A stretch of 64,000 nucleotides of DNA. Origin: Macrostomum lignano. Its lineage: Eukaryota. The translations under genes were made by a program, and so were the position numbers. The notes under the pieces were generated by a model, which saw nothing but the letters and a program-made list of their open reading frames with translations, was not told the origin of the DNA and searched no databases. Positions 1-64,000 of this stretch are shown one piece after another (within the stretch, counting starts at the first letter, position 1; each line of letters starts with the position of its first letter). The stretch lies in contig NIVC01001150.1 in assembly GCA_002269645.1 (NCBI GenBank), positions 198,422-262,421 on the forward strand. Direction: 5' to 3'.

Positions 1-643
1 AGGCAGTGGCTCCCCATCCCAGCTCACACAGGCAGCGGCTCCCCATCCCAGCTCACTCAGACAGTGGCTCCCCATCCCAGCTCACACAGGCAGTGGCTCC
101 CCATCCCAGCTCACACAGACAGTGGCTCCCCATCCCAGCTCACACAGACAGTGGCTCCCCATCCCAGCTCACACAGGCAGCGGCTCCCCATCCCAGCTCA
201 CTCAGACAGTGGCTCCCCATCCCAGCTCACACAGACAGTGGCTCCCCATCCCAGCTCACACAGACAGTGGCTCCCCATCCCAGCTCACACAGACAGTGGC
301 TCCCATCCCAGCTCACTCAGGCAGTGGCTCCCCATCTCAGGCAGTGGCTCCCCATCTCAGGCAGTGGCTCCCCATCTCAGGCAGTGGCTCCCCATCTCAG
401 GCAGTGGCTCCCCATCCCAGCTCACTCAGGCAGTGGCTCCCCATCTCAGGCAGTGGCTCCCCATCTCAGGCAGTGGCTCCCCATCTCAGGCAGTGGCTCC
501 CCATCTCAGGCAGTGGCTCCCCATCTCAGGCAGTGGCTCCCCATCTTAGGCAGTGGCTCCCCATCTCAGGCAGTGGCTCCCCATCTCAGGCAGTGGCTCC
601 CTATCCCAGCTCACTCAGGCAGTGGCTCCCCATCCCAGCTCAC
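1..643. repeat. Intronic minisatellite: 29-bp unit AGGCAGTGGCTCCCCATCCCAGCTCACAC and a derived 20-bp unit; continues off the window start
   Basis: Tandem units read directly. The 20-mer is the 29-mer minus CCAGCTCAC. The array abuts the minus-strand 5' splice site at 643. Confidence 0.95.
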
Positions 644-928
644 GTAGGCGGTGGCGGTGCTGGCCCCGGTGGCAGACAGGTCAGCCGCGGTGATCTCCAC
701 CTGGTATTGGCCAACCGGGGTGGCCTCCCGGTCGAGCGGCTGCGGCCCGGCGCGCAGGGAGCCGCCGACGGGGTCGAGCTGGAACAGCCGGCGGGACTGC
801 GGCCGGCTCTGGTTGCCGGCGAAGATGCCGCTGATGAAGTAGCGAATGCCGCCGCTGCCGCCACTGCCGCCCTGCTGCTGCGCCCGCACCTGCAGGATCT
901 CCTGGCCCTCGGCCAGGCCCTCAGCGAC
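644..928 (-). CDS. ds: Dachsous-like protocadherin, second coding exon in window (one cadherin repeat)
   Basis: Minus-strand TTTGCAG acceptor before 928 and GTGAG donor after 644; 285 nt, phase 0/0. Joining to the large exon gives ...TAYWAQ|VAEGLAEGQEILQVRA...LDREATPVGQYQVEITAAD, a cadherin motif. Confidence 0.85.
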
Positions 929-2412
929 CTGCAAAGCGGGTCGGAGAAAACGCGATTGGATTCGATAGATTTCGAGCAGCCCCCGCTGGGACAAGACCAG
1001 AGGCCCAGTCTTTGTTCTCAAGATTTTTATTGAGCCCCCTCCCCTGGAACAATGGCGGCACGGAAGTAATAAAGAGTTTTTGCGCCAGGGCTGCATTGAA
1101 TTTCAAATCGATACTCGGCTACCACCGGCTTTGGGCCGTCATTATCTCAGCTGGGATTCGTCACGGGGGACCTGGCGGGCCCATTGTGCTCGGGCAGGCC
1201 GCCTGTCATCATTTGCGGCTGAAAACCTGCCCCCCCCCCAGACAGCGTGTCAAAGTGAATCGTGGGCTCAACCAGAGTCAACCAGTTGGCCAATTGGGTT
1301 CCGCACAGTTATTGCTGGCCCTCGCCCTCTCAACTCAAATTCTGACTCAGGGCCGGGGCAGTGAGGCATGGCTCAGCCAAATGCAGTTGGGTAGGCACGT
1401 ACAGAGATGCAGGCAGATGCAGTGGCTTCCAGCCTCCAACTTTCAGCCCCAGTCATGCAGCGGTGCTCAGAGCTGTCCTCGCGCACACGGTGGGCAGCCG
1501 CGACAGCCAGGCAGACTGGGGAGCCACAGAGAACACGCAGTGCAGAAGCTGCATGCACGGCGGAGCAGCTGCTCACCAACTGCAGCTTTGGCATTGTTCT
1601 CCCAACTCTCTCCCCTGCTCCCCCTCCACCCGGTAGCCGCCAGCCCAGCGCACAGAGGATCGGGCGAGGCGAAATGCGGCTGCACTTTTCATCCCCCCCC
1701 ATTCCCTGCGGGCCCGCCAGCCGGGCCACCTGCCGAGCCATTTGCAGTGCGCTGGCGAGTCCCGGCTGCTCCACATGCAGGTTGTGTAAATTCTGCCGCT
1801 TGCTCCTCCCCTTCCCTCCTTCCACAGAACGATGGTGCTGAAAGCTTGGCAACCAGTTCTTTGCCAAGGACAACTTAACAGTTTCGTAACAGTTTAACGA
1901 AGTGACTTCAGTGGTCCTTGTTCTTTGCATGCACAGCGAAAAACTTGCCCGGGTGCAAATAAACTGCTGTTGGCTCTCAGTTTGCAGGGGCGATCGGGCA
2001 CTGCCGCAAATCAAAGCAACAGTGGACCCGCACACAGTGAGGGGTCAAGCAGTCAGACTCCAGAGAACGCGCACAGGATTTATAGCAGTCATGACTCTCT
2101 GTGCCTTGGGGGTTGGCCCTCATGGGCGAGAAGCACGCAAGCGCAAGCACGGAATCGAACCCCGGGGACTTAAGCGCAAGAGTCACACGATTCACTGCTG
2201 AGATGCTCTGCCCCACCGCGCTGAGTTGAGTCTCGCTTAAAGTGCAAAAGTCACGGCCGACCCACCCCTGTGGCTTGGCTTTGAAAGTCAAATTGCATGA
2301 CTAAAGATAAAAATTTTTCACCCCAGCACGCGCTGCGCTGCATCGAACTCCGAAGCATTCAGGCAGCCTTCAAACCTGCAATATAATGCGTATAATAGTC
2401 AGCCCGACCTAC

Positions 2413-5400
2413 CTGAGCCCAGTAGGCTGTCTGCGTGAACACCGGCCCGGAGCCGTCCTGCGACTGGCCAATCAGCAGCAGCGGCTGCGGCTCGGCCCCG
2501 GCCAGCAGGACGCTGAGGTTGTACAAGGCGCGCCCGGTCGAAGCCGCGGCGGGGTCGGCCAGCAAGGTGACGACGCCGGTGCTGCGGTCGACGGCGAACA
2601 TCGAAGCGTCGGGGCCAGCGAGGCCGAAGCTGATCAACGCGTTGTCGCCCTCGTCGGCGTCGGTGGCGAGGAGGCGGCAGACGCGGGACCCGGAGGACAG
2701 CATCAGCGGCAGCAGCACGGTGGGCGGAGTCAGCAAAATCGGCTGGTTGTCATCTACATCGTCCACAATCACTGTGACGACGGTGGCCGTGGAGGTCAGC
2801 TGAGCAGCGCCGGGCGAGTCGACTGCGGCGAGGTGCAGCTTGTAGACGGCGACCCGCTCGCGGTCCAGCGAATGGACGGCGCGAATTTCGCCGCTGCGCG
2901 CGTCGACTGCAAATTCGTCGCCGAAGGGTTCCTGGAAGACGAGACGGTACGAGACGCTGTCGCCAATATCCGCGTCCGTGGCGACCACCCGACCGAGGAG
3001 CGCCGGAGCGGTGAGATTCTCTGGAGCATGCAGGACGAGTGGCGCCGCCTGCTTGAAGGTCGGCGGATTGTCGTTGACATTCAGCACGCGCACCACAAAG
3101 GCGGTCTCCGCAGCCAGGCCGCCCGCGTCGGCAACTCGAACAGTTAGAGAGTAGGAAGGCCGCGTCTCGAAGTCCAGCGCGTTCGCCACGTACAGACGGC
3201 CGGTAGAGGCGTCCATCCCGATGTCGCCGCCTGAGTTTCCGGCTGTGATGGAGAAGACGAGGCGCTCAGAGTCGCCAGCGTCCTCATCGGAGGCCCGGAA
3301 GCGGTACAGGACGGTGCCGGGTGCAGCTGCTTCCGACACGGAGGCCTCGGGTTGGGTGGCGTTGGCGAAGGCTGGTCGGTGGTCATTGACATTCGTCACC
3401 CTCAGCAAGATGGTGGCGCTCGAGGTCAGCGGCGGGCTGCCGCGGTCAGCAGCGGTCACCACCAGCCTGAAAGAGTTCTGGGCTTCGTAGTCAAGCAACT
3501 TCGCCACCCGCAGCTCGCCTGTCACCTCGGACAGTGCGAAGTGGCCGAGTTCGTTTCCGGACACGATGGCGAAAGAAACTGCCGAGTTGTCGCCCGCTGC
3601 ATCTTCGTCGTTGGCGGTGAGCCGAGCAACGACGGCGCCTTCAGCGGCGTCCTCGGCGACGCTGACGTTCAGCCAAGCGCTGGAGAACCGCGGCTCGCAG
3701 TCGTTGACGTCGGCGATCACCACCCGGACGGCGGCCGTGCTGGTCAGCGTGGGTTCTCCACCGTCAGCGGCCACGACGGTGAACAGAAATTGCCGCTCGG
3801 TGGGCAGCTCGCGGTCGAAAGTCCGCAGCGCCCGCAGCTGGCCGCTCAGCGTGTCCACGGCAAAGTCCGCGGTGCCAGCCAGCCAATACTGCACCTGGCC
3901 GTTGGGACCGGCGTCCGCGTCAGCCGCGAACACCCGACCGACCGGCTGTCCGGCTGTCCGATTCTCCGCCAGCTGGAACACGAAGCCCGCAGCGCCGGAG
4001 CCGCTAAACACTGGGGCACAGTCGTTGATGTCGCCGACATGGACCACGACGCTGGCGGTGGCCAGGCCGGCCGCCGGCCCAGCGCCCACGAAGCGGGCGA
4101 AAACGGGGAATTCGAAGGTGTCGCGGGTCTCACGGTCCAGCGGGCGGGCCACGTACAGCCCTCCACTGGGCAGCAGGCCGATCCGCTGCTGCGTGTCCGT
4201 CAGGCTGAGCGGCGCAAACTCCGGTGACAGGGCGAACTCGACAGTTTCGGAGGCGCCCACAGCTAAGGCGACGCGGCCAAACTCTGAGTTGACGGAGGCA
4301 TTCTCGAACAGAGCGAAGCTGAAGGTGGACCTAGCCAGCTTTGGCCATGGCGGCGGCGTCACGGATACGGAGACTCGAACAGTTGCCTCAGCTGAGCGGC
4401 TGGGAGAGCCCCCGTCCGAGGCGCGAACCGTCAGAGTGACACCGCCGGACGCCAAGTCAGCGGCTTTCCAGAGCGGGACCGGCCTGGCCAGGTACAGCAG
4501 CCCTGCGGAGCTGTCCAGGCTGAAGTAGCTGCCGGGATTCGAGGCCAGTTCCAGCGTCACGCGGCCGTTGAGGCCCAGGTCGGGATCCGTGGCGGTCAGT
4601 ACCCCAATCATGTGACCGAGCGGCGTACTCGATTCGTTAACAGCAAAGTCGTATGCCGACCATTCGAAGGCGGGCGAGTTGTCGTTGATGTCGGCAACGA
4701 GAATCCTCACAGCGGCGGTGCAGAAGTCGGCGGAGGTGACGAACGCCACAGTCAGGTTGAACTGCGGCGTTGCCTCCCGATCCAACGAGCCCGTCAGGCT
4801 GATGACGCCAGCCGGAGAAATCGAAAAAAGACCGGCCGGGTCTCCATCGGCAATCACGTAGAAGGCGCCGGCTGCGAACGGACTCGCAGCAACTGCGCCG
4901 ATGGTTCGCGAAGAGGCTGACGCCGCTTCGGCCGCCGTGAATTCGTAGCTTCTCTGGCCGAAGGACGGCCGCGCTGCCCCGGCGGGCACTGGAAACACCC
5001 GGACGGTGGCTGGGGAGCTCGCTTTAGCGCCTCGACTGTCGGTGACGCTGACGCTGAACTCGACGGGCGCGTCGGCAGCATAACCCGCCAGCCTGACGGT
5101 GCCATCGGCCGAGTCAATAGCGAACCCCACGGTGGAACCGGAGTCGAAGGCGAAGGTCGCGTTGGTCCCGGAGTTCGGAGCCCGAATCCGCGCGAGCTCG
5201 GCACCGAACCACTGCTCCCCGGCCGGCACCGCGGCCAGGTAGAGCGCCGGGTACAGCTTCGGCCGAGCAGACAGCGGCCGCGACACTTCGATCTCGATTG
5301 TCAAATCAGCAAACAGCGGCTTGACGGCATTATCAGCGACTCGGATGGCGTACTGAGCACTGGCTGTGAGGCTGGGACAATCCAGCTGCTGAAGGCCGCC

Positions 5401-7251
5401 TGAACTGGTTGTGACGCTGCACTGCGTGTCTGTCGGAGGTCGGCGCCGTCTCACGGAGAAGGTCAGGCTGCCGTTGCGGTCCTGGTCGGCGTCAGCGCAC
5501 AAGGCAGCCAGCGGGACGGTCAGCGCGGAGCCCCAGGGCCGAGCTGCGTAGCTCAGGTGGCTGGCGTTGCACGCGGGCGGGTGGTTGACGCCCTGCAGGC
5601 CGACCGTCACCAGCGCGTAGGAGACGAGGCGCTTCGGTCCCATGTCGCTGGCGCTGATGTTCAGCCGATAGGCGGGCCTGGATGCGAGGCTGAGCGGCTG
5701 GCGGGTGACCAACAGGCCGGTGTCCGGCACCAGGCCGAAAGCGCCGTCCGCGTTGCCCTCCACGATCTGGTACTGCACTTGCGAGTTCAAGCCGGCCGAG
5801 TCGTTGTCCCTGGCAACCAGGGTAGCGACCAGACTGCCGACCGGGGCCGCCTCTGATAGCTTCGTGTCTATAAGCGGCTGGTCAAACTCGGGTGCGAACT
5901 GGTTGGCCCGGTTCACCTGAACCCGAACCGTCAGCGTGGAGGTCAGCGGCGGGTTGCCCTTGTCCTGAGCCAGCAGGAGCAATGCGAACTGCTTCGGCGA
6001 CTCCGCATCGAAAGCCTTGGCCGTGACGATTTGGTAATAGAGCGAAGTTAATGACGCCAGCGCAAAGTAGCCGCTGCTGTTCAGCAGTGCGAGGCTGGTC
6101 TCGCCGTTCAGCCCGACATCGGCGTCCGTGACCTGCACGATGGCGAGGGCGTCACCAGGCTTTGACGTCTCATCGATGATAGCGAATCCGTCCTTCTGTG
6201 TGGTGAGGATGACGCGAATCTCTGGCGGGTTCGAGTTGGCCAGCTGCACACTGATGGTGATGAGGCAATCAGGCTCCGACATCAGCTGTGGCGTTCCCGC
6301 GTCGGCGGCCTCAACGGTCACGGAGCAGCCGTCGGAGGTGCGGAAGCAGTCAAGCGGTCGGGCCAGCGTGAGCACCCCAGAGACGGCGTCGAGGGCGAAC
6401 TGGCCGCCTGCCGGGCCGACTTTGACTCGGTAGCTGACCTGCGAGTTCGGCGAACCGGGCTGATCCGCGTCGGTAGCCCGGACCCGTGCCAACACGGAGC
6501 CCACGGGGGTCGATTCGTTGACTACGGCGGTCACCGAAGCGGCTTCGAAGACTGGTGGATTGTCATTGTAGTCGAGCACAGTGACGGACACGGCCAGGTA
6601 GCCGTGCCGGGCCGGGTTGCCTCCGTCCTCCGCCGAGATGTTCAGCGAATACGAGGCGGCGGTCTCCCGGTCAAGCCGGGCCACGGTGATGAGGTTGAGC
6701 TGCGGGAATCCCAGGCTGCTCTCCACTCGCAGGTGAAATTTGCCTGCTTCGTTGCCGGCCACGATCTTGTAGTTCAGCGTGACGGAGTTTGCCCCGGCGT
6801 CCGGGTCAGTGGCCAGCGGAAGGAGGCGGCCGCTGCCCACGGCCGAATTCTCTGACAGATCCCAGCCGACCGTGGCGTCCGGGAATCGCGGGCTGTTGTC
6901 GTTTTCGTCCAGCACGTTGACGCGCACGCTGATTGTCTGCACTGAGCTGGCTGAGGTGCCGATGACCAGCAGGTCGATTACGTCAGAGCTCAGCGCCTCG
7001 CGATCGATCAGCGACTTCGTAGTGACGATCCCGGTGCCGGGGTCGAAGCTGAACAGCGGGGAGTCCGGGCTCAGCTGGTAGGCAAATCCGCTGCTCATCT
7101 TCACCTGGCCCACCTGGAAGCCGGCCGGTCGGTTCTCGTGCACGGTGAAATTGTATCGGTCCGGCGACTCAGCGGCCCAGATGCCTGGCTGCTGCATCAA
7201 TAACAGCAGCAGCAGCTGCAGCAGTGCTGCAACAGTTCCAGTCTGCTTCAT
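2413..7251 (-). CDS. ds: Dachsous-like protocadherin (DCHS1/2-type), first coding exon (~4.8 kb): signal peptide plus many cadherin repeats
   Basis: 1630-aa ORF with a hydrophobic leader and repeated DxNDN, LDRE and DxDxG motifs. The N-terminal repeats (IDRE...VLDENDNSPRFP...ATDPDAGANSVT..YKIVAGN) follow the Dachsous pattern. Donor CAG|GTAGGT at 2413/2412. Confidence 0.85.
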
Positions 7252-8351
7252 CGCACGCCTGGCAGTGCGGATCAGGGCATTATCCAGTGTCTTCGCTAAT
7301 TGAGCTTTCCCTGGCTCTGGAACAAGTGTTTTCGCGTATTCTGGCCGTTGAGTGACAGCCAGGAGAATTCAACACTCAAGGCGGAGCAGACTTAACTCAG
7401 TCGTGTATCTACTGCTTCTCACAGTTCCACGCCGGGCTCTTGGGACAGGCTGGGCTCTCAAATGCTCCTTCACAATGGCCTCTGGGGTGGGTCCTGCCTG
7501 GGCGAGCCCGGCCATTGGCAGGCTGGCCCCAGCCAATGAGGAGCCGGGAAGCAGTGTAAGCTGGCAGAGGCAATTCTAACAGAAATTATCGGCACGCGAT
7601 CTGGGAAGCACAATTGCGATTTTCGCCTTAGACAAGGCGACAAAGCGCTGCTTGATTTCGCGTGCAGACTCGCTCGGAAGCAATTTCTTGTGGCCAGGGA
7701 GGACTGGAAGCTTGGGGTTACCTTGCAGTTGAGTGTTTAAGGCGAAGCGCACTTGGCACACACGATTACCATGCCTTAACTGCAGTTGCATTGCGAAAGT
7801 CTGGGTGTTTGAACGACTTCTTTCTGGGCTTGTGCTACGGACTGCTTATGCAGGACTCCGCCTTCTCGAGCCGCACAAATGTTTACTAAGAGGCCCGAGG
7901 TCTGTAAACAGCAACAGCGAAAGCCGAAATCGATATTCCAGTGCGAACTGAGGATCGATAGATACAGCAGAGCTGCGGTGCTTGATGCAGCGGGTGCACT
8001 GGCTAAAGCGTGACAAAAGCGGCTAAACTCACAAGCTCATCCCCACATTAGACTGCAATTTTGACCCAATACTCATGCAGTGCATGGTAACAAAGCGTTA
8101 AAGATACTTGTACACTTGGCTGTCTGCTTCTCGAGCATATCGTGGGTGAAGGTGGTCTCGTGTTTTTTCCTATCCATGCAATTTTTCCCGTGAACATGCT
8201 TTGAATTTAAGCGAAAGGCACACTGTGGTACTTCGAGTAGTAAATAAAGGCTGTAGTAAAAGCTGATCATGCATACAGCGCAAGAAATTCAGGAATTTTT
8301 TGTACTCGTAATTTTCTGCAGCCACTTAACTAAAAATTTAGCCAAAAAATT

Positions 8352-9262
8352 TAGGAACTTGTAGCTCTTTTGCCTCAGCTGGAACTTGTAGCTCTTCTGC
8401 CTCAGCTGGAACTTGTAGCTCTTCTGCCTCAGCTGAAACTTGTAGCTCTTCTACCTCAGCTGGAACTTGTAGCTCTTCTGCCTCAGCTGGAACTGTAGCT
8501 CTTCTGCCTCAGCTGGAACTTGTAGCTCTTCTGCCTCAGCTGGAACTTGTAGCTCTTCTGCCTCAGCTGGAACTTGTAGCTCTTCTACCTCAGCTGGAAC
8601 TTGTAGCTCTTCTACCTCAGCTGGAACTTGTAGCTCTTCTACCTCAGCTGGAACTTGTAGCTCTACTGCCTGAGCTGGAACTTGTAGCTCTTCTACCTCA
8701 GCTGGAACTGTAGCTCTTCTGCCTCAGCTGGAATCAGCAGGAACTTGTAGCTCTACTGCCTCAGCAGGAACTTGTAGCTCTTCTACCTCAGCTGGAACTT
8801 GTAGCTCTTCTACCTCAGCTGGAACTTGTAGCTCTACTGCCTGAGCTGGAACTTGTAGCTCTTCTACCTCAGCTGGAACTGTAGCTCTTCTGCCTCAGCT
8901 GGAATCAGCAGGAACTTGTAGCTCTACTGCCTCAGCAGGAACTTGTAGCTCTTCTACCTCAGCTGGAACTTGTAGCTCTTCTACCTCAGCTGGAACTTGT
9001 AGCTCTTCTACCTCAGCTGGAACTTGTAGCTCTACTGCCTGAGCTGGAACTTGTAGCTCTTCTACCTCAGCTGGAACTTGTAGCTCTACTGCCTGAGCTG
9101 GAACTTGTAGCTCTTCTACCTCAGCTGGAACTGTAGCTCTACTGCCTGAGCAGGAACTTGTAGCTCTACTGCCTCAGCTGGAACTGTAGCTCTTCTGCTT
9201 CAGCTGGAACTTGTAGCTCTTCTGCCTCAGCTGGAACTTGTAGCTCTTCTGCCTCAGCTGGA
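8352..9262. repeat. Minisatellite, 27-bp unit CAGCTGGAACTTGTAGCTCTTCTGCCT, about 33 copies
   Basis: Tandem units read directly. Confidence 0.95.
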
Positions 9263-9660
9263 GCTTATCAACCGGACCCATCGGGATCCTACAGAAGTCG
9301 TCATAGACCGCGAGGCTCAGCCGCATCAAGGCGCATCTGTAGCACACAGCAGCCTGTTCGACTTGGGATTCGTTCAAAGCCCATCGAAATCAGCCTTAAC
9401 TGTCAAGATGAACTCAAGTCATCTAATGAACTCGGGTCAAGTAAGCTAAGATACACAATTGAGGCAAGCCACCCGCAGAGACCTCATATACAATAAATAA
9501 ATGAACAGGTGATGACAATTCCTAATCCATTTTTTCTCCAAACTGATTTTTCTATTTAAACCGCACGGATTTCAACCGCCAGCAAGCGCACAGAGGCGCA
9601 CAAAGATTTGCGCAAACAAACAAAAAAACGCAGCAAAAAGTCCCCAGGAAAAGCGCCCCT

Positions 9661-10104
9661 TTAACGGTAGGACTTCTGGTAGCGGGCGCGAGCGCCAGGG
9701 CCGCCGAACTTCTTGGGCTCGCAGCGGCGCGGGTCTGCAACCAGCAGCGACTTGTCGTAGGAGATCAGCAGGTCCTTGATCTCCTTCTTACTGGCCTCGT
9801 CCACGTATTTCTGGTAGTAGGCGACCAGCGCTTTGCTCAGCGCCTGCCGGATCGCGTAGACCTGCGCGATGCGGCCGCCGCCTTTCACCCGGATGCGGAT
9901 GTCCACGCCGCTGAACTTGTCCTTGCCGAGCAGCAGCACCGGCTCCTGAAGCTTGTACTGCAGAGCCCGCGGCTCCACCAGCGACAGCGGCCGTCCGTTC
10001 ACGTGGATGAGGCCGCGTCCGGACTTGCAGTGGGCGACCGCCGTAGCCGTCTTCTTGCGGCCGAACACTTGCACTGCGTTGGATGGCGGCCTGGGGGCTG
10101 ACAT
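9661..10104 (-). CDS. RPS16: 40S ribosomal protein S16 (uS9), 147 aa, no intron within the CDS
   Basis: [27 protein letters not shown]...[25 protein letters not shown] at 10104. The upstream extension in the ORF track is repeat-derived. Confidence 0.97.
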
Positions 10105-10136
10105 GGCTCTGTTGATCAAGCTGCGGGCTGCGGCAG

Positions 10137-10500
10137 TGAGCAAATGGGTGAGCATGGAGCAGCTGGGTGAGCACTGACTAGATGGGGTGAGCACTGAATG
10201 GTTGGGGTGACACTGAATGGTTGGGGTGAGCACTGACTGGATGGGTGAGCAATGAATGGTTGGGGTGAGCACTGAATGGATTGGGTCAGCACTGACTAGA
10301 TGGGGTGAGCAATGATTGATTGGGTGAGCATTGACTGGTTGGGGTGAGCACTGACTGGAGGGGGTGAGCACTAAATGGAGGGGGTGAGCACTAAATGGAT
10401 GGGGTGAGCACTGACTGGATGGGTTGAGCACTGACTAAGTGGGGTAAGCACTAACTAGATTGGGTGAGCACTGACTGACTAGATGTGGTGAGCACTGGTT
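10137..10500. repeat. Degenerate ~19-23-bp minisatellite (GGGGTGAGCACTGACTGGAT) immediately upstream of the RPS16 5' UTR splice acceptor
   Basis: Tandem units. The minus strand reads ...GCTCACTGCCGCAG| about 26 nt before the ATG. Confidence 0.85.
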
Positions 10501-13500
10501 TGGCAGAGGCAATTGTTAGGGTATATAGTATTTTTAAGTTAAAAAAGCCCCTAGGAATTAGCAGCTCTCATTCAAGACTGACTATGACTATAAATATAGC
10601 TAAATCATTTGAACCCTACACAATTGCCTAAGTTAGAGTCTTCTAACATATTCATCATAAATAGATGTTGCTTTAATACTTTTACTAGCCTATCTTCAAC
10701 AGTTATGTATTGTATAAATTGCTAAAAATGTTTCAAAATTTAGCTCTTAATAAATGGTATTTAGCATATGGCATTATATATGTCATATAAATTAAAACTT
10801 TTTAATAATATAGAAAATTTATATTTATTAAAACTTTTTCCTATTCATCTTTTAGACCTTTCTCTCTCCTAGTCTTTTTAAAAACTATTGATAATGATTT
10901 TTATCATTATATAGCCTTTTACCTTTCAAAATAGATTCTTAATACACTTGGCATATATTTAATCATGATGTATACTAAGATCCTTAATATATATATAAAT
11001 ATAAAACATAAAAGATTTTTAAAAAGAATGTAATTAATTTAACTTGCATTTTCAAATGTTTAATTTTAATATGTTTTATATAGTTTTTATGTGTATAGGT
11101 TAAAGTAAAAACTACATTCCAGATCAAGTAATATATGCCCAAAAATTCAAGCATGCATTGGCCTTGCATGCCAAAAGTTAAGCATGCACACTTGGCATAC
11201 ACTTCATAGAATCACATGGAAAAGTTAATATTAAGTGGGAAAAAAGTTGAAAAAGTATTTTTTAAGCCTAAATTTTAAGCTATCTAGTTTTTAAGCTTGC
11301 AATTGTGGCAGGTGGCTGCCTCATTGGTATAAATTCTGCTTAATAAATTTTATTAATAGTTACTTATCAATATTTAAAAATTACTACTTTTATGTACATG
11401 CATGCTTTCCCAACCCGGAATTATGCTCTCCCGCGCTGGGACAAAAGTTTCAAAATTGTATCACGCACCCCATCCCATTATGGGATTTTCAGTCTCACTC
11501 CTTGTACAATTGCTCCCTTTTTGCTTGCTTGAATGCGTGCCTCATTTAATTCTATGCTTTTTCTTTTGTTCTACCACTGCTGGACCGTGTATTAAATTTT
11601 CCTTTTTCTGGTCTAGCCGCAGTCATTGCATATTTTGCCTATAAATTGATGCCTAAACTTGTGTAAATTTATCTTTCCTTCCTGCTCTTGGTTACTTTTA
11701 ACACTCATCCTTTACTTAGTTTTGTTGCGTTTAGTTTGGTCTATTTTGCTTAATTAAATTAGCCGAAGGCCTGCCGAATTATTCTTGCCATTGTCATAAT
11801 ATAATAATTTAGTTACTGTTTATCTTGCTCAACTTGAATTTAATAAAGATTAATAATAATTAAAACCTATTTATTAATACATTTATTTGTTGACATTAAG
11901 CCATAGCCTATCTTAAGTCTTTTGCCCATAGGGTGTAAAATAACCAAAGTTTTTCTCAGCTCAAAAAAAGCTCAGACTTATTTGTTCTGTAATATGTAAA
12001 TTACAGTGGTGGCAGCTCTACCCTACTGAAAGTAACAAGCTCAGCAAATTGACACATTAATTTATGGTGTCTGAATCTATGGTGTTTCATCACTTTGAAC
12101 AAATGTGCTGCTACACGACCGCTCCGCTACAATTACGACTACCTTCCCCCTGGACCTGAGAACCCGGCAGTCAGAATAGAGGAGGAAGATTTTGTTGTGA
12201 TTTGTCTGTATAATTTTCTGGCCTATTCGTGCAAACTAAACGTCAATGGGAATTCAAATGTAGAGACCGCCCTATCTTACTGGTGTCAGCTAATTTTCAA
12301 AACCGATTCCAAGAACCACAACCCTTTTTCTGCCCCACCTCATAATAAAGTATTTAAACAAATTTTTATGCATATCAATGTTTTGCTATAAATATTGTAG
12401 GCAAAAAAATAAAAAAATAGCCAAATTATTAGTCAAAAAAGGTCCTTTATGCAATGCAAAAAGGTCATTTATTGTTGCAACATAAAAGTCATTTATTGTT
12501 GCAACATAAAAAAGTCATCTATTGTTGCAATATTAGCCTTTTTAGAGTGTGGGTGTGCACTTATTTTTTGGAATGTATTTCTAACTATTCAATTTTTGTT
12601 TAGTTAGGTATGCACCCAGACTAGTCTAAATTTATAGAGTAAAAATAGAACAAAGAAATAGGCCTACCATATAAATCATAAGACAATTGTTGTTTGTTAT
12701 AGTAAAAATATATATTATATTATTGTATACATATATAGCATAAATTTTATAATTTATAGGCCTAGTATAAATTATAGAACTTATAAATTATAACTATAAT
12801 TATAAATAGTAAGATGGTTATTTTTATAGTTAACCTTTAAAACAAATACCATCTAAATAAAATAACAAACATAAAGCAAATACTAGGGTAGGTAGGTGGT
12901 AAATTAAAAAAATTATTTATTTATTAAAAATTTTAAAAACAATTTTTTTATTTTAATAAAAAATGAAAATGAAGCACTACTACTAGCCTACTAGGCCTAT
13001 ATAGCCTATATTTTTTTTAATCTAGCCTGGCCCTAGCTTAGCATAGCTATAGGCATAAGAAAAAGAGTATTTCTTGGGTTGAATTTATGCCATTTTATGT
13101 ATTGATAACTAAACCTATTAAACTAAGCCTAACTCACTGTCACAGCAAGTCAGCATTCTTGTTTTAGCCTTTTAGGTAGGGCCTAACCCTTACATGGTTT
13201 CAATTTCAATGGAGCACTAATAGTTTTGAAATCATAGACCCATAAAAAATAGGCTGCAAATTGCCACACTGCTGAATTTTATTTTCTACGTTGGTACATA
13301 TAGGACCTAGACACATGCCAATCATATATTTTGACGACATGGGTCCGGCGAAAGTGCGTTTTAGAAGAAATTGTTGTTTTTAATTGTAATACATATAAAA
13401 CAAAGCTATAACTCTTATTTTTTAAATGATCTACTCTAATGCGAATATTGGCTTTCTAAACTTGTTGTGCATAAACAGGATACTTTTTTTAGAGAAAACG

Positions 13501-15331
13501 GATATAAACTTGATTGAGTGCGTAATAACGAAATGATGATATACATTTGTATATTGCCAATATTAACTACATAAAAAAGCCAGGCCGGGGGCACAACCAC
13601 AGGGTCGGGGGGGCGAACGCCCTTCAGAGGAGACCAGGAAAAAGTTTAAAGCAGTACCATCGAATTTTCGCCAAAATACATGTAACCGTAGAAAATGGAA
13701 TGGAAAAACCTGGTATTTGGAGCTGATTGAGGCTCAAACGAGACGATAACATAAAACCGCGCACAGGGCTAGCGTGTCTCACGAAGATACATTTACTTGT
13801 AGTCAGTCAGACTATCAGCCAGCGTATGGAGGGCCGAGGGGGTAGGTGAAACACTGCCTGGGCTAGATCAGCGTACATAGCGAAGAATTGAATAATTGGC
13901 ACGTACATTTAAAATCACGCAATGCAAAGAAAATCAATAGGTTAGTAGTCCACCTCCAAAACAATACAGGTTTTTGCCCGATTTTGATCTAACTGATCCC
14001 CTCCTCATTACCGAAGCCACGAACCAGTGTCGGCTTAAGTCTTTTAAATTTCATGACTAATTATGTCAACTGTACAGTGGTATCACACACGGCAAACTAT
14101 TTTTCCATTTTCCCGAGATTTTTGCCTAATTCCTAATTCCGAGGGGGCAATCGAATATTTTTGTCACAAACAGTTTTCTATGCATTGAAGAGCAGGCCGG
14201 GATTCTGTGGAGTAAATCGAGGAATCAATATAGATCGTTTTTATTCTCGTACAATAATCTGCATTTCTTTAGGGTGGTTCCGCCTATTAACTCAAAGGCT
14301 AGACATGCTCGGGTGAAGGTTTTGAAAGTCGGTTCGCTTAGCTACACTGTAGCTGGGATAGGAAAGCAAAATAAAGTCTGTATAATAATAACTCTGATCT
14401 GCTCAGGAAGCGATCACTAACGTACGGGTTCAGAGACTGCTCAAACTACATTAATAATTCAGTGTTTAGGCTGAGCTGAACTGCACCCGAAAACTTTAGA
14501 AGCAGAAAGTTCTGATTAGACCAACAGAAGAAAGAAAACAATCCGTGGGAAAGTCTCAAGGAGCTTGCAGCCGATCGCGTTTGAGTGGGCTGCAGGTGGA
14601 CCGCAGAGACGGAATGGAGCTTCGAATGGAGGGACTCTGTAAAGATCGGAAGCAACCGGACAGGCTTTCATAGTTTTTTTATAATAATTAAAGAACCAAT
14701 TTTTTCTTTGTTTTTCTGCTGATCGGGCTTTCCGTTGATCATCATTGCTCGTAGCCTTGCGTAGGAGGATGCGGAAAAAAGTATTGCAAAATATGTAACA
14801 ACAGAAAATTAAAACACGAGACTTCTGAAAGAAAGCAGTAGGCCGGGATATCAAAATGGCAAAGACAAATGCAGAACTGGTACATGTATGGTAAATCAAT
14901 TTTTTGCTAATACGAGCTCGCACAACCGCATGTCCTCTCTCTCCTTGACAATTTTTATGCCTTCAGTGAAGTCGGGGGACAAATTTATGGAAACAATAAT
15001 TAATCAGAAGCTTTGTCGCAGGATTCAGAGCAACTCAGATTTATTGCTTGTTTAGGCGATATCAATTAAGCTTCTCTATTTTTAGCTCTCCTGACTACCC
15101 CATGCACCTGGAACATACGGTAAGACTCTTTCAATGGATAAGAAATGTTTAAGTATTTTTTACGCGATTGCAACAAATTGATCGATCTGGGAGGTAACGT
15201 GAAAGTCAAACTCTGTGCATTTCAGTCAGACTCCAGTTAAAACCTTGAAAAGTTCACGAGTAAAATTGATTGTTACTTTGAAGCTCAATACCGCCGAGTC
15301 AGCGCAACACCACAGGTTCTCAACCATTCGT

Positions 15332-17293
15332 TCAGCTGTCGCCGTCTGTCTTGCCCACCGCGATCCGCCTGGGCGCGACGGTCATTTCCGGGCCCGTCCT
15401 GTGGTGGGACAGCCAGCTTCTCAGCAGCCACAGCAGGTGAAGGCCCAGCTCAAGCAGCTCGCACAGGGTGAGAACGCTGACGCCAAGGTAGAGGCCGAGC
15501 AGGCCGCCCAAACCGCTAAACAGATCGGACAAGTCGAAGGCCAAAGTCTCCTTCATCAACACGGCGCGGTCGGAGCCGTCGGCCACGCGCAGCAGCAGAG
15601 CGGCCAGGTTCCGCCTGGCCAAGCCGGCGTCGCCCGACTCGGCCATGGCGGCGGCATCGAACAAGCCGCGGTTCAGCCGCCGCAGGAGGCTGAGGTTCAG
15701 GGCGGGCTCTCCGTTGCGGTACAAAGTGTTTGCAGCCAGCCAGCGCTGAATGTCGCCAGCCAGGATGACTCCGTCTGATGTCGGCCAGGCCTTCAGCTCC
15801 GACCAGGCATCGTGGTCAGCCGAATTGCAGGCCGGCTGGCAGGAGGCCTCCGCTGTTCGCCTGAGGCGACTGTAGTTGGAGGCGGAGCAGTTGTAGTTGG
15901 TGGCCAGCTGGAGGAGGCTGTTGACCTCGCCATCCGTGACAGTGCCGTTTGCGATGCGATCCCGGATGTCCAGGGCCGATCTGACAGCCTGCGAGTTTGC
16001 CATCAGCAAGTGAGTGAGGTTGTAGCAGAAGGGGTGCTCGACCAGGGAGAACTGGGCAGCCAGTGGCACCTCATACAGGTAGCAACCGCAGGCATCCCGG
16101 GTGAGCAGCTGCAGCTTTTCGTACACGCAGTCCATTCTTGTGAAGCGGTAGTTGAGCAGCACGAGGCTGCCGTTCTCCAGCGGAGTCCAGTACTCCACGC
16201 TGTCCTTGTCGAAGGCTGAAACACAGGGCCGAAGGTCGCGGCTGACAGCGTGCAGCTCCTCGTAGCCCAGAGTGACGGTGGCTTGGAAGCCCACAGAAAC
16301 GTGCAGCCGGTGCCCGGTGTACGGGTGGCTGCCGGGCTCGTGCACGAACACGTCAACGCCGCCCTCCTGGCCCTGCAGGAACAGCCGGTCAGCTGCCAGC
16401 CGCAGGTCGGCTTGAAGGCCTTCAGCGCCGGTAGAGTGCGAGTCAGTGTAGGCGAGCAATTGCAGCGGATAATCCGTCTTGTCTCCTGGATCCAGACCGA
16501 CCGTGGCGGCGAATTGGTCCCGGCGCATCAGCATGCAGACGGTGTGCAGCTGCGCTGAGGTCTGCCCGAAGCTCTTATGGTCGCAGGGCTGGGCGCCGTA
16601 GCGGCAGCTGAGCAGCATGAGGCTGTCGGGCTGGGCGAAACTGCGCAAGCTGGCCGTGCCCAGGGTGTCCCGCATGACCAGGCCTGGCAGCTCATTCACC
16701 AGCTGGTCAGTCACCTGCAGCAGCTGGGCAGAGTGGTACAACTCAGGGCCGAATCGTGGCTGCAGGTAGGAGGCCACAAAAATTTCAGCCAGGCTGCGGA
16801 GGCTGCGGAGGTTGGCGAAGAACTGCGCCGACAACGGCCTCCAGGACCAGCGGGCCGCCGCCACTGCCGCAGAGTCGTTAAAGGAGGCATTGTCAGGCTT
16901 GATGGCCATCTGGCTGACGGACAGCAGATGGCTGTTGCAGACGGTGATGTCGGGGTACTGGAAGGCGATTCCATCTTGCGTGATGGACGTGCTGATGGGA
17001 TGGGACAGGTACTTCTGCACCAGCAATGACGTGTTGAAGAGAAAGCCGCTCAGCGCGCCCACGATCAGGACAGCCCACAAAACCTGCACGAACCACACTG
17101 GACTGGCCAGCTTCATCACCCCATGGGCGCTGGTGGTCGCGGCGAATGTGTTCAGCATGGACATCAGCCGCTGCCGGGCTGCAGGGCTGTCACCGCCGTT
17201 CCCACTGCTCCTGCTGCTCTTGGCGCCCTGCCGCAGTTCCATCCTCGGGCTCTCCAACTGCATGGCCTGTGCATCCCAGATTTGGGTTCTCAT
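15332..17293 (-). CDS. DEG/ENaC/ASIC-family sodium channel subunit, about 653 aa, single exon
   Basis: FAATTSAHG (HG motif), TM1, YPDITVCN, a Cys-rich thumb, and TM2 LGGLLGLYLGVSVLTLCE containing the GxS filter. First ATG at 17293. Confidence 0.93.
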   Translation of the reverse strand: MRTQIWDAQAMQLESPRMELRQGAKSSRSSGNGGDSPAARQRLMSMLNTFAATTSAHGVMKLASPVWFVQVLWAVLIVGALSGFLFNTSLLVQKYLSHPISTSITQDGIAFQYPDITVCNSHLLSVSQMAIKPDNASFNDSAAVAAARWSWRPLSAQFFANLRSLRSLAEIFVASYLQPRFGPELYHSAQLLQVTDQLVNELPGLVMRDTLGTASLRSFAQPDSLMLLSCRYGAQPCDHKSFGQTSAQLHTVCMLMRRDQFAATVGLDPGDKTDYPLQLLAYTDSHSTGAEGLQADLRLAADRLFLQGQEGGVDVFVHEPGSHPYTGHRLHVSVGFQATVTLGYEELHAVSRDLRPCVSAFDKDSVEYWTPLENGSLVLLNYRFTRMDCVYEKLQLLTRDACGCYLYEVPLAAQFSLVEHPFCYNLTHLLMANSQAVRSALDIRDRIANGTVTDGEVNSLLQLATNYNCSASNYSRLRRTAEASCQPACNSADHDAWSELKAWPTSDGVILAGDIQRWLAANTLYRNGEPALNLSLLRRLNRGLFDAAAMAESGDAGLARRNLAALLLRVADGSDRAVLMKETLAFDLSDLFSGLGGLLGLYLGVSVLTLCELLELGLHLLWLLRSWLSHHRTGPEMTVAPRRIAVGKTDGDS

Positions 17294-17530
17294 TCTTATG
17301 CATCCGCGCCTCAGCTCCTGACCAATCACAGATCTGAGAGAAGGGGCAGTATACGCCACACTCAGGAGCAACTAAAGTACACTGCTTAGAAAAACCGCCC
17401 CAAAAATCCACTCGCAAATCAGGAAAATTCTTTGGAGGCAGCAGTTTCCACTGCAAGATGTATTGAATGGAAAGTAAGTTTTCAGATTTTAAACCACTTT
17501 AAAGCTCACTTTCAGGGAGGATATGTATAC

Positions 17531-19241
17531 ATTCTCCTCCTTTTCCCAGTGTGGCTATGGAAAAGTAAGTCCGAGGATGCATTTCTCAGGCCGAGGCGAA
17601 GACATATTTGGAAAAAGGAGGAGAAAATATTTAACCTACTGAAAGCAAAATACGCATCAATATCCAGTACAGTTAGTCTATGGCACAAGCTATGTGACTG
17701 ACTGGCTAAAGTGTTATAAATCGTCTACCTAGATGGAGCACTGAGCAGTCCATCCATTTGCATATATAATAGAACCATGGAAGACGACTTAGATCTAGTG
17801 CTACGATATTTTGAAAGTAAAGAATCCGCTGCAACGAATCCTGCTGCTGGTAGTGATCGATTCGCTACGCTCTCGACTGACGAAATACAAGGGAAGCTGG
17901 ACGCTGCTATCCCACCAAATACGCGAAGGAAGGAACTATGGGCTGTAAGAATTTTTGACCAGTGGTTTGAGCAGCGACACAATCGAATTCTACATGGTGA
18001 TACAACTGGCCTTCTCGTGTTGAAGGAGCGTCATGAATGGAACGCTTGCGATTGGAACTATCTATTAAAGATGTTCATTCTCGAGGTGCGAAAAGTCGAT
18101 GGCACTAAATACAATGCTACGACCCTTAGGGACATATTTTCCATGATGCAACACTATCTGCAGTACACGCTCAAGAAAGAACTGAATCTCTGGAAGGACG
18201 CTGCGTGCAGGGATGCAAGAATGGCATTGGATGCTGCCATGAAAGAAGCTACTAGAGAGGGCCTAGTTCCGGGGACAAATGCGTCTAGCCCAATTCCCGC
18301 AACTCTGGAGGAGGAGTGGTGGCAGAAAGGACGTCTTGCAACAACGTCGCCGAAATTACTGCTGTTTACGCTTGTGTTCTACCTTGGCAAGCAGTTCGCT
18401 TTGCGTGGAGGCACGGAGCTGCATGGTCTGAGATATAGCTGTGAGATCCAGTTGCAGCATGAAGACGGTCAAGAACTTCTAGTTTACTGTGAGAACAGAG
18501 CCACGAAGACCACCAACGCTGGCATAAAGCGACGTTTTGTTCCATTGAAAACCGTTAAAGCATCTCATACTGCTGATCATGATAGATGTCTACCCTGCAT
18601 CTACAAGCTGTATGTGGACAGAAGACCGGAAAACTGTACGGTTCAGAATTTGTTCCTGGCTTGGATGCGTAGCGATGCCAGCATCCAGCAAGGCAGGTGG
18701 TACCAAAACGCACCCGTCGGCCGGCACAGCTTGGACGGTATTGTTCGTGAATTAACGGCTCCCCTAACTGGAGTGACTGAAAGGTACACTAATCAGTCTC
18801 TACGCAAGACTTGCGCAAGTACTCTACACCGTGCTGGCTTTGCTAGAGAGGACATCGCTCGTGTTACAGGACACTCTTCGACAGCTATTGAGCGCTATAT
18901 TCAGTTTGACGTACAAGACCATGTTAAAGTATCGCATGCTCTTCAATCTGGTGGTCAGTCATCAAGTCTGTCTATTGACACCGAGCCTGAACGCTCTGTT
19001 GAAGCTATGGAACAAAGTAACGTAGTGACTGCTAATCCTGCAAAGAAAATGAGGCTTAACATCAATGGTAACACCAACACCGTTGAAATCGTTTTCGAGT
19101 GAGTGCTTACAAGACACTTCTAAATCTTACTATTTGAACTTCCTGTTGTTGGTTTACATTTGTTAAATACAACTGTTTATAGCAGGACTGAGAACTATTT
19201 CTCAGGCCTCGTTTGGGGACTGAGAAATGGTTCTCAGTCCT
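17531..19241 (+). mobile_element. Crypton-like tyrosine-recombinase DNA transposon
   Basis: Single YR ORF flanked by an exact 12-bp direct repeat ATTTCTCAGGCC (17581-17592 and 19197-19208). Each copy lies within an imperfect hairpin. The ORF is visibly less GC-rich than the host genes. Confidence 0.75.
17777..19102 (+). CDS. Tyrosine recombinase, DUF3504/Crypton (ZMYM/KCTD1/QRICH1-related) type, 441 aa
   Basis: IPPNTRRKELWAVRIF, LEVRKVDGTKY, FALRGGTE (Arg), TKTTNAG (Lys), YTNQSLR (HxxR position), VTGHS...ERY (His, Tyr). Confidence 0.9.
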   Translation: MEDDLDLVLRYFESKESAATNPAAGSDRFATLSTDEIQGKLDAAIPPNTRRKELWAVRIFDQWFEQRHNRILHGDTTGLLVLKERHEWNACDWNYLLKMFILEVRKVDGTKYNATTLRDIFSMMQHYLQYTLKKELNLWKDAACRDARMALDAAMKEATREGLVPGTNASSPIPATLEEEWWQKGRLATTSPKLLLFTLVFYLGKQFALRGGTELHGLRYSCEIQLQHEDGQELLVYCENRATKTTNAGIKRRFVPLKTVKASHTADHDRCLPCIYKLYVDRRPENCTVQNLFLAWMRSDASIQQGRWYQNAPVGRHSLDGIVRELTAPLTGVTERYTNQSLRKTCASTLHRAGFAREDIARVTGHSSTAIERYIQFDVQDHVKVSHALQSGGQSSSLSIDTEPERSVEAMEQSNVVTANPAKKMRLNINGNTNTVEIVFE

Positions 19242-19342
19242 CCTACAACCGATAAATTACCGTAGAAGTTGTTGTTCCTCGGGAAAAGGATGAGACTGCG
19301 AAAGAGGCGAGAAATGCACTTTCTGTAGGTTAATGACATAGA

Positions 19343-19606
19343 TTTAATTTTGCGGGATTTAATCGATCACTTTCCCGGACATATTGCAAGGATATTGCAT
19401 GTATCTAAATACGAGTAAGCGAGCTTCTCTCTTCTCTTCCTTCGTGACTAGAGAAATTTCTTAATGAAATTTTGTCTATGGTAAGAATGTGGGGGCTTCG
19501 CCCCCACACCCCCAGCAGGGGCTTCGCCCCCACACCCCCATCCCCAACTTCAACCATAGACATGTATGGCCACGGGATTAATCTGAATACATCCCGCAAA
19601 ATTAAA
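19343..19606. mobile_element. Small non-autonomous element (MITE-like) with 16-bp inverted repeats
   Basis: TTTAATTTTGCGGGAT (19343-19358) and ATCCCGCAAAATTAAA (19591-19606) are perfect reverse complements. Two internal GGGG(G)CTTCGCCCC(C) hairpins. No clear TSD. Confidence 0.55.
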
Positions 19607-19954
19607 GTAGTTTAAATAAGATATTCTATGGGTTTTTCGGCGACACATTAACACATTAAACACATCAACACATTAACAATACATTCATAATGCCTTCCAG
19701 ATTTCCAAATTGCCAATTAAACTGTGCGCATAGGCTGAGGTTGACCAAAAAGTTTATCAAGCTACCCTTGCCGAGCTTGTCTATGGTGAAATTCCAATTA
19801 ACGCTCTGCAAACCACAAAACCCGCAAAATCCGTTTAAGGAAAACATATTTTTTATCGTGTTGAATCATCAACCTCAGACAAAAATACGAGTACATGATT
19901 CCTGCAAAAGTCCAAATTCCAAACAGGATATTGTCAATTTAGTGCTAAAAATTG

Positions 19955-20350
19955 GAGGGATGCTTGCTATCGGGGGATGCTTGCTATCGGGGGATGCTTG
20001 CTATCGGGGGATGCTTGCTATCGGGGGATGCTTGCTATCGGGGGATGCTATCTATCTGGGGGATGCTATCTATCTGGGGGATGCTTGCTATCGGGGATGC
20101 TTGCTATCGGGGGATGCTTGCTATCGGGGGATGCTTGCTATCGGGGGATGCTTGCTATCGGGGGATGCTTGCTATCGGGGGATGCTATCTATCTGGGGGA
20201 TGCTTGCTATCGGGGGATGCTTGCTATCGGGGGATGCTTGCTATCGGGGGGATGCTTGCTATCGGGGGATGCTTGCTATCGGGAGGTGCTTGCTATCTGG
20301 GGATGCCTGCTATTTGGGGGATGCCTGCTATTTGGGGGATGCCTGCTATC
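19955..20350. repeat. G-run minisatellite, 17-19-bp unit GGGGGATGCTTGCTATC
   Basis: Tandem units read directly. Confidence 0.95.
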
Positions 20351-21879
20351 TTTATGAAGGCCTTATTTTATTGTGTCTGTTACTTCTAGAAAAAAAGAGA
20401 TTCATAGCAAACATCTTTGTCTGTAACAATTTTACTTGAATCAGGTGATTTATAAACTGAAGAACGAATTGGTTCTTAAGAAAATGTGCTTTTTAATGGA
20501 TTTGCATTGAAAATTTGCTCCTTGTTTATTGGCCGCCCCGAAGGGGAGCACTAGATTGCTAGTTTAGAGCCAAAAACTAAAATTCCTTCTTTGCCGATGC
20601 ATCTAGCAGCGACAACAGGCCTCCAGTGCAACTCGCGCGTGTTGCGAGTGTAAACGTCCATGATTAGTTGTCCATGCACTATCGGCTGGTTTCTGGCTTT
20701 GTTGCCATTCAACCCGGCATCCTGCCCGGCTTCTCCCGATCCGAGGCAAGAGGTCCGCAGCAGCCCTGAGAGCTGCTGCAGAAGCCGCTGATTTGCCACT
20801 GAATTATTCAGTCGCACTTGGCCAGACGCAATGAAAGTGGCGGGCTGCAGTCATACCAGCGCACGCCACAAGTGAATGTCGCTAATGTAATAGAAATTAA
20901 TTCGTACAGCAAACATAGTCGAGTGTTCTTCCAGCCTCAACCAGAATTGCAGCAAGAGCTTCAACACAACTAAGGCTCTTTTGTCTTCAGCTTTCAAAGG
21001 CATAGTAGTAATAAATTCCCAGGAAATACTGGCTTGAGGGCGATTTCCGATGTAGTGCGCCCGAGAGAAACTCGATCGCGCGTCTTACTAAAGTCTATGA
21101 GAACGGCATTAGCTTTGATTGCGTCACGAATCCAGATCGATTGTTTCTTTGGTTCATTTGTTTGTATGGTTCATTTTTTGTGGTTGTCGCGACTTTCCTA
21201 GTCATTTCTTAGTTCACCTTCACTTGTCTCTGTTTACTCTGTTTTCTCCTCTGTCTAGCTCAATCTTGTTATTCTTATCTCTCTCTCCCTTGCTGCCTTC
21301 TGATTGGCTCTCCATTCTCGCCTCTCTCTTCAGTCGCGCACTTCACCCCTCTCCTTATTATCTGGAGTCAACCCCCCTCTAAATTAAGTCATATAAATAT
21401 ACTTGTTTGGGCCCTGCGCCCACTTACTGGCTTATCTTAGATTCAATTTAACTCTAATTTAAATATCTCATAATTCAATTGTTAGTATTTTCTCTACAGT
21501 TGGTGTTTTGAAACTTTTTAAATCAAGCGATTTTAAACTTTGTTGAATATCGACTGAGCAAAGTGAAACAAAGAGCAGAAGCCGTGTGACAGTGGCTGGC
21601 AGTGGCGGGCGTGAAGGGCAGGGGAAAAATGAGAAAGCTGATGTGACGTAAGAAGCAGTGCAAGAATACGCTCGTACGGCCAAGTCTCCTCCTTGGTCAT
21701 GCAGGCGCATCGAAAAATACTGCTACTTGAATAAGACTGAAGACGATTGGGCCTCACCAACATCCGAAGAAACTCGGTGCGGCCCTGACACACCTGACTT
21801 GACTCTGACTACGAGTAGAAGATCAACGTAAAAAATGACAAAAAATAATTCAGTGCAACTCCCCTGATGATGTTTGCCT

Positions 21880-22330
21880 GCAACTCTCTCGATGCTTGAC
21901 TGCAACTCTCTCGATGTTTGACTGCAACTCTCTCGATGTTTAACTGCAACTCTCTCGATGCTTGACTGCAACTCTCTCGATGTTTGACTGCAACTCTCTC
22001 GATGTTTGACTGCAACTCTCTCGATGTTTAACTGCAACTCTCTCGATGCTTGACTGCAACTCTCTCGATGTTTGACTGCAACTCTCGATGTTTGACTGCA
22101 ACACTCTCGATGCTTGACTGCAACTCTCTCGATGTTTGACTGCAACTCTCGATGTTTGACTGCAACACTCTCGATGTTTGACTGCAACTCTCGATGTTTG
22201 ACTGCAACTCTCGATGTTTGACTGCAACTCTCTCGATGTTTGACTGCAACTCTCGATGTTTGACTGCAACTCTCGATGTTTGAGTGCAACTCTTGATGTT
22301 TGACTGCAACTCTCGATGTTTGACTGCAAC
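21880..22330. repeat. Minisatellite, 20/22-bp unit CTGCAACTCTCTCGATGTTTGA
   Basis: Tandem units read directly. Confidence 0.95.
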
Positions 22331-23024
22331 TCGAAGGGGTTTTAGGGCGATTCTCAATGCGTGAGGGCGTTTACAGAGCGACTGTAGAATTCGAACGAAA
22401 AATGTTACAATGCTGTGACTCCACTGGCTCAAGAAAGCAAAATAAACAGAAAGACGCATGACGCTAAAGACGCTAAAGTTTAAAATCAAGAGATCCAGTG
22501 GATTGTACGGATGGCGGCGAGATCAAACAGATGGCGGATGCTCAGTAAAAAAGCACAATTTTATTTCATTGGCAAACAGGTGCAATTTAACCCAATAGAA
22601 AAAATACTAACAGCAAAAGTGTCGCAAATCAACAGCTTAAATCACAAATTAAACTGAAGCTCGAGGCTTCACTCCAACTACGGAAATCAGGCGGGAAAAA
22701 TCGCAAAACGGATTCTAATGATTTGTTCAACAGAAAAATGGTTCAAAACTCTATTGGAACGCACAGGTTTCACAGGAAATGGGGGGGCTGTAGCAATTGC
22801 TGCCGGGTGCATCGGTGCGACATGGCCTTGTTGAATTCCCCCTTGAATTCCCATGAGCTTGGAAGCAACAGGCAGACCTCGCAGAAGCAAACTGGTAGAT
22901 CACAGCAGCAGGTGCGCGAATCACACAGAAGATTGCTTACGAGAATTAATGATAATGGAGTCAAGAGTTTTATTCACTAGAGTTAATATTTCACCAATAC
23001 TGATAATTCAAACAAACTAGAGAT

Positions 23025-26000
23025 CACACACAAACAAATGAACCACACAAACAAATGAACCACACAAACAAATGAACCACACAAACAAATGAACCACACA
23101 AACAAATGAACCACACAAACAAATGAACAAAACAAACAAACGAACCAAACAAACAAATGAACAAAACAAACAAACGAACCACACAAACAAATGAATCACA
23201 CAAACAAATGAATCAAACAAACAAATGAACAAAACAAACAAATGAACCACACAAACAAATGAACCACACAAACAAATGAACCACACAAACAAATGAACCA
23301 CACAAACAAATGAACCACACAAACAAATGAACCACACAAACAAATGAACAAAACAAACAAACGAACCAAACAAACAAATGAACAAAACAAACAAACGAAC
23401 CACACAAACAAATGAATCACACAAACAAATGAATCAAACAAACAAATGAACAAAACAAACAAATGAACCACACAAACAAATGAACCACACAAACAAATGA
23501 ACCACACAAACAAATGAACCACACAAACAAATGAACAAAACAAACAAACGAACCAAACAAACAAATGAACAAAACAAACAAACGAACCACACAAACAAAT
23601 GAATCACACAAACAAATGAATCAAACAAACAAATGAACAAAACAAACAAATGAACCACACAAACAAATGAACCACACAAACAAATGAACCACACAAACAA
23701 ATGAACCACACAAACAAATGAACAAAACAAACAAACGAACCAAACAAACAAATGAACAAAACAAACAAACGAACCACACAAACAAATGAATCACACAAAC
23801 AAATGAATCAAACAAACAAATGAACAAAACAAACAAATGAACCACACAAACAAATGAACCACACAAACAAATGAACCACACAAACAAATGAACAAAACAA
23901 ACAAACGAACCAAACAAACAAATGAACAAAACAAACAAACGAACCACACAAACAAATGAATCACACAAACAAATGAATCAAACAAACAAATGAACAAAAC
24001 AAACAAATGAACCACACAAACAAATGAACCACACAAACAAATAAACCACACAAACAAATGAACCACACAAACAAACGAACCACACAAACAAATGAACTAA
24101 ACAAACAAATGAACTAAACAAACAAACGAACCACACAAACAAATGAATCACACAAACAAATGAACCACAAAAACAAATGAACCACACAAACAAATGAACC
24201 ACACAAACAAATGAATCACACAAACAAATGAACCACACAAACAAATGAACCACACAAACAAATGAATCACACAAACAAATGAACCACACAAACAAATGAA
24301 CCACACAAACAAATGAACCACACAAACAAATGAACAAAACAAACAAACGAACCAAACAAACAAATGAACAAAACAAACAAACGAACCACACAAACAAATG
24401 AATCACACAAACAAATGAATCAAACAAACAAATGAACAAAACAAACAAATGAACCACACAAACAAATGAACCACACAAACAAATGAACCACACAAACAAA
24501 CGAACCACACAAACAAATGAACTAAACAAACAAATGAACTAAACAAACAAACGAACCACACAAACAAATGAATCACACAAACAAATGAACCACACAAACA
24601 AATGAACCACACAAACAAATGAACCACACAAACAAATGAATCACACAAACAAATGAACCACACAAACAAATGAACCACACAAACAAATGAACAAAACAAA
24701 CAAACGAACCAAACAAACAAATGAACAAAACAAACAAACGAACCACACAAACAAATGAATCACACAAACAAATGAATCAAACAAACAAATGAACAAAACA
24801 AACAAATGAACCACACAAACAAATGAACCACACAAACAAATGAACCACACAAACAAATGAACCACACAAACAAATGAACAAAACAAACAAACGAACCAAA
24901 CAAACAAATGAACAAAACAAACAAACGAACCACACAAACAAATGAATCACACAAACAAATGAATCAAACAAACAAATGAACAAAACAAACAAATGAACCA
25001 CACAAACAAATGAACCACACAAACAAATGAACAAAACAAACAAACGAACCAAACAAACAAATGAACAAAACAAACAAACGAACCACACAAACAAATGAAT
25101 CACACAAACAAATGAATCAAACAAACAAATGAACAAAACAAACAAATGAACCACACAAACAAATGAACCACACAAACAAATAAACCACACAAACAAATGA
25201 ACCACACAAACAAACGAACCACACAAACAAATGAACTAAACAAACAAATGAACTAAACAAACAAACGAACCACACAAACAAATGAATCACACAAACAAAT
25301 GAACCACACAAACAAATGAACCACACAAACAAATGAACCACACAAACAAATGAACCACACAAACAAATGAATCACACAAACAAATGAACCACACAAACAA
25401 ATGAACCACACAAACAAATGAATCACACAAACAAATGAACCACACAAACAAATGAACCACACAAACAAATGAACCACACAAACAAATGAACAAAACAAAC
25501 AAACGAACCAAACAAACAAATGAACAAAACAAACAAACGAACCACACAAACAAATGAATCACACAAACAAATGAATCAAACAAACAAATGAACAAAACAA
25601 ACAAATGAACCACACAAACAAATGAACCACACAAACAAATAAACCACACAAACAAATGAACCACACAAACAAACGAACCACACAAACAAATGAACTAAAC
25701 AAACAAATGAACTAAACAAACAAACGAACCACACAAACAAATGAATCACACAAACAAATGAACCACACAAACAAATGAACCACACAAACAAATGAACCAC
25801 ACAAACAAATGAATCACACAAACAAATGAACCACACAAACAAATGAACCACACAAACAAATGAACAAAACAAACAAATGAACCACACAAATGAACCACAC
25901 AAACAAATGAACCACACAAACAAATGAACAAAACAAACAAACGAACAAAACAAACAAATGAACCACACAAACAAATGAACCACACAAACAAATGAACCAC

Positions 26001-27420
26001 ACAAACAAATGAACAAAACAAACAAACGAACCAAACAAACAAATGAACAAAACAAACAAACGAACCACACAAACAAATGAATCACACAAACAAATGAATC
26101 AAACAAACAAATGAACAAAACAAACAAATGAACCACACAAACAAATGAACCACACAAACAAATGAACCACACAAACAAATGAACCACACAAACAAATGAA
26201 CAAAACAAACAAACGAACCAAACAAACAAATGAACAAAACAAACAAACGAACCACACAAACAAATGAATCACACAAACAAATGAACCACACAAACAAATG
26301 AACCACACAAACAAATGAACCACACAAACAAATGAATCACACAAACAAATGAACCACACAAACAAATGAACCACACAAACAAATGAACCACACAAACAAA
26401 TGAACAAAACAAACAAACGAACCAAACAAACAAATGAACAAAACAAACAAACGAACCACACAAACAAATGAATCACACAAACAAATGAATCAAACAAACA
26501 AATGAACAAAACAAACAAATGAACCACACAAACAAATGAACCACACAAACAAATAAACCACACAAACAAATGAACCACACAAACAAACGAACCACACAAA
26601 CAAATGAACTAAACAAACAAATGAACTAAACAAACAAACGAACCACACAAACAAATGAATCACACAAACAAATGAACCACACAAACAAATGAACCACACA
26701 AACAAATGAACCACACAAACAAATGAATCACACAAACAAATGAACCACACAAACAAATGAACCACACAAACAAATGAACAAAACAAACAAATGAACCACA
26801 CAAACAAATGAACCACACAAACAAATGAACCACACAAACAAATGAACCACACAAACAAATGAATCACACAAACAAATGAACCAAACAAACAAACGAATCA
26901 CACAAACAAATGAACCACACAAACAAATGAATCACACAAACAAATGAACCACACAAACAAATGAACCAAACAAACAAATGAACTAAACAAACAAATGAAC
27001 CACACAAACAAATGAACTAAACAAACAAATGAACCACACAAACAAATGAACTAAACAAACAAATGAACCACACAAACAAATGAACCAAACAAACAAATGA
27101 ATCACACAAACAAATGAACCACACAAACAAATGAACCACACAAACAAATGAACCACACAAACAAATGAATCACACAAACAAATGAACCACACAAACAAAT
27201 GAACTAAACAAACAAATGAACCACACAAACAAATTAACCAAACAAACAAATTAACCAAACAAACAAATGAACCACGCAAACAAATGAACCACGCAAACAA
27301 ATGAACCACACAAACAAATGAATCACACAAACAAATGAACCACACAAACAAATGAATCACACAAACAAATAAACCACACAAACAAATGAACCCCACAAAC
27401 AAATGAACCAAACAAACAAA
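23025..27420. repeat. ~4.4-kb satellite, 17-bp unit CCACACAAACAAATGAA with variant units in higher-order blocks
   Basis: Tandem units with an almost purely A/C top strand. Recurring variant blocks. Confidence 0.97.
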
Positions 27421-27862
27421 ACACACTAAAGACTCGCAAGCAGCCCATTAAGCTGAATTAAACCGCACAAAGCAATTTTGGAAATTTCATAGCGGTCGTG
27501 GAGACATACCAGTACAAAAAGAATAAACGGATTTGTACAAGCAGGAAACAAATCAAACTGAACGCACACTAACGAGAATCGAGAAGACAGTGGAAGATTT
27601 TTACATAACAGAAAGTGAGTTTGAATACAAAAAATCACCAACCACCTACTATAAGTAGCGAATCGAAGGAATCATTGAAATATTTATACTAAGGCAGCAA
27701 AGTGCATTATGAATTCAGCTAAAGCTGGTGCACAAACGGCACAGGCGTGGCAGCTCAAGGACTAGACTGAGGGCTCGGGCTGGAATGGCGGAGGCTGAGA
27801 ATGGGGTTGGCGAGCCAACCTGAAGGTCAGTCAATTAGCAGGAAGCCAAAGCATAATCAGCG

Positions 27863-30153
27863 TCAGGCTGTGGGGCCGGCAGACTTTGCCTCCTGCAGCT
27901 CCTTGGCCAGGTGCTGCACAGCCTCCTCAAGGTGAATGTTCCTCATGAGCAGCTCCTCCAGCATGTCCCGGAGGTTCTTGTTCATGTCCCGATAGTCGCT
28001 GGCCTGCTGCGGCTTCGTCAGCTCCGACAGCTTGGCGGAGAACCGCGCCGACAGCTGCGAGGCCGCGGTCGCCGCCGAGCCGCTGCTGTTGCCGCCTCCG
28101 CGGTTGGTTGCGTGGGCGGGGGAGGCGGTCTGGGAGGCTGGAGCGGGCCGGCCTGTCTGCAGGTAGCGGTCGATGAGGCTGCTCTTCTGAAGCAGGTCCT
28201 CGGCCATGGCGGAGTTCGCCGTCTCCAGCAGCTCCACCTGGTCCCGCAGCTGCGAGTTGTGCGCCTGGAGCCGCGTCAGCCGGTCGATGAGGTCGCGCAA
28301 GTCGCGCTGGTCCTGCTCGGACTCCGGCGCGCCGCCGCTGCCGCCGCCCGCGTCCAGGCAGCTGCCGCTGTTCCACGACAGGTTGGAGGCCTTGTCGTCC
28401 GGGCTGGCCTGGCTGGCGCGCTGAGGGCGGGCGGCAAATGCATTGACTTGGGGCTCGAGCTCGCGGCTCAATTCTGCTAATCTTCAGTTGGCGATCGCAT
28501 ATGGTCTCACTCCAGTTCAAGATTACCAGAATCAGGATTACCAGAATCGGAATTACCAGAATCAGGATTACCAGAATCAGGATTACGAGAATAAGGATTA
28601 CCAGAATCAGATTAACCAGAATCAGATTAACCAGAATCAGGATTACCAGAATCAGATTAACCAGAATCAGATTAACCAGAATCAGATTAACCAGAATCAG
28701 ATTAACCAGAATGGATTACCAGAACCAGATTTACCAAAACGAGGATTACAAAATCAGAGGTTTCTCTATCTACAAATAAAAGTTTGTAGGCGCGGCCGTC
28801 CAGACTTACATTCAGCAGTCCCTGGTCATCTGGCTGCTGCCCAGCCAAGGAATCGCGGAGTTTCTCCTGAAGGCGAGCGCAGCGGCGCTTCTCGGCGGCC
28901 AGCTGCTTGCGCAGGTCGCGGACGTGCAGCTCCACCTTCCGCTCGGCCAGGCGCACATCCTGCTGGCTGTCCTGCAGCTGCTGCCGGAGCTCCGAAACTT
29001 CGCTGCGGGCCGCCTCCGCGTCCGATCGGGCGGTCTCAAGCTCAGCACTCAGGCTCCGCTGCGCAGCCCGCAGCTCCTCCGCCTCCGCGCTGGCCCGCTC
29101 GGCCGCCTCCGCTGCCCGCGCCTCCGCCTCCGCAGCCGCTTCGGCCAGCTGCTGCTGCCGCCGCTCCTCCTCAGCCACTAGCCGCGTCTCCGCCTCGGCC
29201 AGCCGGTCCTGCAGGTCCCGCTCGGCCTCCGCTGCTTCGGCGCGCAGTCGGCGCTCGAGCTCGCCCAGCGCCAGGTCCGCCTCGCGCCGCTGCCGCTCCA
29301 GCCGGCGCTCCGTGGCCTCGGCCATCTTGGCCAGTGCGGCCCCGTTCGACGCCCGCTCCGCCTCTACCGCCGCCTCCGCCTGCTGATTGGCCCGGCGCAG
29401 CTCGTCAGTGGCCAGCTGGAACTCGCCGATCTGGTTCAGCAGCTCCTTCTTGGCCGCCTGCAGAGCCGTCCGTTCTTCCTCCGACGCAGAAAGCTGCAGC
29501 TGCAGGGCCGACTTCTCCTCGCACAGCTTCGTCACTTCGGCCTGATGAATAATAAAAATGGGCCAGATGGGGATTTAGATTCTAGACTGGCATTAGCCAC
29601 CGACTAGACTGGCATTAGCCACCGACTTCACGCCTGCTACAGCACGGCTCACCTGCAGGATGGCCACCTTCTGGTCCAGATAGTCCTCAGATCTCTGCAG
29701 CGCGGGCTCTGCTGCATCCGCTGCCGAATCTGCCGTGTCGCCAGCGTCAGCCACATCGACGGAATCGGCGGCGCCGTCTGCAGGTGCGACGCGCCGACTG
29801 GCAGCCTTGTAGGTCTCCAGCTGGCTCTGCAGGCGCTCATTCTCGGACAGCACGCTGCTGTACTCGGTCATGAGGGTGGCGTACTGCAGCTTGAAGTCGT
29901 CCTCAGCGTTTTGCACCTTCACTCGCAGCTTCTCGTTGTCCGCCATCAGCTGCTCGAGTTCCCGGGCGCGCCGGCTCCGTGCCAGCAGGTCCGCAGCTCG
30001 GGCCGCGTCCCGCTCCAGGTCAGCTGAGCGAGCCCGCTGGTCCAGCAGCTCCTGCTTGAGCTTCAGGCCGTCCTCGCGCGACTGGTATAGAGCGGACTTC
30101 GCGTCCACCAGCTGTTGCTGGAGGCTCTGGAAGTCCGCATCGGACAGCGCCAT
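27863..30153 (-). CDS. GRIPAP1: GRIP1-associated protein 1 (GRASP-1) homolog, coiled-coil, about 596 aa. Exons 30153-29653, 29541-28810, 28420-27863
   Basis: N-terminus MALSDADFQSLQQQL...AEDDFKLQYATLMTEYS and C-terminus SAMAEDLLQKSSLI...RDMNKNLRDMLEELLMRNIHL match recalled GRIPAP1 termini. GT-AG junctions, all phase 0. The exon-3 acceptor is the least certain. Confidence 0.85.
28521..28735. repeat. 15-bp minisatellite (CCAGAATCAGATTAA / CCAGAATCAGGATTA) in GRIPAP1 intron 2
   Basis: Tandem units read directly. Confidence 0.9.
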
Positions 30154-32748
30154 GCAGCAACGAGGTGAAGGCATTTGGCCCATTAGGTCCAAGTGGTTTG
30201 CCATCAACTGGGTCTGGTCTATGCAATGAAGAGCTAGAAGCCTTTGAGCCATGAGCGCCCTTAACTAGGATTGGCTTCATTTCACATAGCATAGCTATCA
30301 AGGCTCAAGATTTAGGATGTAGCTGTTGTTTCAAGAGAAGAACATCCTTGTTCTCATGCTCTAACATTTGGGCATTGGCAATTGGGACATTTTTATAGTT
30401 TACTGATATAGTATATTAACAGATATACTAATATAGTTAACAGTTAACTGGTAAGAGTCAGTAAGCAATTTAGCTATAAGAATTTTTAAGGGCCATTATA
30501 TTCATTTGCATCGATATAGATAAATGAATTTAAATACTAATTGAACTATAACTCTTAAATATTATTAATTACTATCGTTGAGTAATAGCTTTATATTGGT
30601 GATACTTGAATATGTATTAGGATATTTCTATACTTTTAGGTCAAATGCTGAGTTTGTTAATAATGAACTATTATATATATAGGAATATATCAAAAACCAA
30701 ATTAGGTACATAACTCTTTATTTTGATAACTCTTACTATTGCAATATTATTGATTTTTTAAGCTATATAGTATTAATTAAATTAAACCTAGAAGGCTAAA
30801 ATAAAATATTTCAAATTATATAAGCTAGTACTATTTAGGCAAAAGTAGCAAATTGCTCAAATAAAACATTGGACCTATTCAAAGTCAGCATACATGGGCA
30901 ATAATAATAGACTAGTAATAATAGACTAGGCAGGAGTAATATAATAGAAATAGTAGGCCTAATAATATCAATGCTTAATAGCTAATTAAATTATTATTCC
31001 CAAGCTTAAACCTTTAAACTTCATTTAGAACCTTTAACCCTATAGTGCCACCTATTTTTCATTACTTTCTTTGCTTGTTCTAGTATAAATCTGCTTTGTA
31101 AATTTTAGTAGCTAATATATATTAATGGCTAAACTAATTAGCAAGCTATTTATCTCTAAAAGCTTGGCTTCTTAACTTATCAAAGTCATCTCAACAGTTT
31201 TTATTTTTATAAAATAGTGTATTCTTCTTTGCTATTGAACTGAAAGTAGAAAGCTATTTTACTAAATATATATGACTGAATAGCACAATCTAGGCCTAGT
31301 TCCACCAGTGAACAAGCTGAGCCCAGGGTCGCCGAAGGCGGCGTCAGGCGAGAGCAAGAGAACCCAAGGCCCCACCAAGGGCCAAGGGCGAGTAAATAAT
31401 TTCTACCCATGGTGGCCGAAGGCTGACATGGGCTAGAAAGTATTTACAAGTAAATAAGTTAGACTCACATGCATTTTTAAATTTCACATTTTTTCGCTAA
31501 AAAATGTTCTTGTTTTGCAACCACTGCACCGATTGAGTTGAGTGAGGTATTGATCGATAGAAAACTTTTAGATCTATCGAATAAATATACTTTTAAGTGC
31601 AGAGGTTTTATTACTAAGCCGTAAATTAACTAGAGAGACGATTTTTTCAAAAGTGCTTCTGGGAGATCTCAAAATTCTGGTACACCTTACGAGATACGGT
31701 TTCGACATCAACATCTAAGGATCAAAGTTGTAAAACTAAATTTCCTACAAAATGGTACATGGCACTTTAATTTATTTCGACATCTTTATTCAGTTTTGGT
31801 GGGTTTTTTGGGTAAAAAAATGACTCTCATTTTATTATTTCCCCACTTTTTCCTACGAAGCTTTTTGAGTTTCGGCTTCAAAGCAGTGCAGTTAGATGCG
31901 CAATGCAAAAATCTACAAGTGTCTAAAGTTTTGTTTTCCTACAATTCTGCAGTGCTAAGAAAATTGACAAAGATCTATTTTGAAAAAAATCACATGACTT
32001 TCACATTATTGCTCATTATAATTTTGAGAACATGGTGCGAATAATCCGACTTTGAATTTCTATAGCATAGTTGCTATACTATATTGGTTTGAATTGCCAC
32101 CATCTGATTTTGCTACTTTTGGGTTGAAAAATTGATCAGAAATCAATAATTTGTGATTTTTGGCTAATTGGGTGCCAGAAAAATGGGTGATTAATTTTTT
32201 TAAAGAATGGTAAATCAAATGCGGACACTGCAATTAGTTGTACTAATGTCTGGCTAAAATTGACCAAGTTTTTGAGTGTCTTCAACAAGTGCTCATGTGT
32301 CAAAAGTGATTGAAAATCGATCTAAGTAGTGATTATTTAATATTTTGCTTGAAATCAGGCAAAATAACGTATTAGGATGGAATTATTTTTATGACGGCTG
32401 ATTTCCCACAAAACGAGGCATATTTGTGTGCAATTTCTAGACATTCGGTTCATTGGGTAAAAAAATATCTATAAAAAACTGAAAACTTGATTTTTTACTC
32501 TTATGTTAGTTCCGGGGCTATTTAAACTTGAAATCTTAGGAATTTTGCACTGAAAACAATGCATAGTGTTCTAGACAGTTAATTTAACAAATTTCTTGAG
32601 TTTTACAATGATTCGATGATTTTTTACAGGTAAAAAATGCCTTTTTGCATCGAAATTCATCACATTAAGCTGCATACCACTTTGCATAATCTGCATTTGC
32701 ATGCAATTGCTTGCATGGCTTTGGCATTAGGCTAAGTTAAGCTGGTTA

Positions 32749-32788
32749 GAAAGGAAAGGAAAGGAAAGGAAAGGAAAGGAAAGGAAAG
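32749..32788. repeat. (GAAAG)n microsatellite
   Basis: About 8 perfect copies. Confidence 0.9.
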
Positions 32789-35771
32789 AATAATCGTACA
32801 TACAATGTACACACCCGTCCCTTCCAAGTGGGGTTGTGGCAACGCGAGAGGGCTTGGCGGCTTGGTTTGGAGGGCGTGTAATAGAGCTTCATTTGACTTG
32901 CACACAGACCAAGGGAAATTAGATCAATAAATGGGCATCACGTGATTAAAATTTCGTATTAAATTTAGCACATTTGAATTGCAAGCCCAGTACAAAGTTT
33001 GTCGGGCACAAGATCCAAGTCACTACGTATACAATCCTCCCCCTAACTAAAAAGTCAGGCGATACGGCTTCTGAAGTAGGTATATACAGTGTTTTAGAAA
33101 GACTTTATTTATAGCTTTCTTTGCAACTCCATTGGAGAATGAAGAGCCTTAGGGTAACTTAAGTGTACTATCTGATTGAGTTGAGAGTACGAGGTTTACG
33201 TTTATGTCCCACAAAACTAGCTTGACTTTCCAAGCACTTAAGCTGATGCTAAGCGGAGCATACGCCGAAACAACCAGCTTAATGAGTTAGTATATAACCC
33301 TGCTACGCTCTGTAGACTTTAGTCATTAGGAATTTTTTATATAGAGGCCTTCTAGAGCCTATTATAGAAGATTCTATTCCAGCTCATGGCTGCAGGTCAG
33401 ATGCGAGAGAAAGAGAATAGAGAAGAGATAAGACTAAAGAGAAGATAAGAGATAAGACGAGAGCTAGAAGCGAGAGGAGAGGAGAGGGGAGACTAGAGAG
33501 AGATTAGAGTGGAGAGAAACAGAACAGACAAAGAGAGAAAATGGGAGAAGTAGAGATTTACATTTTTATTGAGCTTCTCAAAGTTCTTTTTCATCGGTAC
33601 AAAACTAGGTTTATCAAGTAGTATGAAGACCCACATCTAAAAAGAAGCCCGTTCACTAGTGGCAAAAAGACGTGTGCGTCTTTATACTACTTGTCTTAGA
33701 TCTTGGGTTTTTGCCAGAACTAAGTACAAAATTGCATCTTGTGCCAAATTTCAAGATGCAATTTTATGGCTTAGAGTGCAATTTCTCTTATTAAATGAGT
33801 CTTGAGCCTTAAAAAGAAAAATAGGTTAGGCCCTATCAGACTACACTTAAACTGCACCCAATTTTTCTATTTTAAGGTATGATTGTAGTTTCAAAATTAA
33901 GGTTGTAGACACACACTTGTGACACTGTATATACAAAAAACCTAGCTTAGACCTTCTAATTTGGCATATAATTGTGTAAAAGTAAGTTAGTTTTTTCAAC
34001 TTTACTTTGTATTTAGTTTTCAGCTTGAAGTAAAAAAGCAATCAGACTAAAGATATATAGTCAATGATAGAAATTAGGCCTATGGTAGTCCTATGACATT
34101 GCCATGGCACACACTCAGTAATACAATATAGATTTTGAGCCAGGCATGCATTGCCATGCCATAATAAAGTTTAAATCCTGCAAATACTGTCACATTTTAA
34201 GTATATTACTGTCAGGGAGCATTAAATTCATGTTATAAATAATATGAAATTTATCAATTTATAAAAACCTTAGGTAAGTCTATATATGGTAATTAGGGCA
34301 CTAGGCTTAGCCTTAGTGCAGTGCAGTTTCGTTGTTTTTTGTAAAACAATTTCTTGATTAATATTAACTGAATGTGAAAAAATTGGCTCCATTTTATTAA
34401 TCAGACTCATTTTATTTTATACCACTCAAGCCTCAAGGTGGCTTTGCACAAAAATTTTCAGGTTGGGTAAGGGTTTTAGTTTACTTATTTTCGCGGGTAG
34501 GGCTTATAGTCCTTGCCTTGTGTTACCTTGCCTTACCTTGTCAGTTAGGCCTTACCTTGTCAGTCAGTCACCTGCCTCGATCTCTTACCTTGTTGTTTCT
34601 TAGAAAACAAAAGTACGTTTAAATTCAGTGTTGTTTTCATAATTAGTTTTTCGGTGTAAGCGAATTAGCTGATAAATACGTTTTCTAATGCAGGAAACTT
34701 TTCTTACTAAATAGCGCTTCAAAAAAGTACAATGTTATTTTCATTTTTACTTTGTACTTTGTTCAGCATTCGCACATGTTTTAAACATCTAATTAACAGG
34801 TAAAACCCCAAAAGATAAACGCAAAGCAAGTAGCACAAAAGAGCGGTAAACTCGGTCCAGAAAGGTGAAGCGAACCCCCTTAAGCGACGAAGTCTATTAT
34901 TTTTTATGATGTAAAACAGAAAGATATATTTCGCTAAAAATTATGCCGGGTGCCGACTCAGCGGCCGCGAACGCGAGACTATAATAGCACACAGTGGAAG
35001 GGGGAGGCGGCCCTAAGCCCCGGACGCACACACAGAGCACCCGCACCTACCTAAACAACCCCCTAACGAGGCCAGGCCGGCGCGGGGAGGTTTAAAACCA
35101 GTTAAAGTCAGTCACCTGCCTTAAACTGACGTATAAATTTAAATTGCGCTAACTATTAATCCAATTTCAATAGCTTTTTAGCGCGATAATTTAATTTTGA
35201 ATTGAACGGAATAATATTATCTATGTGACTATTTATATTACTTAAGCTCCTTTCAATTCAATTCTTTATTTTTCGTTTATCTGCATCATGGACTTCAGAT
35301 TGTTCATGTTATTGTTATCTTACAAAAAGTGATGTACAATAATCTTTTTCATTAGCCAATTACTGATTCACTGTATTGTTTGGTGCAGACCACGAGTGCC
35401 ATGCAGCCGCAGGGAGAGTTCTGGTATTCTGTCCACTCATGTATGTATATAGTTTGAGGCAGCCCAGTATAACATCTAGCGCTAAAAAGTTTCCGACACC
35501 CCTAATCACGCCAAATCTTAGGCGACCTAGTGCAATACACCAATCGATGAAGAAAATTATGGACACTCAGTTTACACACTATATCACTGCATCTGTTAAA
35601 CGTATGTAATTAATTATACACCGGTGCATCTTAAATTATAGTATGTATAATATCGGTGCTCTGTATATCGTAAAAATGAAACGAAAATTTTAGTAGATTG
35701 GATTATATGTCAGTTCATAAGTCCTATAGTAGCAAAGTCGTCTTGTCGCAAATGGAAGACGGAAAGGATGG

Positions 35772-35992
35772 TGTAGAGAGCGAAGCCGAGAGAAAGTTAT
35801 GTGTTGTGTGTAGCCGATAAAGCCTCAATCTATTGTAGGCTCTGTGCGATTGATTTATATATTTAGCAGCGACCCTGCAGTTGAGACTGCGTACATTAAA
35901 AACAAAAAGCCAAGAATATTGGATGTACATCGGAAATGCACACCAGGACTAAAAACACTTATTATGCAAGCACTAGGCAGCAGGTGCCTACA
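35772..35992 (-). repeat. Gypsy 3' LTR
   Basis: Direct repeat of 45044-45264. Confidence 0.95.
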
Positions 35993-36108
35993 ATTCTCCC
36001 CAACCAGAGAGATCCCAGGGGATAAAAAAACGAGCTCAATTACTCAGTTACTACCAGCCCAAACCCCAAAGCAATCAAAGCGGCCCGCCCACGCACAAAA
36101 CCCTAGGA

Positions 36109-36660
36109 TCACAATTTGTAGCTGAGCACTCTGTTACGGGCAGCTCTTGGATGTTCTCGCGTGGCGATGCTACCGCTGGATAGACCGGCGGGCTGACCGG
36201 TAGGTTGGCCGTCAGGCTCTCCGGCAGGTTGGCCGGCAGGTTCGCCGGCAGGTTGGCCGGCAGGTTGGCCGGCAGGCTCTCCGGCAGGCTGGCCGGCAGG
36301 CTCTCCGGCAGGCTGGCCGGCAGGCTCTCCGGCAGGCTGGCCGGCAGGCTGGCCGGCAGGCTCTCCGACCAGGGGCCGCAGCTGCGAGACGTGGCGCATG
36401 CAGGACTGTTCGCCGCGTTGCAGGACACACGTGTCTCCCTGGACCTGCTTGACTGTCCAAGGATGTGGCTCGAACGGCAGCTGCAGTTTGTTACGTGGTT
36501 GCTTCTTTCGCAGAACTTTGTTGCCGACTCTGACGTCGTGCTCGTTGACACCCTTGCGATCATCGAAACGCGCCTTCATGTCTTGGACATAGTTTCTGTG
36601 CCAGCTCTGCACCTCTTCATGGTTAACGTCGATGAGCTGTGATGGTTTGATGGTCGGGAT
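36109..36660 (-). pseudogene. Gypsy integrase C-terminal part with PAGQ/PAGE 12-bp repeat tail, separated from the core by the copia insertion
   Basis: Continues ...GRTMNNG|IPTIKPSQ... across the copia TSD. VGNKVLRK...PFEPHPWTV is GPY/F-like. Confidence 0.85.
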
Positions 36661-36946
36661 TGTTGTTTATAGTATATAGCTCGTACTTTTAGTACTTTAT
36701 ATAGTAATTGTCAGATACATAATATTGATTAATATTGTTAATGCAAATAGCTGTGCGTATCCCTTTCTAGAAAGTTCAATAAATATTCAATACAGTATCG
36801 TACCGATATATCTATGGTTGTTAGTTCATATCGCAAATACGCTAATACTTTAAGTGCCCCCCCAAACTGCTCAATTTTTCATCTTGTGTATTTCTTTTTG
36901 TTCAAACTGATAAAATATACTTAATTAAAAGAAGCAAACTTCAACA
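36661..36946 (+). repeat. copia 5' LTR
   Basis: Identical to 41150-41435 on visual comparison. Confidence 0.97.
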
Positions 36947-37061
36947 GGTTATAGGCCCAGCCGAGGCCACTGCGAGTACTTCGATGTACTAGATCATTCT
37001 GGTAATCTGGTTGTTCGTGCCATCTGGAAACTTGATCGCTCGGTCGATCAGTTACGTTGCT

Positions 37062-40000
37062 ATGGCTGCAAGCGAAGAAAAATGGCACATAGAGAAGCTC
37101 AGGAAGGACAATTGGATGACGTGGAAAATCCAAATGAAACATTGCTTAATCGCAAGAAGACTCTGGGGCATAGCTACCGGAGAAGATGTTCTTCAGCAAG
37201 ACGCAAATGAAGCACGACGCAATGAATTCAAGGAACAGCAACAGCGAGCAGCAGCAATGATAGTTCTGTCTCTCAGCAGTGAGTACATCTACCTTGTGAC
37301 TACATGCGATGATGATCCGAGGCAGATGTGGCAAATTTTATGTGGTCATTTCGAACGTGACTCGACTGCCAACAAGTTGTTTTTGAAGAAAAAACTATTT
37401 AGACTGCAGATGACTGATGGGACTCCAGTTCAGGAGCACATTCGCTGTCTGAAGGAGTTAACTGACAAGCTGGCGTCCATTAATGCTGCTGTGTCTGACG
37501 AAGACCAGGTTGTGATTCTTCTTAGCAGTCTACCTGACAGCTACAGTCTTCTGGTTACGGCTCTGGAGACCCGAAAGGAAGAGGAGCTGACTTTGCTGAC
37601 GGTTCAACAAGCACTGCTTAATGAAGAAATGAAACGAAGTGAAACTATGAAATACGAATCCCGTGATTCGGAATCTGCTCTTCGTGTTGACAAATTTAAG
37701 GGACGCAGACCAATTAAGTGCTACACATGTGGCAAGGAAGGACACTTCAGTAGAGAGTGCAGGTTCAACGTGAGCAACAGGCAGCAAAACTCAAAATCGA
37801 CTCTGCATAAAGCTAAAAGTGCAGAAAGTACGAGTCATTCGAATCCGAACCTGGACAACGAGATAGCCGATAGTGCCGCTACATTTCTTACCTCTGAAGA
37901 AACTGGTCCTCAGGACACAACCGCACGGTGGATAATTGACTCTGGTGCGACAAGACATATGACCTGTCAAAGGAATGCTCTAAAAGACTACACTGAATTT
38001 GATGAACCGGAAAATGTAGGGCTCGGAGACGGGCGAACAGTTCAAGCTTACGGAACTGGACGAGTGAACATCGTCACGAGACTCCCTGGTGGTGAGCGTT
38101 CTAACGCAGTACTTGGATCTGTACTTTTCGTACCTAGACTAGCCTGCAATCTGTTCAGTGTACGTGCGGCTACACTTAAGAACAATGTCATTCAGTTTGG
38201 TCACACTAGGTGCTGGATTCGAAACCAAACAGGGAAGCTAGTAGGCTTTGGAACACTAGTTGATCGATTGTATCAACTTGAGTGTGATGTAGATTGCAAC
38301 TTAGCTACAGCTGCAGTAACGACTACAAAGTCAGAGCTCGAAACTGCCAATTTGTGGCATCATCGTCTAGGACATCTCCACAGAAATCAACTCGAACAAC
38401 TATTCAAGAAAAGGTACGTCGAGGGTACTGACACTTCCATTGTGAGTGATATGAATTTCTGTGAAGCGTGCGTTGAAGGAAAGGCGCATCGAAAGAATCA
38501 CAAATCAGTGGGAGAAATTCGCTCATCAGAAGTACTGCAACTTGTGCACAGTGACATTTGTGGACCAATGCAGACGCAGTCGTTTGGCGGGAATCGATTT
38601 TTTGCGACTTTCATCGATGACTTCTCTCGCATTGTGAAGGTCTATTTTCTGAAGACTAAGTCTGAAGTCTTCCAGAAGTTTAAGGAATTCGAAGCGCAGG
38701 TGACAAATGAGACTGAAAAAACAATAAAAGTTCTCCGAACTGATGGTGGAGGAGAGTACATGTCCAAGGAATTTTCTGCGTTTTTACTTGCAAAAGGAAT
38801 TCGACACGAAATTTCGGTAGCCCACACACCAGAACAGAACGGTGTTGCTGAAAGAATGAACCGTACTCTCATCGAATCTGCTAGAACAATGATAACTCAT
38901 GCTGGTCTTAGCAATGCTTATTGGGCAGAAGCCATCAACACAGTCGCGTATATCCGCAACAGAGTCCCGACGAACTCGGTAGCGCCAATGATGACACCCT
39001 ACGAAAGATGGTGTGGACGAAAGCCAAACATCTCACATCTTCGAACGTTTGGCTGTGTAGCTTATGCTCACATTCCTACAGTAGAGAGACAAAAACTTGA
39101 TAAGAAGACTACCAAGCTAAGGTTCGTTGGCTACAGTGACAATCAAAAGGGCTACAGATTGTTTGACGAAAGAACTAGGAAAACAGTTGTTCGTTACGAT
39201 GTCATCTTCAATGAGGGAGACTTCGGAAAGTTGAATGATTTCCAGCAGAACAATGAAAAGATAAATTCACATAAGGAAGTCAACCTCGACGAGCACAACA
39301 GCCGAACAACTCCGAATGAAGAAATTGAAACTGAAATCCAACAAATTCTGCCAACGACCACGCGACAAAGGAAAACCCCAGAGCGTTTTCAATACAATGA
39401 GAACTTCGAAGTAGCTAGCCTAAGTACAACAGAGCCACAACATCGTGCTTTTCGAGCCATGGAGATTTTGGAACCCAGATCGATTGACGAGGCTTGGAGT
39501 TGTGACAATGCGAAGGAATGGAAAGAAGCAACAGACTCGGAATACAACTCTCTGATAGAAAATGATACGTGGGAATTAGTTCCTCTTCCAGAAGGACGAA
39601 AGACTGTTGGCTGCAAGTGGGTATTCAAAGTGAAGCATGACAGCTGCGGAAACATTGAACGATTCAAAGGACGCCTGGTTGCCAAAGGGTATTCTCAACA
39701 ACCTGGAGTGGATTATGACGAGACGTTTTCTCCTGTGGTAAGATTCTCATCAATCCGTACTATACTGGCATTCGCAACTCAACGAGAAATGCACATTCAT
39801 CAAATGGATGTGGTCACTGCATTTCTAAACGGACATTTAACAGAAGAAATCTTCATGGATCAACCACCCGGATACGTTAAATGCGACGAAGAGAATTTAG
39901 TCTGCAAGCTGAAAAGATCGCTATATGGTTTAAAGCAATCACCCCGGTGTTGGAACAAGGCCCTCTGTGATTACCTAATCTCGATTGGATTCAAGGAAAG

Positions 40001-41024
40001 TGGAGCAGACCCATGTGTGTTCACTCGCAAACTTGGAAACATGTCAATCATTGCGGTTTATGTTGACGACTTGGTGATGGCTACTGATACTATGGATGAA
40101 ATGCAGAGTATCAAGGAGGAATTCACTCGACGATTCAAGATGAAAGATATGGGAGAGCTTCATTACTGTTTAGGAGTGACAATAGTGATTGACTCAGAGA
40201 GACGATTTCTTCAACTTCATCAGAAGCAATACATTATGCAACTACTGAAGAAGTTTAAAATGTTGGAAGCAAACCCAGCCACAACCCCAATGGATTCAAG
40301 CGTCAAGCTCGTTGAAAACGATGGCTACAGCAAATTCGTGGATCCAAAGGCCTATCAATCAATTGTAGGCAGCCTATTGTACGCAGCGATCGCTACACGG
40401 CCAGACATTGTTCAAGCAGTGGGAGCAGTATCGAAATTCAATTCCAAACCAACTGAGGCTCATCTCACCGCTGCCAAGAGAATTCTTCGATACCTGAAAG
40501 GCTCATCGGACGTCGTTCTGAAATATGAGAAGTCTGGAAGTAACGAGATCATTGGCTACTCAGACGCTGATTGGGCGTCGGACTTGGATAGCAGACGCTC
40601 AGTCACTGGGAGTGTTTTCATTATGGCCGGTGGAGCAGTAACATGGTTAAGTCAAAAGCAAACCACGGTGGCGTTGTCAACGACAGAAGCTGAGTACATG
40701 GCCCTTGCGTCTGCGACACAGGAGGCAATATGGCTTCGTCGACTTGTAAGCGATTTGGGTGCCAATGTCACTGGGTCAACTGTAATTAAGGAAGACAATC
40801 AAGGAGCCATTGCAATGTCAAAAAATCCGATTCGACACAAGCGGACAAAGCATATTGACATCCGCTATCATTTTATTCGAGATGCTATTCAAGCTGGTAC
40901 TGTGAAACTGGAATACTGTCCGACAAAGGAAATGCTGGCGGACATTCTAACAAAGCCAATTCCCAGGCATCAGTTTGAAAATCTGCGATCAATGCTTGGT
41001 ATTAAGTGTATGGATATGAATTGA
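37062..41024 (+). CDS. copia gag-pol polyprotein (gag CCHC, protease, integrase, RT, RNase H)
   Basis: CYTCGKEGHFSREC, WIIDSGAT, LWHHRLGH...CEAC, VHSDICGP...RTDGGGEY...AERMNRT, YVDD, YSDADWA...EDNQ. Copia domain order with no stops. ATG at 37062. Confidence 0.98.
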   Translation: MAASEEKWHIEKLRKDNWMTWKIQMKHCLIARRLWGIATGEDVLQQDANEARRNEFKEQQQRAAAMIVLSLSSEYIYLVTTCDDDPRQMWQILCGHFERDSTANKLFLKKKLFRLQMTDGTPVQEHIRCLKELTDKLASINAAVSDEDQVVILLSSLPDSYSLLVTALETRKEEELTLLTVQQALLNEEMKRSETMKYESRDSESALRVDKFKGRRPIKCYTCGKEGHFSRECRFNVSNRQQNSKSTLHKAKSAESTSHSNPNLDNEIADSAATFLTSEETGPQDTTARWIIDSGATRHMTCQRNALKDYTEFDEPENVGLGDGRTVQAYGTGRVNIVTRLPGGERSNAVLGSVLFVPRLACNLFSVRAATLKNNVIQFGHTRCWIRNQTGKLVGFGTLVDRLYQLECDVDCNLATAAVTTTKSELETANLWHHRLGHLHRNQLEQLFKKRYVEGTDTSIVSDMNFCEACVEGKAHRKNHKSVGEIRSSEVLQLVHSDICGPMQTQSFGGNRFFATFIDDFSRIVKVYFLKTKSEVFQKFKEFEAQVTNETEKTIKVLRTDGGGEYMSKEFSAFLLAKGIRHEISVAHTPEQNGVAERMNRTLIESARTMITHAGLSNAYWAEAINTVAYIRNRVPTNSVAPMMTPYERWCGRKPNISHLRTFGCVAYAHIPTVERQKLDKKTTKLRFVGYSDNQKGYRLFDERTRKTVVRYDVIFNEGDFGKLNDFQQNNEKINSHKEVNLDEHNSRTTPNEEIETEIQQILPTTTRQRKTPERFQYNENFEVASLSTTEPQHRAFRAMEILEPRSIDEAWSCDNAKEWKEATDSEYNSLIENDTWELVPLPEGRKTVGCKWVFKVKHDSCGNIERFKGRLVAKGYSQQPGVDYDETFSPVVRFSSIRTILAFATQREMHIHQMDVVTAFLNGHLTEEIFMDQPPGYVKCDEENLVCKLKRSLYGLKQSPRCWNKALCDYLISIGFKESGADPCVFTRKLGNMSIIAVYVDDLVMATDTMDEMQSIKEEFTRRFKMKDMGELHYCLGVTIVIDSERRFLQLHQKQYIMQLLKKFKMLEANPATTPMDSSVKLVENDGYSKFVDPKAYQSIVGSLLYAAIATRPDIVQAVGAVSKFNSKPTEAHLTAAKRILRYLKGSSDVVLKYEKSGSNEIIGYSDADWASDLDSRRSVTGSVFIMAGGAVTWLSQKQTTVALSTTEAEYMALASATQEAIWLRRLVSDLGANVTGSTVIKEDNQGAIAMSKNPIRHKRTKHIDIRYHFIRDAIQAGTVKLEYCPTKEMLADILTKPIPRHQFENLRSMLGIKCMDMN

Positions 41025-41149
41025 AGTAACTGGAGTAACTGAAGTAACTAATGTCATTGTCATCCATTTTTAATATCAGAGACTACTGAGTAATCTACCG
41101 CGATTAACTTAAATCTTACAATGATAAGTTTCTGACAATTAAGTGGGAG

Positions 41150-41435
41150 TGTTGTTTATAGTATATAGCTCGTACTTTTAGTACTTTATATAGTAATTGT
41201 CAGATACATAATATTGATTAATATTGTTAATGCAAATAGCTGTGCGTATCCCTTTCTAGAAAGTTCAATAAATATTCAATACAGTATCGTACCGATATAT
41301 CTATGGTTGTTAGTTCATATCGCAAATACGCTAATACTTTAAGTGCCCCCCCAAACTGCTCAATTTTTCATCTTGTGTATTTCTTTTTGTTCAAACTGAT
41401 AAAATATACTTAATTAAAAGAAGCAAACTTCAACA
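41150..41435 (+). repeat. copia 3' LTR
   Basis: Identical to 36661-36946. Confidence 0.97.
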
Positions 41436-41440
41436 GGGAT

Positions 41441-41957
41441 GCCGTTGTTCATCGTCCTGCCCATGAGTAGCTCAGCGGGTGCGCGGCCGGTCGCTCGATG
41501 TGGTGTCGTGCGGAACGCCAACGCGGAAGTCCTCGATAGCCTCCCGCCAGTTCCGACCTTCGGCCACTGCCGTCTGAATCACTTTCCCGATGCTGCGGTT
41601 GACTCGCTCCGTCGCTCCGTTGGATTCTGGGTGCAGGGGGCAGATGAGGCGGTGGTGAATGCCGTACGAAGCGAGGAAGCTGCGGAAAGCTGCCGAGCTG
41701 AATGGCGGGCCGTTGTCAGTGACCACCTCGATCGGGACGCCGTATCTGCCGAACAGCCTCCGCAGGTGGGGGATCACGCTCTCCGCCATCGTCGAGTTGA
41801 GAAAATTGACTTCTGGGTACTTGGAATACAAGTCGGTGGTGACCAGGAGCATCTGGCCCTGCACTGGGCCGTAGAAATCCATGCCTAGTAGCAGCCAGGC
41901 ACCGTCCGGAATTTCCGTCGGCCTCAATGGTGTCTGTCGCAATCCGGTGGCCGCAGC
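41441..41957 (-). pseudogene. Gypsy integrase core (DDE) downstream of an in-frame TAG, with a frameshift near 41525
   Basis: GMDFYGP...VVTDNGPPF...SNGATERVNR. The frame shifts at EAIEDF; restoring it gives RTTPHRATGRAPAELLMGR. Confidence 0.9.
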
Positions 41958-44900
41958 CTAGCACAGTGTGCAGCACTGGACGAAGAGCTCGCAGTCGCTG
42001 CGCATCCGAGGCCACCACACCTTCGTCTGCAGGCGTTTAAGGGTGCGGTCGGCGCCCAGATGACCGGTGTGCGCCAGTTGAAGGATCGGCCTGCGCAGCG
42101 ACTTGGGGATGACGATGAGGTCACCGCGGAGTAATACTCCGTCGCTTTCCGACAGTTCGCCGCAGATGGACTTGAAGGAGCGCTGGGCTGCCGCTCGCAT
42201 GTCCCAGCGGCCGGTTCGAATCGCGTTCAGCGCCGCCTGGACGTCCCTGTCGGTGCGCGATGCTTCCCGAACCTGGTCGAGACTGAAGCCCTTCGGCACG
42301 GCCCCGGTCGACACGGCGTTAATGGAGGCGGCGTCGAGCTCTTCACCTACATTCCGACGCCGCTCTGGCAGTGGCTGCCGACTCAGCAGGTCAGCCGGGT
42401 TGGTCAAGCCTGGCCGGTAGAGCAGGTTGAAGCGGAGATGCTGAATGCGCAGCGCCATTCGCTCGATCCGCGGTGGCGGACGGGAGCCAGGCTTGAAAAG
42501 CGGCACGAGCGGTCGGTGGTCCGTCACCACGGTGAAGTCTGGGTCGCCAGCCAGATAGTGCTCAAACTTGAGACACCCAAATTTGATGGCCAACGCCTCC
42601 CGCTCGATCTGCGCGTACCTCTGCTCCACCGGCGAGAGGGCTCTGCTGGCGTAGGCGACGGGTCTGCTGTTGCCGTCTGGCTGCCGCTGCGTGAGGATGG
42701 CGCCGAGGCCGATTGGCGATGCGTCCACCAGGAGCTCCGTGTGCAGTCTGCGGTCGAAAAAGGCCAGCGTGTCCGCGTCTGTGATTGCCTTCTTGATGCC
42801 GTTGAACGCCGCTGTGTGTTTTTCTGTCCACTCCCAGGCTTGGCCCTTCTTCGTTAGCTGCCGGAGTGGGGCCGCGAGGTCAGCGAAGTTCGGGATGAAC
42901 TTTGCCAGGAAGTTAGCGGTTCCCAGGAAAGAGCGGACGTCGGCCACGTTGGAGGGCTCTCGGAAGTTCTGCATGGCGTCAATTTTCTCGGTGGCCGGTT
43001 GCATGCCCCGGGCGGTCAGGCGCATCCCGAGAAACTCGACAGTCGGCCGGGCGAACCTGCACTTGTCCTGATTGAGAGTGATCCCGAACTCTCGGAGGCG
43101 CTGAAGGCAGGCGTCCAGCCTCTCATGGTGCTGTTTCATATCGGAGGCGTACACCACCACGTCGTCGTGCGCCCACCGGACGCCGTCGATGCCGCTGAGG
43201 ATGCCAAGCATGACTCGTTGAAGGATTTCCGAGGCATTTGTGAACCCCATGCTGAGCCTCTTGAGCCGCATCAGTCCGAGGGGCGTGCTGAAGGTGAAGA
43301 GGTGACGGCTGCTCTCGTGGACTGGGATCTGATAAAAAGCCTTCCGGATATCGAGTTCGCTGAACAGCTTGGCGTCTGCCATTTCCTCTGTGATTTCGTC
43401 CAGCGTGGGGATTTGCTGCTTCTCTGGGATGACGAAAGCGTTGAGATTACGGAGGTCTTGGCAGATTCGAATGCCACCGTCGCCCTTGGGCACCACCACC
43501 ATGCGTGACACCCAGGCGCTAGGACCTTTGACTGCCTCAATGATGCCCTGCTCCTCCAAAGCCTTGAGCTCGTCCACTACGGCCTCTTTCAGGTGCGCCG
43601 CCACACGTGAGGGCGCCTGGCAGACTGGAACAGCGTCATCGGACAGCTGGATCTGGACCTCTACACCCTTGATGCAGCCGATGCCGTTGAAGACTTCTTT
43701 GTGCCTCTGCAGGATGGCCTTGAGCTGGGGGTCGCTATACTGCTCGGGGGGTGTGGTGTCGGCGATGGCGTTGATGTTTTGCGGCTTGGTAGCTTCAGGT
43801 CGCTGGATCTTCAGCACTCCTGGCTTGAATGCGGGCTGACGCCCTAGTATCGTCAGCCCGTCGCCGTCCATGATGTGGAAAGTCGCGGTAGTTCTGGCAG
43901 ATCCCACTTGGATGTCAAGATCGGCGGTACCCACAATCCTGAGAGGTGTCGGTACACCATAGGCACGAACTTCGGCTCTTGTTGGGCGTGGGCTTGGCAG
44001 GCTGAGAGCTCTGAAGGTGCCGAGACTCATGATACTGCAGCTGGCTCCGCTGTCAATCATCATGGGAAGCTGCCGGTTTGCCACCTGCACAGTCAGTGAG
44101 ACGTCGGATGGGTATTTGTCGCGGTTGTACAGCGCGAACACATCCTCGTTGACGGAGCCGTCGGCAGCTGTGAATACAGCATTGGTGCTGATTTGCTGCT
44201 GTGGGATCCGGTTGCTGTTTGACTGCCGAGGCTGACGGCAGGCAAGAGCGAGGTGGTTGGGCTTGCCGCAGTTGTGGCAGATCTTGCCCTTGGCAGCGTC
44301 GCAGGTAGCGTGGCCTTTCTCGCCGCAGCGGTAGCAGGTGCGCTGCTGCTGGTCGCCGGGCCTGCTGGTCGTCTGAGCCGGGCCACGCCTGTTCGTTCTC
44401 ACCTTGTCGCCCTTGGCAACGCTGGCCACGTGCGAGTCTGTCTTCTCCATCTCGGTGGCTTGTTCCTCAGCAGCCTCGAATGCCCTCGCCTTTCGCAAGG
44501 CCTCCTCCAGGCTGATGTTCGCCTCCTGAAGCAGCCGCCTGCGCAGCTTGTCAGAGCTGCAGGTTGCCACGAGCTGGTCTCTGATGAGCGAGTCCTTCAG
44601 CTGCTCGAAGTCGCACGGCTCTGCCGCAGTGCGCAGTCTGGCGTACCAGGATTCGATGGACTCTCCGGTGGCCTGGGTGCATAGGCGGAACTGATATCTG
44701 GCAAATACGATGTTCTTTCTTCCGTTGAAGAATGTCTTCAAAGCGTCCAGCGTCTGCTTGAGGGTGACTTGGCCGTCCTCTGTGGCCGCTGCAGGCTTGG
44801 CCTCCTCGCGGATGATGTCGGCGATTTCCTTGCCTGCTGTGTAGCTGAGTAGTTTGCACTTTTGCTTCTCGTTGGTGATGCCTGATGCATCGATGAAATC

Positions 44901-45005
44901 TTCGAAGCGGTCTGCCCATTGACTCCAGCGCTTGCCCGCGTTGTGTGGGTCTGCTGATACTGAGAATGGCTCAGGTGGGGGCAGTGAGAGAAAGTTGGCT
45001 GCCAT
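41958..45005 (-). CDS. Gypsy gag-protease-RT-RNaseH-(integrase HHCC), 1015 aa, ended by a premature stop
   Basis: Two CCHC-type knuckles, MIDSGAS protease, RT with AHDD catalytic motif, LLVDASP...EREAL RNase H, AHTGHLG...CTLC* zinc finger. Confidence 0.93.
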   Translation of the reverse strand: MAANFLSLPPPEPFSVSADPHNAGKRWSQWADRFEDFIDASGITNEKQKCKLLSYTAGKEIADIIREEAKPAAATEDGQVTLKQTLDALKTFFNGRKNIVFARYQFRLCTQATGESIESWYARLRTAAEPCDFEQLKDSLIRDQLVATCSSDKLRRRLLQEANISLEEALRKARAFEAAEEQATEMEKTDSHVASVAKGDKVRTNRRGPAQTTSRPGDQQQRTCYRCGEKGHATCDAAKGKICHNCGKPNHLALACRQPRQSNSNRIPQQQISTNAVFTAADGSVNEDVFALYNRDKYPSDVSLTVQVANRQLPMMIDSGASCSIMSLGTFRALSLPSPRPTRAEVRAYGVPTPLRIVGTADLDIQVGSARTTATFHIMDGDGLTILGRQPAFKPGVLKIQRPEATKPQNINAIADTTPPEQYSDPQLKAILQRHKEVFNGIGCIKGVEVQIQLSDDAVPVCQAPSRVAAHLKEAVVDELKALEEQGIIEAVKGPSAWVSRMVVVPKGDGGIRICQDLRNLNAFVIPEKQQIPTLDEITEEMADAKLFSELDIRKAFYQIPVHESSRHLFTFSTPLGLMRLKRLSMGFTNASEILQRVMLGILSGIDGVRWAHDDVVVYASDMKQHHERLDACLQRLREFGITLNQDKCRFARPTVEFLGMRLTARGMQPATEKIDAMQNFREPSNVADVRSFLGTANFLAKFIPNFADLAAPLRQLTKKGQAWEWTEKHTAAFNGIKKAITDADTLAFFDRRLHTELLVDASPIGLGAILTQRQPDGNSRPVAYASRALSPVEQRYAQIEREALAIKFGCLKFEHYLAGDPDFTVVTDHRPLVPLFKPGSRPPPRIERMALRIQHLRFNLLYRPGLTNPADLLSRQPLPERRRNVGEELDAASINAVSTGAVPKGFSLDQVREASRTDRDVQAALNAIRTGRWDMRAAAQRSFKSICGELSESDGVLLRGDLIVIPKSLRRPILQLAHTGHLGADRTLKRLQTKVWWPRMRSDCELFVQCCTLC

Positions 45006-45043
45006 GATTTGTTTACCACGCGGTAGGCGGCTTGCGACGCCAC

Positions 45044-45264
45044 TGTAGAGAGCGAAGCCGAGAGAAAGTTATGTGGTGTGTGTAGCCGATAAAGCCTCAA
45101 TCTATTGTAGGCTCTGTGCGATTGATTTATATATTTAGCAGCGACCCTGCAGTTGAGACTGCGTACATTAAAAACAAAAAGCCAAGAATATTGGATGTAC
45201 ATCGGAAATGCACACCAGGACTAAAAACACTTATTATGCAAGCACTAGGCAGCAGGTGCCTACA
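45044..45264 (-). repeat. Gypsy 5' LTR
   Basis: Direct repeat of 35772-35992. Confidence 0.95.
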
Positions 45265-45431
45265 GATGGCTTTCAAGACTTGTAGGCACCGAGGCAATGC
45301 CTTTCAGAGCCAAATGACTCAAAAACTATGGTTGGCTGGCTGAAGAAGCCTTAGCTAGGCCTTTATAAATTTAGACTTCGCTCAAAGAAAGCCTCGCTGA
45401 GTCGCCTGGCTGTTCTGACTGCTTTAAAATC

Positions 45432-46633
45432 ATGGAACTGAAACGCCAGCTGCTGTTCTGCTGCATCTCTCTGCTGCAGCTGCTCCACTGCCGCTCGGAG
45501 CACTCCTCCATCGGGTTCGCTACTGTCGCTCTGTGCCCCGACATCTCCGCTCTGCCCAGCCGACATGCCAAGTCCAAGATGCTGTGCGGCACCGCTTGCA
45601 GCGCCGACATGGACTGCGACCTGTTCCACTTCACCCGTACGACCGGACTCTGCTACCTTGGCAACTCGACCTGCGAGGGACTCCGACTGTGGACCAACGG
45701 ACCCTGTGTCTCTTACAAATCTGGTAATTTGCGAGTTCAAATCATTTTCGGTTGTACCGGACCGGTAGTTGCAGTGAACCAAATTACCAAGCCAGTTCAG
45801 CACAAAGCCCAGCATTTCAAGCAGCAGCCACTATCTTGAATATTTCAGTGCGTCAAAGGGTGCGGGCGTCGGCGGAGCCGATAGCTGAGCAGCTGAGCCT
45901 GAAGATGCTCTACCGATTCGGCACCCACGGCCTGGAGAACGCGGCCGACCCGTCCAAATACCGGCTGTGGAGCGGCAGCGCAACCACCATCGATGCCCAG
46001 GGGGCGCACTTTGTGGAGGATTCGAATTCCTTCCTGATGGCCGCCACTCCCTGCTTCGAGGGTTTCTTCAACGTAGGACACAAGTTCTCCATTTTTGTCC
46101 GGGCGAAGCATCCCATGAATATTGAGTGAGCAGATTTTTGTACGCCTCTGTACTAGAATTGTGGCATTTAAACATTTTTTATTTTACCTTCTCAAATATT
46201 CCATCATCGCAGCGGAACTTACATGACGATGCGCGAGTGCGTCGGGAACAAAGTGTCGCAGGACTTTTACACGTACGACCGGAACTTCTGGCACGATATG
46301 TACTGGCCGCCCCAGCCGAAGTATGTTCTGACCAAGTCTGGTAATGTGTTCACTCGGAGCAGCTCCGTTGCCTTGGTCTCGTCTGGGATGACGTACGACA
46401 CGAACGGAGCCGCCCATTACTTCTTCAACGGCAGCATGCACCCCGCCATGATGGCCAGCCCCGACTCGTCCGGCACTCTAACAAACTCAAGGTTCCAGTG
46501 CATTGAGCTCGGTGGCTACCTTAAAACGCCAAGGTACTCTGTGCGAGGCAGCATGTCCTGCTTCGCCATGAGCACCCGACTGCTCACGCAGGCTGAGTTC
46601 GTGCAGCTGGACAACTGGTGCAAGCAGGTCTAA
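45432..46633 (+). CDS. Secreted protein paralog A, 329 aa: signal peptide + PAN/apple-like Cys domain + probable ConA/LamG-like domain. Exons 45432-45723, 45849-46125, 46213-46633
   Basis: GT-AG introns in phases 1 and 2 give an open 990-nt CDS. Exon lengths (292/277/421) are identical to paralog B. The CGTACSADMDCDLFHF...GLCYLG spacing is PAN-like. Domain names are inference. Confidence 0.8.
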
Positions 46634-47394
46634 CTGTGGGCAGGTGTCTTGGGATCACGGAACAGTCTAGACGTTAAAGGTGTTGACATAATTGGGTCCG
46701 TCTTAGCCGTGTCTCGGGATTTCTGGATGCAACAAACTAGACTCAGAATTCGTGGGACAATACCTTGAAGTGAGGGACCTAAAATTGGAAAAAAATAGCC
46801 TATTCGAGTCGGTAATTATAGTTATTTCCTCAATCCATCAATGCAGGACGTCCTTAATGAAACCTTCGATTTATGCTTTTTTACCCAGACTACGCTATGG
46901 CCATCTCACTGTTAAAAGCCTGTAGTTGTTGTTAAAACGAACACTCGGCAAAGAGTAACTCTGTAGAAGCTGTGCTGCAACTGAAACTGCCTCGTAAAGA
47001 CATATGCGTGTGAGACATCGGAGTCAGGACACATTTGGTCGCGTTACCATGCCATTTAAAGCCGTCAACATGAGTAGCAAGCACAGACCAAACAGTGAAA
47101 CCAGACTGCACATCCAGCATTGCTTGTCTGGGCTCGTATTTGACAAAATGACACAGCAAAACATTTCCCCTCTACGCCACCCCAAAACTGTCCGGGGCCT
47201 GGGGAAGACTGCCTGTTCTTCAGCTGCCTGCCCGGTTAAATCAGCATGTACTGAAGTACATTAATGTGGCAATGGGACCAGAGTAGCAATGCTAACTAGA
47301 TTTAAACAGCTAAGCAAACTTATTCAAAAATTAAGTGCTCAAAATGGAAGAAAAATCGGAGTCTTTCACATTGCCGAGAAAGAGAAGAGGAAAT

Positions 47395-47625
47395 CATGGC
47401 TGCTCAAACAACACAGCGCTGTCTCTGGCCAGAGTGACCTTCCATAATTTTCCAAACGACAAGGAAATGAGTAACAAGTGGCTGATGGCTCTGAGACGAA
47501 CGATTTCGAGCCATCGCCATCCACACAAGTCTGCTCGATTCACTTTAAGGAATCCGACTTTGAGGAACAATTCGCTGGCTTTCTGCCTAAGGTCAAAAGG
47601 ATGGGAAGGGGTCCTACTTGAAAAG
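47395..47625 (+). pseudogene. THAP zinc-finger remnant (P-element/THAP-type transposase N-terminus or THAP gene)
   Basis: GCSNN...TFHNFPNDKEMSNKWLMALRR, then after a 1-nt frameshift near 47500, DFEPSPSTQVCSIHFKESDFE: the THAP W and CSxHF signature. Confidence 0.75.
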
Positions 47626-48232
47626 CAGGGGTCGGCAAGCTCTGTCCCGCCCTCGGTCCATGAAACTTCACAATAGCAATCCGGCTCGCTCAGGGTTTGT
47701 GTCTCTTCTCAGCTCTCTTTTTTGTCCTTTTCTCCTCTCTCCTCTCCTCTCCTCTCCTCTCCTCTCCTCTCCTCTCCTCTCCTCTCCTCTCCTCTCCTCT
47801 CCTCTCCTCTCCTCTCCTCTCCTCTCCTCTCCTCTCCTCTCCTCTCCTCTCCTCTCCTCTCCTCTCCTCTCCTCTCCTCTCCTCTCCTCTCCTCTCCTCT
47901 CCTCTCCTCTCCTCTCCTCTCCTCTCCTCTCCTCTCCTCTCCTCTCCTCTCCTCTCCTCTCCTCTCCTCTCCTCTCCTCTCCTCTCATCTCCTCTCCTCT
48001 CCTCTCCTCTCCTCTCCTCTCCTCTCCTCTCCTCTCCTCTCCTCTCATCTCCTCTCCTCTCCTCTTCTCTCCTCTCCTCTCCTCTCCTCTCCTCTCCTCT
48101 CCTCTCCTCTCCTCTCCTCTCCTCTCCTCTCTCCTTTCTTCCGTTTTCTACTTTATTCCCTTTCCTCTCTGGCCCGCAGTTGTGCACCAGATTTTATATC
48201 TGGCCCTTAGATTAAAAGTTTGCCGACCCCTG
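47626..48232. mobile_element. hAT-superfamily MITE whose interior is mostly (CCTCT)n
   Basis: TIRs CAGGGGTCGGCAA / TTGCCGACCCCTG and a perfect 8-bp TSD TTGAAAAG (47618-47625, 48233-48240). Confidence 0.92.
47733..48132. repeat. (CCTCT)n pentanucleotide microsatellite, about 400 bp
   Basis: Nearly perfect tandem pentamers. Confidence 0.97.
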
Positions 48233-49249
48233 TTGAAAAGGAACACATTTTTGCCCCTCGTGCGCAATCTCGTTATACTTTTTGGTCTGTGGTAGCAATG
48301 CAGCACACCTGTTGGGTTGGGGCCTGAATACTACAGTGATAGCAACTTTATCCCATACTTTAACCAGTTCTTGGGATACCTGTGGAGCATCTTCAACTTT
48401 TTTTACTTTTCCCATTTCAAGCTATTGGCTCGCACAGGAAGGAATGGGAAGGACTTTGGTCCTGTGCAAATCTGAGCTGTTTTAATTTGCAGTCCATGCT
48501 AATGTTTAACCCAAGAATGATCTATCTCACCTGTTTGGACTGGCATCGCAGTCTTTGCCCAGTCCCAGTTTCAATCACCTGCGCAATGGCCTGAGCGTTT
48601 CGCCGCCTCTGTCCATTGCGGCTTTTGCAATTGCCTCACGACTTGAGAAATTTTTTTTATGTATTTGAGGTTTTCTGAACTTGTGAGAAGAATATTTTTT
48701 CGAAAATTCTTGCGTGCATATAAGATTTCGATTGAACTATTTTATCGATTATTTATCTGCTTATCCCTCATTGATTTGCGGTCGAGTACCGGGAACAGAA
48801 ATTTTTTGCCTGTAGCGAGTCTGTTTTGAAACGATTCATTTCTGCTTCTGTTTCTGTTTTACATCTAAAGACACTCTTTTCGCCTTAGCAACTAAAACTC
48901 TAGAAATGTGAGTAACGCACCGCCCTTTTATGATTTTGAGCTCCTTGATGAGTCCAGAATGTCGTTGTAACACGGAACCTGTCACTTTTCACCAAACTTG
49001 AAGCTACCAATACTTTTGCTCTGAGATTTTGCCTTAATCTTAATAAAACAAATTTTATAGCAGTATATTGTTATCTTCTGTGACTAAATTTATTTTGCGA
49101 TGCTTAAAGCAGAAATACTCTGCGCTTCTTTGTCCAACTATTTTCTGCTTGTTTTCTGCTCCCTAACTGTGGCTTTGATTGCCCTTTCTGTGTCCCCAAC
49201 TCAACTCGTGTTGAGCATTTCGTCTGTTTGAGAAAGAAAATCTTCTGCT

Positions 49250-49615
49250 TGAGCATGGACCACCCTCTGATTGTGCATGGACCACCCTCTGATTGTGCAT
49301 GGACCACCCTCTGCTTATGCATGGACCACCCTCTGATTGTGCATGGACCACCCTCTGCTTATGCATGGACCACCCTCTGATTGTGCATGGACCACCCTCT
49401 GCTTATGCATGGACCACCCTCTGATTGTGCATGGACCACCCTCTGATTGTGCATGGACCACCCTCTGCTTATGCATGGACCACCCTCTGATTGTGCATGG
49501 ACCACCCTCTGCTTATGCATGGACCACCCTCTGATTGTGCATGGACCACCCTCTGATTGTGCATGGACCACCCTCTGCTTATGCATGGACCACCCTCTGC
49601 TTATGCATGGACCAC
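49250..49615. repeat. 22-bp minisatellite, two alternating variants (GCATGGACCACCCTCTG-ATTGT / -CTTAT)
   Basis: Tandem units read directly. Confidence 0.95.
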
Positions 49616-50253
49616 ATTCTGAAAGCTGGCAATAAAGCAGCCCACACCAAGCCTCCCAATCAGGCCCAGCCAGTGATTCGTCTTCCTTCTTTAACTGCAA
49701 ATGCGATTGAGACTGAGTGTTCGAGCGCCACAGCCTACATGTAGGCCTTGTGAACCTACGATGAGGCGGGGCAAGAGCGGTAGAGGAGCAGCGGAGACGG
49801 AAGACCAAATCGTGAGACTGAACAGAGAAAAAGGCAGGTGCGAGGCCCAAAAGTTAAGATGCTTTTAACCGAAGCAGTCGAAAATTGTGGGAAATGCTGC
49901 CGTCTTATTTATCAGGCTGAAAGCCTACAGAAATACATCGGTTTTTCTGGCTGGGGTTTAAAACTCTAGAGCTTACCGAATCGATGCTCAGCAACTGCTC
50001 ACAGCTATCAAAGTTTGCGATTGTGCCAGGTCGCTCACTCTTGCCAGGCAGAGTTGCAGAAGCATCTCAGAGTTCAGGCTTCAACAAAGCGGGTCTTATT
50101 CTAGACGAAAAATTTCCCCGGTTCACCGCCCGGGGACAGCGAAGGCTGAAGAGATGGCATTCCCCGAGCTGCCAATCATTCCCTCTGCCTGGGGATCTGA
50201 AGCCTTCCTGTGCGTTGCTTTTAGTAGCTTTGAGTTCAGTAGTTTATTACGAC

Positions 50254-50725
50254 TGAGGCTGACTAAGATGTCAGCACTGATGATGAGTTGACTCCAAAAT
50301 GAGACTGAGGCTGACTAGCATGTCAGCACTGATGATGAGTTCACTCCAAAATGAGACTGAGGCTGACTAAGATGTCAGCTCTGAAAATGAGTTCACTCTA
50401 AAATGAGACTGAGGCTGACTAACATGTCAGCACCGATGAGTTCACTCCAAAATGAGACTGAGGCTGACTAACATGTCAGCTCTGAAGATGAGTTCACTCT
50501 AAAATGAGACTGAGGCTGACTAACATGTCAGCACCGATGAGTTCACTCCAAAATGAGACTGAGGCTGACTAGCATGTCAGCACTGATGATGAGTTCACTC
50601 CAAAATGAGACTGAGGCTGACTAACATGTCAGCACCGATGAGTTCACTCTAAAATGAGACTGAGGCTGACTAACATGTCAGCTCTGAAGATGAGTTCACT
50701 CCAAATGATAATGAGGCTGACTAAC
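50254..50725. repeat. 49/52-bp tandem repeat (about 9 copies) with internal hairpins, upstream of paralog B
   Basis: Unit GACTGAGGCTGACTAACATGTCAGCACTGATGATGAGTTCACTCCAAAATGA. Confidence 0.92.
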
Positions 50726-50961
50726 ATATTGATGTGTTGAAGTCATAGGATGGCTCCGGGTAAGCTTCTATACTTAACCAGCTGACTTGCTTGGGTGCGG
50801 CATAGGCAGGGTGGATCACAAGTTTTCTTGAACTTAGGTACGCAAGGCCAGTGATAAAGCATTTTGGACTATCCGGCTCTTGTGGTTGGCTGGTGAGGCA
50901 GGAGCAGGGCAGCATAAATCCCGCATCGCTACAGCCTGAACCCCACAATTTCTCTGACGTC

Positions 50962-52224
50962 ATGGAACTGAAACGCCAGCTGCTGTTCTGCTGCATCTCT
51001 CTGCTGCAGCTGCTCCACTGCCGCTCGGAGCACTCCTCCATCGGGTTCGCTACTGTCGCTCTGTGCCCCGACATCTCCGCTCTGCCCAGCCGACATGCCA
51101 AGTCCAAGATGCTGTGCGGCACCGCTTGCAGCGCCAACATGGACTGCGACCTGTTCCACTTCACCCGTACGACCGGACTCTGCTACCTTGGCAACTCGAC
51201 CTGCGAGGGACTCCGACTGTGGACCAACGGACCCTGCGTCTCTTACAAATCTGGTACGTGCGTAATTTGCGAGTTCAAATCGCTTTCGGTTATTGTTGCA
51301 GTGACCCAATTATCAAATATTCACTAATCAAAACATTCATTGGCAAGTGAAGCCAGTTCAGCACAAAGCCCAGCATTTCAAGCAGCAGCCACTATCTTGA
51401 ATATTCCAGTGCGTCCAAGGGTGCGGGCATCGGCGGAGCCGATAGCTGAGCAGCTGAGCCTGAAGATGCTCTACCGATTCGGCACCCACGGCCTGGAGAA
51501 CGCGGCTGACCCGTCAAAATACCGGCTGTGGAGCGGCAGCGCCACCACCATCGATGCCCAGGGGGCGCACTTTGTTACGAAACTGACTTCCTACTTGATG
51601 GCCGCCACTCCCTGCTTCGAGTCTGTTGTCAACAAGGGCAACAAGTTTTCCTTCTTCGTTCGGGCCAAGCACCCCATGGACATCGAGTGAGTTCGCAGAT
51701 CCATGGTGTTTCACTAGCTCTGAATAAAAAGTTAAAAGGCGTTCCTGTTAATACATAAAAAGTAGAGCCGGGAATCTCAAGTGAGCCAAATCCCTCCATC
51801 CAGTGGAACCTACGTGGCGTTTCGGCAATGCAGCGGCAACAACGTGGCCCACGACTTCTACACGTACAACCGGAACTACTGGCACCAGGTGTTCTGGCCG
51901 GCCGACGGCAAATACTACCTGTCCAAGTCCGGCAACGTCTTCAGTAAGAGCAGCTCGGTCGCTCTGGTCTCCACCGGCCTCACCTACGACGCGGACCGCA
52001 ACGTGAACTTTTTCTTCAACGGCAGCATGTATTCGGCGACGCTCGACAGCTCGAAGTCGGCCAGCAACCTCAACGACGCCAACTTCCAGTGCATGCAGCT
52101 GGGGGGCTTTCCGGGAGACGCGCAGTACTCTGTGCAGGGCAGCATGTCCTGCTTCGCCCTGAGCACCCGACTGCTCACACAGGCTGAGTTCGTGCAGCTG
52201 GACAACTGGTGCAAGCAGGCCTAA
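50962..52224 (+). CDS. Secreted protein paralog B, 329 aa. Exons 50962-51253, 51410-51686, 51804-52224
   Basis: Same exon lengths and intron phases as paralog A; open 990-nt CDS. Confidence 0.8.
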
Positions 52225-54495
52225 CTGGAGCTGAGTCTGGATTCGAAGTATGCAAAATGCTGCGAACATCGACCAACAATTTGAAGAGACGCTCATGCTC
52301 AAAAATCACGCAAATTTCTCTAAAAGCCCGGGTTTTACTGCGCGATGCATGATCGATCGATACAATTTTTAAAAAATCAAAATACAAGCTTTTGAGACTT
52401 CAAATCGCAAATTCAACAACTCTCTGTGTTGGGTCTGTCTGCAGTTAATTTTCTTGAGATAGTTTAAAAAATTAAAGGCCGGCAACGCGCAAAATTGAGT
52501 CGCGTTTTTTAATTGGATTTTTGGTAATGTAGCTTTTTGGAGCGTATTTGGGCCTACACACATCGAATTTAACAGAAGATATGGTTACCACAGTAACGGA
52601 GCTTTTGTCTATGGTAGCAAGGCTGGCACAGCAGCATTGATTTGGTCCATAGTGGCTCTGAAACACAATCATGAGTCACAGCTGTGTAATGCAATTTATT
52701 TTAAGCAAATTTCAAGATCACTGTACCAACACAAGGTGACATCAAACGTTTTATCTGCTAGACTATAACAGAACAGGAAGAGCATTTTAGCATGGTCAAA
52801 ACTCCTTGTAACTTTTTGTTTGACGCCTCGCATATGGTCCACGAGCAGCTGAAAATGAACCACTGCTTCCGTTCTCACTGCTTGAGACAGTCATGTCTAA
52901 ATGAAAATCCAGGAGTGAAACTACAGAGCCGTTATGTACCAAATTGATGCTTGTTGGACTAAATTAAGTGCTGCTGTGTCAGCCTTGCTACCAGAGACCA
53001 AAGCTCCATTACTTTGGCAAACATATTTGCTTGCTTTGCAGCCCTGTCAAATCCGATGGTCATAAACCCTTCGGCCGAACCGATAGTCTATGGCCATACC
53101 GGCTGATTCGCCGCGTGCACCGGCTGCACCATAGGGCTTTGAACAAAACTATTTAAAAAACGTCATGAGCTCGAAACGAAGGAAGCAGCAATTTTTTAGT
53201 TTGCACTAAAAGACAGCAAAATTTCTCTCCCGCTACTGCTTTTTATTGCAAAATTTGCTGCTATTTAAGTGAAGTTTTACTAAATGCGAGCTTCGTATCC
53301 TGAAATGTTTAGTTGTTGACAGTGCGAATCCTGAAAGATCCGAAAGACTGTTTCGCATGGAGATTTTGGCGAGAAAAGTTTAACATTTGTTCTCCGTTGT
53401 TGCATTAATCTTAAAAACACAGAAGGGCGCTGAGCAATCAGTTTCTGATTCCTTTCCAACTCGAAAGCCGTTTTCTTCAGCAATCAGCAGCAGAAAAACG
53501 TTTTGTTTCGCAGAGTCGGATTTGCACAAGCCTTTGTGACGCCATTTGTGAGGCTTTCTCCATCCTTTCTCAAGCAAATGGTTTGCCAAAGTTCAGGCTG
53601 GCGTTTCTCTGCCGCAGCCATGACAGCCATTGTTAGCAAAAATCGATACATTGTTGCGATAAAAGCAGTTCTCACGGACTCAGCCTCGCTGGCAGCCTCC
53701 AACTTCGATTTTGTCCTCTTGGCTAAAAACATCAGCCTCCTTAATCCAAGGCTGCTCAACCCGAAGCCAGCGTCTCGATACAATGCAGGTGGGCGTTGGG
53801 CCCTTCCCATTTCACGTGACGCAATGGCAAAAGTCCATCCAAACACTGTTGATGGGGCGTCCCAAGGTGAAAGGCGGTGGGGAAGTTTGAGCTGAGGGAG
53901 CTGGGGATGCGCAGACCCTGACTAAAGCATTGCTTTAAGCGTAAAAACCTCCGCTACGCCTGAAAAGGCTTGCCGACCTGAGCTGCGGCCTTCAGTGCCA
54001 GCCCACGCAAAACTGCTGACTTCTTGGTGAAAAGCTTTTCTGTCCGGCTCAAAAAGCCAGAGCAGCAGCAACTGAAGCATTTAAAACTTCTTTCTGTGCT
54101 GCAAGTTTCTGGCCAAGCCCTGTGAGAGCAAATCGCGAGATGCAGCACCCACTTTGCGTGGGCCAGGCGCGAGAGAGCTGCCTCTAAAGCAGCCAAGCAC
54201 AAAAACCTTACAAAGTCATGCCATCTGCCACTCTTTTCCTTATTTGTAAGTTTTTCTCTCAGCTTTAAATGTAAACTTGAAACAATGCTTGTTGCTCAAG
54301 CTTATGGTAAAATTAAAAACAAATGTACCTGAGCATACTACTGCTGAGACAGAATCGCAATAGTATAAAATATGAGAAAAATATGCGATTTTTTGAAAAG
54401 CAAGCAAAACTGATGTCAATAAAGATTTCTCTGTGTCAAATCTGCGTCTACTGTCTGCCAGCGCCTTCAATGACGAGCTTCTCACCGACCGGTCC

Positions 54496-55275
54496 TCAAG
54501 GCGTGTCCATCGGAGCGACTTCCGCCTCTCCGGAGGCTCCGCAGTCGCTGCCGGCGGTGTCGGCGCTGACAGCCACGTCAACGGTGGCGGCTTCGCGATC
54601 GACCCCCATCGGCTGCAGCAGCGCCTCGCGGATCTGGTCTGCCGCAGCCCGCATCCTCTCGTCAAGGAGGCCAAGGCGGCCCAGCTCGGCCAGCCGGCCC
54701 ATCAGGCACCGCAGCACCACCGCCTTGTAGGCCGTCTCGGCGCTGTCCGGCAGCCCGGCAGCGTCCGCGGCCGTCTCGGCTGCTCCGTCGGTCTCCTCAG
54801 CTGCTCCGTCGGCCTCCTCAGCTGCTCCGTCGGCCTCCTCAGCTGCTCCATCGGCCTCCTCAGCTGCTCCGTCGGCCTCCTCAGCTGCTCCATCGGCCTC
54901 CTCAGCTGCTCCGTCGGCCTCCTCAGCTGCTCCGTCGGCATCCTCAGCTGCTCCATCGGCCTCCTCAGCTGCTCCGTCGGCCTCCTCAGCTGCTCCATCG
55001 GCCTCCTCAGCTGCTCCGTCGGCCTCCTCAGCTGCTCCGTCGGCATCCTCAGCTGCTCCATCGGCCTCCTCAGCTGCTCCGTCGGCCTCCTCAGCTGCTC
55101 CGTCAGCCTCCTCAGCTGCTTCGTCGGCCTCCTCTTCTTCTAAGCTTTCTTCGCCCTCGTTTTCGTCTCCGACTCCAGCGTCATTCTCTAGCAGTCTGGC
55201 TTCTTCGCTGCCGCCGCTCTCCATCGGCCCGCAGAGCTGCTGCCAAGCGCGTGTCTGAGCCGCCGCTCTCTGCAT
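54496..55275 (-). CDS. Hypothetical 259-aa acidic protein with about 16 EEADGAA repeats
   Basis: ATG-initiated GC-rich ORF with non-repetitive open flanks on both sides of a 21-bp repeat, ending in a helical-looking tail. No recognised homolog. Confidence 0.5.
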   Translation of the reverse strand: MQRAAAQTRAWQQLCGPMESGGSEEARLLENDAGVGDENEGEESLEEEEADEAAEEADGAAEEADGAAEEADGAAEDADGAAEEADGAAEEADGAAEEADGAAEEADGAAEDADGAAEEADGAAEEADGAAEEADGAAEEADGAAEEADGAAEEADGAAEETDGAAETAADAAGLPDSAETAYKAVVLRCLMGRLAELGRLGLLDERMRAAADQIREALLQPMGVDREAATVDVAVSADTAGSDCGASGEAEVAPMDTP

Positions 55276-55394
55276 TGAGTGGCAAGCAGCCTCTCATGTC
55301 TATGGAGTGCCTGCGGAATTTCAATTTTATTTTTAGCTCAAACACTTTTTCAAGCAGACTAACACCAAGGACAATTTAAGTTGTCCTTGACTCA

Positions 55395-55622
55395 CAAATG
55401 CAGCTGCTCACTCTAACTGCAATCACACTGTGCAGACTCACACCTGCAGCTGCTCACTCTGACTGCAATCACACTGTGCAGACTCACACCTGCAGCTGCT
55501 CACTCTGACTGCAATCACACTGTGCAGACTCGCACCTACAGCTGCTCACTCTGACTGCAATCTCACTGTGCAGACTCACACCTACAGCTGCTCACTCTGA
55601 CTGCAATCACACTGTGCAGACC
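55395..55622. repeat. 46-bp tandem repeat, 5 copies, between two divergent ORFs
   Basis: Unit CAGCTGCTCACTCTGACTGCAATCACACTGTGCAGACTCACACCTG. Confidence 0.9.
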
Positions 55623-56162
55623 CGCCTGCGCACCCTAATTACATCCGTGCTGCAAAGCAGAACCTGTTGTCACACAGTCTCGCGCAGTTTTCCAGAAAAT
55701 CTTTCTGCTTTCTTGAGCAAACAGTTCTGATCGTGCCAGAGAAGAAACTCTTTGCATTGCTGAGCCCCAAACTCATCTCTCGGGCAAACAAGCGCCAGCT
55801 TAGCAACACGGATTTGAGGCCGTCTGAGTGTCAGAAAACTTCACACACGGAATGTGAGCCCAGCAACCACTGGCAACTCCGGAGGATCCCGCCTATGTGG
55901 GTTAAGCTGAGAGAAGGAGGCTGCCCTCCTTCTCTCCTCCCTGTTTGCAGTAAGAGGAGAGCAGAGCGGGCTGAGCTGTACTCAGGAAACCGGATCCGGC
56001 ATTGGGCTGGAGGGGCTTTAGCTGGCCCCTAAGCTGCTGGCTCCCTGTTAAATGCAAACAGCTGTGGGCCCGGCCTCTCGGCTGATTCGAAGGGCTCGCG
56101 GACAAGCTGTGGGGGTCCCTGCTGTGCTCAGCTGCTCACCTGCCGTGCAAACCGGTCAGTCA

Positions 56163-59100
56163 ATGCGGCCAGCCAGTCCTGCGGCCATCGCTGCCGGCCT
56201 CTTGTGCCTCGGCCTGCTGAGCCCCCTGGCTGGCGGGCGGCAGAAACTCGGTGAGTTCAGCTTGACCAGCTTGAGTCAGATTTGAGCACACTGTGAAAAT
56301 TGAGTTCAGCTTGACCAGGTTGAGTCAGATTTGAGCACACTGTGAAAATTGAGCTCACCGTTGAAATCCGCAGCGATCTACCAGAGTTCGGGCGGCTGTT
56401 TCGGTTCGCAGCTCTGGGCGAATTTGAGCAGCGCGGACTCGCCACCACCGTTCGAGATCGTCTCGGTGCGCACCGCGTCCAGGGCGAAGGCGGTGGCGGA
56501 GGAAGGTGGGGGTCGCTTTTGCTTCTGTAATTTCAGCGCTGCTATCAAATCATTTTTTCATTCGAGATCCCCAGAACCCAATTCAAATACAAACCCCACA
56601 CTATCAAATCCACAAACCCCACACTATCAAATCCACAAACCCCACACTATCAAATCCACAAACCCCACACTATCAAATCCACAAACCCCACACTATCAAA
56701 TACACAAACCCCACACTATCAAATCCACAAACCCCACACTATCAAATCCACAAACCCCACACTATCAAATACACAAACCCCACACTATCAAATACACAAA
56801 CCCCACACTATCAAATACACAAACCCCACACTATCAAATCCACAAACCCCACACTATCAAATCCACAAACCCCACACTATCAAATACACAAACCCCACAC
56901 TATCAAATACACAAACCCCACACTATCAAATCCACAAACCCCACACTATCAAATCCACAAACCCCACACTATCAAATCCACAAACCCCACACTATCAAAT
57001 ACACAAACCCCACACTATCAAATACACAAACCCCACACTATCAAATCCACAAACCCCACACTATCAAATACACAAACCCCACACTATCAAATACACAAAC
57101 CCCACACTATCAAATACACAAACCCCACACTATCAAATCCACAAACCCCACACTATCAAATCCACAAACCCCACACTATCAAATACACAAACCCCACACT
57201 ATCAAATCCACAAACCCCACACTATCAAATCCACAAACCCCACACTATCAAATCCACAAACCCCACACTATCAAATCCACAAACCCCGCACTATCAAATC
57301 CACAAACCCCACACTATCAAATCCAAACACCCCGCACTATCAAATCCACAAACCCCGCACTATCAAATACACAAACCCCACACTATCAAATACACAAACC
57401 CCACACTATCAAATCCACAAACCCCACACTATCAAATCCAAACACCCCACACTATCAAATCCACAAACCCCACACTATCAAATACACAAACCCCACACTA
57501 TCAAATACACAAACCCCACACTATCAAATCCACAAACCCCACACTATCAAATCCACAAACCCCACACTATCAAATCCACAAACCCCACACTATCAAATCC
57601 ACAAACCCCACACTATCAAATCCACAAACCCCGCACTATCAAATCCACAAACCCCACACTATCAAATACACAAACCCCACACTATCAAATACACAAACCC
57701 CGCACTATCAAATCCACAAACTCCACACTATCAAATACACAAACCCCACACTATCAAATCCAAACACCCCACACTATCAAATCCAAACACCCCACACCGC
57801 AAACGCCACAAACCCACACAAACAAATCCACAAGTCAAGTCAAAACGGCAGCCGGAATGCCAGTTTAAGCGACAACAGAGCACTAATCATCAGCCAAGAG
57901 CACTGAGTACCCGATCGCAACGGAGCAACGGATCATGAGGGAACTGAGCTGTTTATTTGAGAGCTGAGGCAGGGCGGAGCTGCAGCAGGGAGAAGGTCGC
58001 TCCCGTACTCACCGTGAGCAGTGAGCAGTCGATGAATAATTCATAGCTTGCCCCCGCTGGGCCTCCTATTTTTAGCAGCAGCAGAAGGCGGGTAGGCAGC
58101 AACAGCCGTAGAAATCAATCGCAGCCCCCCTCCCCGCGACTTCAGCAAGGGGCGGCGGCGCACCGCAGCTCCCGCTGGTGAGCATCGACTGGGGCGGCGC
58201 CTGCGGCTCTTCCGCCCGGCCCGCCCGGCTCTCCGCCCTGCCCGGCTATGCCGACGTGTCCTTCGCTGCCGCCGGCGCCGCGGACCTGCGCTGCCTCGCT
58301 GAAGGCCGCCTCCAGGCCGCTGCGCTCCGCTTCTTGCAGGCCTCGGCCGCGCTGGTCATCAGCGGTGAGCTGCCCGGAGTCCCTTGGATCCGTTGATAAA
58401 AATAGCCTTTCCAACACTTGAAAACCACAGCAGCCCCTTACAAGAACTGTGCATGTATGTGCACGTTAAATATGTTGACCTATTTTGAAAGTTTAAATTC
58501 GTGGGAACTATTCTGTGCTCCCGCCTCTGGTTCGAATCCCCATCTCCTCACTCCCGGTTCGAATCCCCATCTCCTCACTACCGGTTCTAATCCCCCATCT
58601 CCTCACTACCGGTTCGAATCCCCATCTCCTCACTCCAAGTTCGAATCCCCATCTCCTCACTACCGGTTCTAATCCCCATCTCCTCACTCCCGGTTCGAAT
58701 CCCCATCTCCTCACTACCGGTTCTAATCCCCATCTCCTCACTACCGGTTCTAATCCCCATCTCCTCACTACCGGTTCTAATCCCCATCTCCTCACTCCCG
58801 GTTCGAATCCCCATCTCCTCACTCCCGGTTCGAATCCCCATCTCCTCACTCCAAGTTCGAATCCCCATCTACTCACTCCCGGTTCGAATCCCCATCTCCT
58901 CACTCCAAGTTCGAATCCCCATCTCCTCACTCCGGTTCGAATCCCCATCTCCTCACTCCAAGTTCGAATCCCCATCTCCTCACTCCGGTTCGAATCCCCA
59001 TCTCCTCACTCCAAGTTCGAATCCCCATCTCCTCACTCCGGTTCGAATCCCCATCTCCTCACTCCAAGTTCGAATCCCCATCTCCTCACTCCAAGTTCGA

Positions 59101-62100
59101 ATCCCCATCTACTCACTCCCGGTTCGAATCCCCATCTCATCTCCTCCCTCCCGGTTCGAATCCCCATCTCCTCACTCCAAGTTCCAATCCCCATCCTCAC
59201 TCCAAGTTCCAATCCCCATCTCCTCACTCCAAGTTCGAATCCCCATCTCCTCACTCCGGTTCGAATCCCCATCTCCTCACTCCAAGTTCGAATCCCCATC
59301 TCCTCACTCCAAGTTCGAATCCCCATCTCCTCACTCCGGTTCGAATCCCCATCTCCTCACTCCAAGTTCGAATCCTCATCTCCTCACTCCAAGTTAGAAT
59401 CCCCATCTCCTCACTCCAAGTTCGAATCCCCATCCTCACTCCAAGTTCGAATCCCCATCTCCTCACTCCGGTTCGAATCCCCATCTCCTCACTCCAAGTT
59501 CGAATCCCCATCTCCTCACTCCGGTTCGAATCCCCATCTCCTCACTCCGGTTCGAATCCCCATCTCCTCACTCCAAGTTCGAATCCCCATCTCCTCACTC
59601 CGGTTCGAATCCCCATCTTCTCACTCCAAGTTCGAATCCCCATCTCCTCACTCCAAGTTCGAATCCCCATCTACTCACTCCAAGTTAGAATCCCCATCTC
59701 CTCACTCCAAGTTCGAATCCCCATCCTCACTCCAAGTTCGAATCCCCATCTCCTCACTCCAAGTTCGAATCCCCATCTACTCACTCCCGGTTCGAATCCC
59801 CATCTCCTCACTCCGGTTCGAATCCCCATCTCCTCACTCCAAGTTCGAATCCCCATCTCCTCACTCCAAGTTCGAATCCCCATCTACTCACTCCCGGTTC
59901 GAATCCCCATCTCATCTCCTCCCTCCCGGTTCGAATCCCCATCTTCTCACTCCAAGTTCGAATCCCCATCTCCTCACTCCAAGTTCGAATCCCCATCTCC
60001 TCACTCCGGTTCGAATCCCCATCTCCTCACTCCAAGTTCGAATCCCCATCTCCTCACTCCAAGTTCGAATCCCCATCCTCACTCCAAGTTCGAATCCCCA
60101 TCTCCTCACTCCGGTTCGAATCCCCATCTCCTCACTCCAAGTTCGAATCCCCATCTCCTCACTCCAAGTTCGAATCCCCATTCTCACTCCAAGTTCGAAT
60201 CCCCATCTCCTCACTCCAAGTTCGAATCCCCATCTCCTCACTCCAAGTTCGAATCCCCATTCTCACTCCAAGTTCGAATCCCCATCTCCTCACTCCAAGT
60301 TCGAATCCCCATCTCCTCACTCCGGTTCGAATCCCCATCTCCTCACTCCAAGTTCGAATCCCCATCTCCTCACTCCGGTTCGAATCCCCATCTTCTCACT
60401 CCAAGTTCGAATCCCCATCTCCTCACTCCAAGTTCGAATCCCCATCTACTCACTCCCGGTTCGAATCCCCATCTCATCTCCTCCCTCCCGGTTCGAATCC
60501 CCATCTCCTCACTCCAAGTTCGAATCCCCATCCTCACTCCAAGTTCGAATCCCCATCTCCTCACTCCAAGTTCGAATCCCCATCCTCACTCCAAGTTCGA
60601 ATCCCCATCTCCTCACTCCGGTTCGAATCCCCATCTCCTCACTCCAAGTTCGAATCCCCATCTCCTCACTCCAAGTTCGAATCCCCATCTCCTCACTCCA
60701 AGTTCGAATCCCCATCTCCTCACTCCAAGTTCGAATCCCCATCTCCTCACTCCAAGTTCGAATCCTCATCTCCTCACTCCAAGTTCGAATCCCCATCTCC
60801 TCACTCCAAGTTCGAATCCCCATCTCCTCACTCCAAGTTAGAATCCCCATCTCCTCACTCCAAGTTAGAATCCCTATCTCCTCACTCCAAGTTAGAATCC
60901 CCATCTCCTCACTCCAAGTTCCAATCCCCATCCTCACTCCAAGTTCCAATCCCCATCCTCACTCCAAGTTCGAATCCCCATCTCCTCACTCCAAGTTAGA
61001 ATCCCCATCCTCACTCCAAGTTCGAATCCTCATCTCCTCACTCCAAGTTAGAATCCCCATCTCCTCACTCCAAGTTAGAATCCCCATCTCCTCACTCCAA
61101 GTTAGAATCCCCATCTCCTCACTCCAATTTCGAATCCCCATCTCCCTACTCCCGGTTCGAATCCCCATCTCCCTACTCCCGGTTCGAATCCCCATCTCCT
61201 CACTCCCGGTTCGAATCCCCATCTCCCAGACTCCCCACTCCAACCCGCAGACGGGTGTCCGGCCGCGCCGCTCCCAGCCGCTGTGGAGTCTTCGCTGCTT
61301 TCTCGGGAGGCGGCCAACTACGCGGAGCTGCTGGCCGGCCTGCTGGCGGACCGGCGCAGGGCGGGGCTGCGGCAGTTCGCCATCGCCTGGACGGCCAGCC
61401 TGACTGAGCAGGCTTTCAAGTCGGTGAGTTGGCGGGCCTGTTTGCCGAGGCCTGCAGCAGCACTGCTGACTGGCTGACAGAGGGCACTCAAGTCTGCTCA
61501 GACTGTCTCCCCGTCTGTCCCATTGAGCAGTTTGTGACAGGCAACTTCAGTTGGGTTGAGCTGCATGGTTGCTATTCTGAGGGTAGCTTAGAAGGATGCG
61601 GCGGCGGTTTCGAGCAGGTCTTCAGTGATGACTGTTGCACGATTATGGTACCAGGGCCAGTACTGGGCTCCAGGTGTCAGTACTGAGCTTTAGGTGTCAG
61701 TACTGGGCTTTAGGTGTCAGTACTGGGCTCCAGGTGTCAGTACTGGGCTTTAGGTGCCAGTACTGGACTTTAGGTGCCAGTATACTGAGCTCCAGGTGTC
61801 AGTACTGGGCTTTAGGTGTCAGTACTGCGCTCCAGGTGTCAGTACTGGGCTTTAGGTGTCAGTACTGGGCTTTAGGTGTCAGTACTGCGCTCCAGGTGTC
61901 AGTACTGGGGTTTAGGTGTCAGTACTGGGCTCCAGGTGTCAGTACTGGGCTTTAGGTGTCAGTACTGGGCTCCAGGTGTCAGTACTGGGCTTTAGGTGTC
62001 AGTACTGGGCTTTAGGTGTCAGTACTGGGCTCCAGGTGTCAGTACTGGGCTCCAGGTGTCAGTACTGGGCTTTAGGTGTCAGTACTGGGCTTTAGGTGTC

Positions 62101-63014
62101 AGTACTGCGCTCCAGGTGTCAGTACTGGGCTTTAGGTGTCAGTACTGGGCTTTAGGTGTCAGTACTGCGCTCCAGGTGTCAGTACTGGGCTGCAGGTGTC
62201 ATTACTGGGCTGCAGGTGTCAGTACTGGGCTCCAGGTGTCAGTACTGGGCTCCAGGTGCCAGTACTATGTGCCAGGTATTAAGTGCTAGGTTCAATGCTA
62301 GCTTCAGTAACATGTACCAGTTGTCAATACCAGCCGTCAGTACCCATGTGTCAGTGCCAGGTGTCAGTGCCAGGTGTCAGTGCCAGGTGTCAGTGCCAGG
62401 TGTCAGTGCCAGGTGTCAGTGCCAGGTGTCAGTGCCAGGTGTCAGTGCCAGGTGTCAGTGCCAGGTGTCAGTGCCAGGTGTCAGTGCCAGGTGTCAGTGT
62501 CAGGTGTCAGTGCCAGGTGCCAGTGCCAGGTGTCAGTGCCAGGTGTCAGTGCCAGGTGTCAGTGCCAGGTGTCAGTGCCAGGTGTCAGTGCCAGGTGTCA
62601 GTGCCAGGTGTCAGTGCCAGGTGTCAGTGCCAGGTGTCAGTGCCAGGTGTCAGTGCCAGGTGTCAGTGCCAGGTGTCAGTGCCAGGTGTCAGTGCCAGGT
62701 GTCAGTGCCAGGTGTCAGTGCCAGGTGTCAGTGCCAGGTGTCAGTGCCAGGTGTCAGTGCCAGGTGTCAGTGCCAGGTGTCAGTGCCCGGTGAGTGCCAA
62801 ATGCCAGTACCAAGCGTCATTAGCCCAGCAGCCTGGACGGTGGGCCCCGAATTGCCCGCAGGTGCTCAGTGCAGGCTGGAATGAGACCTGGATGCTGCTG
62901 GTGTCCCCGGGTGCTGCCAGCTCGTTGCCCAACTTCCTTGACAGCGGCATCGACCCATTCAGTAGAAGCGCTCTGAGCAGCTGGAGGACCCGAATCTACC
63001 GAGTCGTCCTTCAG
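56163..63014 (+). CDS. Unidentified secreted or type-I membrane protein, 5' partial. Exons 56163-56250, 56374-56505, 58146-58364, 61251-61423, 62862-63014; probably continues beyond the window
   Basis: Signal peptide MRPASPAAIAAGLLCLGLLSPLAGG. Five GC-rich exons with YAG/GT(GAG) junctions whose phases (1,1,1,0,0) join without stops. NxS/T sites. Weak resemblance to an ANF-receptor/iGluR amino-terminal domain is inference only. Confidence 0.7.
56585..57800. repeat. 23-bp minisatellite AACCCCACACTATCAAATCCACA, about 53 copies, intron 2
   Basis: Tandem units read directly. Confidence 0.96.
58525..61240. repeat. 25-27-bp minisatellite CC(CGG/AAG)TTCGAATCCCCATCTCCTCACT, about 100 copies, intron 3
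   Basis: Tandem units read directly; each contains GTTCGAATCC. Confidence 0.96.
61650..62270. repeat. 20-bp minisatellite (CC/TT)AGGTGTCAGTACTGGGCT, intron 4
   Basis: Tandem units read directly. Confidence 0.95.
62345..62790. repeat. 13-bp minisatellite CCAGGTGTCAGTG, intron 4
   Basis: Tandem units read directly; shares CAGGTGTCAGT with the preceding 20-mer. Confidence 0.95.
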
Positions 63015-63164
63015 GTGAGCGCAGGTTCCAGCTTCTGCTTGAGCATTGCAGCCGGGCAGAAGATCAAACCGCCCCACCTCGTCTCTTGCAGCCAGTCTCC
63101 ATGGAGGATGCGCTGAGGCAAATCCTGACCGTTGCAGCTGAGGTGAGAAGACAAAATATTAATC

Positions 63165-63680
63165 GCTTGCCAGTCTCAACTCGTAGCTTGCCAGTCTCAA
63201 CTCGTAGCTTGCCAGTCTCAACTCGTAGCTTGCCAGTCAACTCGTAGCTTGCCAGTCTCAACTCATAGCTTGCCAGTCTCAACTCGTAGCTTGCCAGTCT
63301 CAACTCGTAGCTTGCCAGTCTCAACTCGTAGCTTGCCAGTCTCAACTCGTAGCTTGCCAGTCTCAACTCGTAGCTTGCCAGTCTCAACTCTTAGCTTGCC
63401 AGTCTCAACTCGTAGCTTGCCAGTCAACTCGTAGCTTGCCAGTCTCAACTCGTAGCTTGCCAGTCTCAACTCGTAGCTTGCCAGTCTCAACTCGTAGCTT
63501 GCCAGTCTCAACTCGTAGCTTGCCAGTCTCAACTCGTAGCTTGCCAGTCTCAACTCGTAGCTTGCCAGTCTCAACTCGTAGCTTGCCAGTCTCAACTCGT
63601 AGCTTGCCAGTCTCAACTCGTAGCTTGCCAGTCTCAACTCGTAGCTTGCCAGTCTCAACTCGTAGCTTGCCAGTCTCAAG
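63165..63680. repeat. 21-bp minisatellite GCTTGCCAGTCTCAACTCGTA, about 24 copies, intron 5
   Basis: Tandem units read directly. Confidence 0.95.
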
Positions 63681-64000
63681 TCGTATTTTTGCTACTCTCA
63701 ATGCATTGCTGACTCAAAAAACTCGCAGGCGGTGAAAAACGGGTCAGCGACTGGGACCGAATTTCAGGCCAATGTGGAAATTTGCTCTGGTAAGTGCTTT
63801 GCACACCTAGCATTTATAGTGACATCATGAGAATAAATTTCATGAGGTCACGAAACCCGTTCACCAATTTTCATGGCTGTTCGCATCGTTCGAATGAATT
63901 GATGTCTGGCGTAAACAAAACCTTGGAAAAAGCTCCAAAATTTACTTTTCTCTGTCAGGAATCGGGCCAACCAAGCTCGCCTCCTATGCTCCGAACGGAA

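Follow-up and report, generated by a model that had tools for sequence, protein, structure and literature searches.

Two neighboring genes of the flatworm Macrostomum lignano, referred to here as A and B, are probably old tandem paralogues whose ends evolved in concert by gene conversion and whose core escaped from it. This reading is carried by a regional contrast in synonymous divergence (dS), trees that differ between regions, a first intron lying within a shared tract, a second tandem pair with the same mosaic, and the absence of a local mutation excess. The fold of the encoded proteins is supported as well. The observed pattern requires no new mechanism. Both genes are located in a window of 64,000 nucleotides, which is the whole stretch of DNA that was analyzed.

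Two tandem genes with shared ends and a divergent core

The coding sequences (CDS) of A and B comprise 990 nt (329 aa) each and are split into three exons of equal length in the two genes, with GT-AG introns throughout (Table 1). The CDS had been described as free of indels, and this was confirmed. The spliced translation of A matches the UniRef entry A0A1I8JLW1 (Macrostomum lignano) at 100% identity. Upstream of A, a long terminal repeat (LTR) of a Ty3/gypsy-like element with a gag-pol ORF at 41958-45005 reduces the gene's own 5' flank to positions 45265-45431; this 221-nt repeat is 99.5% identical to the sequence at 35772-35992. The DNA separating the two genes is crowded with satellites.

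Table 1. Coordinates of genes A and B, of their shared and divergent regions, and of the neighboring LTR within the window.
Feature	Position	Strand	Description
Gene A	45432-46633	+	3 exons, 292/277/421 nt
Gene A exon 1	45432-45723	+	start codon, presumed signal peptide, PAN/Apple module, aa 1-97
Gene A exon 2	45849-46125	+	linker and first jelly-roll strands, aa 98-190
Gene A exon 3	46213-46633	+	remaining LamG/ConA-like jelly roll, C-terminal helix, stop codon
Gene B	50962-52224	+	3 exons, 292/277/421 nt
Gene B exon 1	50962-51253	+	spliced model; B-type proteins P0003, P0036, P0037
Gene B exon 2	51410-51686	+	spliced model
Gene B exon 3	51804-52224	+	spliced model, including stop codon
5' shared (probably converted) tract, A	45430-46014	+	exon 1, intron 1, first 166 nt of exon 2
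5' shared tract, B	50960-51575	+	partner of A 45430-46014
Divergent core, A	46015-46546	+	codons 153-301 (exon 2 end, most of exon 3) and intron 2
Divergent core, B	51576-52137	+	partner of A 46015-46546
3' shared (probably converted) tract, A	46547-46636	+	last strand, C-terminal helix, stop
3' shared tract, B	52138-52227	+	partner of A 46547-46636
LTR, Ty3/gypsy-like retrotransposon	45044-45264	-	ends 168 nt upstream of the ATG of A

According to the preliminary description, A and B are nearly identical at both ends and diverge sharply in between, and a recount bore this out. Exon 1 differs at 2 of 292 nt, and exon 2 has five differences in its first 166 nt, which gives 7 of 458 coding nt for the 5' end. 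Identity is lost abruptly at CDS nt 459 (46015 in A and 51576 in B), directly after GCGCACTTTGT. Within the core (CDS nt 459-903), 139 of 445 nt differ (31%), and the divergent peptides quoted previously, VEDSNSF/VTKLTSY and WHDMYWPPQPKY/WHQVFWPADGKY, were found to be correct. Near-identity is regained at the 3' end, with three differences in the last 87 nt. The longest identical run between the genes reaches 174 nt, compared with a maximum of 88 nt in 20,000 permutations, and the best two-breakpoint model places the core at CDS nt 459-890 with a chi-square of 165, where the null gave at most 29. The difference counts of the ends and the core were likewise distinguished by Fisher's test (p = 5e-42).

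The mosaic extends to the noncoding DNA. The blastn homology between A and B spans only 45430/50960 to 46636/52227, starting 2 nt upstream of the ATG and ending 3 nt past the stop codon, and the 100-nt flanks aligned with a score at chance level, in agreement with the 5' flanks having been called unrelated. The same was true for intron 2, whose alignment between the two genes was no better than chance. Intron 1 sits inside the 5' shared tract and is homologous along its whole length, with near-identical ends and two indels.

Divergence and selection along the genes

For codons 1-152, 153-190, 191-301, and 302-329, the dS between A and B was 0.046, 1.12, 1.13, and 0.058, respectively; the core values thus exceed those of the ends about 25-fold. 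This sequence of low, high, and low dS (0.046/1.13/0.058) indicates that the contrast reflects history and not constraint. Constraint also fails to explain the near-identical ends, since the same 5' region has a dS of 0.7 and only about 60% amino-acid identity between this locus and a second locus with the related genes C and D. Synonymous divergence remained non-uniform along the gene after these paralogues had been added.

It had further been suggested that a putative binding surface is kept distinct. Selection for this is not borne out by the core, as its dS of 1.13 and dN of 0.28 give a dN/dS of 0.27, and differences are only slightly more frequent outside the strands than within them (51% vs. 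36%, p = 0.10, not significant). Since the divergence includes synonymous sites and intron 2, a passive escape from conversion suffices. Cassette-like shuffling, also considered previously, found no support: the search brought up no donor cassette among the M. lignano genes covered, the core types are all unique, and the A/B locus holds two of them only. Both cores are unchanged in the second copy of the pair, with 0 of 149 residues differing between A and A' and between B and B'. No support was obtained either for the analogy with immune, allorecognition, or reproductive proteins that had been drawn from the pattern.

A second tandem pair with the same mosaic

The mosaic recurs in D/C, a tandem pair from the same subfamily that is present on three contigs of assembly Mlig_3_7. 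Here, the core reached a dS of 1.1-1.3, compared with approximately 0.2 for the 5' end, 0.04-0.09 for the tail of exon 2, and 0.28-0.35 for the 3' end; identity in exons 1 and 2 is about 90%. The 5' tract of this pair stops at the exon 2 boundary and not at GAHF as in A/B. Intron 1 of C showed no similarity to that of D, unlike intron 1 of A and B.

All four genes are jointly monophyletic (100% bootstrap), but their relationships depend on the region. Informative sites supported the split of A and B from C and D at a ratio of 104:0:0 in the 5' region vs. 14:12:4 in the core, and the neighbor-joining (NJ) bootstrap for A+B was 100% (5'), 99% (3'), and 34% (exon 3 core). The ends cluster by locus, with 100% bootstrap for the 5' end, and the cores of all four genes branch as a star without a resolved order, in which the nearest other core to that of B, the core of D, is only 69.5% identical. 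Among the C3-specific 5' variants, 11 of 16 match D, and about half would be expected without conversion, so that current exchange is not significantly indicated.

Duplicate copies of one gene provide a view of the mutation process itself. Between the copies C1 and C3, dS was 0.056 in the 5' region vs. 0.045 in the core; between D1 and D2, it was 0.116 vs. 0.204, a difference without a formal test. Single-gene duplicates without additional synonymous change in the core argue against local hypermutation. This bears on the view that the core is hypervariable through hypermutation and/or strong positive selection, in the manner of immune, venom, or gamete-recognition genes, and that the ends are merely conserved. 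Such a process would agree with the sharp boundaries, with the secreted-lectin look of an expanded, lineage-restricted family, and with a core dN/dS of about 1.3 between C1 and C3, derived from 14.5 non-synonymous and 3.5 synonymous changes. However, when dN/dS values above 1 were sought in the core, a coarse test given the saturated dS, A-B gave 0.27 and all other pairs 0.27-0.56. Moreover, intron 2 and synonymous sites match replacement sites in divergence, core dS is not raised between duplicates of a single gene, the core proteins of A/A' and B/B' are identical, and the differences are not significantly concentrated outside the strands. Taken together, we regard targeted diversification as very improbable.

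Copy D1 carries two 1-nt homopolymer deletions that resemble assembly errors. They could be cited in favor of an artefact, in which collapsed or mis-joined duplicates form a chimera in a repeat-rich neopolyploid genome, as could the satellite-filled interval between A and B and the hidden tetraploidy of M. lignano, whose genome is difficult to assemble (PMC5704211, PMC10733133). However, both mosaic proteins recur in several UniProt records that derive from other scaffolds, among them UniRef A0A1I8GLR3, a fused A'+B' model with the same two cores and with the 5' flank of B kept. In addition, the C/D architecture is the same on three separate contigs, and the frames of A and B are intact with canonical splice sites. 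An assembly artefact is therefore given almost no credence.

Proposed history of the locus

In the favored history, non-allelic conversion between the neighbors A and B would repeatedly overwrite a tract that starts at the ATG, includes intron 1, and reaches codon 152, with the last 28 codons as a second overwritten tract. Because both tracts would be overwritten, their apparent age would only be about that of the recent genome duplication of the species (dS about 0.05). Codons 153-301 together with intron 2 would have dropped out of conversion, and the divergence of the core may date back to the split from the C/D genes at the other locus (dS about 1, saturated). As the flanks are too diverged to pair, converted tracts would end at the CDS edges. 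We infer that conversion was recurrent and not one event, and the core presumably escaped because its divergence prevents pairing, whether or not selection contributed.

Some observations speak against conversion. Both end tracts are equally low in divergence, and for this reason, one core-replacing event would be more economical than two conversion histories. The first 174 nt are perfectly identical, starting from the exact edge of homology; as conversion requires homologous sequence outside the tract as well, an edge this exact is somewhat unexpected. Furthermore, since intron 1 is unrelated between C and D, the tracts of this pair would need to be confined to single exons.

The competing scenario takes A and B as recent duplicates of the whole CDS (dS about 0.05), in one of which codons 153-301 and intron 2 were replaced by a single contiguous conversion from an unsampled, divergent third paralogue. 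A single tract is a simpler assumption than one at each end, and the low dS is similar at both ends (0.046 and 0.058). Unannotated members of the family do exist, as gene D is missing from the NCBI protein set, and since only some of the M. lignano genes were covered by the search, unsampled paralogues may exist. However, A-like and B-like cores were found only in copies of A and B, and even the core of D, the nearest to that of B, shares merely 69.5% identity with it. With unrelated flanks, the recent duplication must have spanned exactly the stretch from ATG-2 to stop+3, and the mosaic of C and D would demand more unknown donors. A replacement of the core is hence considered unlikely.

Protein fold and family

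The A and B proteins are small and presumably secreted, with a putative signal peptide. The preliminary description had assigned them a PAN + ConA-like architecture, and this is supported by the predicted fold, the profile, and the family members, but not by a Pfam ConA-like match on A or B themselves. PAN_1 (PF00024) matched weakly at aa 46-78 of A, with scores of 18.8 bits for A and 19.7 bits for B that are below the Pfam gathering threshold of 21.4, and was matched weakly by 9 of 13 family members. The family profile matched the apple domains of MIC4 (E 1.9e-4 and 3.1e-4), the micronemal antigen L2 (E 2.6e-3), and the HGF N domain (E 0.13). For aa 100-329 of A and B, Pfam returned no matches; one of the 13 family members matched Laminin_G_3 at 4.2e-6, and a C-type copy is labelled LAM_G_DOMAIN in UniProt.

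The AF2 model (pLDDT 82.6, pTM 0.71) predicts a C-terminal beta-sandwich jelly roll, the fold that A and B would share with the LamG_3 (PF13385)/ConA-like superfamily. Foldseek yielded 292 PDB matches at E <= 0.001, the best of which were lectin-like ConA-like jelly rolls (probability 1.0, TMq 0.34-0.51), and the identity of A and B to any solved structure was 9-14%. The top matches came from clostridial neurotoxins, namely the lectin-like jelly-roll part of their binding domain. This likeness concerns the fold only, and no neurotoxin match by sequence was found in the PDB. A and B do not qualify as neurotoxins, as their 329 aa hold only a PAN module and one jelly roll and are devoid of the zinc-protease light chain, the translocation domain, and the C-terminal trefoil with the ganglioside site. 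The products of A and B may bind a carbohydrate or protein ligand, and the two cores would then provide two specificities on a common frame.

The search for relatives, which covered a portion of the M. lignano genes, resulted in 21 representative sequences, and all traced ones are from M. lignano. Judged by these sequences, the multi-copy family is apparently restricted to the M. lignano lineage. No curated name was found for a PAN + ConA/LamG-like family, and to our knowledge, no named family combines a single PAN module with a LamG-like domain. With the PAN/Apple proteins (PF00024: plasminogen/HGF N, apicomplexan MIC4), A and B share a putative cysteine-rich N-terminal module of about 70 aa, which fills exon 1. 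Unlike the known proteins of this kind, A and B would have only one such module, joined to a LamG-like domain.

Comparison with known systems

Partial escape from gene conversion is known from tandem duplicates such as human gamma-globin HBG1/HBG2, RHD/RHCE, and the red/green opsins. The theory of concerted evolution was reportedly treated by Walsh in 1987, Innan in 2003, and Teshima & Innan in 2004. Like concerted tandem duplicates, A and B have near-identity tracts that include noncoding DNA and end where homology ends, sharp shifts to old divergence, and trees that vary by region. Unlike textbook cases, they are homogenized at both ends around an escaped central island, their homology is confined to the stretch from ATG through stop, and the pattern is found in two or more pairs within a single lineage-restricted family. 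A and B also resemble conotoxin precursors, snail FREPs, and gamete-recognition lectins in being secreted-looking, with a near-invariant N-terminal part and a sharply bounded divergent part. However, in contrast to those families, copies of A and B are not hypervariable, and the core dN/dS is well under 1, without a local mutation excess.

Conclusions

A more far-reaching interpretation is a Macrostomum-specific recognition system of tandem pairs, with a handle kept uniform by conversion and binding cores protected by selection, which we consider speculative and decidedly unlikely. The handle would consist of the signal peptide, the PAN module, and the N- and C-terminal jelly-roll strands. If true, each locus would yield two specificities under separate promoters, with microbes, mucus glycans, or partner-derived material as example targets.

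Apart from this, A and B are a clean but ordinary case of a known process in an unstudied family. The locus offers sharp boundaries, a second pair as internal control, and duplicate copies that calibrate time, and could be used for measuring the limits of conversion tracts and the escape from them in a genetically tractable neopolyploid flatworm. At the same time, A and B point to an unstudied, secreted-looking PAN + LamG-like family, some members of which are unannotated.

Gene models and predicted protein architecture

The only two family copies in the window, genes A and B, lie head-to-tail on the forward strand and share exon lengths of 292, 277 and 421 nt, each with a CDS of 990 nt encoding 329 aa. 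The UniRef entry A0A1I8JLW1 of Macrostomum lignano matches the spliced A protein at 100% identity, and B-type proteins of this species are also present in the database; for the large protein searches, B was represented by the near-identical protein P0003 from the second copy of the pair.

Both proteins start with a hydrophobic helix of low AF2 confidence, presumably a signal peptide. Exon 1 also codes for a cysteine-rich module, for which Pfam returned a sub-threshold PAN_1 match in A and B and nothing further in either protein. PAN_1 was matched by 9 of 13 family members, and the family profile matched solved apple domains (MIC4, E 1.9e-4; HGF, E 0.13). The remainder of the protein is a predicted beta-sandwich (AF2 pLDDT 82.6, pTM 0.71) with a ConA-like fold, and the best PDB matches of the model in Foldseek were to the lectin-like jelly-roll part of the clostridial neurotoxin binding domain (probability 1.0, 9–14% identity). 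This likeness concerns the fold of the jelly-roll part alone and carries no meaning for toxicity, since A and B are without any other part of those proteins. The ConA-like assignment draws on AF2, Foldseek and one family member with a Laminin_G_3 match (4.2e-6), not on Pfam results for A and B; a C-type copy additionally bears the LAM_G_DOMAIN label in UniProt. Together with the apple-domain matches, these data support the PAN plus ConA-like architecture proposed in the preliminary description.

When 1.84 billion representative proteins were searched with a profile, 21 relatives emerged, and all 10 that were traced to their source came from M. lignano. The family is uncharacterised and apparently lineage-restricted. 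The UniProt names of its members (GON, Fibrinogen C-terminal, Lgl_C, TLDc) are mutually inconsistent and were disregarded, and the literature searched, on Macrostomum Apple domains and seminal-fluid lectin candidates among other topics, yielded nothing usable on expression.

Mosaic divergence between A and B

The two genes differ at 2 of 292 nt in exon 1 and at 5 of the opening 166 nt of exon 2. The near-identical 5′ tract stops at GAHF, and directly 3′ of GCGCACTTTGT, at CDS nt 459 (window 46015 in A, 51576 in B), the divergent core begins. From there to nt 903, 139 of 445 nt differ, followed by only 3 differences in the final 87 nt and with no CDS indel throughout; all difference counts initially reported were reproduced. 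The common tracts comprise the presumed signal peptide, the PAN module, the first jelly-roll strands, the last strand and the C-terminal helix, and the core comprises the central strands and loops of the jelly roll. The longest identical run of 174 nt compares with a maximum of 88 in 20,000 permutations, and in the two-breakpoint model that fits best the core spans CDS 459–890, with a chi-square of 165 versus a null maximum of 29. The clustering of differences is therefore not due to chance.

Synonymous divergence (Nei-Gojobori) was 0.046 for codons 1–152, 1.12 for codons 153–190, 1.13 for codons 191–301 and 0.058 for codons 302–329. In blastn, similarity between the two genes reaches no further than 2 nt upstream of the ATG and 3 nt downstream of the stop codon. 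Within these limits, the two copies of intron 1 are homologous, near-identical at their ends and distinguished by two indels, whereas intron 2, like the flanks, aligns no better than random. From the 25-fold synonymous contrast, the common intron 1 and the unrelated intron 2, it can be concluded that the ends and the core differ in age. Unequal crossing-over as the origin of the common 5′ end was rejected, since the upstream flank would have travelled along but the flanks are unrelated, and cDNA-mediated conversion is incompatible with the retained and homologous intron 1.

An assembly chimera as the source of the mosaic is unlikely in view of A0A1I8GLR3, a fused model of the second copy of the pair, of further A-type and B-type records, and of three contigs carrying a second pair of genes. 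A0A1I8GLR3 shows few differences from A and B, all of them in the near-identical end tracts; its core proteins are identical to those of A and B, which speaks against a hypervariable core.

A second tandem pair repeats the mosaic

The closest other family member is Mlig027363 (gene C), which was obtained with flanks from three Mlig_3_7 contigs (L001–L003). On each of them an unannotated partner, gene D, lies approximately 5.7 kb upstream of C; it was not among the proteins recovered by the database searches. The D copies on L002 and L003 are intact (328 aa), and the L001 copy carries two 1-nt deletions that fall within homopolymer runs and point either to assembly errors or to a copy-specific pseudogene. 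A tandem array of approximately 60-nt units enlarges intron 2 of D (L001 5000–5740). DNA-level comparison outside the window was confined to these C/D loci, the second copies of A and B being known as protein.

The C/D pair repeats the A/B mosaic, with a dS of approximately 0.2 at the 5′ end, 0.04–0.09 in the exon 2 tail, 1.1–1.3 in the exon 3 core and 0.28–0.35 at the 3′ end. The 5′ tract of C/D extends to the end of exon 2, beyond the A/B limit at GAHF. Intron 1 measures 897 nt in C versus 89 nt in D and shows no similarity between them, while the adjoining exons are approximately 90% identical. GC3 was a mixed indicator of biased conversion: in C/D it reaches 97–100% in the converted exon 2 tail versus 73–76% in the core, and in A/B it follows no clear trend. 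A third tandem pair, contained in the fused model A0A1I8JIC5 and compared at the protein level only, is 92% identical in the PAN part and approximately 30–40% in the later jelly-roll, which suggests that it may follow the same trend.

Local hypermutation was rejected because core dS is not in excess when duplicates of a single gene are compared (5′ versus core: 0.056 versus 0.045 for the C copies on L001 and L003, 0.116 versus 0.204 for the D copies on L001 and L002). The three C/D copies gave no significant direct evidence of ongoing exchange. Among the gene C copies, those on L001 and L002 are nearly identical while that on L003 stands apart; for gene D, L001 and L003 are nearly identical with L002 apart. 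This discordance implies either that duplicated or allelic copies exchanged sequence at some point between D and C, or that the assembly contains a mis-join.

Region-specific genealogies

Compared across the two loci, the 5′ region shows a dS of approximately 0.7 and an amino-acid identity of approximately 60%. It is therefore not unusually constrained, and differential purifying selection as the sole cause of the mosaic is ruled out. Informative sites for AB|CD and its two alternatives were 104:0:0 in the 5′ region versus 14:12:4 in the core. In NJ trees that used more remote family members as outgroups, A–D were jointly monophyletic (100% bootstrap), and A+B received 100% at the 5′ end, 99% at the 3′ end and 34% in the exon 3 core, where B+D received 50%. 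These trees indicate that the four cores split at about one time and that the ends were homogenised later within each locus. Positional orthology (A=D, B=C) is unsupported, as AD|BC is backed by the smallest number of informative sites and B and D have the closest cores; common non-coding sequence or neighbours of the A/B and D/C loci amounted to nothing, or to satellite noise only.

Genomic surroundings

Nested young LTR retrotransposons adjoin gene A, the right LTR of the Ty3/gypsy-like element ending 168 nt upstream of its ATG; the residual 167-nt 5′ flank is unrelated to that of B. A and B each possess a TATA-like motif of their own within upstream sequence that is otherwise unrelated, which hints that they may have independent promoters. 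The THAP remnant probably derives from a P-element-like transposase. The window is very satellite-rich, with three arrays between A and B.

Table. Features of the window and positions of gene D on its contigs
Feature	Position	Strand	Remarks
FAT/cadherin-like ORF	2359-7251	-	uninterrupted, 1630 aa, 11 cadherin repeats
Ribosomal S9/S16-like ORF	9661-10431	-	long, uninterrupted
DEG/ENaC (ASC) channel ORF	15332-17371	-	long, uninterrupted
DUF3504/QRICH1-domain ORF	17777-19102	+	long, uninterrupted
Satellite 17-mer x259	23027-27420		4.4 kb, strongly A/C-skewed
Ty3/gypsy-like element	35772-45264	-	221-nt LTRs 35772-35992 and 45044-45264, 99.5% identical; gag-pol ORF 41958-45005
Ty1/copia-like element	36656-41437		inside Ty3/gypsy-like element; 293-nt LTRs, 100% identical; ORF 37011-41024
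TATA-like motif of A	45364-45369		TATAAA, 68 nt upstream of ATG
Gene A exons	45432-45723, 45849-46125, 46213-46633	+	spliced model, GT-AG introns
THAP zinc-finger remnant	about 47400-47570		between A and B; frameshift; Pfam THAP E 1e-11 joined reading, 1e-5 plain ORF
Satellite (CTCTC)79	47737-48131		between A and B
Satellite 22-mer x17	49244-49622		between A and B
Satellite 52-mer x9	50251-50727		between A and B
TATA-like motif of B	50913-50919		CATAAAT, 49 nt upstream of ATG
Gene B exons	50962-51253, 51410-51686, 51804-52224	+	spliced model, GT-AG introns
Satellite 23-mer x54	56589-57833
Satellite 27-mer x101	58530-61226
Gene D copies	L001 4330-6187; L002 4380-5569; L003 4650-6154		upstream tandem partner of Mlig027363

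Origin of the mosaic

The main rival to gene conversion is a single replacement of the core from an unsampled paralogue, an economical account of the equal age of both ends. However, the duplication unit would have to span exactly ATG to stop, and unknown donors would be required for both the A/B and the C/D pairs, while no such donor was found in the databases searched. Interlocus gene conversion, as initially proposed for the ends, is well supported by the dS contrast, the trees and intron 1. The accompanying proposals of a selected core, of cassette shuffling and of an immune, allorecognition or reproductive role lack support. The A–B core, with 64 amino-acid differences, has a dN/dS of 0.27, and core differences are slightly but non-significantly commoner outside strands (51% versus 36%, p = 0.10). 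The process, partial concerted evolution in which one island has escaped conversion, is of an already known kind.
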